Origin: a virus
Reading direction: 5' to 3' (one strand)
UHGV virus genome: UHGV-0202899
DNA: 39,170 nucleotides
Below are positions 1 through 39,170 of the stretch, one piece after another (the stretch's first letter is position 1; every line of letters starts with the position of its first letter). The translations under genes were made by a program, and so were the position numbers. A model generated the notes under the pieces. That model did no database searches. It had not been told where the DNA came from and saw only the letters and a list, made by a program, of their open reading frames with translations.

Positions 1-18
1 ATTTTGGACCACCTCCGG

Positions 19-255
19 CTATTTGGTAGCCACCCGCTCCTCGTCCTCGGTTCCTTTTCCTACTGCGGCTGCGTCCGTCATTCCCTCCCCGATTATGTAC
101 GCAATCAGGGTAGCACCAGCCATGATGATTCCTGCCACCTGGGTGGCCTGATTGTCACTTGCCCCACATGCCATCATGACAGGGGTCACAAACCCTACTA
201 CAGCAGCCCAAAACTTCCGGCTTGTCAGTTTCCTTGCCCAATCAATTTTTTTCAT
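19..255 (-). CDS. holin-like small membrane protein (about 78 aa). It has two hydrophobic segments and a charged C-tail.
   Basis: The 19..300 ORF was trimmed to the internal ATG at 255, which has an AGGAG ribosome binding site 8 nt upstream. The protein has an N-terminal KIDWARKL..KFWAAVVGFV segment and a second TMD, and ends with the acidic/basic tail TEDEERVATK. It is adjacent to another tiny membrane protein, and to the endolysin if the window is circular. Confidence 0.45.
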   Translation of the reverse strand: MKKIDWARKLTSRKFWAAVVGFVTPVMMACGASDNQATQVAGIIMAGATLIAYIIGEGMTDAAAVGKGTEDEERVATK

Positions 256-265
256 TCCATCACTC

Positions 266-535
266 CTATTCATGTGCCTGCTGGTTGATATGCTTCTCAA
301 TCTTGTTTATTGCCTCCGTCACAGGGCCATTGCACCCCTGCTCTTTCAAACCTTTCAGGCAAGCCAGTACCCCATATGTAAGCAGACATTGTTCGGCTTT
401 TATATGCTCAATCTCCTCATCCTGCATATTCTGTCTCAGGTACCACCGGTATACTCCGAATACAGCGGAGAATATCACTACCAGGGCCGTGATTACGCTG
501 GCTGCCGTTATGATTGTGTTGGTACTTATATACAT
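266..535 (-). CDS. small membrane protein (89 aa) with an N-terminal TMD, associated with the lysis cassette (XhlA-like role possible)
   Basis: It has a single N-terminal hydrophobic helix (IITAASVITALVVIFSAVFGVY) followed by a charged soluble part. An AAGGGAG ribosome binding site is present. It sits immediately upstream of the holin-like gene. Confidence 0.4.
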   Translation of the reverse strand: MYISTNTIITAASVITALVVIFSAVFGVYRWYLRQNMQDEEIEHIKAEQCLLTYGVLACLKGLKEQGCNGPVTEAINKIEKHINQQAHE

Positions 536-658
536 CCATGCTCCCTTATACCGCTGGATTCAATTCCAGCCATTTTTCTGCCATAGCCTTCCAAAGCCTT
601 GGGACCTGTTCCAATGTCATGATATTGTCCCTGATTTTAATGCCATAATACCTTCCCA

Positions 659-1069
659 TTATACCGTCCCCCCTTCCTGTGCCTCTGCCACGGCGCTTAT
701 GACAGCGCCCATGTCCCCAATCGCGCCGTCATGGACACTCAGGGTTTCATTCATTGCGGCAATCTGTTCTTTCAGAAGTTCCAGTTCCGTTTTCTGTCGG
801 ATCTCAAATGCGGCCTGTATCCTTCCATCTTCGGTCTTATCAACCGACCGAAAAGCCGGACTGCAAAGGGCCATGTCTTTGTAGGTCCCTATCTCAGCAC
901 CTTCAGTATTCTTAATACTCACCTCCGCCAGATTATCCATTGTGAGTTTGTCCCACAATGTCCCAAGTGTTGCCAGGTCCTCGACAACTATATGTATGCT
1001 ATATTTATCCGACCCATCCTCCATTGGGATTTCCGTGGAATCTTTCAAAACCATAATGTTTTTATTCAT
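659..1069 (-). CDS. hypothetical phage protein (about 136 aa)
   Basis: The ORF track entry 659..1093 was trimmed to the ATG preceded by AGGAGGGGA. The coding composition is protein-like. No motif was recognised. Confidence 0.45.
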   Translation of the reverse strand: MNKNIMVLKDSTEIPMEDGSDKYSIHIVVEDLATLGTLWDKLTMDNLAEVSIKNTEGAEIGTYKDMALCSPAFRSVDKTEDGRIQAAFEIRQKTELELLKEQIAAMNETLSVHDGAIGDMGAVISAVAEAQEGGTV

Positions 1070-1120
1070 GAGGTATCCCCTCCTTTCTTTCATTTTCTCT
1101 TTTTAAATAGCAAAAATATA

Positions 1121-1615
1121 TTACTCAACAAACATCCAGTCCTCTGCCAGCATATCAGCCTGGCTTGCCAGCCATCCCATCTGTACGCCGCTCGTGCCAA
1201 CAAACGCAATGGCTTTATTTCCGATGGCATCATGCATACAGTTTACAATCTCGCCCTCTGCATTTTTATAGCTGATACTGGTTGCCAGTTCAATGTGCTG
1301 ATTTTTTCCATTCCATCCCTGTCTTTTAACTTTCAATCCACGTTTCATGTATTTAATAGCATCACCAAAACCAAATGTGGCAACGCCGCCCAGGATGGGT
1401 GTGTTTTCTCCATTGGCCGGAATCCAATCCTCCGATAACACATTCTGCAATGTATATTCCACCCTTTGTGTCTCACGGATATCAAGCCTCTGATTATCCT
1501 TTGTGTACATAACGACTGTTTCCTTCTCCGGATCCCAGCACCAATATCCACCCCAGGACGGCAGTTTCATTGGGATACCCTTTTTCATATTGTTCAATGC
1601 TGCTAAAAATCTCAT
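1121..1615 (-). CDS. DUF2829-family protein. This is the family that contains the anti-Thoeris sponge Tad2.
   Basis: The C-terminal half reads FGDAIKYMKRGLKVKRQGWNGKNQHIEL ... GWLASQADMLAEDWMFVE, which matches the DUF2829 signature (K-x-GKKV-R-x-GWNGKG ... W-x-ASQ-x-D-x-LAEDWE-I-V). The N-terminal half carries a second degenerate copy (..LSEDWIPA). Confidence 0.7.
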   Translation of the reverse strand: MRFLAALNNMKKGIPMKLPSWGGYWCWDPEKETVVMYTKDNQRLDIRETQRVEYTLQNVLSEDWIPANGENTPILGGVATFGFGDAIKYMKRGLKVKRQGWNGKNQHIELATSISYKNAEGEIVNCMHDAIGNKAIAFVGTSGVQMGWLASQADMLAEDWMFVE

Positions 1616-1617
1616 AA

Positions 1618-1977
1618 TTCCTCTCTTTCTGCTGTTTTTCTGACAGCTCTGTTATTATCGAAAATAGCAATTTAGAACTGGAATCAGGGGCAGCTACCAT
1701 AAATACTGATTGGGCTACCGGATCAGCCAATTATTATAAAATCGGAAAACAATGTGTAGTAAATGCGCTTGTTACATTAAAGCAAGATACATCAGCTAAT
1801 AATACACTACTAATCAGCGGATTGCCTGCTGCTGCGCAGGAAAAAGTATGCCTGATTCATGGTACAACAGGATATGGGGTATTTAAAGTTCTTGCCAATA
1901 CTGGCGACATAACTATTGACGCCGGAGCCAAGGGAAACAGCATATTTTACTTCGAGATGATTTATCTTGGCAAGTAA
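1618..1977 (+). pseudogene. open reading frame of 119 codons, stop to stop, with no ATG/GTG/TTG start before codon 69. Its translation looks like a receptor-binding C-terminal domain, so it is a candidate remnant or alternative fibre tip.
   Basis: It fills the otherwise empty 365-nt gap between the fibre gene stop (1981) and the DUF2829 gene. The translation is ...ELESGAATINTDWATGSANYYKIGKQCVVNALVTLKQDTSANNTLLISGLPAAAQEKVCLIHGTTGYGVFKVLANTGDITIDAGAKGNSIFYFEMIYLGK*. It converges tail-to-tail on the fibre gene. Confidence 0.3.
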
Positions 1978-1980
1978 TCA

Positions 1981-4764
1981 TTATGTCGGTCTGTTAAATT
2001 TCCAAACCTGTTCCCAAGTGGCTCCATTGTAAAAGTCATACGCAAGGCCAGTATTGTTGAATGTTATTGATGCAATCTCACCGGAGTCATATTGTAACTG
2101 GATTGCCCTGTCTACGCGGTCTGGATATACAGATGTGAATCCATTTATATTCTTAACTCCGTTCAGGGTTACTTTTGCATTGGCAGTAGTTGCAGTATCG
2201 GAAACATTCGACAAATTGCTATTTTGCGTAACAATGGCACTGACAATATCCGCTGCTCCTCCAGGCAGATTCGCCGTGTTCCCAATCATCTCGAGCAGCG
2301 TCCTTCCATACGCCGCGTCCAATGGGTATTTTCCAGGCTCATTGCATAATCCATTATTGACAAGCTGTCCGGTGTGTAAGACAAATTTTAGGCCGGCTTT
2401 TAAATTCCTGAAAAAATCCCTTATTTTCATCCCGCTGACAAACTTATCATAAAAACTTTGGAAGCTTGTTATCTCCTCTACAACACCACTATCATCAAAT
2501 CCAGGAGCGGAAAATGAATCGCACATGTCCTGTACTGTCACCTTATCCCCTGGCTGTCCAAAATACTCCAGCCCCACATCCGGTTCCGGCCCTCCTGCGG
2601 TTACGGTTACATGCGTGGTGCCGGTGTAGGTGGTAAGGGCGTTCAGGGCGGACTGGGCTGCGGAGGGGAGGGGTTCCCAGGTGGGGGTGGCGCGCTCAAA
2701 CATTACATATACATCATGGTCTGCTACATATTGTTTGACTGCGGCATTGACCTCATCTATCCCCACATCTACGCCGATGCCTAATACACCTATTGGTACT
2801 GTGACAAAGATATTCCCATTGGAATTAATGGTGTATATATTCTCTTTTCCACCTGATGCTTTATTCCACTCGCCAACCTTTCCTGCACCAGCAATATTGC
2901 AATACCCTGCGGTCAATCTGCTATCTGCATATGCAGTCTTGCTGATTATCCCTTTGTAGTTATCAGTCCATATGGCTACGTACCGATTGTCGATTATGTT
3001 GTTAGGGGTAACCTGGCCTCCCTGGTTAGAGTATACGATACCTTCCGTAAGCTCTCTTAATGCCACATATCGCTCTATCCCCCACACGCCATCCCTGCAC
3101 ATTATCCTGTCCCGTACATCCCCCATACCGCGTAACGGCTCCGTCAGGGTGATGGATGCGGTCTTGGACTGATTATTAGCTCCCGTCACCGTCACCGCCG
3201 TGACATCCGTACTCACAATTTCCTGTGGATATTCCGGGCTGGGGGATGGCTTGCCTCCGGTGTAGGGTTCCCAGGTTCCATCACCGGACTGGTACAGCAT
3301 GGGATGATATGTTCCAGGCGTGATGGTGCTTCCAGCGTTTCCGTGAAAAAAGCATTCTACGTGCACATTTTCATTGTCAATCATGTCTTGGGTTATCTGT
3401 TTTGTGCTGTTTCCCTGCATCTCCGCAAATACTGTGTTTCCGTCCCATATACGTACATACATTTTGGGGATTGTCAGGTCGCTTCTTAATGTTAGATTCC
3501 CAGGCTTTAACTGACTTTTTAAATAATCCAATCTGTAACTTGCACTAAAGGCTCCAGTCAATGTTCCGGTGCCGGATATTGTATAAGCTCCACTATCTCC
3601 GCTAATGGCAGCTCCACCGGCACTTATATCTGTCATATCCACTAAGTCCAGCAGCTGCGCCCCGGTCGTAACCATCTGTTCGCTCTTCCCAGCTATATCC
3701 AGGTTTAGCAGGGGATGCTCCGCTGCGTCCGTCATGGTCACATGTCCCGTGCCGGATGCTTTCCTGACCGCGACCCCCTGGGTATCTATGGCTGATACAG
3801 TGGATGCCGTGCCATCAAATCCGGCTACCCCTGCGCACTGCTCCGCATATCTCTTTGCATCATCGGCACTGTTTTTTGCCTCTGCTGCTTTCTGGGTTGC
3901 TGTTGCTTCCTTCTCGCCTGCCACAACTGCACTCCCTGCCGCCGCTGTGGCACTGTCTGATGATTCCTTGGCCTTCTGGGTTGCCGTTGCCTCCTTCTCA
4001 CCTGCCACAGCTGCACTTCCTGCCGCCGCCGTGGCGCTGTCTGATGCTTCCTTGGCTTTCTGGGTTGCTACTGCTTCCTTCTCGCTTGCAGTGGCTGCAC
4101 TCCCTGCTGCCGCCGTGGCACTGTCTGATGATTCCTTGGCTTTCTGGGTTGATTCAGTTGCCTTCTGGGTTGCTATTCCTGCCTGTTCCTTCGCCTCCCG
4201 CAATGTCTCATTGGCTGTGTTGATTGCAGTTTCTGCCTGCCTCTGCCACTCAGCCTCGTTATTGACCCGCCTTTCCTCGTTGACCTTGCGCTGTTCTTCT
4301 GCTTCCTTCCTCTCGCTCTCATTGGCGTCCAGAATCTCCGTCTTCTGGGTAATGCGTTCCTCCAGCTGCTCCAGTTCACTCAGTTTCCCTGTATATGCCG
4401 GTCCATCAAAGATTGTATGGCCTACATATACCGCACCCCGGTTTGTGGCCCATTTGATGCTTCCATTCTCATCATATGCCCTTACCGCTATCCACACTGT
4501 GCCTTTCTGGGTGAGGCAGGTATCCGGTATGGTCCACGTAAGCAGTATGTACTCTTCCTGCACCTCAACATCAAGCAGGCAGGTATCCAACACGTTATTG
4601 GCATATTCCAGGTCCAGGCGGTAATTAAGGTTCGCAATATCAATACCACCCGATGTCACCCGGTCTATACGGATATGACGCACTTCCGCATTGTTATCAT
4701 ATGGTGTACCTATCTGCCGCTCAGAACGTGGTATGATGAGTTCCCTTCCCTTGACTGTAATCAT
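1981..4764 (-). CDS. tail fibre / receptor-binding protein (927 aa). It has an N-terminal baseplate/fibre attachment-type domain, a long Ala/Lys/Glu-rich coiled-coil repeat region and a beta-rich C-terminal part.
   Basis: An AAGGAG ribosome binding site is present. Its size and position after the capsid gene support the call. The coiled-coil part carries an 84-bp tandem repeat of 28 aa. The gene lies at the end of the structural block, before the lysis-type genes. Confidence 0.55.
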   Translation of the reverse strand: MITVKGRELIIPRSERQIGTPYDNNAEVRHIRIDRVTSGGIDIANLNYRLDLEYANNVLDTCLLDVEVQEEYILLTWTIPDTCLTQKGTVWIAVRAYDENGSIKWATNRGAVYVGHTIFDGPAYTGKLSELEQLEERITQKTEILDANESERKEAEEQRKVNEERRVNNEAEWQRQAETAINTANETLREAKEQAGIATQKATESTQKAKESSDSATAAAGSAATASEKEAVATQKAKEASDSATAAAGSAAVAGEKEATATQKAKESSDSATAAAGSAVVAGEKEATATQKAAEAKNSADDAKRYAEQCAGVAGFDGTASTVSAIDTQGVAVRKASGTGHVTMTDAAEHPLLNLDIAGKSEQMVTTGAQLLDLVDMTDISAGGAAISGDSGAYTISGTGTLTGAFSASYRLDYLKSQLKPGNLTLRSDLTIPKMYVRIWDGNTVFAEMQGNSTKQITQDMIDNENVHVECFFHGNAGSTITPGTYHPMLYQSGDGTWEPYTGGKPSPSPEYPQEIVSTDVTAVTVTGANNQSKTASITLTEPLRGMGDVRDRIMCRDGVWGIERYVALRELTEGIVYSNQGGQVTPNNIIDNRYVAIWTDNYKGIISKTAYADSRLTAGYCNIAGAGKVGEWNKASGGKENIYTINSNGNIFVTVPIGVLGIGVDVGIDEVNAAVKQYVADHDVYVMFERATPTWEPLPSAAQSALNALTTYTGTTHVTVTAGGPEPDVGLEYFGQPGDKVTVQDMCDSFSAPGFDDSGVVEEITSFQSFYDKFVSGMKIRDFFRNLKAGLKFVLHTGQLVNNGLCNEPGKYPLDAAYGRTLLEMIGNTANLPGGAADIVSAIVTQNSNLSNVSDTATTANAKVTLNGVKNINGFTSVYPDRVDRAIQLQYDSGEIASITFNNTGLAYDFYNGATWEQVWKFNRPT
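3889..4180. repeat. in-frame 84-bp tandem repeat of about 3.4 copies, encoding ATQKAKESSDSATAAAGSA(A/V)(V/T)AGEKEAT units of the fibre
   Basis: Copies begin at 3889, 3974 and 4058, with a partial fourth at 4142. They are nearly identical at the DNA level. Confidence 0.8.
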
Positions 4765-4779
4765 CCTGCCTGCTCCTTC

Positions 4780-5013
4780 TTATCCCTGGATTAACTCAAT
4801 CTGTTTTGCGCTTTCCATTGCAGCTTCTGCCACATTCATCTGGTTCAGGCTGTTTACAATCACTTCATGTACAGACCTGGGCATTTCTACATCAACGCCT
4901 CTTTCCACCAGATAGGCTTTTCCATTCACTCCCACGAACAGCGGTGCTTTATATCTGTCATTGTCCCTGAACAACCTGAACTTTACCATATCTTCTTTCT
5001 TTGATGCTGCCAT
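4780..5013 (-). CDS. hypothetical small virion-associated protein (77 aa)
   Basis: The start was reassigned to the ATG with a GGAGGT ribosome binding site. The gene overlaps the capsid stop (ATGA). No motif was recognised. Confidence 0.45.
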   Translation of the reverse strand: MAASKKEDMVKFRLFRDNDRYKAPLFVGVNGKAYLVERGVDVEMPRSVHEVIVNSLNQMNVAEAAMESAKQIELIQG

Positions 5014-5024
5014 GTTTACCTCCA

Positions 5025-6017
5025 TTAGTTTTCTGTATGGTCATTATAGGTGGATGCGGTTTCAATCCTGATCATGTACTGCTGTGACAGTATTTCTGTT
5101 ACCTTCATGGCTTTCCAACCCACGGTTGAACGCTGGTTTAACGGGTCGCTTGTACCTCCGCTTCCAAGTGGCTTTATGATTGTCTCAAGCCCTCCTCCCT
5201 CAATATTGGTTGTTGCATATGCATTTGCCCCAACCAGCAAGGTGGAATATACATCAATCCCTGACGCGCCGGCATTGACAAATTTCTTAGCCTCTGTGGT
5301 TTCCACGAACCTTACGCCCTCTAATGTCCCAATCTCTCCTTCATAGATTCTTTCCGGGTTTTTATATTTCACAATTTCAATGAATCTTTCATCGTTTGTG
5401 ATATCGTATGAACAATCAGGATGTATGATGGCTACATAGTGACCATTGATTTTCTGGGTATTCTGCACTTTAAGCGCCCTTACAGCCATTTTGATTGCTT
5501 TTACTGTCAACTTCATATCTGCTGTGATTTCAGCCCTGGATGAGACCTGTCCCTCTGCATACAGTACATTTGTCCCTGCGTTCAGGGCTTCCCTGGATAT
5601 GGTATCCAATGTCCCGCCTGCCTGGTTTCCGATGGATGTCGTGGCTTCGACAACAACATTATCAATTGCGGTCATGCTGATCTGGTCAGATAGGGATACA
5701 TATCCTCCATACTGTTTCACCTCTGCCTCCAGCTTCGTTACCGTCATGGTCTGCCCTTCCGGTGTCACTCCCTCAGTTAACGGGGTAAGGGCCTTTGGCA
5801 GCTGTTCAAACCGTCTAAATTCAATCCTCTTTCCTCCGTTCTTAGGTATGTTCCTTGCCTGTCCGAATTGATCATGTACCAGCATTGGTTTTGTATACCT
5901 CAACAGGTTCTTATCATAAAAAGTTTTCATTTCCGGTGCCAGCGAGGCGGTCCCCGTGGTGTTTGCCGGTATGGATGTATCAAATAACCTCAGGTTCAAC
6001 ATCAGTTTCTCTTTCAT
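5025..6017 (-). CDS. major capsid protein (330 aa) with an N-terminal LNLRLFD propeptide motif
   Basis: The gene sits after the scaffold gene, has an AAGGAGAAAG ribosome binding site, and has a size and composition typical of HK97-fold major capsid proteins. It shares the N-terminal MxxxLNLRLF(D/E) motif with the upstream scaffold. This pattern is known from 80alpha-type heads, where a Prp-like protease trims both proteins. Confidence 0.7.
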   Translation of the reverse strand: MKEKLMLNLRLFDTSIPANTTGTASLAPEMKTFYDKNLLRYTKPMLVHDQFGQARNIPKNGGKRIEFRRFEQLPKALTPLTEGVTPEGQTMTVTKLEAEVKQYGGYVSLSDQISMTAIDNVVVEATTSIGNQAGGTLDTISREALNAGTNVLYAEGQVSSRAEITADMKLTVKAIKMAVRALKVQNTQKINGHYVAIIHPDCSYDITNDERFIEIVKYKNPERIYEGEIGTLEGVRFVETTEAKKFVNAGASGIDVYSTLLVGANAYATTNIEGGGLETIIKPLGSGGTSDPLNQRSTVGWKAMKVTEILSQQYMIRIETASTYNDHTEN

Positions 6018-6032
6018 TCTTTCTCCTTCCCA

Positions 6033-6932
6033 TTATCCAATTGTTACATGCTCTCCATTCCGCGCCCTTTCTATAAGCGCGTCCATCTGCTCATACGTCA
6101 TATGCTCCACATCAATCTTGGTTGTTGTGGCTGCGTTTTTTCCTACCCCATTCTCGCTTGGCCTGGCCGCCCCTGACCTGACGGTATCAGCTACCTTCTT
6201 CTTCGTGTCATTCTCTGTCCTGGCTATCAGGCCCTGGCTGATTGCATCAAAGTGCAGCGCCTTATAGGCTGCCTCAACACTGACACCGGACCCAAGCATC
6301 CTTACGAAATCGGGATTCTGGCATTCAGCATCCATGCTGAAACCTGGGAATAACTGCTTGCAGCGTTCCGCCTCCATATTCCACCGTTTTGTAAGCTGTT
6401 CCCTCCGTCTTGCATCCTCCTGTTCCCTCTGCACTGCAAGAAGCTGCTGGTTCTGTACCTGTAGGTTCAGCAGGCCCCTATACTGGTCAACGGTCATACC
6501 GGCCTTCAGTGCGGCAGCCTCATAGAAACTGTCATCGTTATCGATGGCCGCCACTATGTCCTCCACCTTCCCGGTAGTGACACCATACCTTGCCCCCAGA
6601 AGGTTAAGCAGCGGTTCGTATGCCTTAAGCTGGCCCTGAAGCTGCTGGTTTTCCGCATATCTGCGGTTCACTGCTTTCTCAATGTCCCGGCCTATTAAAT
6701 CCTTGTACTCGGCCTTGATTTTCTTGAATGCTTCTTCCCTATCTTCTGGCGGTACAGGCTCCCCTATGTCCGGTCCCTCCGGTTCCGTCTCCAATTCCCC
6801 TTCCGGCTGTGTCCCCTCTTCCAACTGTGTTCCTGCCGCCTCTGCTGCTCCGGCTGTCCCATCACCTCCAGCACCACCGGACTCCCCGGCTGCACCTTCA
6901 AATAATCTCAGGTTTAATCTGATTCTCCTCAT
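6033..6932 (-). CDS. scaffolding protein (299 aa)
   Basis: The protein has an acidic, low-complexity N-terminal region and an alpha-helical Q/E/R-rich body. It lies between the protease and capsid genes. It carries the N-terminal RLNLRLFE motif. Confidence 0.6.
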   Translation of the reverse strand: MRRIRLNLRLFEGAAGESGGAGGDGTAGAAEAAGTQLEEGTQPEGELETEPEGPDIGEPVPPEDREEAFKKIKAEYKDLIGRDIEKAVNRRYAENQQLQGQLKAYEPLLNLLGARYGVTTGKVEDIVAAIDNDDSFYEAAALKAGMTVDQYRGLLNLQVQNQQLLAVQREQEDARRREQLTKRWNMEAERCKQLFPGFSMDAECQNPDFVRMLGSGVSVEAAYKALHFDAISQGLIARTENDTKKKVADTVRSGAARPSENGVGKNAATTTKIDVEHMTYEQMDALIERARNGEHVTIG

Positions 6933-6942
6933 CTCATTCTCC

Positions 6943-6989
6943 TTTCACGGTCTTTCCCGAGAGCCATCTTTCACGGTCTTTCCCGAGAG
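6943..6989. repeat. perfect 21-bp direct repeat TTTCACGGTCTTTCCCGAGAG, two copies with a 5-bp spacer, in the protease-scaffold intergenic region
   Basis: This is an exact match seen in the sequence (6943..6963 and 6969..6989). Confidence 0.85.
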
Positions 6990-7016
6990 TCAGGTTACTA
7001 CCATGCAATAACCATA

Positions 7017-7376
7017 TCAGATATCCTCCACTGAATCCAGCACCCCAACTTTTATGTAATCCGGATACTGTTCCTGTATCAGTTTCATTCCAGTTTCAAC
7101 TGTTTTTATGGTTGTTTCAAGTTCCTCACGGTTCCCCGGCTTTGACAGCACCCGCACATTGATTTCTCCTGGCCCATACATCAAATTATGGATTATCACC
7201 TTCTTTTCGTCTGCCATGTCCATTAACCTCTGCACCAGGGTCTGCCCTAGCATGGATATGGCAGCACATACGATATCATGCCCTTCAGGGAGGTGGTTCG
7301 TCATTCCATAACCGGCATGTCCCTTGATGATGATTTTCACATATCCCCTATCTGACCTTATATTTACCGTTGTCAT
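7017..7376 (-). CDS. Prp-like (DUF464) cysteine protease, likely the prohead protease
   Basis: The protein is 119 aa and carries the GHAGYG...HDIVCAAIS His/Cys dyad signature of the ribosomal-processing cysteine protease family. This family is used as a prohead protease in 80alpha-like phages. The gene sits between portal and scaffold. Confidence 0.75.
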   Translation of the reverse strand: MTTVNIRSDRGYVKIIIKGHAGYGMTNHLPEGHDIVCAAISMLGQTLVQRLMDMADEKKVIIHNLMYGPGEINVRVLSKPGNREELETTIKTVETGMKLIQEQYPDYIKVGVLDSVEDI

Positions 7377-9271
7377 CTTTTTCCCACCTCCGTTGCTGTC
7401 GCGGCCCTCTGCCTTGCTTTCCCTGCCGCGCTGTTGTCCCTTCCGACAGGCTCACCTATGCTGTTTGTTTCCACCGTCTTCCCTCCCTGGGCATCCATCT
7501 GTGGGTTCATGTCGGCTATCCCTGTACCGTCAAGGACGGACAATATCTTCTGGTTCCCTGTCATCTCATATATCAGTCCGGCCATCTGCGCCATGGTCTC
7601 CTGCATCCTCTGGATTTGCTGGAACATGGTCCCGTTCTCCTGTACCTGCTTTATGACTTCATCCCGCTTATCAAAATCCATCATTTTTATGACCGCAAGC
7701 GCCTGATCCGCATTCTGTGGGGCGAATACCCCCATCCCATACAGTTCTTTCGCTAACTCATTGTTCGCTATCCGGCTATACATGCTCGCTTTCTGGGCTG
7801 ATACCTTGACATCAAATACCGGCTTCCTGACGGATAACCCGCCGTCCATCATGGGCATCTCAGCTGGCTGTAACCCCTCATTGGTCAGGGTGACATATTC
7901 CGGGTTACCGTTGGGCCTGGTTATCCGGTAGCACCGTGGGATGTCGTAGAACTGCCTTATCAGTTCAATGATTAGTGTCACTACCTCAGAATAGGCTATA
8001 TAGCTGTCCTTGAGCATGTCCCTGGACAGTTTCGAACCGGCTTCCTGTAATGCGGCAATCGCACTTGCCGCTGTCACGCCGGAGGTTGTTGAACCTTGGG
8101 AGAAATCACGGTTCCCGGATGTTTCCTTCAGTTCGTCAATCTTGGCCTGCCGGATGGCCATCACATTGCTGGACATCTCAGGAGGCTTGATCTGTTTCAC
8201 GGAATCCTCCCTTAAATCCCCACTGCAATGCACCAGGTCCTTTGACAGGTCGGTAAATTCGTCCTCTTCTACCTGCGCGCTCCCGCTGATAAAATATCTT
8301 GGCCGGTTAAGGTTGGCATGCTTAAGGATTACCTGGTCAAGCTTATCTATGTACTCCTGTGGGTTTATCATCACATCCAGGTATCCGAAACCGGCCGGTG
8401 AACCTTTATCGGGAAACATCCGATCAAAAACGAACGGGTATCTGCCATGTTCATATAGCCCCGCCTGATATTCCGGGCTATTTTCCGTGGCGAAAAGCAC
8501 ATGTCCTTCCACAAACTTGCAATAATGCAGGACCGTCCGGTTCGTCCTGATTCCGTTTACCTCCCCATATACCTTGCGTCTGTAGTACCAGTCAAATACA
8601 TTCACCTTCTTAGAGGTGTCCAATTTGGACACGTAAGCATATTCCGGCTTATAGATGACTTCCCCCTGGAGTTTCCCCTTTAGTTCAGGATACTCCTCCT
8701 CCAGTATTTCATGGTCCACCATGCCGATTACGAACACATTATCGGATTCCTGTATGTCGTTAATCCCCGGCTCCCAGAATATGTCCATCATGTCTATATG
8801 CCTGATTTCTATGTCACCCAGTCCGTTTTCTTTTTCCTGGTTCCAGAATATGCCGTATACTGCGGTCCCGGTCTTCGGCTTATCCCACGAACACTCCGAA
8901 TACGTCCTATCGAAGCCGTTCTGCTCCATGATGACCGGGACCACTTCCGAAAGCGTCTTTGCGGTCTGTTCATCACTTTCCTCCCTCGGAAGGATTACTG
9001 GGCTTGGGTAGTTGTCCTGGAAGTCCGCGTGCTTGTTGATTATGCTGTTGAACAGCCATGCACTGGTGGGCTGTGGGTCATTTGGGTTTCCTGACTTACT
9101 GGAAAATCTTTCCCAATGGTTATTCTTCCACCATTCCTCTGCATTTATGATCCGCTTTGTAAGGTCATCCTTGGCCTCCTTATACTTCTGGAAGGTCTGT
9201 AATGCATCATCAATTGTCTTTTCGTTGACTGGCATCTGCACGCCGCCCTGCGTGGTGTTATCGTTCTCCAT
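7373..9271 (-). CDS. portal protein (632 aa)
   Basis: The gene is immediately downstream of TerL and has a TAAGGAGG ribosome binding site. Its size is typical of a portal. The C-terminal region is acidic and glycine-rich, and the central part has long helices. Confidence 0.8.
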   Translation of the reverse strand: MENDNTTQGGVQMPVNEKTIDDALQTFQKYKEAKDDLTKRIINAEEWWKNNHWERFSSKSGNPNDPQPTSAWLFNSIINKHADFQDNYPSPVILPREESDEQTAKTLSEVVPVIMEQNGFDRTYSECSWDKPKTGTAVYGIFWNQEKENGLGDIEIRHIDMMDIFWEPGINDIQESDNVFVIGMVDHEILEEEYPELKGKLQGEVIYKPEYAYVSKLDTSKKVNVFDWYYRRKVYGEVNGIRTNRTVLHYCKFVEGHVLFATENSPEYQAGLYEHGRYPFVFDRMFPDKGSPAGFGYLDVMINPQEYIDKLDQVILKHANLNRPRYFISGSAQVEEDEFTDLSKDLVHCSGDLREDSVKQIKPPEMSSNVMAIRQAKIDELKETSGNRDFSQGSTTSGVTAASAIAALQEAGSKLSRDMLKDSYIAYSEVVTLIIELIRQFYDIPRCYRITRPNGNPEYVTLTNEGLQPAEMPMMDGGLSVRKPVFDVKVSAQKASMYSRIANNELAKELYGMGVFAPQNADQALAVIKMMDFDKRDEVIKQVQENGTMFQQIQRMQETMAQMAGLIYEMTGNQKILSVLDGTGIADMNPQMDAQGGKTVETNSIGEPVGRDNSAAGKARQRAATATEVGKR

Positions 9272-9280
9272 ATATCCTCC

Positions 9281-10777
9281 TTATATCCTGATTATCCGGT
9301 TCCTCCGTTCACGCTCCTCCTTGTATAGGTCAAGCGGGTCTTCAAGTGGCAGCGGCTTCTCCTTGTTCTTACGTACTGCAATGATCCTTGACATCAGCAC
9401 ATACCTACATTCGTCATATATGTGGTCTTCCTGTTTCGTATCGACATCCTCCACATTCTTGTCATCGTATACAAGATTCGGGATTGTACGGATGAACTCA
9501 GGGCAGCTCCTGAATACGTAGAACATGGATCGCCCATGTTCATCGAATGCCATCCGGTAATGATACTGCATCTTCCCGGCAATCCTATGGTTATCCCCAG
9601 GTGACCAGTACACCCCCACCTTTGCCATGATGTCTGCTATTGACTCACCCCTGTCCTTTGCGAAGATGGATGGGTCCGCAATCCCGGTAATCCTGCGGCC
9701 TTTCAGGTTCGGGTCTGTTTCCTCAATTGCGCGGATCTGCTTTGCCACCGCTTCAGGCTCTATCTTGATTCCGACATTGGGGCTGTCCTTCTTCATCCCG
9801 TATAACTCACGTATCCGGTATATGCATCCGACATAGTCCACGGCATACCATCCGATTGAGAACGGCTTGGCATACCCATGGTCATAACCGCGTATGATTT
9901 CCCACCCGTCCGGTACCCTGAATGGGTTTATCACATGGCTCCACTGCTGTGTGTCATATCCATCCGGGTCATTCTTCCACTCCTCAAACACCTGCCCGCT
10001 GAATGAATCCCAATCCCCATACAGCAGGGCATTACGCTGGGCTTCCGGCATCATGGCAAGGGAGGCTAGGTAGTGTGGGTTATTCCGCATCAGGTCCGGG
10101 TTGTCAAACAGGCTGCTTGGAATAAATATGCGGTCACTTTCTGTCTCGATTATATTTCCTGCCGGATCCCTTATTGGTGTTTTCTCCATTATTGGTGTCT
10201 CTGGTTTCATCGCTGTGATAAACCTGGCTTTCACCCATCCATGTCCCGGTCCCCCTGGGTTTGCTGTGGCGCGTATATATGCCCTTAACCCCGGTCCGCT
10301 TGACCTGGTCCGCGAGAAAAGATAATTGTATTCATCCCATGAAAAATGTGTCAGTTCATCAAATCCGACAAAATCAAAATGTCGGCCTTGGTATTTGATT
10401 TTGTCCTTCTCATGCTGCATATTCCTGAAATATATCTTAGCCCCACTGGGAAATGTCCACACATATTTACTTTCGTTGTATTTAGCGCGCGGAAATGCAC
10501 CCCCATACAACTCTTTGGACCGGCTTATCAAATCCTCTAATTCTGGAAATGTCTTACGGAGTATGACCGCTCTGTAATATTTTATATGGACCTGTCTCAG
10601 TGCCTCCACCAACAGGTAGTCCGACTTCCCCCCTCCGGCAGAACCTCCGAACAGGGCTTCAAATTCTGGCCTATGCATCATGGCCTGCTGTCTTGGTGAT
10701 GGCGCCCATATGACATTATGCGTTTTTAGGAACTCCTTTGCGTCAAATTTATCGCTGCCCTTACCTTTCTTCTTCAA
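9281..10777 (-). CDS. terminase large subunit (498 aa)
   Basis: It has a Walker A-like GGSAGGGKSDYL motif near the N-terminus and a C-terminal nuclease-type acidic motif region (DHIYDE). It overlaps the upstream TerS gene. Confidence 0.85.
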   Translation of the reverse strand: MKKKGKGSDKFDAKEFLKTHNVIWAPSPRQQAMMHRPEFEALFGGSAGGGKSDYLLVEALRQVHIKYYRAVILRKTFPELEDLISRSKELYGGAFPRAKYNESKYVWTFPSGAKIYFRNMQHEKDKIKYQGRHFDFVGFDELTHFSWDEYNYLFSRTRSSGPGLRAYIRATANPGGPGHGWVKARFITAMKPETPIMEKTPIRDPAGNIIETESDRIFIPSSLFDNPDLMRNNPHYLASLAMMPEAQRNALLYGDWDSFSGQVFEEWKNDPDGYDTQQWSHVINPFRVPDGWEIIRGYDHGYAKPFSIGWYAVDYVGCIYRIRELYGMKKDSPNVGIKIEPEAVAKQIRAIEETDPNLKGRRITGIADPSIFAKDRGESIADIMAKVGVYWSPGDNHRIAGKMQYHYRMAFDEHGRSMFYVFRSCPEFIRTIPNLVYDDKNVEDVDTKQEDHIYDECRYVLMSRIIAVRKNKEKPLPLEDPLDLYKEERERRNRIIRI

Positions 10778-11300
10778 TCCTCTTCTGTGCCTCCTCCATT
10801 ATTTTTTTGATATCCTTGGCCTGTTCCGTGTCCATCACAATCAGGCCAGCGCCGCTTTCTTCATCATCATTGACGCTCTTAATCTGCTCATATTTCTTTC
10901 TCCATTCCGGCATACGGTTTTCCAGCCAGAACTCAACAGCCCTTTCATTTCCGGCTACATGGATGGTCTCATCCACATACTCAATCACTTCATCCTCCGA
11001 TATCTTCTTTCCGTCCTTATACTTCACATGTCTTGTCTTGATGGGCTTCTTGTTGGTCACTGTATATCCAAGACCGATTTTATACAGACTGTTTTCCATC
11101 AGGCGGTCTGCATAGTCTTTCTTAACGGACAGTGCCTCGCTTATCTTTTCGTGTTTCTTTTTCCACTCCCCAAGGGTGGAGCGGCTTATACCGACCATCT
11201 TGGCTATTTCTTCATCTGTTTTCCCTGCGCGGGCCCAGGCTGCCAATATGGTCAGTCTATCCTCATTCTCTGCCCACTCCTGCCATTTCTGCCTCGCCAT
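10761..11300 (-). CDS. terminase small subunit with an N-terminal HTH (about 179 aa)
   Basis: The start was reassigned to the ATG with a perfect AAGGAGGTG ribosome binding site. The protein has an HTH-like segment ILAAWARAGKTDEEIAKMVGISRSTLGEW and sits directly upstream of and overlapping TerL. Confidence 0.55.
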   Translation of the reverse strand: MARQKWQEWAENEDRLTILAAWARAGKTDEEIAKMVGISRSTLGEWKKKHEKISEALSVKKDYADRLMENSLYKIGLGYTVTNKKPIKTRHVKYKDGKKISEDEVIEYVDETIHVAGNERAVEFWLENRMPEWRKKYEQIKSVNDDEESGAGLIVMDTEQAKDIKKIMEEAQKRIEEER

Positions 11301-11427
11301 GTCCGCACCTCCTTGGATCACATTATACATGTTCTGCTTTTTCGAATCCAACACCCCAGATTGTCCGGTTTTGTCCGCTTCCAGACGCGAAAAAAAGATG
11401 CTGGTTGCGTCTGTCCTTACCTATTTC

Positions 11428-11462
11428 CGCGCGTGCGCGCATGCATGTGTGCGTGCACGCGC
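11428..11462. repeat. 35-nt perfect purine/pyrimidine alternating, GC-rich quasi-palindromic tract (CGCGCGTGCGCGCATGCATGTGTGCGTGCACGCGC)
   Basis: Seen directly in the sequence. It lies about 130 nt upstream of the TerS start, in a 187-nt intergenic region that also carries a 7-bp stem hairpin at 11391..11422. Confidence 0.8.
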
Positions 11463-11487
11463 CTTCTGGTGTCCGATGTGTCCGGTT

Positions 11488-11727
11488 TCAGTCTTCTTTC
11501 CTGCCACTCAGGTAAATTGCCTTGTAATATGGGCAGGTATCGTACATATCAGCGCAGAATAGTTCCTTATAGTTCTTCTTCTCCTCATGGTTATTAAAAA
11601 CAAGCTGGTTCCTTACTTCGAATCCCAGATTGTTTTCGATGTTTGCGCATGTGATTGTTGCTGACTTCTTGTTATAACGGCTTACCGTAACGCAGTACGG
11701 ACATATGGCTTCTTTCTTCCTGCGCAT
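11488..11727 (-). CDS. small Cys-rich protein (79 aa), possibly zinc-binding
   Basis: The protein has a CPYC...C...C...CPYY cysteine pattern. It lies between the Rep and TerS genes. Confidence 0.45.
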   Translation of the reverse strand: MRRKKEAICPYCVTVSRYNKKSATITCANIENNLGFEVRNQLVFNNHEEKKNYKELFCADMYDTCPYYKAIYLSGRKED

Positions 11728-11775
11728 CCTGCCCCTCCTTACCCAAGAATATAGGCACCTTATTCAAACGTCCAC

Positions 11776-12648
11776 TCATTGGCCGTACTTTACAAGCCTC
11801 GCATAAATATAAAACGAGGCCAGTTGTTTATTGTATTTAACCTCTGCATCCAGGAATTTATATCCCTGATAAGCCTTCTCCATCTCAGCCCTTAAGACTT
11901 CGAAGTCCTTTACCATCCGGTTTACTTTGGTTCTCCTGAACTTTGAATAACTCCTGGATGGTTCAGGCGGTTTGACAAGGTTCTTGGATGCGCACCACCT
12001 CTTTGTACCATGTGGATTGTTTGACACGTAGGTAGCCAGTCCGGTAATCAGGAAATCATCATCCGGCTGGATCCGCTTCGTGTTGGGTCTGTCGCATTTC
12101 CCCCACAGATCCTCCAGTTCGTCACGGTCTATCCCTTCCCCGGTCATGAGGATGTGCACATGCGGCCTTGTATATCCATCGTATGCAAGTATGTATATGT
12201 ATTTTATGTTTTCCTTTCCCTGTTTCTTCTGCCTGTAATTCACCCTTGAGATGAAGTTCTTTACATCCTTCCTAGCCTCCCCCATATCTTCAGGCAGGCA
12301 CTCCTCATTCCATCCGAAGGTCGCCCATATATCCCCTTTCCCAAAGTTTATATTGGCAAGCCTCACCATGTATCTTTTTGAGTTGCGGTCATTCAGGTCC
12401 TTCTGTGATGGTTTTGTTTCCCTCCCTTTACGGGTCACCGGCATATCGCTTTTCCTGTAAAAGCTAGGGTAAACCTGTGATTCAAGCAGCACTGTACCGT
12501 TTGACAGGTTCGGGGACTGTGTCGTGGTGGTGCGGTACAGGCAATCCACCCTCTGCTCCTTTATCAGGCGTTCCAGTTCAAATTCCTCCAACCTTTCTAC
12601 CTGCTCCTGATAGGTTTCCTCATAGTCGTAGTTATCGTAGTATCTCAC
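11776..12648 (-). CDS. HUH-family rolling-circle replication initiator-like protein (Rep_1/pC194-like motifs)
   Basis: Motif 2 is RPHVHILMTGE (H-u-H-u-u-u). A downstream candidate motif 3 has Tyr/Lys (LATYVSNNPHGTKRW). The gene has a GTG start with a GAAGGAG ribosome binding site. Confidence 0.5.
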   Translation of the reverse strand: MRYYDNYDYEETYQEQVERLEEFELERLIKEQRVDCLYRTTTTQSPNLSNGTVLLESQVYPSFYRKSDMPVTRKGRETKPSQKDLNDRNSKRYMVRLANINFGKGDIWATFGWNEECLPEDMGEARKDVKNFISRVNYRQKKQGKENIKYIYILAYDGYTRPHVHILMTGEGIDRDELEDLWGKCDRPNTKRIQPDDDFLITGLATYVSNNPHGTKRWCASKNLVKPPEPSRSYSKFRRTKVNRMVKDFEVLRAEMEKAYQGYKFLDAEVKYNKQLASFYIYARLVKYGQ

Positions 12649-12745
12649 CTTATACGTTTCTCCTTCTATTTAGTTTCCTTATGCCCCATTTGTTAATACC
12701 CATTACAAGGACGGGAAAGAAATCTCTTCCCTGGTTTTATATCGG

Positions 12746-12786
12746 AACAGGCGGCGGCCTCTTCCTTGACAGCCACGCCGCCTGTT
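12746..12786. other. perfect 10-bp inverted repeat (AACAGGCGGC/GCCGCCTGTT) with a 21-nt loop, between the integrase stop and the Rep start
   Basis: Seen in the sequence. No adjacent U-run on the minus strand, so a terminator role is uncertain. It could be a protein-binding site. Confidence 0.6.
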
Positions 12787-12825
12787 TAACTAATTTACAA
12801 TTATTGGATAATCTATATGGATGTA

Positions 12826-13872
12826 TCATGCCGCCTTGTTACGGACTACCCTCAGGGTATCCGGGGTAGACTGTGCATAATATAAGGAAGTGACCTTGCT
12901 GTCTGCATGTCCCATGATCTCCTGTATGGTTCCTATATCCACGCCCTTATTCTTCAGTTCCATGCCCAGGGTCTTGCGCATCTTATGCGGGTAAGCGCGG
13001 CTGGTAATCCCGGCACGCTGCGCCACATCCTTTACAATCCCACGGATTGCACAGGTGGATAATGCCTGATACGGCTGTCTGGAACTGACAAAGATGGCTG
13101 GGTTATTGTCTGTCCTGCTGTTTAAGTACTTCCTAAAATGATGGATTGCATCCGGATCCAGGTACAAGGTGCGGTATCGGTTGCCCTTCTCCCCCAGTAT
13201 CATGACATCCCCGGTCTCCCAGTCAATCAGGTCGATTGTGATACCCACCACTTCCCCAACCCTGGCCCCGGTGCTCCTTAATACTTCTATGACAGCCCGC
13301 TCCCGTAGGCTCTCACATCCATCCTTAAGGCTTGCCATCTCCTCCGGCGTGAAATAATCAATCGGTTTCTTCGCCACCTTCAGCGGCTCGATTGCCTCCA
13401 CCGGATTGCTTCCAATCAGTTTTTCCTTTCGCATCCAGGTGAAAAAGGCTGACAGGAAACGGCGCTCGTTGTTGATGGTCCTGGCCTGGTTTTTCCTTCC
13501 GTTCAGGGGTACATTCCGGTTCTCGTACCAGTCCAGATAGTAATAGATATCCGATTCTTCCATGTCCGTCAGGGGTTTATACACCAGGGTCACCAGCCGT
13601 TTGATGGCGCTGACATAGCCGTATTTCGTCCCGTCCTGTAGTTTTTTCTTCTTATACAGGAATAACTGCAATATGTACCCGTTCTGGTTGTCTATGCTGT
13701 CCTTCATTTCCATTGGCAGCGTGTTAATCCGTTCTATCACTACGTCTACCAGGTTCCTTGTCAGGACGCGCTCTAACATTTCCAGTACATCCGGGTTAAG
13801 GTAGTAGGTCATCGATACAATCACATTATTGATAATCTGCGCTTTTACGCTCTGATTTTCTGCGTTACTCAT
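12826..13872 (-). CDS. int: tyrosine site-specific integrase (348 aa)
   Basis: The C-terminal catalytic region has the HKMRKT (H-x-x-R) box and LGHADSKVTSLYY with the catalytic Tyr. The N-terminal region is a SAM-like core-binding domain. The gene is adjacent to a tRNA 3'-end-like fragment. Confidence 0.85.
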   Translation of the reverse strand: MSNAENQSVKAQIINNVIVSMTYYLNPDVLEMLERVLTRNLVDVVIERINTLPMEMKDSIDNQNGYILQLFLYKKKKLQDGTKYGYVSAIKRLVTLVYKPLTDMEESDIYYYLDWYENRNVPLNGRKNQARTINNERRFLSAFFTWMRKEKLIGSNPVEAIEPLKVAKKPIDYFTPEEMASLKDGCESLRERAVIEVLRSTGARVGEVVGITIDLIDWETGDVMILGEKGNRYRTLYLDPDAIHHFRKYLNSRTDNNPAIFVSSRQPYQALSTCAIRGIVKDVAQRAGITSRAYPHKMRKTLGMELKNKGVDIGTIQEIMGHADSKVTSLYYAQSTPDTLRVVRNKAA

Positions 13873-14040
13873 ACAGCTTCCTCCTTTGTACTTGCTTAAG
13901 GAAGCAGTTTATGGTATACTGTCCTTAAGCGTAAGGGCGGTACGGATAGCTTTGGTCGGTTGATGTACCGCCCGGTTTCTTTGTTCTCTCAATACTTATA
14001 TGTCCCATTTCCATCATCCCCTTTCCTCGTTTTCTTTTAA

Positions 14041-14106
14041 TGGGCTACCGTGGATTCGAACCACGGTCCTGCGGAGGCAACAGTAACTCCCTGTGAGTTT
14101 CAGCCC
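14041..14106 (-). tRNA. tRNA 3'-portion-like sequence (T-arm GGTTCGAATCC plus acceptor 3' strand plus discriminator), not foldable as a complete tRNA. It is a probable integration core (att) remnant.
   Basis: The reverse complement reads ...GGACCGTGGTTCGAATCCACGGTAGCCCA. The upstream 40 nt cannot form canonical D and anticodon arms, and the total length is 66 nt. It lies immediately upstream of the tyrosine integrase. Confidence 0.45.
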
Positions 14107-14128
14107 TGTTCATGCTTGTTTTTAAACC

Positions 14129-14317
14129 TTAATCTTCCCGAATCGCTTTAAAGTATTTTTCCCAAGCAGCGTCAAAAGAAATATTGTCATCAGCCGCCAT
14201 TCGTTCGACAGCTCCTCTCAGGCCCACCAGCGACATAGCCGCTTGCTCGACTTTCTCTGCGTTTGTCCAAAAACGGCAACTACCGTCCTTTTTTAGCCAT
14301 GTGACAAGCAATTTCAT
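14129..14317 (-). CDS. hypothetical protein (62 aa)
   Basis: The track ORF 14129..14410 was re-split. The start is ATGAAATTG, preceded by a GGAGGAGGAA ribosome binding site. Confidence 0.4.
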   Translation of the reverse strand: MKLLVTWLKKDGSCRFWTNAEKVEQAAMSLVGLRGAVERMAADDNISFDAAWEKYFKAIRED

Positions 14318-14318
14318 G

Positions 14319-14450
14319 TCATTCCTCCTCCGTCCACTCCAGTGGCTCCCCACAATCCTGGCAATAACTCTGTCCCATCTCAACCTCTCCCCCACATTCA
14401 GGACACTCATAGATTATGCCATGCTCCATATCAATTTTTATTTTTGCCAT
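14319..14450 (-). CDS. zinc-ribbon mini-protein (43 aa; CPECGG...CQDCGE)
   Basis: It was found in the other frame of the 14129..14410 track ORF. It has a GGAGAA ribosome binding site and two CxxC(G) knuckles. Confidence 0.5.
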   Translation of the reverse strand: MAKIKIDMEHGIIYECPECGGEVEMGQSYCQDCGEPLEWTEEE

Positions 14451-14465
14451 CTTGTTCTCCAAATA

Positions 14466-14654
14466 TTAATTTTCCCATCCGAATCGCTCATGCCATTGTC
14501 GTTCTGGCGACAACGACTTAAATGCCGCCAAGCACAACTCCCTGTCTGATTTATCACGATATCTAGGCACCGGCTGAGCAAAAGGGCAGAAAACCTTATC
14601 TGATAAATCATCCTGCTGTAACTGCACACACCGGCTGCACTGAAACGCTTTCAT
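14466..14654 (-). CDS. small Cys-containing protein (62 aa)
   Basis: An AGGAGGT ribosome binding site lies 9 nt upstream. The protein has CSRC...C cysteines. The overlapping alternative frame 14438..14629 was rejected. Confidence 0.5.
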   Translation of the reverse strand: MKAFQCSRCVQLQQDDLSDKVFCPFAQPVPRYRDKSDRELCLAAFKSLSPERQWHERFGWEN

Positions 14655-14695
14655 TCTGCTTTGTACCTCCTAAATACTAATATTCGGTTTCCCCA

Positions 14696-14860
14696 TCACT
14701 TACTCAAAAAGTACGCTCCTGCTAAAAGTGCAGTTATAAACATTTCAAAATGCACCATCGCCCAAATCTTTTGTTTAAATGTAAAATCCATCCCGAATAG
14801 ACAAATGCATCCGAAGATGACTGCGGAAAACATAAGCCACATACCAATTAATCCATTCAT
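14696..14860 (-). CDS. hydrophobic mini-peptide (54 aa, two predicted TM helices)
   Basis: It is below the ORF-track threshold and has an AAGGA ribosome binding site. Its sequence is MNGLIGMWLMFSAVIFGCICLFGMDFTFKQKIWAMVHFEMFITALLAGAYFLSK. Confidence 0.4.
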   Translation of the reverse strand: MNGLIGMWLMFSAVIFGCICLFGMDFTFKQKIWAMVHFEMFITALLAGAYFLSK

Positions 14861-14896
14861 GATTATCCTTTCTGCACAATATCGCTAATTTTCTTA

Positions 14897-14924
14897 TTGA
14901 TTTTGTAAACAAATCTGTTATAAT
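14897..14924 (+). promoter_or_regulatory. sigma-A-type promoter: TTGATT, 16-nt spacer, TGtTATAAT (extended -10)
   Basis: Seen in the sequence. It is oriented rightward into an ORF-less segment that ends at a terminator. Confidence 0.5.
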
Positions 14925-14930
14925 GATATT

Positions 14931-15058
14931 AAATAACAGGGAACGCAAAGCCGTCAGTAGACCCTTGTGTGGTTGCAATTCCTCACCCTCGGATTAAGTT
15001 CCAGGCCGGTGCACAGGCCAGCGAAAACGTCGGGCAGAGCCGCAAGGCTCTTTTTTAT
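14931..15058 (+). ncRNA. candidate small RNA (about 125 nt) defined by its own promoter and intrinsic terminator, with no ORF
   Basis: A promoter lies at 14897..14924 and a terminator at 15036..15060. The only ORF here (14967..15155, GTG start) reads through the terminator and was rejected. The unit is flanked by two mini hydrophobic peptide genes on the opposite strand. Confidence 0.35.
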
Positions 15059-15060
15059 TT
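15036..15060 (+). terminator. rho-independent terminator (AGAGCC-GCAA-GGCTCT followed by TTTTTTATTT)
   Basis: The stem-loop plus U-run is seen in the sequence. Confidence 0.6.
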
Positions 15061-15068
15061 CTCAAATG

Positions 15069-15224
15069 TTAATCTACTGCTCCATAGATAAAGGGCAAAT
15101 ACAAAAGTCCCATAATGTCGTCAACTACCCTCGGCTGTATCTGGTGGTATATTAATAGCTCCAAGCCTTGCCATACTAAAGCAAGCACTATGTACCACCA
15201 GCATGTTTTTAATATCTTATCCAC
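15069..15224 (-). CDS. hydrophobic mini-protein (51 aa) with a GTG start
   Basis: A GGAGGAA ribosome binding site lies 7 nt upstream of the GTG. The sequence is MDKILKTCWWYIVLALVWQGLELLIYHQIQPRVVDDIMGLLYLPFIYGAVD. It converges on the candidate sRNA terminator. Confidence 0.35.
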   Translation of the reverse strand: MDKILKTCWWYIVLALVWQGLELLIYHQIQPRVVDDIMGLLYLPFIYGAVD

Positions 15225-15270
15225 TGCCAGTTCCTCCGTTTAGTAAAGGTTAATACTACTGATTCTCAGT

Positions 15271-15477
15271 TTAGCTTTTCAACGTTCCGTTTTTTATCAG
15301 TTCCCTTCTATGTTTTTTGCACTCAGGGCATAGGTGCCTTTTTCCTATGCTCCACCCTTCTTTTCGCGCTCTGTCCATAATCAGCCACTTTGGTGCTATT
15401 GAAGCAAAAAACATTTCCAACCCACAACCATCACATTGTATTCCTGATATAAATGACATTCCTCGCTCCCCCATCAA
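15271..15477 (-). CDS. zinc-finger mini-protein (CDGCG ... CPEC)
   Basis: The protein has two CxxC pairs. The true start may be the internal ATG at 15459 (MSFISG..), which has a GGGGGAG ribosome binding site. Confidence 0.5.
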   Translation of the reverse strand: MMGERGMSFISGIQCDGCGLEMFFASIAPKWLIMDRARKEGWSIGKRHLCPECKKHRRELIKNGTLKS

Positions 15478-15698
15478 ACATGAAAATATACTTGAGTTTT
15501 TGGCAATGTTCCTAACCCCTTAGTTGGTCTATGATAATATCCTCTGGGGTTGACTATAGGGCAGCATCTTGGGTGAGTCTTACCTTTAAATATCGGCACA
15601 TCCTTACAGCCCGGATGCTCACAAGTGAATGCATTAAAATATTCTGACCATTTAGCATGTTCACACTCAGAACACTTGATATTCTTTTTCTCCATCAT
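15474..15698 (-). CDS. Cys-rich mini-protein (74 aa; CSECEH...CEHPGC...CCP)
   Basis: A GGAGG ribosome binding site is present. The protein has eight Cys in 74 residues. Confidence 0.5.
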   Translation of the reverse strand: MMEKKNIKCSECEHAKWSEYFNAFTCEHPGCKDVPIFKGKTHPRCCPIVNPRGYYHRPTKGLGTLPKTQVYFHV

Positions 15699-15803
15699 TC
15701 CTCCAGTCCTGAAAATTTTAATAGGGCCTACACTGGGGAGCAGACCTACCGGTTTCAGTCTCCTATGTATCCCCAGATGCCTAAATACTAATTTTGGCTA
15801 CTT

Positions 15804-15959
15804 CTATTCTGCGTAATACTCGCAGTTCCCAGTACACACATCACATCCGATAGGACATTCTTCTAATTCCAGTGGACTCTTCTTCTCTTCATCAGCCTCA
15901 CAACGTGCTGTGTCTGGAAGGCAATATACATCCACTCCATCTTCTATCACTTCTAACAT
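15804..15959 (-). CDS. Cys-rich mini-protein (51 aa) sharing a C-x2-3-GC-x2-CTGN motif with the C-terminus of the upstream ASCH protein
   Basis: It is below the track threshold. A GAGGAGG ribosome binding site lies 8 nt upstream. Its sequence is MLEVIEDGVDVYCLPDTARCEADEEKKSPLELEECPIGCDVCTGNCEYYAE. Its start is 1 nt after the ASCH stop. Confidence 0.4.
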   Translation of the reverse strand: MLEVIEDGVDVYCLPDTARCEADEEKKSPLELEECPIGCDVCTGNCEYYAE

Positions 15960-16720
15960 CCCTCTGCCTCCTCATCATTTCCGGTACATTGCGAGCATCC
16001 CTTGCACATTTCGCATGGTTCATCCGCCCAAGCGTCCCCATATCCAATACATGGCCTTTTTTCTTCTGCCGGTTCTACTCCGCGCAGAATGCATGGCTCC
16101 GGCTTCTCGCACCGTTCAAACTCTATCACCCATACCCATGGGTTGGCATCCCATCCATATTTGGCAAGGTCAAATTTTTTGGTGGTTGAATCCCATAAAT
16201 CAGAAAACATATCTTCCGCCTGGTCTTCTGCTCCACAAAATCCATCTTCTGATGTTTGCGGCTTACATCTTTCATTCAATTCCAAACATGGCTCACACCC
16301 AAAGGCTCTAACTCCTTCTTTTATCATATCTGGTACTGAAATATCCTGTAATCGCTCCACCCTCACATCCGTCACCTTCAGCCAGATACGGGCGGCCTTC
16401 TTCGGCATATGGATAGACGGCCTCCATTTTGGTTCCTGGCTGTACCCGGCAGTTTTGGCATTTCCTCCATCTGCCCTATATATGTAATGGTCACACCAAT
16501 CCCCGTTCCAGGTTTCCCGGACATACAGGATATCTCCCAGTCTATAATAGGGTTCTTTTACTCTTAGCCCAGTATTTCTGTCAAACAGTCCTGGTCCAAG
16601 CCCACACATACCCGCATACATTGATTCATCTGCACCCTTGATTACTCTTCGCGTAACCGTCTTGCGCCCTTCCAGTATCGCCCGGACCATCTCGCCATTA
16701 AACAATATCGGTCTTACCAT
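15953..16720 (-). CDS. ASCH-domain (PUA-like) protein with a Cys-rich C-terminal extension (255 aa)
   Basis: The N-terminus MVRPILFNGEMVRAILEGRKTVTRR ... YVRETW matches the ASCH signature. The C-terminal 70 aa contain CEKPEPC...CIGYG...CEMCKGCSQCTGN. Confidence 0.6.
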   Translation of the reverse strand: MVRPILFNGEMVRAILEGRKTVTRRVIKGADESMYAGMCGLGPGLFDRNTGLRVKEPYYRLGDILYVRETWNGDWCDHYIYRADGGNAKTAGYSQEPKWRPSIHMPKKAARIWLKVTDVRVERLQDISVPDMIKEGVRAFGCEPCLELNERCKPQTSEDGFCGAEDQAEDMFSDLWDSTTKKFDLAKYGWDANPWVWVIEFERCEKPEPCILRGVEPAEEKRPCIGYGDAWADEPCEMCKGCSQCTGNDEEAEGC

Positions 16721-16750
16721 GACCTACTCCTTCCTCCGCTAAATACGTGT

Positions 16751-16981
16751 TTAGTCCATATCATCTCTTATCTCTCTTAAGGTATACAGCGCGCTGTCCA
16801 GATCATAGATTGCTCCCTTGAAATCTGATATTACTGATTCTAAGCTATCCTTCGTTATTTTCCGCTCTCCAAACAGTTTATCCGCTTCAGCTGCAAACTC
16901 CGGTCCTATCTTATCCGACATGATTCTCTTGCAGTCTTCCCATGTCTGGATGTTCTCCCATTGTCCGTCAACCTGTATCAT
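16751..16981 (-). CDS. hypothetical acidic protein (76 aa)
   Basis: Called from ORF context and coding composition. Confidence 0.4.
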   Translation of the reverse strand: MIQVDGQWENIQTWEDCKRIMSDKIGPEFAAEADKLFGERKITKDSLESVISDFKGAIYDLDSALYTLREIRDDMD

Positions 16982-17011
16982 CCATCCGCCTCCTCTGCAA
17001 AAATGTGTGCC

Positions 17012-17215
17012 TTACTTGATAAAGTCAAATATACTCATCTGTTGCTCTTGACCTCCCTTGCGGTCCACATCACAGCTGATTGTGTCCAGCAGGTTGTCCC
17101 CATTAATCCAGGTACTCATGTATCCGTCCATGGATGCCGTACAGCCATATCTATAGCACTCTCCTACCTGACTTTTCCGGCTCCTGTCCAGGTGTGCGCA
17201 CTTTAAACAACTCAT
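17012..17215 (-). CDS. Cys-containing mini-protein (67 aa; CLKC...C...C)
   Basis: The ORF overlaps the ParB stop by 4 nt. Confidence 0.4.
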   Translation of the reverse strand: MSCLKCAHLDRSRKSQVGECYRYGCTASMDGYMSTWINGDNLLDTISCDVDRKGGQEQQMSIFDFIK

Positions 17216-18216
17216 TCCCGTTCCTCCGCTAAATGGGCATTTGCAGACATCAGAATGTCCTGTAGCACAAGTATGTCATCCTCGGTGATACGACTTACAA
17301 CCAGTAACAATTCTCTTAGCATATAGGTGGCCTTATCCTTTGTGGACCATTCCTGAGATTCTTCCTCCGGCTGATTCATTACATTTTCCCCAAAAACGCT
17401 CATATCTGCACTTTCTGCCGCACGCTCCGCTTTTAGGCTGGCCTGCGCCGCTACCGTCTGGGCCTCTTCTGCTTTCTTTGCCGCTTTCTCTGCCCGCTCT
17501 GCTGCTTTTTCAGCGGCTTTAATTTCCTTCCGTTCCTTAACCCGTTCGGCAATTTCCTTATGTGCAACTTTTTCATTGACTGAGGCCGCCGCTATTTCCT
17601 TCTGCTCTTCCACTGGGAGTTTGGATATTTCATAGGCGGCCGATTTTCCTATATTACCTTCCCGGAACTGTTCCTTTGCCTCCGGCACCAGGCTTGCATT
17701 GATTTTATCCATCCTGGCAACCTGCGTTTTGCTGGTTTGCAGGATATCTGCAATCACATCCCGCAACTTCCCCTTGATTTCCAATCCATCCTCGTCCCTA
17801 GCCCGTATGAGGGCCGATTTTAGCCGTGCCGCCTGCTCAGTCTCTTCGTATGGGGATAATTTGCGGTTAAAGGCATTTCCCACAATCAGGTACAGTTCAA
17901 ACATAGCCGGGGACATATCCTTGTACAGATACCTGACCTTATAGTCCCTTGGCATGGACCCACACTCGATGTTATGTATGTTTGCCAGGTTTCTCCTATG
18001 TCCGCTGATAATCCTGTACTCTCCGTCTATGCGGCCTAAGACTGTAGGCTGTTGCTGTCCCACGGCAACTATGGAATCTGCCAGTTCTTCTATGTTTTCC
18101 TGACTATAGAAATTACTTTCCGATGGGACTACATCATATGGGCTTAGATATATCTCCTCATAATCTGTTTGATCTGATTCTGTGTTTAACAGTTCCATAA
18201 ATGACCATCTTGCCAT
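17212..18216 (-). CDS. parB: ParB/Spo0J-family protein (334 aa) with a Lys/Glu/Ala-rich coiled-coil centre
   Basis: The N-terminal ParB box reads GQQQPTVLGRIDGEYRIISGHRR. It lies downstream of a ParA ATPase gene. Confidence 0.7.
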   Translation of the reverse strand: MARWSFMELLNTESDQTDYEEIYLSPYDVVPSESNFYSQENIEELADSIVAVGQQQPTVLGRIDGEYRIISGHRRNLANIHNIECGSMPRDYKVRYLYKDMSPAMFELYLIVGNAFNRKLSPYEETEQAARLKSALIRARDEDGLEIKGKLRDVIADILQTSKTQVARMDKINASLVPEAKEQFREGNIGKSAAYEISKLPVEEQKEIAAASVNEKVAHKEIAERVKERKEIKAAEKAAERAEKAAKKAEEAQTVAAQASLKAERAAESADMSVFGENVMNQPEEESQEWSTKDKATYMLRELLLVVSRITEDDILVLQDILMSANAHLAEERE

Positions 18217-18225
18217 TTCTGCCTC

Positions 18226-18537
18226 CTATAGATAGCTTTCACCGTATCTCGCCCGGAAAGCTTCCCTTGCTTCATCTTCTTTCATTCCTTTTGCAATGGC
18301 CTTCTTTTCCCAGGCCAGCTGCCCCATCATCTTGGACATGGCTTCTGCCATTGGGTTACCATGGATACGGTTCAGGATGTCCCCCATGTTATGGCAATCA
18401 TTGCAGCAAGGTATCTTGATTCCATCCTTTTCTGCCAGTGTCCTGTTTCCTTTTCCGTATATCAGGTGATGATTGGCTTCCGTTGGCTTTCCGCAGAACA
18501 GACAATAATCGTTGTATTCCGTGACTATTCCTTTCAT
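18226..18537 (-). CDS. small HNH-type nuclease-like zinc-binding protein (103 aa)
   Basis: Its cysteine/histidine pattern CLFCGKP...NHHLIYGKGN...IPCCNDCHN follows the C-x2-C...HH...N...C-x2-CH pattern. It is inserted between the parA and parB genes. Confidence 0.45.
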   Translation of the reverse strand: MKGIVTEYNDYCLFCGKPTEANHHLIYGKGNRTLAEKDGIKIPCCNDCHNMGDILNRIHGNPMAEAMSKMMGQLAWEKKAIAKGMKEDEAREAFRARYGESYL

Positions 18538-19304
18538 TTTTCTTTCTCCCCCAAATATTCTTTAACAAATTTCCTGTAGCTTACCTCTGCCGCGCTTCTT
18601 GGGCTGTATTCCTCCAGATTCAACCCAAATAGGGTACTTTCAGCCACCTTACTGCTATATCTTATCCTGGCATCAAACATCCCATATCCCCGTTCTTCAA
18701 GCCACTCCACGCCTGCTGTGTTGACTTCATCATTTTTATACATGGTCACGAGTACTTTTGGGGCGGATATCCTACGGTTATATCTCTTGATATCCTGAAT
18801 CTGTTCCTGGATGGTTTCCATCCCCTCCAATGCCCACTTGTCTATCCTGGTCGGTACTATCACATCATCGGTGACCATTAGGGCATTGATGACATTAAGC
18901 CCCAGGTCAGGAGGATTGTCTATAATCACATAATCATATGGTTCCCCGTCCTCGGCTTTTGCGCTTTTGAGGCAGTCAAACCTACGTGCTACATGGCTTC
19001 CCTGGCCTGATACCAGGCGGTATGTAGCTGTCAGCAGTGACATGTTGGCGTTAACCGTCCCCAGTCCTGGGGTATCCGTATATATATTCATGTTTCCGAT
19101 GGCTTCTCCAGCTAGGAGGCGCGCTGTCTGGCATCTACCTCCACTTTCATATACCCTCATTGCACGGCTCAGATTGCCCTGCTTATCATTGTCCACTAAC
19201 AGCACACGGTATCCGTGCCTATGATGCAGGATATGCCCCATCTGTAGGGCTGTCATGGTCTTTCCTACACCGCCCTTTAAATTTATGATGCTGATAATTT
19301 TCAT
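18534..19304 (-). CDS. parA: ParA/Soj-family partition ATPase (256 aa)
   Basis: It has a deviant Walker A motif, IINLKGGVGKT. Confidence 0.85.
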   Translation of the reverse strand: MKIISIINLKGGVGKTMTALQMGHILHHRHGYRVLLVDNDKQGNLSRAMRVYESGGRCQTARLLAGEAIGNMNIYTDTPGLGTVNANMSLLTATYRLVSGQGSHVARRFDCLKSAKAEDGEPYDYVIIDNPPDLGLNVINALMVTDDVIVPTRIDKWALEGMETIQEQIQDIKRYNRRISAPKVLVTMYKNDEVNTAGVEWLEERGYGMFDARIRYSSKVAESTLFGLNLEEYSPRSAAEVSYRKFVKEYLGEKEK

Positions 19305-19313
19305 GGTTCCTCC

Positions 19314-19625
19314 TTAAAATTCATGCGGATCCTCTGGCATGGGCATTTTTCTTGCAATCGCCATTATCTCCCCATCTTCTTCATAGGCTCCGCACAATCT
19401 GACTGTGCTGAATGTTCTGGTAATTCTTTCATATTCTATTAGTTCCTGCTCACTGGTGATGATTCCAGCTTCATGTAATAATTCCGCCATTCCGTACAGT
19501 TTCCACTCGGAATGCTTACACCGCTTGATACACTCATCCAGATTTTCATATGGTTTCTCTGGGTCATACGCCCTTTTGCATAGCCTCAAATATGTATCAA
19601 ATAATTTACGATAATTTTCCAACAT
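19314..19625 (-). CDS. hypothetical protein (103 aa)
   Basis: It has a GGAGAAG ribosome binding site and lies in the operon upstream of parA. Confidence 0.45.
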   Translation of the reverse strand: MLENYRKLFDTYLRLCKRAYDPEKPYENLDECIKRCKHSEWKLYGMAELLHEAGIITSEQELIEYERITRTFSTVRLCGAYEEDGEIMAIARKMPMPEDPHEF

Positions 19626-20169
19626 CTTTCTTCTCCGTTTCCATATACCGCTTGTACACTCCGCTCACAAGGTTCTGGCTGCATCCTAATTGTTCTGCAA
19701 CCTCCTTTACCTTTTTCCCTGCTTTTCGAAGGCGTATGATTTCTGCATTACGCTTATCCCGCTTTTTTACTGTATCCTCATTCGCCCTCTGTATATTCCG
19801 TACCGCACACTTACTGTATCCTGTCTGCTGTGATATCTCCTCCACAGTCATACCACGTCTTTCCATATCAGATACCATCTTACATCTGGCCTCTCTGGCT
19901 TTCCTATCGGATTCTGCCATATGTCTTCTTACATTGCATATGTAAGCTACTTTTATGGCTACATTCCGCTTTAGCTTACCTGACACCAAATCAATGGTGT
20001 ATTTATGTACCTTGTCGACCTCCATCACCCGTTTAATGATGGCCCGGCCCTTTATCCCGTCATCCCTGGGTGCCTCTTCCAGGTATATAAGCTTGTCCCC
20101 TCTCTTGAGGGATTTCCTAAATGCTTCTACTTCCTTCATTTGCACCGGATTCTTTGTTATACTTTCCAT
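19606..20169 (-). CDS. DNA-binding regulator with two C-terminal HTH motifs (about 187 aa)
   Basis: The start was reassigned to the ATG with a GGAGG ribosome binding site, because the track start is TTG. The HTH-like segments are GMTVEEISQQTGYSKCAVRNI and KKVKEVAEQLGCSQNLVSGVYKRY. Confidence 0.5.
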   Translation of the reverse strand: MESITKNPVQMKEVEAFRKSLKRGDKLIYLEEAPRDDGIKGRAIIKRVMEVDKVHKYTIDLVSGKLKRNVAIKVAYICNVRRHMAESDRKAREARCKMVSDMERRGMTVEEISQQTGYSKCAVRNIQRANEDTVKKRDKRNAEIIRLRKAGKKVKEVAEQLGCSQNLVSGVYKRYMETEKKDVGKLS

Positions 20170-20256
20170 TTCAGCCTCCAAATCTTCTTGATTTTTACAG
20201 CTGCATCCTCTATACTAAAGATGCACAGGTACATTGGGGGTACCCTCCCCAGTGCT

Positions 20257-20292
20257 CCGGCTGGATAGCCTTATCTATTCAGCCGGTTTTTT
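20257..20292 (+). terminator. plus-strand intrinsic-terminator-like hairpin (CCGGCTG, 16-nt loop, CAGCCGG, followed by TTTTTT) overlapping the 3' end of a minus-strand gene
   Basis: Seen in the sequence. Its orientation is opposite to the local operon. Confidence 0.3.
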
Positions 20293-20445
20293 ATTGTGAT
20301 ACTCAGATACTGGCCGGATTAATGCTGGCTTATATCCGGCCCCCTCAATCCTCGTGTATGTCCGTCCTTTGAGTCTCTGGCAATCGCACTTTTCTCCCGG
20401 ATCCAATCTTCCTTTGCAAAATTCGCAAATGTATCTGTCCTTCAT
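20275..20445 (-). CDS. Cys-rich mini-protein (56 aa; CEFC...CDC)
   Basis: The track ORF 20275..20574 was trimmed to the internal ATG, preceded by GGAAGGGGA. The RBS-start block GGAAT(T/A)GGAATGAAGGAC is duplicated 146 bp upstream. Confidence 0.35.
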   Translation of the reverse strand: MKDRYICEFCKGRLDPGEKCDCQRLKGRTYTRIEGAGYKPALIRPVSEYHNKKPAE

Positions 20446-20447
20446 TC

Positions 20448-20591
20448 CTATCCCCTTCCTGCCATCAGATATATGATAACCAGTGTGGCAATCACCAGAA
20501 GGAACAGATACACATTGCTCCAGCATTTCCAGTACTCTGCTTCCTTGTCTGCTTCCTTGTACATTGTCCTCCAAAATTGTGGGTCCTTCAT
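20448..20591 (-). CDS. mini membrane protein (47 aa)
   Basis: The start is at the duplicated AAAGGAATTGGAATGAAGGAC block. The C-terminal hydrophobic helix is VYLFLLVIATLVIIYLMAG. Confidence 0.3.
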   Translation of the reverse strand: MKDPQFWRTMYKEADKEAEYWKCWSNVYLFLLVIATLVIIYLMAGRG

Positions 20592-20643
20592 TCCAATTCC
20601 TTTCTTTCTATGCTTGTCCATCTGCCGCCTTTTCAGGCGGCCT

Positions 20644-20862
20644 TCATTCACTTGCTGCATTTTTCCTCAAATTCCTTTCGTATTGAGCGCGCAGTCTGGG
20701 CAACATCTCATCCGCTGTCCTCCGCAGTATCTTGTCAACATCTTCTTTGGTCATGTCTCTGCAACAGTCATCACAGAAATATACCTTTCCGCCATTCAGT
20801 TCCAGCTCCATAACTACGTTCCCTTTCTCTACTCTCTTTATTGGTGCTGGCATTCGTTCCAC
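20644..20862 (-). CDS. hypothetical protein (72 aa; CDDCC)
   Basis: A GGGGAGGTGG ribosome binding site is present. Confidence 0.45.
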   Translation of the reverse strand: MERMPAPIKRVEKGNVVMELELNGGKVYFCDDCCRDMTKEDVDKILRRTADEMLPRLRAQYERNLRKNAASE

Positions 20863-20919
20863 CTCCCCTATCCTCTTATGGCATTCTATTCGTTACCGAT
20901 TGTCCGACATGCTCATGAA

Positions 20920-21081
20920 TCATGCTGGCTTTTTCCCTTCCTTTTCTTCCCGATCCAGGCGGTCTCTGGCTTCCAGTGCATCTGTTGCAACCTTTAAGAT
21001 AATAAGCGTGCTCATGTCCATTTGCTTCATCTTTTTTACTATCCCTACTATCACGTTTTCTTTTTTTGATTCTGATGACAT
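20920..21081 (-). CDS. first gene of the leftward early operon (53 aa), in the Cro/early-regulator position
   Basis: It is below the track threshold. A perfect GGAGGTG ribosome binding site is present. It is divergent from the XRE repressor and driven by a consensus promoter. Confidence 0.45.
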   Translation of the reverse strand: MSSESKKENVIVGIVKKMKQMDMSTLIILKVATDALEARDRLDREEKEGKKPA

Positions 21082-21107
21082 ATTTTTCACCTCCTTTGTT
21101 CTTTTTC

Positions 21108-21175
21108 GTTATCTCTGATTACATTATAGTGTTCTTCGATTACTTTGTCAAGCTTTCATTGTAATCTCTGATAAC
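21108..21175. promoter_or_regulatory. two 15-bp quasi-palindromic operator-like sites, GTTATCtctGATTAC (21108..21122) and GTAATCtctGATAAC (21161..21175)
   Basis: The arms are mutually reverse-complementary. The sites overlap or flank the divergent promoters. Confidence 0.55.
21123..21151 (-). promoter_or_regulatory. leftward consensus promoter TTGACA-N17-TATAAT
   Basis: The -35 lies at 21146..21151 and the -10 at 21123..21128 on the minus strand. The gene start is at 21081. Confidence 0.6.
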
Positions 21176-21182
21176 TTTTTCG

Positions 21183-21211
21183 TTGACTCCATAGCGCATA
21201 CGTGTTATTAT
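21183..21211 (+). promoter_or_regulatory. rightward promoter TTGACT-N17-TATTAT driving the XRE repressor
   Basis: Seen in the sequence. The GGAGGTG ribosome binding site and the ATG at 21232 follow. Confidence 0.6.
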
Positions 21212-21231
21212 CATGTTAGGAGGTGAATTTA

Positions 21232-21723
21232 ATGATTGAAAATGAGCGTATAAAAGAAATTAGAAAATCGCTTAAAATGACTATGGAAAGATTTGGCGAA
21301 AGACTTGGTGTTACAAAAACCGCTATATCTAATATTGAAAAGTCGAATCGTAATGTAACAGAACAGATGCGCAAGGCAATTTGCCGAGAATTTAACGTAA
21401 GCGAGGAATGGCTACGGACCGGAAACGGGGAAATGTTCGTCCAGTTATCGCAAGAGGATGAAACCGCTCATATTGTCCAAGACATGCTGGGTAGCAATAC
21501 AGGCAGCTTTTATAACATCATCTTAGAAATTGCTAAGAGTTATAAAAAATTAAGTCCAACTTCTCAAAAGGCATTGGACGAATTAGCTGACAATCTATTG
21601 TCCAGTTTAGCTGACGAAGAGCGATTTATGACTATCGAAGATTATAAGAACGAGTGCCCAAAGACGTTGGAAGAATTGGAGAGGTTATATCCTCCAGTAG
21701 AAAAGAAACCAAAAGTGATTTGA
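21232..21723 (+). CDS. XRE-family HTH transcriptional repressor (164 aa)
   Basis: The N-terminal HTH_3 segment reads IKEIRKSLKMTMERFGERLGVTKTAISNIEKSNRNV. The ATG start follows a GGAGGTG ribosome binding site, because the track start is GTG 9 nt upstream. Confidence 0.85.
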   Translation: MIENERIKEIRKSLKMTMERFGERLGVTKTAISNIEKSNRNVTEQMRKAICREFNVSEEWLRTGNGEMFVQLSQEDETAHIVQDMLGSNTGSFYNIILEIAKSYKKLSPTSQKALDELADNLLSSLADEERFMTIEDYKNECPKTLEELERLYPPVEKKPKVI

Positions 21724-21989
21724 TTCAAGGCACCCAAAATTCCACTGTGGGATATTAGTTTCGGAATCTTAGAACATTAATATTACTTGTGTCGTTCCTG
21801 AGAAGTTTAAATTATAGCAAACAGTGTGTGCGCTTTGATAATATATGGCATATACGCCTTGTCTTTTATAATATATGTACTTCTTTTGCATCGACCTCAA
21901 CCTTTCTTTGTGGAAGATTGGGTGCAAATATGATTATATTACTATAATTAATTGGAAGAACTGGGAAAATATTCCAAAGGAGGATTATA

Positions 21990-22436
21990 ATGTTCGCATT
22001 TGCTGTATTAGACTTGGTGCTTTGCGTTGCTTTTATTTTAGTTATTGGTAACCTGTATAGTAAAGAATACGGAGAACCTTTAACTGGTCATTTGAATTTA
22101 AGTTTATTAGCTAACTATTCAATTTTTAATCCCATTTTTAAAGTTAATGATAAATTTTTAGATTTCAAAACAAATATTGTTATATTTGGAGTATTTTCCT
22201 TTCTTCTAAAAGGTATTTACTTACTAATTAAAATCAAAATTTTGTATTATGCTTTTTTATTTATTTTATTATTTATGATTTTCTCATACGGTAATTTATA
22301 TAAGCAAAGACAACTAACGATTAAAAGAGACAAATTGGACGGACATGAATGTAATTGTGCTTATCCTGTTTTGAAAGCCACAAAATATGTTCTTATATTT
22401 AAAGTTATCATTTATATACTTTTTGCGTTTTCATAA
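21990..22436 (+). CDS. polytopic membrane protein (148 aa) in an AT-rich cargo island
   Basis: A perfect AAAGGAGG ribosome binding site is present. The protein has 3-4 hydrophobic helices. Local GC is about 27-30 percent, against about 48 percent elsewhere. Confidence 0.6.
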   Translation: MFAFAVLDLVLCVAFILVIGNLYSKEYGEPLTGHLNLSLLANYSIFNPIFKVNDKFLDFKTNIVIFGVFSFLLKGIYLLIKIKILYYAFLFILLFMIFSYGNLYKQRQLTIKRDKLDGHECNCAYPVLKATKYVLIFKVIIYILFAFS

Positions 22437-23016
22437 AGAAGGTAATCATGAAAAAAAGAAAGCTGCTTATTATTATACTAATATTGATTGCCTTTCTAGG
22501 AATCATATTGGCGTTTTTATTTCAATAAAAAAACATTATCAAAATCAATTGGCCTATGAACTTTCAATTTGCGCTTCAATCGAATATTCGAGGGGATTTG
22601 AGCAAATAAGTAAGGATTTATATAACCAGTTATACGATTCTGCTTATGATTCCGGTCATGAAATGGGATATTATGAAGGACTTAAAGCAGGCAAAATGCA
22701 AGATACTAATTATAGCATTGGATATTTTGAGGGCTTCGATATCGGATATGATAGGGGAAACGAAAACGGCTACGAAAATGGCTACGAAGACTGGGATAAT
22801 GAAAATTTTAAAACTGCATACGAAAAAGGATATGCGCAAGGACGTATTTATGGAGAATCTTATTCAAGCATTAAAATATCTCAAATATTAGATTCGCTTG
22901 GTGATTTTTTTGAAAATGGATTCGCTTTCATTGCTATACTTCTAATATGTATTATTATGCTGTATCTTATTACTTCATGTTTGATTGATTACTTAAAAAA
23001 TAAATTCAAAAAATAA
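22387..23016 (+). CDS. repeat protein with GY(Y/F)EG / GYxxG repeats and a C-terminal TM anchor. Its start is uncertain.
   Basis: The track start at 22387 lacks a ribosome binding site and overlaps the previous gene. The protein shows YDSGHEMGYYEGLKAG..GYFEGFDIGYDRGNENGYENGYEDW..YEKGYAQGRIYG and then FAFIAILLICIIMLYLITSCLI. Confidence 0.4.
   Translation: MFLYLKLSFIYFLRFHKEGNHEKKKAAYYYTNIDCLSRNHIGVFISIKKHYQNQLAYELSICASIEYSRGFEQISKDLYNQLYDSAYDSGHEMGYYEGLKAGKMQDTNYSIGYFEGFDIGYDRGNENGYENGYEDWDNENFKTAYEKGYAQGRIYGESYSSIKISQILDSLGDFFENGFAFIAILLICIIMLYLITSCLIDYLKNKFKK
22447..22527 (+). CDS. possible 26-aa hydrophobic leader peptide (MKKRKLLIIILILIAFLGIILAFLFQ), or the N-terminus of the next gene if a 1-nt indel is present
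   Basis: An AAGAAGG ribosome binding site is present. It ends at a T/A homopolymer region. The -1 frame continues into the 22387..23016 ORF. Confidence 0.25.
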
Positions 23017-23175
23017 AAACCGTCCCTGCGCTAACAGAAACGGTCTATATAGATACTATTGCAGGATAGCGCCCTGAAATAATATCAGGTCTCCCAAACC
23101 TATGCATATTATATCATTCAACGCCCTATACTGCAATGGGCGTTATTTTATTGTAAATGAACGGAGGATTTTTAT

Positions 23176-24751
23176 GCCTTATTTAATATATTTACGCAAA
23201 AGCCGCGCCGATATGGATGCTGAAGCCCATGGTGAAGGTGAAACACTTGCCCGGCATGAAAAGGTGTTGCTTGCACTGGCTAAAAAAATGGAACTTAATG
23301 TGACTGCGATATACCGGGAGATTGTATCCGGTGAAACAATTGCATCTCGTCCCAAAATGCAGCAAGTAATCCAGGAGGTTGAGGAAGGGCTGTGGGAAGG
23401 GGTGCTGGTCATGGAAGTAGAACGATTGGCGCGCGGTGATACCAAGGACCAGGGGATTGTGGCCGAAGCCTTTAAATATGGGAATGCGAAGATTATCACA
23501 CCCATGAAGGTGTATGACCCGCAAAACGAATATGACGAAGAATATTTTGAGTTTGGGCTATTCATGAGCCGCCGCGAGTACAAGACCATACGCCGCCGTC
23601 TTGAGCGTGGTCGGTTGGCATCAATCAAGGAGGGGAAATACATTGCCGCTGCAGCACCTTATGGCTATGAACGCGTGAAGATTAAAGGTGATAAGGGATT
23701 CACTCTGAAAATAGTTCCCGAAGAGGCTGAGATTGTCCGTCTGATATTTTCTCTTTACACCAAAGGAGAAATCCAGGAAAATGGCAAATATAAACGTCTT
23801 GGTATGTATCTAATCAGCAAGCGTCTGGATAGCCTTGGCATTCCCCCGCGTGTAAGCCAATACTGGAGCCGCTCTACTATAAAAGATATCCTGATTAATC
23901 CTACCTACATAGGCAAGGTGCGTTGGCAATGGAGGAAGGTTGAAAAGAAAATTGTGGATGGATCCATTGTCAGAAATAGACCCAAGGACCAGAACTGCAT
24001 GAAAATTGATGGTTTGCACGAACCTATTATTGACGAGAATACGTTTAACTTGGCCCAGGATATAATCATGCATCAGAAAAATATTTCTGTAGTCCCCGAA
24101 AAAGTATTGATGAATCCTTTTTCCGGCTTAGTAATATGCGAAAAATGCGGTGCCGCTATGACAAGGGCCGCCAGCAATACAAAGATAAATTATCCTGTGC
24201 TCCGATGTCCCAATCGTTATTGTAACAACGTCTCTGCCCCCATTTATCTGATTGAAAGGCAACTTATATTATCTTTAAAACAATGGATTATGGATTACGA
24301 ATTACCATGGCAGGATAATGCGGAAGAAAATACGGTTCTGGAAGCCACATCAACTTCCATCAAAAAGATAGAGAGTAAGCTTTCCACATTGAATAAACAA
24401 TTATTGTCCACTTATGATTTATTGGAGCAAGGAATCTATACCACGGATGTATTTACCGAAAGGAACCGGCGCATTGCTGATCAGATAGCCGAAGCCAAGA
24501 AATATCTACAGGAATTGCAGATACAATATAACAATCATCTCCTTCAGGAAAAAGCAAGGAGAGATTTCCTTCCGTCTGTTCGTCATATCATCGATGTATA
24601 TGACACATTGGAAGATGCTGAGGCAAAGAATGCTCTACTGAATAATGTGATTGACCATATGACATATTTGAAAACTGAGCGTAATGGAAAGGGTGACCTG
24701 GAGAATATTAATTTTGAACTTACCATATATCCTAAAATTCCATTGACTTAA
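23176..24751 (+). CDS. large serine recombinase / integrase (about 525 aa)
   Basis: The start was reassigned to the ATG after a GGAGG ribosome binding site. The N-terminal resolvase-type catalytic domain reads YLRKSRAD...MEVERLAR. The zinc-ribbon region reads CEKCGAAM...LRCPNRYC and is followed by a coiled coil. Confidence 0.85.
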
Positions 24752-24752
24752 T

Positions 24753-24802
24753 TACCATAAGCCTATATGCGCTTACCTATAACACCATATAGGATAATGG
24801 TA
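24753..24802. other. 50-bp imperfect inverted repeat (17-bp arms TACCATAAGCCTATATG / CATATAGGATAATGGTA around a 16-bp core), 2 nt after the serine recombinase stop. It is a candidate att site.
   Basis: Seen in the sequence. The architecture is typical of serine-integrase att sites. Confidence 0.35.
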
Positions 24803-24822
24803 ATAAAATTACTATTTCAATT

Positions 24823-24852
24823 GATGATGGCAGCATTTCTGCTGCCATCATC
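24823..24852. terminator. perfect 13-bp stem / 4-nt loop hairpin between the convergent recombinase and giant-protein genes, likely a bidirectional terminator
   Basis: The sequence is GATGATGGCAGCA-TTTC-TGCTGCCATCATC. It ends 3 nt after the giant ORF stop. Confidence 0.5.
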
Positions 24853-24855
24853 ACA

Positions 24856-27800
24856 TTAAGCCTTTTTTGCATCCTTAAGCCAATTCCCCCAGTCTTCACT
24901 GTTATATAAGGCTTTTCCATTCACCTTCAAAAATTTCAGCTTGTTCTGTATGGCCTCATAAGCTTTTCTATCCCTTTTCTTATATGCTGCAATCCATTCT
25001 GCCTTATATCTACGGGTTATAGCACTTTTTATGGGGCTAATTGCTTCACTCTCCTTCTTTCCAGCCTGTATCTTATTGTCTACAATGACCTTTGCTATCC
25101 GGTTAAATGTCTCTAACGATTTTGGGGTGCTATCAAATAATTCAATTGCATTTATGACATCGCCATAGGAATACATATTCCACTCTTCCTCACCGTCTTC
25201 TGTCTCCCCGGTTAAAATCTCTCCATAAAGTTCGTCCGGTTCCAAAGCAGCCTCTGCCTCCCAGTCAATATCCTCACCAGTACTAAGCTGTGTCATCCTG
25301 GACTCTATGGCGGAGCCAATTAATTTTCCTGCGTATCCCTCTGCCATTAACTCATCAATCGCAGATTCATAGGTATCCAAATCCATTTCCATCTTAGCCT
25401 GGGCGGCTGCATCAATCCTTGGGTCTACATGGTCCTTCGATATAAGTTCTCCCTTTATGAGGGATTTAATCTTACTGCTGATTGTATCATTGTCAATCTC
25501 GGCTGCATTAAGGTCATCCTTGATTCTCTGCTGCAACTCCATATCGTTGTTCCTATGGGCTTCAATCATCATCCCCACATAAAGGTTCAGGTTCTCCTTG
25601 CTTCCTATGGCATATTTTCGTTTCAGCCAAGCATAATCCGCAGATTCGCTCCCAAGCTCATTGATGACCGTATCCACGATTGCTCTGAAATCTCTTGTTC
25701 CGCTTTTTACAGGGGATCCAATCAGTTTACTGGTGTTTTGTATCACATCTAATACCACTGCCTGCGGGGTCAGCTTGCTTTCTCCTTTAACAAGTTTCCT
25801 CACCCGGTTCAATGCATATCCCAATTCCTGATATGCCGCAATATCTGGCCGGTTTGGAGTATAACCACCAAAGAATACCGCATATGCGTCTTTTGCGTAT
25901 GGAATACTGTTGATTAGATTCATGTTGTCCATGAAGTTTCCCTTTACGGCGGACAGGTATTTTTCAATCCATTTCTTATCCCTGTCATCATCACGCATTG
26001 CATCCTGGATTGCTGCGGCTACTGCTGTTGCTAGGGCAGATGCTGTAAATACCGTTACCGCCTTTGCCATGCGTCCCTTTGCCCCCCGCTTTCCCATGGC
26101 TACATCAGAGGCTGCCCTGTAAAGCATGTTGTAGGTTTTGAGGGGTTCTGCCATGAATGCCGTTAACATCTTATCGGAATCCCGCTCACTCCGCATGATC
26201 TGCGTCCTGTGCAGCACGGAATCCACCACCTGGGTTTTATCAATGATTTCGCTGAACCGTCTTCCTACCTCAGTGTAAAACGCATCTGTCCCTACCTCCA
26301 AATCCGGGTGACTGTCCATGCACTCAAATTCACATGCGCGCCACAGCCGGTTCCATGCAAGTTTATCGCCCTTTTCAGCTAATATCATGGATACATTATT
26401 AATCCTCTGCATCGCGCTGTCTGTCTGGAACATTACATCCTTCATCTGGCGGCTGTTGTCCATCCGGTAGAATCCCCAGTCTTTCCACTGTGTGATTGGT
26501 GCATACCTGCACATGATGTCCCATTGGTCCTTTCTGGTCATTGTAAGTGCTCCCCTACCCAGATACTTCGGGTCCATCTCCATTGTTGCCCTTATATACG
26601 CTGTTGGCTGCTGGAGGGCTACCCTCAGATTCGCTCCGACCGATGCAACCTTCATGTTTTGGGAAATTTTATCCCAGATGTTCCGTTCCGTGTTTAGGCT
26701 GCCGTTGATATCCGCAATCAGCTTATCAATGTATCTATTCCCATCCTTTCCATGGGTGCGCTCAATCTCCTGCTTTATGCTCTTCCCTTCTGCCGCATCC
26801 CGCATATCCATATAGTTGAATACCTTATTAAGGTCTGATAGGGGAACCACATATGCATTGTAGGTGCTCATCTGGTCTACCTGTCTCGAATATACATCAA
26901 ATATATCCTCAATCACGATGGGCTTATTTGCTTTTTCCACGGTACTTTTCGTGAATCCAAGGTCCTTAATGGTCCTCTGCTGGTTCTTTAAGTCTCCCTG
27001 TTTCGTTCGGATATGGTTATCGTATACTGTAATCGGATAATAATTCCCCGCAGTATATTTCAGATACCCATACATCTGCATACTGACTTCATTCCCCCAG
27101 GCAGCGCATTCATCTCCCATGAACTTCTGCATACCGTCCGCCAGTGCTTTCTGTTCCGGTGTCAGGGTACTGGTGATTCTTTCGATATCCTCTGGTGTCA
27201 CTTTCGTTTCCCGATAAGCCTTTTCTGTCTTCGGCAGGATCATCTTTCCATCTTCAATCCGCAGCTTCCCTGTCCTCGGAGCCGGGATGACCCCTCCTGT
27301 ACGCTCATACATATGGTTCCTTGCCTGGTTCCGTTTATTCAGTTCGTACAGCGACATCACCTGGGATATGGTAAGCTCAATTGTCCCTCCTGATGTCTGA
27401 TACCTGGATGTCTTTGCATCCGGTCCGGTCCATTCCCGGATCTGCTTATATGATATGCTGTTTTCCTTCAGTATTCCTTCTATATGGTCCTGGGCTGTTT
27501 TAAGTTTGGTTGTTTTCTTATCCAGCCCCTCACGGAGTGCATCATAGAGGGACTTAAAATCATCCCCCAGCAGGCCGAACATGGTCTGTGGGTCCAGCAT
27601 GTTGTAATTCAGCAGTCTGTCCGCCGGTCCAATCAGGCCCTGGTATTCCGGTCTATTCCTACTGTCCTCCATACCCTTGAATATTCTATCAGCAAGTATG
27701 CTAAGCTGCCCGGAACGTTTGTTGCTCTTTAAGGTATTGGCCTCCGTGATTGCTTTCTTCATGGACAGTACGACTTTCTTCAATTCTTCCATGTGGTAGG

Positions 27801-30800
27801 CATCCAGGTTATCCAGCTTATCAATCCCTTCTGTTTTATTTACCAGCCCTTCTATCCGGACTGCTAAATCCGGGTCAATTTCTATGAAACTCCCATCTTC
27901 CATAATTCCACCGCTGTCTATGATTTTCTTGAACGCATCCTTGGCCTTCCCCCATTCAATCGTTCTTTGTGTTGGGATCCCATTATTGTTCAATTCATTG
28001 GAAGAGAAATCAATATTGGTCAGGAATTGTGCAACCGTGGTCCTCAGTATTTCCGGTACATGCTTGGAATCTGTTGGCTTTAAGAGCCAGTTCTGCATTG
28101 TCTTAGACTCTTTTATGATGACCTTTTTTGCCTCCCTGGTTATCTGGTTTTCACGTGCCTTCTGTATCTGTTCACGGTTTCTGCTTTGCATGGCTGCCAT
28201 CTTCTGGTTTTTTTCATTTCTGAGCGCATCCATTTTTGATTTATAGTAATCCTTCTGCTCCCTCTGCTGGGCCTCTGACAGATTCCTATATGATTTTGCC
28301 AATTCCTGGATCTTATCTATGTTTTCTTTCCGAATCGTTTTCAGCTGCCGTTCATATTTCTGCTTTATGCTGCTCTTATACTCCGACATTTTCTGCGTAT
28401 ACGTCCGCTTTACCCGTTGTACCTCTGCCGCCTTACGGTCCGCAAATGTCGGCTTCTCGCTCCGTACATCAAAATATGACTGTAGTATATCCTGGCCTAC
28501 AATGTAAGCCATCTCGTCCATGTTGGCGTGATACGGATTATTAACTTGTGCATCGGTCTGCTCAAGTGCGGATGCAATTGTCTGTAACTGGTCTGCCGGA
28601 TGGGTTATCGAATCAGGAAGCAGTTCCGGGTGCTGTCCGCTTAATTCCTGATATAGGCTGTCTATGGATATACCTTCACTTCCCAGCTTCATACGTCCAA
28701 AATTACGTTTCCGAAATTCATTGTAGCCGCCAACTGCTGCAAGGTCCGCTTTGTCCTGGTCCGAAATCTTAATCTTGGTATTCTTTATCTGATTCCTCAG
28801 GTCTTTATATTGTTGGGCCAGTTCCATATCGACCTGCTGTGATTTCTTCAGGACGCTTTTGGCAATGTTCGTTGCCGCTTCGGTCACTTCCATCCCGTCC
28901 ACCTGTTCTGCGCTTCTGATGTACTCATACAGTCTATCAAGGTTCTTGTGTAGGGTTTCCTGTTTATAGGTGCTGTTATAGTCCTTCAACAGCTTTCTTG
29001 CTACTCTTCCTACATCCTCTTGCCTTACTGCGCTCTTGGATGTGAGTTCAAACTGTTTTTCCAGCAACTTTTTAGCTTCTTTCAACATCTGGTTTTCATA
29101 TATCATGGCATCCAGACGTCTTTTTGTTACGGACTCATCCACATCTTCTAACTGATATTTTAGGTTATTACCGTCCTGTCCATCCTTGACATTTATCAGC
29201 CTGTCAAATATACTATAGATAGATGGATGATTAGCTTCGCCGGGCAAGCCCCCAGTTTTGGCGGCCCCGGTCTTGAACGAAGCTTCATCCATCTTTGTTG
29301 TGTGGACTTCATGAAGGTACATTCGATTGCTTTCATCTACTTTTACAACACATAATTCGTAATAATCCCCTTTGTAATCACCTGATTCTATGTTTATCTT
29401 TGCACCGATTACCGCCGAATCATAACCTCTTCCCTTCCAGTTTTTTGAATAATTCAATACCTTCCCACTTTTTAATACCTCTGGTACAGACTTGAATGTC
29501 ATGGATTTCAGGCGGCCCAACCCATGGGCTGAATCATCCTTGAATGATCGGTTGTTTATAATGATATCCCCGACTATATCGTTATGGACCAGGTTCCCGA
29601 AGGAATCGAAATATTCCCTTACCTGCTGTCCTAGATTCCTATCCCCTTTCATAAATTCATTCCCTTTAAGGATGATTACTGGTTCCATATCCGCTACTAT
29701 GCCATAATTTTCTTCAATCTTCTGATTGGTTACCTGGTCCGGCTTTTCGAGGACATACTTACTTTTTCCCTCACCTTCTAGTTCCATTCCTGATTTATAC
29801 CGTTCTCCAGCCTCATCAATACCTGCCAGCCATGTTTTTCGGCATTCTTCAAAGTACTCCAGCTTTTCTTCCAAACCCTTTGCCGCTTTCCTGGTGCTTC
29901 CGGTCTGTATGAGTTCCTTAATGGCCCCTATCACGTCTGTAAAGAAATCAATTACCTTCTGGGCCAGGTTCACGTTATCGTGTACCACACTATGTATGAA
30001 ATCCGGATCATTCAGGAACTTCTGTGTTGCATCTGCGGCAATTTCATCCATGGCCTCTGCGCGGCTCAGTTTCTGCCCTTCCTTCTCATACGCCGCTATG
30101 TAGCTGGATACCATATCTTCAATATCCACTCCCTCAGATTCTGTTATAGCCTTTATGCATTTGTCCTGATATATCTGATATGCATCTGATGCATATTCCT
30201 TAATAAAATGTGTCAGCTCATGGGACACTGATCCGTTGAAATCGTTTGAATTTACGGATATGGTGATACGTCCTGTTTCATAGGATGCTACAGCGCCGCC
30301 TGGCATTTCATCCACCAAATCAATCTGCAATCCCGTAAGCTTTCCTATGTGGCTTGCAACCTTCTTCTGCGCATCTGATGCGTTTTCAGAGACAGTTCCC
30401 AGCCCACCTTCCTTTGGCGCTCCCTGTACCATCCCACGCATCTTATATGTTTCCGGATCATATCCGATTTCCGAATTGCGGTCATGTGCACCGGCTTTAA
30501 ATGCTGCCTCGAATTGCTCCGGAGACAGGATGATTGCCGCCTCTGCCCGTCCTGGCCCTTTTGGCTCCATATTATACCGTCCTGCATTATATGCCTGGGC
30601 AAATGCCCGGTAATAGCTGGGCAGATCAGTTTCATTGTCATAAACTGTCTTAAATGCCTGCTGTCCTTCTTTTCCATACACCTCTGCCCAGGCATCCAGT
30701 TCCCCTTCCGTATGCTGCACCTGCGGTCCGGTGAGTTCGTCCACTTTATCGTGGATTTCTGTCTGCGGTTCCGGCCTCGTATAAGGCTCATATTCGGCTT

Positions 30801-32856
30801 TTTCATGCTCAGGCTGGTATTGTTCGGCTTTGTATCCGCTCCCGTCCTGCTGTTCATTCTGTGAGGTTATATCCGTTGTTTCACTGGCATTATTCTCTAA
30901 TACACTTTGCTGAAGCTGCTGTAACCTGAAGTCATATTCTGCCTTGTCCCTATTTGATATATTCTCCCTATTCGCCTGCCTTGCAGCGTACTCCTCTGCC
31001 AGTTCCATAAGATTAACTGCCTCCTGGTAATCTGACTCATTGGCATAGCTTTCTGGTGATATGTCTAATCCTTGCGCATAATCACGATAATCTACATCCA
31101 GGCTCTTTCCATAATCATTCATGGCAACATTGTTCGCGATTGCACCAGGTGCATTCATCACCCCGGCTGTAATTGCTCCCAACGCAAAATCTTCCCATGT
31201 TTGTGGATCCTTCAAGTCCCCGACCAGGTCTAGTTCATCACCATAGATGAAATGCTTCCTCAAGGATTCTGTGAGGTCCTGTGTGGCCTCCTGGGTTCCC
31301 TCTGAGAGCATATCGGCCCCATAGCCTGCCGCGCCCAGGACGGCACGCCTTACAGCTGGATTCTTTGCCAAGGCGTTGGATACTCCCTGTTTAGCCGCCT
31401 GTGCAACCCGGCTGTTTCCAAGGGCTTTCTTTACCACCCCACCGCCCAGATGGCCGATTCCTCCTAAGAGCCAGTTTGTTACCATCTCATCTGCCGCAGT
31501 CAGGGCTGCATTCATCCGCGCCCCTTCTACGGGTCGGCCTTCCATGATGTCCTGGCGGTATGTCTGTCCTGCCGTCTGGGCTGCCATTTCGGTTCCCGCC
31601 GCTGTCAATCCTTTCCCCAGGAATCCTGCAAGCTTTCCTCCCAGCCCTGCTGCATTCCCTGTTGCTCCGGCTCCAAGGCTCGCACCTGCCGTTGCATATG
31701 CCGTCACCACGGATGGTGCCATGTTCCCAAGTGCGCTTGATGCCTTATATGCCAGGTTTTCAAGGCCGGATGTATCATTCAGCAGCATGCTTTGGTAGTA
31801 TTCATGTTCTTTCGTGGTGTAATCCCGCTCTTTTCCTGTAAACGCATCTGGCAATGCCTTCAATCCTTCTATCGCGCTTTTTGCCCCACCCTCGAAGGAT
31901 TGGATTATATCGTTAGGAATCCTCGCAACTCCTGGAAGACTTCTGTTTGCCGCGTATTCCTCTGCTGCCCCTCTATAATTTATTTCATTCTGAAGTGACT
32001 CCAGGTATAGGTCTGCCGTTTCCTTTCCCTTTTTCTCATAGAGATAATAATATCGGTTTCTTTCCTGGTCGTTTAACAAAGCATTCCTTCTAAGCTTATT
32101 ATTCGATGCGTCAAATCCGTTTGTGTATTTGACAACCTCATCATCAGTGAAATGCAGTTTACCAAAAAATCCCCGTGGTGCAAGCGGGTCACCATCCTCC
32201 TTCGCTTTCGCTATCATCGTATCATAATCATGCATCTGCTCAATATCATCATAAGATATCGGCTTCGCGAACGGAGGTAACGTGAAGCCATGCTTTGCCG
32301 CCTCATGGATTTCCTTCTCCCTTTTGTTGCTGGCTTCCTTCGCAGACCTCCCCATCTGTGAAAGCTGTTCGCTGCTGGCTGATTCAAGAAGATTATTTTG
32401 GCTTACGGCATTTCTCGTGCTTCTCGCCTCTGCATATTCCTGTGCAATATCGCTTAAGTTCCCTCTTTCACGTTCCGCCTTTCCCAATAATGATAACTCC
32501 TCGCTGCTGGCAGAATCCATGAATGTGTTTGGACTCATGTCCCCATAAAAACTATTCTGGAACTTTTTGCGCTGGATGTTGGCATATTCATTTGCTGCCT
32601 GCTCACGGTCAGACCTAAGTATATCCGTTTGTTCTGGAGTCCTCTGTGTGGCTGTTTTTAATAATTCCTTTCTCTGTCTGAATACCTCTGCTGGAGACAC
32701 CCCGTAATCTGGCGATGTAGTTCCTTCCTGTTTTAGTGCTTGACCTCTCCTCTCGAATATCCTGGCCGCAACGCTTCTATTTTCTGGCTTTTCCTCTTCT
32801 TTCTTCGCAGACGAGGTGAACATATTATATTTGTCGTAGTTTTTTTTCGTTGCCAT
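24856..32856 (-). CDS. giant multidomain protein (2666 aa) with a zincin-like HExxH motif, a Gly-rich hydrophobic region and long coiled coils. It is a candidate virion-packaged or ejected polyvalent-type protein.
   Basis: The single uninterrupted ORF has an AAGGAG-type context. The SVSHELTHFIKEY motif lies at about nt 30208..30222. Gly/Ala-rich hydrophobic stretches lie at about residues 375-520. A K/E/Q-rich coiled coil lies at about residues 1440-1520. Confidence 0.65.
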   Translation of the reverse strand: MATKKNYDKYNMFTSSAKKEEEKPENRSVAARIFERRGQALKQEGTTSPDYGVSPAEVFRQRKELLKTATQRTPEQTDILRSDREQAANEYANIQRKKFQNSFYGDMSPNTFMDSASSEELSLLGKAERERGNLSDIAQEYAEARSTRNAVSQNNLLESASSEQLSQMGRSAKEASNKREKEIHEAAKHGFTLPPFAKPISYDDIEQMHDYDTMIAKAKEDGDPLAPRGFFGKLHFTDDEVVKYTNGFDASNNKLRRNALLNDQERNRYYYLYEKKGKETADLYLESLQNEINYRGAAEEYAANRSLPGVARIPNDIIQSFEGGAKSAIEGLKALPDAFTGKERDYTTKEHEYYQSMLLNDTSGLENLAYKASSALGNMAPSVVTAYATAGASLGAGATGNAAGLGGKLAGFLGKGLTAAGTEMAAQTAGQTYRQDIMEGRPVEGARMNAALTAADEMVTNWLLGGIGHLGGGVVKKALGNSRVAQAAKQGVSNALAKNPAVRRAVLGAAGYGADMLSEGTQEATQDLTESLRKHFIYGDELDLVGDLKDPQTWEDFALGAITAGVMNAPGAIANNVAMNDYGKSLDVDYRDYAQGLDISPESYANESDYQEAVNLMELAEEYAARQANRENISNRDKAEYDFRLQQLQQSVLENNASETTDITSQNEQQDGSGYKAEQYQPEHEKAEYEPYTRPEPQTEIHDKVDELTGPQVQHTEGELDAWAEVYGKEGQQAFKTVYDNETDLPSYYRAFAQAYNAGRYNMEPKGPGRAEAAIILSPEQFEAAFKAGAHDRNSEIGYDPETYKMRGMVQGAPKEGGLGTVSENASDAQKKVASHIGKLTGLQIDLVDEMPGGAVASYETGRITISVNSNDFNGSVSHELTHFIKEYASDAYQIYQDKCIKAITESEGVDIEDMVSSYIAAYEKEGQKLSRAEAMDEIAADATQKFLNDPDFIHSVVHDNVNLAQKVIDFFTDVIGAIKELIQTGSTRKAAKGLEEKLEYFEECRKTWLAGIDEAGERYKSGMELEGEGKSKYVLEKPDQVTNQKIEENYGIVADMEPVIILKGNEFMKGDRNLGQQVREYFDSFGNLVHNDIVGDIIINNRSFKDDSAHGLGRLKSMTFKSVPEVLKSGKVLNYSKNWKGRGYDSAVIGAKINIESGDYKGDYYELCVVKVDESNRMYLHEVHTTKMDEASFKTGAAKTGGLPGEANHPSIYSIFDRLINVKDGQDGNNLKYQLEDVDESVTKRRLDAMIYENQMLKEAKKLLEKQFELTSKSAVRQEDVGRVARKLLKDYNSTYKQETLHKNLDRLYEYIRSAEQVDGMEVTEAATNIAKSVLKKSQQVDMELAQQYKDLRNQIKNTKIKISDQDKADLAAVGGYNEFRKRNFGRMKLGSEGISIDSLYQELSGQHPELLPDSITHPADQLQTIASALEQTDAQVNNPYHANMDEMAYIVGQDILQSYFDVRSEKPTFADRKAAEVQRVKRTYTQKMSEYKSSIKQKYERQLKTIRKENIDKIQELAKSYRNLSEAQQREQKDYYKSKMDALRNEKNQKMAAMQSRNREQIQKARENQITREAKKVIIKESKTMQNWLLKPTDSKHVPEILRTTVAQFLTNIDFSSNELNNNGIPTQRTIEWGKAKDAFKKIIDSGGIMEDGSFIEIDPDLAVRIEGLVNKTEGIDKLDNLDAYHMEELKKVVLSMKKAITEANTLKSNKRSGQLSILADRIFKGMEDSRNRPEYQGLIGPADRLLNYNMLDPQTMFGLLGDDFKSLYDALREGLDKKTTKLKTAQDHIEGILKENSISYKQIREWTGPDAKTSRYQTSGGTIELTISQVMSLYELNKRNQARNHMYERTGGVIPAPRTGKLRIEDGKMILPKTEKAYRETKVTPEDIERITSTLTPEQKALADGMQKFMGDECAAWGNEVSMQMYGYLKYTAGNYYPITVYDNHIRTKQGDLKNQQRTIKDLGFTKSTVEKANKPIVIEDIFDVYSRQVDQMSTYNAYVVPLSDLNKVFNYMDMRDAAEGKSIKQEIERTHGKDGNRYIDKLIADINGSLNTERNIWDKISQNMKVASVGANLRVALQQPTAYIRATMEMDPKYLGRGALTMTRKDQWDIMCRYAPITQWKDWGFYRMDNSRQMKDVMFQTDSAMQRINNVSMILAEKGDKLAWNRLWRACEFECMDSHPDLEVGTDAFYTEVGRRFSEIIDKTQVVDSVLHRTQIMRSERDSDKMLTAFMAEPLKTYNMLYRAASDVAMGKRGAKGRMAKAVTVFTASALATAVAAAIQDAMRDDDRDKKWIEKYLSAVKGNFMDNMNLINSIPYAKDAYAVFFGGYTPNRPDIAAYQELGYALNRVRKLVKGESKLTPQAVVLDVIQNTSKLIGSPVKSGTRDFRAIVDTVINELGSESADYAWLKRKYAIGSKENLNLYVGMMIEAHRNNDMELQQRIKDDLNAAEIDNDTISSKIKSLIKGELISKDHVDPRIDAAAQAKMEMDLDTYESAIDELMAEGYAGKLIGSAIESRMTQLSTGEDIDWEAEAALEPDELYGEILTGETEDGEEEWNMYSYGDVINAIELFDSTPKSLETFNRIAKVIVDNKIQAGKKESEAISPIKSAITRRYKAEWIAAYKKRDRKAYEAIQNKLKFLKVNGKALYNSEDWGNWLKDAKKA

Positions 32857-32858
32857 GA

Positions 32859-34100
32859 TTATCTCCTTTGATTAGCATATTCCATTGCCTCTCTCAATCC
32901 CTCATCATAATCCCCACCAGCTGCTTTCATGATTTTCTTGATTTCATCATCAGGCACCCCCCTATCGAAAAGTTCCTGCATTACGTCCGCATTGCTGGCA
33001 TTCTTCTCCAACTTCTGTCTTGTGTCATAAATATAATATGCCCTTCCACCTAAATTGGCTTGTTTCTGTGCCGTCTGTGTCTGTTTGGCAGCCGAACTTG
33101 ATGACTTTTTCGAACCTCCAGAGCCGCTTCTGCTTGTAGCCAGTTTCTGTTGCTGAAGCGCATACTGCAATGCATCCTGCTCCTTCTGATAATCAAACTG
33201 CGTCTGCCAGTTCTGCTGTGCAAGCGCATCCTGGGTCTTCTGATATGCATATTCCTCTGCCCACCTCTGGGCATCCTGGTTATACTGATATTCCCCAAAG
33301 TCCTGATTGTAGGAACTATCGTACCGGCCTGCATAATAGTTAAGGTCATTATAATAATCGCTGACCGTATCCCGGTAACGCCCATAATCTATGTTATCCT
33401 GGTTGTTGACCATACCAAGCTGATTATACAGTTCCTGGCCCTCATTGAGATACTGTTGATACACCCTATCGTATATATCAAGGGTCTTGTCCCCTAGCTG
33501 GCTGATATGGTTATCATATGCCTGCTGCCCTGCGGCTGTGGCATATGTGGAGCCATATCCGCCGGTCATACCCGATATGTTTCCTATGGTGTCCCGCATG
33601 GCCTTGTTGCCTTGCTGCATGTACTGCTCACGGTAGTTTTTATACAGGTCCGTGTCATACACACTGTTCTGGTCAAAATTGGGCCGGTTCAGGATGCTGT
33701 CTATGATACTGTCAATCTGGCTATTATATTTGCTCTGGTAATCACCCGGCTTATTATTTTCCAGTTCGTCCAGCCTGTCAGCATAATCATTTACCTTCTG
33801 GGACGGCCTATATTTATTGTATTGATATCCGGTAAGGTAATCTGTTGCTGGGCTGCCGGGCGAGGAATTGGATACTGGGTTTATGGTCACATTATTTCCA
33901 TTCGCCGTGTTGGTATTGGGCTGGGAAGCACCTGGGCTTCCCTGTCCTCCTCCCTGCATGGCCTTAAGCAGGTTCGTGTTTTGGCTGGCAGTGCCGGAAT
34001 AATTGTTTATTCCATACTGCTCCGCAAGTTTTTTGCGGTTATTGTAGGAACTGTTCTGTCCTCTGCTGTTTAAATAGTCCACGATACTTCCAACTGCCAT
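32859..34100 (-). CDS. Q/N/Y/D-rich low-complexity protein (413 aa) with an N-terminal peptidoglycan-binding-like motif
   Basis: The N-terminal 45 aa (SIVDYLNSRGQNSSYNNRKKLAEQYGINNYSGTASQNTNLL) resemble CW_7/LysM-type motifs. The central about 250 aa are very rich in Y, Q, N and D. The stop is 2 nt before the giant gene start. Confidence 0.55.
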   Translation of the reverse strand: MAVGSIVDYLNSRGQNSSYNNRKKLAEQYGINNYSGTASQNTNLLKAMQGGGQGSPGASQPNTNTANGNNVTINPVSNSSPGSPATDYLTGYQYNKYRPSQKVNDYADRLDELENNKPGDYQSKYNSQIDSIIDSILNRPNFDQNSVYDTDLYKNYREQYMQQGNKAMRDTIGNISGMTGGYGSTYATAAGQQAYDNHISQLGDKTLDIYDRVYQQYLNEGQELYNQLGMVNNQDNIDYGRYRDTVSDYYNDLNYYAGRYDSSYNQDFGEYQYNQDAQRWAEEYAYQKTQDALAQQNWQTQFDYQKEQDALQYALQQQKLATSRSGSGGSKKSSSSAAKQTQTAQKQANLGGRAYYIYDTRQKLEKNASNADVMQELFDRGVPDDEIKKIMKAAGGDYDEGLREAMEYANQRR

Positions 34101-34101
34101 A

Positions 34102-34281
34102 TTATTTTACCTCCTTCTTTGATTCCTCCACCTTTTCTTTAGGTTCAACCTTTTCTCCCTTCGTCAATATGTTATTCATACTTACAAGGTATCCGGCCTG
34201 CTGCACCCCTTCTACCCTCAGCTGGTTCATCAGCATGAGTACCATATTGATTTTCTCTTCTTCAAACGCAATCTTTACCAT
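34102..34281 (-). CDS. hypothetical 59-aa protein
   Basis: It is below the track threshold. A GGAGGAG ribosome binding site is present. The ATG overlaps the upstream fibre stop (TAATG). Its own stop lies 1 nt before the next ATG. Confidence 0.35.
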   Translation of the reverse strand: MVKIAFEEEKINMVLMLMNQLRVEGVQQAGYLVSMNNILTKGEKVEPKEKVEESKKEVK

Positions 34282-35222
34282 TATGCATGCTCCTCCAATT
34301 TTCTTATCTCTGTTTCCAGTTTATCCAGTTCCTTCTGCTGGGCACGGATTGCCCCTGCATACAATACGCTATTTGTGCCATATGGGATTGACAGGTATTC
34401 ACCGCTATGTTCCACCATGGGCAGGTCAGTGCCTAACCTGGCCTGAAGTTCCTCAAGTTCCTGGGCGACCAGCCCCATCCCCTTTTTTCCAGAATCCTTA
34501 TATGTAAATGTGACCGGCCTGTATCCAAGTACGATTTCCAACGCAAGATCATCTGGGATTTCCTCTATATCTTCCTTCAGGCGGCGGTCTGACCTCTCAA
34601 ACAGGACCTCACAGGAAACATCATAGGATGCGTTCATATATCTGCATGATAAACTCCCTTCTATGTTTGCGTCCCCTGCTATGCGCATGTAATTGGAATA
34701 TAACAACCCATTTACATTTATCCTCCCTGAATATGTGATTGCCTTTGTGGTTACCGCTCCGCTGCTGCTTACGATGAAGCTGTCATTTATGTTTATCGAA
34801 CCTCCATTTATGGTCCCAGAGAACACCGCAGTACCATCCTTATACAGTTTGAAGTTATTGCTGTCTATCACCAGATACCCAGACTTAAACGTGATTGTAT
34901 CAGTAGTGGCAGAAATCTCCGAACATAAATCACCCGCGCTTACCTTCAGGGCAATTTCCCCATTCAGCACACGTATGCTGGTTTCCAATTCTTCTTCAAG
35001 GCCCTTGAACTGTGACAGGAACCCGTTCATGGTTATTTCAAGCTGGGCAATGTTTGTATCTGTCTCCTGATATTTGAGGAAGGTTTCCTGTGTGAAATTA
35101 TCCTCTGGTGTGATGCTTCTCAGGCTATACTTCAGCTGCTTATTCAACATCTGGATATAACTGTATACTTTTTTTACATCCTTGTTCCGCCCTCCTATGG
35201 CTGGCATATTAAAGCTTGACAC
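34281..35222 (-). CDS. tail fibre/spike protein with a C-terminal intramolecular chaperone auto-processing (peptidase S74) domain
   Basis: The C-terminal motif reads SDRRLKEDIEEI...GLVAQELEEL...LDKLETEIRKLEE. A beta-rich middle region precedes it. The start is GTG. Confidence 0.65.
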   Translation of the reverse strand: MSSFNMPAIGGRNKDVKKVYSYIQMLNKQLKYSLRSITPEDNFTQETFLKYQETDTNIAQLEITMNGFLSQFKGLEEELETSIRVLNGEIALKVSAGDLCSEISATTDTITFKSGYLVIDSNNFKLYKDGTAVFSGTINGGSININDSFIVSSSGAVTTKAITYSGRINVNGLLYSNYMRIAGDANIEGSLSCRYMNASYDVSCEVLFERSDRRLKEDIEEIPDDLALEIVLGYRPVTFTYKDSGKKGMGLVAQELEELQARLGTDLPMVEHSGEYLSIPYGTNSVLYAGAIRAQQKELDKLETEIRKLEEHA

Positions 35223-36201
35223 GTTCCCCTTCCTTCCTCCGTTTTATTGCCTGTTTCAGTCTCTCAATCCGCTTCTGGTTCTGCCGGATTACGCATGCAT
35301 ATATTGTCCCATAGCTACTATATGGCAAATCCAGGTACCGTCCATGCCTTGATACCATAGGCAGGCACACAGCTTCCATCTCCTGGTGCCGATAGATATC
35401 CTGCGCCATGCACCCCATACCAGACCTGCCGCTATCTACGAATCTATACCTCATTGGTTTTATGGCTTTTAATGCCTCTGCTGCCGTATCTTCCGTAATC
35501 GGTTCAATATCAGTTTTCAGCCTCCGGTCTGAAAACTGATATGCTTTCCGGCAAGTAAGTGTTTCCGCTATGTATGCATCATAGCAGGATATGTTTCCCG
35601 TTACCGTATTGACTACATCGTTATCATTGTATATGTCCAGTTCATAGGCATAAATCCCGTCCGGCGGGTTCAGGGTTTCCGTTGTGAACGTCCCATCTAT
35701 ATAGCATTCCCCCAGGTGATTCACGATGAACCTGTCCTCGATGTTTATGGATCCCCCTATGATATCCCCTGAAAAGAAAGCATTCCCGGCCTTATCCATG
35801 GTCATGTTCTGGGCCTGTACGATTACCTGTCCAGTCCTCAATGTGATGTGCTCCCCATGCAGTTCCATCCTGGTCAGCATGGTTTCCACCACGCTTCCGG
35901 ACTGGACCAGGAGTGATATCCTCTCCTTTGTCTGTTCCAGGCTTGTATGCATGCCGGTCCCGTAATCCTTCAGATCAATAACCAGCCCGTCCGCATCAAA
36001 GTTGATTTCCCTTACCTTTCCATTGCGCTGGTTGAGGACATCAATCACGGAGTTGTCCATGTTGTCCTCAAGACTCAGGTTTGCTATGGTGTATTTCAGG
36101 TCCTGGCTGAAGCGGTATAACTTTGATAGGATTTCATCGATATCCGTTTCATTCCGGTCCATTACAAGCGGTTTAAAAACTGCCATGTATATCACTCCCA
36201 T
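35209..36201 (-). CDS. paralogous tail fibre/spike protein with a C-terminal S74 chaperone domain
   Basis: The C-terminal motif reads FSDRRLKTDIEPI...GCMAQDIYRHQEME...RIERLKQAIKRRKE. The N-terminal region diverges from the neighbouring paralogue. Confidence 0.65.
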   Translation of the reverse strand: MGVIYMAVFKPLVMDRNETDIDEILSKLYRFSQDLKYTIANLSLEDNMDNSVIDVLNQRNGKVREINFDADGLVIDLKDYGTGMHTSLEQTKERISLLVQSGSVVETMLTRMELHGEHITLRTGQVIVQAQNMTMDKAGNAFFSGDIIGGSINIEDRFIVNHLGECYIDGTFTTETLNPPDGIYAYELDIYNDNDVVNTVTGNISCYDAYIAETLTCRKAYQFSDRRLKTDIEPITEDTAAEALKAIKPMRYRFVDSGRSGMGCMAQDIYRHQEMEAVCLPMVSRHGRYLDLPYSSYGTIYACVIRQNQKRIERLKQAIKRRKEGERVKL

Positions 36202-37738
36202 GCCCTATATACTTACCCATGGCAATCAGTATGGCTCCGCCTCGGCCTTCCAGGCGGTAACGGTATTTCTGGCACCTCCGTGGGACAACGCTGAGTACAT
36301 GGGTGCGATAGGCTTTCGCTGTATAAGTATTTACTTTCTCCCAATCTTCCCGTCCGTCATATTTCAGCAGGATGTCCAATTCGGACTCCGCATCCAATTT
36401 GATGTTGAATAGCAGGCGCTTCAGGTATTTATGCTCGATAGTTCCATCCAGCATATCCCCACTTTCAATCGCCCATTCTATCTGTTCCTGCCTGTCCCCA
36501 GCTATCGTGAATAGGTTGCCATCAGCATCAATGCAATACAGTTCCCCTTCTCCGTATGCCGTAAACAGCAGATGCAGCCCATCCTCTTTGTGCCAGATGT
36601 TCCTTGCTAAGTCATACACATACACTGCCCACTGCCCATTCCTTTTGAGGGAGGCATAATACTTCCCATCATATTGACCCGCTATCCCGTCAGTTACCCT
36701 GGCATCTCCAAGGACATCTGAAACCGAATCCGGTGAGGCTCCGTCATAGCTGCATATGCAGTTCCTGGCGGCATATACCAATGTCTCATCCACCACGCAT
36801 GCTGTTCCCTCACAGCCTTTTGCGATTCCTCTGGCTGGGGTCATGGTCGTAATCTGGAAATTGCTTGGCTTGTCCCCATATACAGTATGTATTGCATCCT
36901 CCTTGAAAAAGAGGACATACCCCATATGGGACAGGCATCCTGTGAAATCGCCATCACTCCCGATTGTTGCAGCATAAGAATCCGTACTTATCCCTTCAAA
37001 TGCATTCCAGTTAGCTGCATCCCCTAATTTACTTGCGTACACCTCATGGTTTGCGCTGGAGCATCCCCATAGCCGGTTTCCATTTTCACATACAAAATCC
37101 ATATCCGGTACTTTCCTGCTGATTGCAAGCCCGGTATCCTGGCTAAATCCTTCCGTCAGGTCACCTATGATTACGATATAGTCATCTGCAATCTCCTGGA
37201 TGACCGTGGTCCGGTTGAAACCCTCATTCGTACATCCTGTTATCTCTACTCCGTCAAACCGTTTAAAGGCCGTCCCTATTCCTGTGCAGGTAATCTTGAC
37301 CATGGTCGAACCTTTTGCGGTCTGTGCAAAGGATGCTTTGGCCCCCTGCCTCCAAGTGGCCTCAAGGCTCTGTAATTCACCCGTTGACGTGTTATACATA
37401 ACCTTGTCAGGGAACACTATGATGAATGCCCCTATCCCTATGATATGTTTGTCTGAATCCTCCACATCTGCAATCTTCTCATCCTTATAGTACAGCCCTG
37501 TACCATCTACATATATCAGCCCGTTTTTAAAATATAACCCATGTGGTTTTGACAGTTTCTTGAGTGTTTCCCCTCTATGTTTCCTTGTGGAGATAGCCGG
37601 AAAACAGTCAGATGACATATTCACCATGTCAGCAAATTCATTCTCATCAATTACTGCCCCGGTATTTAACCCAAGGAAGTTACCAATCTGTCGGCTGGTT
37701 TCCTTCGGGGCTGTTGTCAGATATGGTAATCTTCCCAC
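36173..37738 (-). CDS. large virion structural protein candidate (521 aa), beta-rich
   Basis: It has a GTG start with an AGGAGGT ribosome binding site. It lies in the operon between the endolysin and the fibres. No catalytic motif was recognised. Confidence 0.45.
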   Translation of the reverse strand: MGRLPYLTTAPKETSRQIGNFLGLNTGAVIDENEFADMVNMSSDCFPAISTRKHRGETLKKLSKPHGLYFKNGLIYVDGTGLYYKDEKIADVEDSDKHIIGIGAFIIVFPDKVMYNTSTGELQSLEATWRQGAKASFAQTAKGSTMVKITCTGIGTAFKRFDGVEITGCTNEGFNRTTVIQEIADDYIVIIGDLTEGFSQDTGLAISRKVPDMDFVCENGNRLWGCSSANHEVYASKLGDAANWNAFEGISTDSYAATIGSDGDFTGCLSHMGYVLFFKEDAIHTVYGDKPSNFQITTMTPARGIAKGCEGTACVVDETLVYAARNCICSYDGASPDSVSDVLGDARVTDGIAGQYDGKYYASLKRNGQWAVYVYDLARNIWHKEDGLHLLFTAYGEGELYCIDADGNLFTIAGDRQEQIEWAIESGDMLDGTIEHKYLKRLLFNIKLDAESELDILLKYDGREDWEKVNTYTAKAYRTHVLSVVPRRCQKYRYRLEGRGGAILIAMGKYIGHGSDIHGSF

Positions 37739-37747
37739 GTCAACCTC

Positions 37748-38119
37748 CTAAAATTTTGAGAATATGGCCCCGCGCTTTGGCATATGTGTGCGCCGGAACC
37801 AAGCCGCATACGCATCATATGCACTGTTATACATGACCACATCGTTGTTATATCGTTCAGTCTCTTGGTTATGGTAGTCAATCTTGGACAGCATGTAATT
37901 GATATACACATCCTGGAACCGTTCCGGGATGGTCAGCTGCCTTTCCGTGTCCTGTGCATATGATAATGGCTTAAATACCATATCGTATCCCTCTGCCCGG
38001 TTCACCACATCATCAACCACCTGTCCTTCAATCTCATTAAGCCATCCCACCATGATATCCTCATCGTACTGTCTACCTCTGAGCATTATGATTCTCTCAA
38101 TCAATTCACCTACGGTCAT
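37748..38119 (-). CDS. hypothetical protein (123 aa)
   Basis: Called from ORF context. Confidence 0.45.
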   Translation of the reverse strand: MTVGELIERIIMLRGRQYDEDIMVGWLNEIEGQVVDDVVNRAEGYDMVFKPLSYAQDTERQLTIPERFQDVYINYMLSKIDYHNQETERYNNDVVMYNSAYDAYAAWFRRTHMPKRGAIFSKF

Positions 38120-38128
38120 ACCATCCTC

Positions 38129-39100
38129 CTATTCCGCAAGGCCGTAGGTTTGCAGATCCGGCATTGTTGTATCCCACTGTTTCTCCCACTCACCATTACT
38201 ATTAATCCAGCAATATATCCCTGGCTCTGTAGATTTAACGTACACATTTTTCGCAGTTTCTCCAGTTTTTGTCGCATAGTACCATTTCCCGGCAGCCTCA
38301 AACCATTGTCCGGCCAGCATGGCCCCATCAGTGGGATTCATATAATACCATCCCTGCTCATCTGAACCAAACCACCCAGTTATCATTGTCCCTGTACCGT
38401 CAAAAACAAACCACTGTTTCCCAGCCGCTGTATTGATTTCTTCCCATTCGTCCTTGATATACGCTCCATATCTTAGATATTTCCAACTTCCGTCCGGTTG
38501 TTTTTCCCATCCTGTCTTTATTTTATCCATATGGATGCGACAAGCCTCATAGGCGCACCAGGATATAAACTGCTGGCACCAATACGCCGGATTGTATCCA
38601 TACCACTTCCCATACTTCGTATAATTTTCATCCCCCGGGTTCGCTGTCTTGTTATCCAAATCCTTATTGCTTGCCTTTTCAATGTATCCCAACTCACCTT
38701 CTAACACATGGATAAATTCATCTGCTGTACAGGTGTCCATACTATACATAGGTCGACCAAAACCATTGATTTTATTCTTTCCGCCTACCATGTCAAATGA
38801 TGCAGAATATGTATGCCTGGCAACACACCCTCCGTTTCGGTCCCCTGCATTCCCAGATGTATTTCCTTCCACACTTGTGAATTTGAATGTTTCTTTTTTA
38901 TAGTCTGCTTCGACCACCACGGCTCCGGCCACATGTCCTACCCTTCCCAAGGAAGAGTAATAGAAATAGACAATATCACCTCTCTTGGGTACCGTGAACC
39001 ATCTTCCTTTTTTAACGAAATAGGATTTTCCTGTCGGCGTATACTGGCTGTAATCCCCACACAATAGCTTCTGTCCTCTCGCATATGCATTATCAATCAT
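38129..39100 (-). CDS. peptidoglycan hydrolase (endolysin) with an N-terminal CHAP-type domain and C-terminal GW/WYY cell-wall-binding repeats
   Basis: The start was trimmed to the ATG after an AGGAGGG ribosome binding site. The N-terminal region reads QKLLCGDY...PKRGDIVYF...GHVAGAVVV (Cys/His). The C-terminal repeats read GWFGSDEQGWYYMN...GQWFEAAGKWYYAT. Confidence 0.75.
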   Translation of the reverse strand: MIDNAYARGQKLLCGDYSQYTPTGKSYFVKKGRWFTVPKRGDIVYFYYSSLGRVGHVAGAVVVEADYKKETFKFTSVEGNTSGNAGDRNGGCVARHTYSASFDMVGGKNKINGFGRPMYSMDTCTADEFIHVLEGELGYIEKASNKDLDNKTANPGDENYTKYGKWYGYNPAYWCQQFISWCAYEACRIHMDKIKTGWEKQPDGSWKYLRYGAYIKDEWEEINTAAGKQWFVFDGTGTMITGWFGSDEQGWYYMNPTDGAMLAGQWFEAAGKWYYATKTGETAKNVYVKSTEPGIYCWINSNGEWEKQWDTTMPDLQTYGLAE

Positions 39101-39170
39101 TACAATCCCTCCTGTAAGCATAAAAGGGAAAGCACCTCTGCCTCCCCTCCAGTTTTGTTGTACCTATTAG

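Follow-up and report, generated by a model that had tools for sequence, protein, structure and literature searches.

We propose that positions 14897-15056 (+) of the window, by which we mean the whole analysed stretch of 39,170 nt from the virus genome UHGV-0202899, hold a complete autonomous gene for a structured small RNA (sRNA) of about 125 nt, which travels as a phage cassette and acts in trans via a conserved factor; to this reading as a whole we give an even chance. The first-pass annotation had left a choice between a type I toxin-antitoxin-like module and an sRNA locus, and our comparative analysis speaks for the latter: the unit has an independent promoter and terminator, is non-coding and structured, is conserved across many phages with covarying stems, moves as a module and is independent of the peptide genes on either side. 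Its transcription, its action in trans and the nature of its partner are what we infer beyond this.

Results

The near-consensus promoter, the roughly 125 nt without a usable ORF and the canonical intrinsic terminator that had been described for this locus were all found again, at 14897-14924 and 15036-15056 of the plus strand. The predicted promoter combines the -35 hexamer TTGATT (14897-14902, +) with the extended -10 element TGtTATAAT (14916-14924, +) across a 16-nt spacer, giving 10 of 12 matches in addition to the extended -10 TG. TTGNNN stands at the same position in all promoter variants and TGnTATAAT or TATACT is present in every family member; the promoter geometry is conserved across the family, and the spacer and discriminator sequences diverge. 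The terminator (15036-15056, +) is built of the stem AGAGCC/GGCUCU (15036-15051), a GNRA-type loop GCAA and a run of six U; its stem is retained in all variants, among which G-U wobbles occur on the plus strand. It is predicted for the plus strand only, the minus-strand hairpin having no adjoining U-run, and the earlier notion that the convergent gene shares it had to be dropped, as the stop codon of that 51-aa gene lies 12 nt past the T-run. Judging from these signals, the unit would be transcribed into an RNA of about 125 nt, from a predicted start near 14931 to the end of the terminator U-run (14931-15056, +).

Taken alone, the signals in the surrounding 3-kb stretch do not exceed chance (4 promoter-like matches against 6.4 expected, 2 terminator-like matches against 2.6). 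We judge the unit to be real because of the comparative evidence, namely its presence on 77 contigs, the conserved promoter geometry and the covarying stems. Three ORFs touch the sRNA on the plus strand: the one at 14923-14997 begins before the predicted start, and those at 14967-15155 and 14969-15091 run across the terminator. The lengths of family members differ by 1, 3, 28 and 31 nt and would therefore break any reading frame; no frame is conserved, and we rejected a protein-coding unit.

The sRNA family comprises 17 sequence variants of 93-125 nt on 77 phage, prophage and gut-metagenome contigs, which were drawn from IMG/VR, GTDB genomes and gut metagenomes. The covariance model R1, made from the 17 variants, matches 14931-15055 as a single copy in the window with 106 bits (E 1e-25), a match that holds by construction since the window sequence is one of the training rows. 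Among the carriers is the virulent Enterocloster phage PMBT24, to which 14911-15067, set in unrelated flanks, is 96.8% identical; nothing else in the 39 kb has a nucleotide match in the 50,697 GenBank phages, and among these the sRNA occurs in PMBT24 only. Two full copies that differ from each other are present in some phages (L020). The sRNA is found in at least 30 distinct upstream and at least 35 distinct downstream contexts, and conservation, which runs from the -35 box to about 20 nt past the T-run, ends sharply at the module edges: over 30 and 35 distinct contexts, respectively, mean pairwise identity is 0.6-0.8 from about -55 to about +20 after the T-run and 0.27 outside the module.

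Wider searches delimited the family. A core pattern of 20 specified bases, run on both strands of 185,579 species genomes, retrieved three Lachnospiraceae prophage copies of the sRNA itself, the rest being chance matches in unrelated phyla; the plasmid search gave chance matches only, and a scan with CCAGGCCGGTGCACAGGCC added just two chance coding matches (L028 and L029). The family is confined to phages and prophages of gut Lachnospiraceae, that is of Enterocloster, Faecalicatena and uncultured relatives. It is narrow, and its invariance could in part reflect recent horizontal spread rather than constraint.

The family was previously uncharacterised. Rfam 15 gave no match at the gathering threshold over the whole window; at E <= 10, the locus and two short variants had chance-level matches only (rseX, rteR, IsrR, DapZ, STnc400, CRISPR-DR24), none of them over the sRNA body. 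Neither ARAGORN nor Rfam found a tRNA or tmRNA in the window. No paper turned up in full-text string searches with the sRNA core or the DR24-like hairpin, the paper on the PMBT24 genome is silent on ncRNAs, and the core string is missing from the first 200 of the 408 supplementary files of a human-microbiome catalogue.

The RNA itself is a mosaic of nearly invariant unpaired segments and helices, as seen in alignment A3, where 94.6% of the cells are paired and seven pairs show double changes. The covariation score of 0.113 lies far above slid controls and above shuffled alignments (0.058 +/- 0.007; none of 500 reached 0.113). The nearly invariant 5' domain of 37 nt (14931-14967, +), AAAUAACAGGGAACGCAAAGCCGYCAGYAGACCCUUG, contains the proposed helix P1 (AGGG/CCCU, 14938-14941 with 14962-14965, +), which would enclose a conserved 20-nt loop; P1 is invariant in all 17 variants, so that covariation neither supports nor refutes it. 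Hairpin P2 follows (14967-14986, +), with a 6-bp stem (14967-14972 with 14981-14986) and the loop UUGCAAUU. Three of its six pairs show compensatory changes (GUGUGG/CCACAC, GUGAGG/CCUCAC, GAAAGG/CCUUUC, GCGAGG/CCUUGC), and 14970/14983 is a U-U mismatch in the window copy. Next comes an optional insertion domain of 37 nt (14987-15023, +), which is missing or replaced by 5-9 nt in the short and medium variants. It can form two hairpins (14991-14993 with 15000-15002, and 15004-15009 with 15014-15019, loop UGCA). The second of these has three compensatory pairs (GGCUCG/CGAGCC, GACCUG/CAGGUC) and a G-A mismatch in the window copy, and is, with P2, one of the two helices that show compensatory changes.

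Between the insertion and the terminator lies the conserved single-stranded 3' motif AAAACGUCGGGCA (15024-15036, +), in family form AAAACGUCRGGCA, which is almost invariant; the exceptions are a U in place of C in PMBT24 and an A in place of G in L040 and L086. Its CGUC may pair with AACG at 14942-14945 in a putative pseudoknot, in which an A.C mismatch is replaced by G-C in L059 and by A-U in PMBT24. Like P1, this pseudoknot and a further helix P3 rest on invariant positions or single-sided changes. The additional helices drawn by eye (P3, CCY with RGG; GCC with GGC; GCAAAG with CUUUGY; position 24 with 102) found no consistent support across the variants and were discarded. Thermodynamic folding of the sRNA is unremarkable (z-scores -0.1 to -2.1). 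In P2 and the terminator, seven G-U cells stand against two A.C cells, one in P2 (L007) and one in the terminator (L056), and this favours the plus strand as the functional one.

The neighbourhood of the sRNA is a shuffling array of small early genes, to which it is always antisense. It is rich in Lar restriction-alleviation proteins, Dam and N4/N6 DNA methylases and PAPS-reductase-like genes, and includes zinc ribbons. All genes downstream of the sRNA are convergent with it. Among the flanking families no phage protein was found that co-occurs consistently with the sRNA; the tyrosine recombinase, phrog_874 and zinc-ribbon families are syntenic with it only at variable distance. The right-hand junction bears the linker motif AAATGTTAAT (15064-15073, +), which contains the stop codon of the convergent gene and recurs as AAATRYTAAT at 14461, 14672, 15064, 15245, 15713 and 15783, the junctions between small minus-strand genes; the promoter has a related motif on its left, near 14885, and AAATRYTAAT flanks the sRNA module in other phages as well.

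The opposite-strand ORFs of 54 and 51 aa that had been reported on either side of the unit are present, at 14696-14860 (-) and at 15069-15224 (-; GTG start, phrog_20526), each being a neighbouring cassette outside the sRNA unit. Their description as membrane peptides suits the 54-aa product, which reaches up to 2.4 in a 19-residue Kyte-Doolittle window and has no Pfam or PHROG match; the 51-aa product is less hydrophobic, and none of its windows exceeds 1.6. The sRNA overlaps neither ORF, its predicted start being 70 nt from the 54-aa start codon and its 3' end 12 nt from the 51-aa stop; an overlap with the peptide mRNAs would arise only by read-through of the operon mRNA. The base pairing that had been suggested as a check was assessed by duplex energies relative to shuffled RNAs: the 54-aa mRNA did not stand out (fraction 0.6), and the 51-aa mRNA was marginally better only (0.04). 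Linkage to the sRNA is not conserved. Homologues of the 54-aa peptide adjoin it only in identical-context copies and are 2.2 kb off in L017; in L004, L060, L069 and L084 the 51-aa peptide has its homologues on the opposite flank of the sRNA, at a distance of about 1 kb. The convergent neighbours elsewhere are mostly soluble, unrelated proteins of 45-330 aa (zinc ribbons, Lar-like), with small hydrophobic peptides in 2 of about 35 cases.

Discussion

On the reading that we prefer, the gene would behave as a cassette in a hypervariable array of small early or accessory genes, always set against the direction of the surrounding operon. Its extended -10 promoter is of the host type and would need no phage factor, and for this reason the RNA should appear immediately on infection and also from prophages; the strong intrinsic terminator would yield a discrete RNA product. 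P1, P2 and the terminator hairpin would form a scaffold that displays the 37-nt 5' domain and the 3' motif, and these displayed segments would act in trans by binding a host or phage factor conserved across host genera. We consider a protein or a small ligand (with the RNA as decoy, sponge or cofactor, in host takeover or counter-defence) the more likely partner than a long antisense target. The two-strand pattern search of the species genomes yielded no long antisense target. The window contains 29 runs of at least 9 nt complementary to the sRNA, the longest of 11 nt, which is the level of chance (11-47 runs with maxima of 10-13 nt for shuffled RNAs). A target paired through a short seed of 7-12 nt is possible.

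The mRNA of the flanking operon must read through the cassette, so that the sRNA is perfectly complementary to this intercistronic stretch. Cis-antisense pairing and transcription collision on the read-through mRNA would then be an unavoidable secondary effect. The strongest alternative takes this effect for the sole job of the unit: in the manner of lambda OOP and P22 sar, a strong promoter would fire head-on into the early operon. We regard such an insulator as possible but unlikely, and we attach the same limited weight to its mechanism, in which RNase III cleavage of the read-through duplex and RNA polymerase collision would lower the expression of operon-distal genes (small genes, recombinase, packaging). 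The reverse orientation kept in every context is in its favour: all homologues of the window's flanking genes in other loci lie on the strand opposite to the sRNA, with none of about 60 matches on the same strand. So is the broad position of the sRNA, which is conserved between the phrog_874/ParAB (partition/replication) genes and the tyrosine-recombinase/terminase genes. Furthermore, no minus-strand promoter or terminator was called between 14861 and 15068, and operon transcripts should therefore cross the unit.

The likeness to OOP and sar is also one of design, for these too are short ORF-less units (about 70-125 nt) with a constitutive promoter and an intrinsic terminator, reversed in an early operon. 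However, OOP and sar each cover part of one particular target gene (cII, ant), its coding end or its ribosome-binding site, whereas our sRNA lies wholly within an intergenic cassette of its own, overlaps no ORF and no ribosome-binding site, and its immediate downstream gene is a different one in nearly every context. An antisense pair co-varies automatically, and for this reason antisense action cannot explain why about 50 unpaired nucleotides, which it does not need, stay nearly invariant beside a promoter spacer and a P2 stem that have diverged. The two different full copies in some phages also speak against it.

A more specific proposal, and one that we consider distinctly doubtful, is that of a counter-defence decoy: either a mimic of a CRISPR repeat (Racr-like, formed by P2 and its flanks) that sequesters Cas proteins, or an aptamer or sponge that captures a signalling nucleotide of the immune response or a defence protein that binds RNA. 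The core ACAGGG..ACGCAAAGCC has what we take to be a resemblance to the ligand-pocket strands of the c-di-GMP-I/cGAMP riboswitch. The c-di-GMP-I/GEMM-I model (RF01051), on the other hand, gave no match at E <= 10, whether 801, 111 or 120 nt were searched. A GEMM-I riboswitch acting as a 5' leader was rejected, there being no same-strand gene for it to regulate. As to the CRISPR repeat, ACCCUUGUGRGGUUG has a sub-threshold local match to Rfam CRISPR-DR24 (11.4 bits in L010; 17.7 bits, E 0.25, in L086), but this match covers 16 of 30 positions and stays far under the gathering score of 35. The window's own variant has no Rfam CRISPR-DR match even at E <= 10, the matching bases sit in P2, whose sequence covaries freely, and the putative repeat-like part is split by an insert of 0-37 nt. 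The setting is more favourable: as in Racrs (PMC10651486), a short structured RNA stands between a promoter and a terminator, among early anti-restriction genes.

In its boldest form, which strikes us as similarly speculative, the counter-defence proposal would make the sRNA the first of a new class: a compact aptamer or decoy, produced at the very onset of infection, that uses its invariant core (ACAGGGAACGCAAAGCC... plus AAAACGUCRGGCA) to bind and neutralise a conserved immune component of the Lachnospiraceae, and that moves as a mobile cassette among virulent and temperate phages not related to each other. Candidates for the component are a cyclic-nucleotide messenger (with a GEMM-I-like sponge), Cas proteins and other defence proteins that bind RNA, and an anticodon nuclease approached via the P2 loop UUGNAAUU.

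It is highly improbable that the element acts at the level of DNA or of the minus strand, as a recombination or attachment site or as an intercistronic structure in the operon mRNA, and that its likeness to a promoter and terminator is incidental. The linker motif flanking the element and its movement as a cassette would fit this, and the two A.C cells become G-U on the minus strand. Against it stand the promoter geometry that is conserved despite drift, the U-run on the plus strand only, the excess of plus-strand G-U cells, and a separate tRNA-fragment attP candidate at 14041-14075, which adjoins the integrase.

Least of all can we follow the first-pass annotation in its type I module, with the sRNA as antitoxin of the 54-aa and/or 51-aa peptide via 3' or leader overlap (as in BsrG/SR4, TxpA/RatA and C. 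difficile prophage systems): the 54-aa ORF is strongly hydrophobic, the convergence with the 51-aa ORF recalls 3'-overlapping type I pairs and the convergent neighbour in PMBT24 is likewise small (47 aa, with a hydrophobic tail), but there is no co-inheritance across the at least 30 contexts with their mostly soluble neighbours, the peptide homologues lie 1-2.2 kb off or on the opposite side in other phages, neither ORF is overlapped, the trans complementarity is not convincing, and phrog_20526 was built from cultured phage genomes, yet only PMBT24 among GenBank phages has the sRNA.

Phage-encoded sRNAs have barely been explored outside enterobacteria. The autonomous sRNA that we propose is widespread in human-gut Lachnospiraceae phages, amid anti-restriction genes, and is the only sequence common to a temperate ParA/ParB-carrying element and a 100-kb virulent phage. 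Since it is present in the culturable pair of PMBT24 and Enterocloster bolteae, its function is directly testable. If it proves to be a true protein- or ligand-binding RNA for takeover or counter-defence, it would add a class of RNA-only effectors to Gram-positive gut phages; as a mere antisense insulator, it would still mark and explain a mis-annotated 'hypothetical protein' (WDQ45459.1) in many genomes.

Comparison with known systems

The type I antitoxin RNAs (SR4/BsrG, RatA/TxpA and the RCd RNAs of C. difficile) are similar in being prophage sRNAs that are convergent or divergent with short hydrophobic peptide ORFs. In those systems, however, toxin gene and RNA gene share sequence and are passed on as a pair, whereas our sRNA has no overlap and no conserved partner.

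A survey of structured RNAs in IMG/VR (Fremin et al. 2023; PMC10690425), which drew on the same IMG/VR contigs, lists DNAVirus_6258, an 86-nt candidate from Caudovirales infecting Lachnospiraceae, found in the human gut only and with high small-RNA-seq expression. The survey gives its candidates no functional assignment, and we set DNAVirus_6258 beside our family by description only.

Racrs, or solitary repeat units, are defined by CRISPR-repeat similarity (Camara-Wilpert et al. 2023; PMC10651486). They are phage-encoded, promoter-driven structured sRNAs, found amid early counter-defence genes and exchanged between phages that are not related, all of which recalls the present unit. In contrast, the sRNA described here has only a 16-nt sub-threshold repeat match, in some variants, and its conserved 5' domain has no repeat counterpart.

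A further likeness is to the trans-acting prophage sRNAs DicF, IpeX and AgvB/AsxR, which are moron-like stand-alone genes with their own promoter and terminator, occur in diverse phages and act on host factors. These RNAs are enterobacterial, depend on Hfq and use short seeds, whereas the sRNA of the Lachnospiraceae phages is conserved far beyond a seed.

Identification of the RNA unit

The + strand of the window carries, at 14897-15056, a promoter followed by about 125 nt without a usable ORF and an intrinsic terminator, as the first-pass annotation had described. The -35 box TTGATT (14897-14902) is separated by a 16-nt spacer from the extended -10 element TGt-TATAAT (14916-24), which gives a promoter of 10/12 with the extended -10 TG. 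The terminator stem AGAGCC-GCAA-GGCTCT lies at 15036-15051 with a T-run to 15056, and the RNA start is predicted at about 14931, hence the length of about 125 nt. ORFs of the + strand at this site start upstream of the predicted RNA start or cross the terminator. On the minus strand the unit is flanked, as annotated, by ORFs of 54 aa (14696-14860) and 51 aa (15069-15224, GTG start, phage family phrog_20526); both peptides had been called hydrophobic, which is true of the former, strongly so, and less so of the latter. Within the 3-kb stretch around the RNA, promoter-like sites (4 vs 6.4 expected) and terminator-like sites (2 vs 2.6 expected) are not above chance alone. The unit is therefore taken as real because of the comparison with other sequences and not because of the consensus matches. 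It is very probably a genuine stand-alone small RNA gene, and the earlier reading as an sRNA locus is supported: the unit is autonomous, conserved, structured and non-coding, independent of its neighbours and always antisense to its surroundings.

Distribution and boundaries of the unit

Comparison of 1.1 kb around the RNA (blastn) and of the whole 39-kb window (megablast) with 50,697 GenBank phages gave a single match: window 14911-15067, which spans the -10 box to the terminator inclusive, shares 96.8% identity with Enterocloster phage PMBT24, and the flanks of the RNA are unrelated between the two. PMBT24 is a virulent phage of 100 kb that encodes a DNA polymerase, ribonucleotide reductase and sigma factor of its own, and the window encodes a capsid protein, P22-type portal, terminase, ParA, ParB-like protein, tyrosine integrase and serine recombinase. 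Therefore, essentially nothing but the RNA unit is common to them at the nucleotide level.

Pattern scans of IMG/VR, one genome per GTDB species and metagenomes extended the set to 77 contigs with the RNA, confirmed by a covariance model built in this analysis, and to 17 distinct variants of 93-125 nt. Every copy lies either on a viral contig from the human gut or in a genome of the Lachnospiraceae (Enterocloster aldenensis, Faecalicatena contorta or an uncultured Lachnospiraceae MAG); a search of plasmids returned none. The contexts of the unit number 30 distinct ones upstream and 35 downstream, and across them the mean pairwise identity outside the unit is 0.27, the background level; it rises to 0.6-0.8 within the unit, beginning some 55 nt ahead of ACAGGG (the -35 region), and is back to background about 20 nt past the T-run.

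One viral contig (L020, IMGVR_UViG_3300045988_096714) holds two different full copies, 7875-7971 and 10619-10712, in the same orientation and 2.7 kb apart, one of medium and one of short form with differing P2 stems and loops, as well as an internally deleted remnant (4278-4330). Similar remnants occur in two further contigs (L012, 6092-6144; L062, 2173-2225): in all three remnants the intact promoter and first 17 nt (AAAUAACAGGGAACGCA) are joined straight to the terminator GGGCCGCAAGGCUCU6, and the deletion sits between two short GCA repeats.

Structure and covariation

The family promoter (TTGNNN, about 17 nt, TGnTATAAT) keeps a constant geometry while its spacer and discriminator sequences drift. 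In an alignment of the 17 variants, 35 of the 37 positions of the 5' domain AAAUAACAGGGAACGCAAAGCCGYCAGYAGACCCUUG are invariant or nearly so. A helix P1, pairing AGGG with CCCU, is possible; its bases do not vary, so that covariation speaks neither for nor against it. P2 is a 6-bp hairpin with the loop UUGNAAUU and compensatory double changes in three pairs. It is accompanied by a variable slot of 5-9 nt or, as in the window, a 37-nt insert with two hairpins, the second of which has three compensatory pairs. The 3' motif AAAACGUCRGGCA is invariant apart from three single changes, and the terminator is a hairpin with a GNRA loop followed by U6. Paired cells amount to 94.6% overall, and the covariation score of 0.113 (0.058 +/- 0.007 in shuffles) was reached by none of 500 shuffles, with slid controls all well below it. 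A pseudoknot between AACG and CGUC, whose terminal A.C mismatch becomes G-C in one locus (L059) and A-U in PMBT24, is suggestive but thin. The window copy has mismatches absent from its sister variants (U-U in P2, G-A in the insert hairpin), single-sequence folding energies are unremarkable (z-scores -0.1 to -2.1), and no conserved antiterminator alternative was found.

A coding function was rejected, since the variants differ in length by 1, 3, 28 and 31 nt, which rules out a conserved ORF. For the same reason WDQ45459.1, a 54-aa 'hypothetical protein' of PMBT24 (85403-85567, +; 4014-4178 in locus L001) whose CDS spans the sRNA from within the promoter up to and including the terminator, is probably a spurious annotation artefact. 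Elsewhere in PMBT24 (about 37761-38043, -, in locus L103) TTGACA-17-TATAAT with TG forms a promoter of perfect consensus, and an 18-bp terminator lies about 210 nt further downstream; the annotated CDSs there are only tiny and on the opposite strand, and this may be another unannotated ncRNA unit.

Genomic setting

Homologues of the window's flanking genes at other loci all lie on the strand opposite the RNA (0 of about 60 matches on the same strand) and include the tyrosine recombinase, phrog_874 protein, ParA, ParB-like proteins, large terminase and zinc-ribbon proteins. The broad order ParA/ParB, phrog_874, small genes, RNA, small genes, tyrosine recombinase, terminase is conserved, and the small genes shuffle between loci. 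Flanking families comprise Lar restriction-alleviation proteins, Dam and N4/N6 DNA methylases, a PAPS-reductase-like protein, RusA, HTH repressors and AbrB/MazE-like proteins. Junctions of small minus-strand genes repeatedly carry the motif AAATRYTAAT, six times within 1.4 kb of the window (14461, 14672, 15064, 15245, 15713 and 15783, +); its mRNA-strand sequence is a stop codon and then CAUUU, with an AGGAGG ribosome-binding site after it at some junctions. Since in many phages the motif also borders the RNA module at either end, we regard the RNA as one cassette of a recombining array, in which the motif looks like a linker for shuffling of small-gene cassettes by recombination.

Within the 255-nt gap adjoining the tyrosine integrase (12826-13872), window 14041-14075 (-), GGACCGTGGTTCGAATCCACGGTAGCCCA, resembles the 3' portion of a tRNA gene, with T-arm and acceptor 3' strand. 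Neither ARAGORN nor Rfam called a full tRNA there, so that the site probably represents the attP core of an element that integrates at a tRNA. The region 21000-25000 is a low-GC island (0.28-0.36 vs about 0.47 elsewhere) that has a reversed GC skew and carries + strand genes, a large serine recombinase (23102-24751) among them; it has the look of a module acquired separately or of a second integration system. A single ORF of 2666 aa occupies 24856-32856 (-).

Possible function of the RNA

The host RNA polymerase with a sigma-A-type factor presumably transcribes the unit directly upon infection, with efficient termination. We favour a trans-acting RNA, a reading whose chances we put at about even: it would present a folded invariant core to a conserved protein or ligand and serve as a decoy, sponge or cofactor. 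A role in host takeover or counter-defence is hinted at by the early anti-restriction genes nearby.

A purely antisense or insulator function is possible though unlikely. The RNA is always antisense to its surroundings, and since no minus-strand promoter or terminator was called within the cassette, the operon mRNA must traverse it; cis-antisense pairing and head-on collision of polymerases are therefore bound to occur. However, antisense action alone is insufficient because about 50 unpaired nt are constrained while the P2 stem and promoter spacer have drifted. A long antisense target also appears unlikely: when 185,579 species genomes were searched on both strands for a core pattern of 20 specified bases, nothing but three prophage copies of the RNA was recovered, and the window itself shows no more complementarity than expected by chance.

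A specific counter-defence decoy, either an RNA anti-CRISPR (Racr) or an aptamer, overlaps the favoured class and is in itself improbable. The former meets only a 16-nt sub-threshold local match to CRISPR-DR24, in some variants and in a freely covarying stem. For the latter, ACAGGG..ACGCAAAGCC resembles the c-di-GMP-I core, but the c-di-GMP-I covariance model gave the resemblance no support.

A DNA-level or minus-strand element is very improbable; in P2 and the terminator, G-U cells outnumber A.C (7 vs 2), and the U-run and promoter are confined to the + strand, which together point to + as the functional strand.

The type I toxin-antitoxin module proposed at first, with the two peptides as toxins, is scarcely credible, since its key test, conserved linkage, failed, the RNA overlaps neither ORF and duplexes predicted with the two peptide mRNAs are unconvincing. 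Convergent ORFs in other contexts encode mostly soluble proteins of 45-330 aa, hydrophobic ones only in PMBT24 (47 aa) and one other locus (L088, 56 aa). Homologues of the 54-aa ORF adjoin the RNA only in same-context copies and lie 2.2 kb off in another locus (L017), and those of the 51-aa ORF are about 1 kb away on the opposite side at four loci; phrog_20526 was built from cultured phages, and among GenBank phages the RNA occurs only in PMBT24.

Comparison with known systems

The RNA is neither tRNA nor tmRNA, Rfam 15 holds no family for it, and literature string searches for its core found nothing. A large IMG/VR survey listed >8,000 unnamed candidate structured RNAs, among them DNAVirus_6258, of 86 nt, from Lachnospiraceae phages, gut-only and highly expressed (PMC10690425); it may belong to the same family. 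In geometry the RNA comes closest to lambda OOP and P22 sar, and in lifestyle to prophage moron sRNAs and Racrs. The RNA is a phage-encoded stand-alone small RNA, of a known kind, yet new and functionally uncharacterised; it is unusual in being conserved across unrelated phages, and it can be studied in a tractable experimental system.
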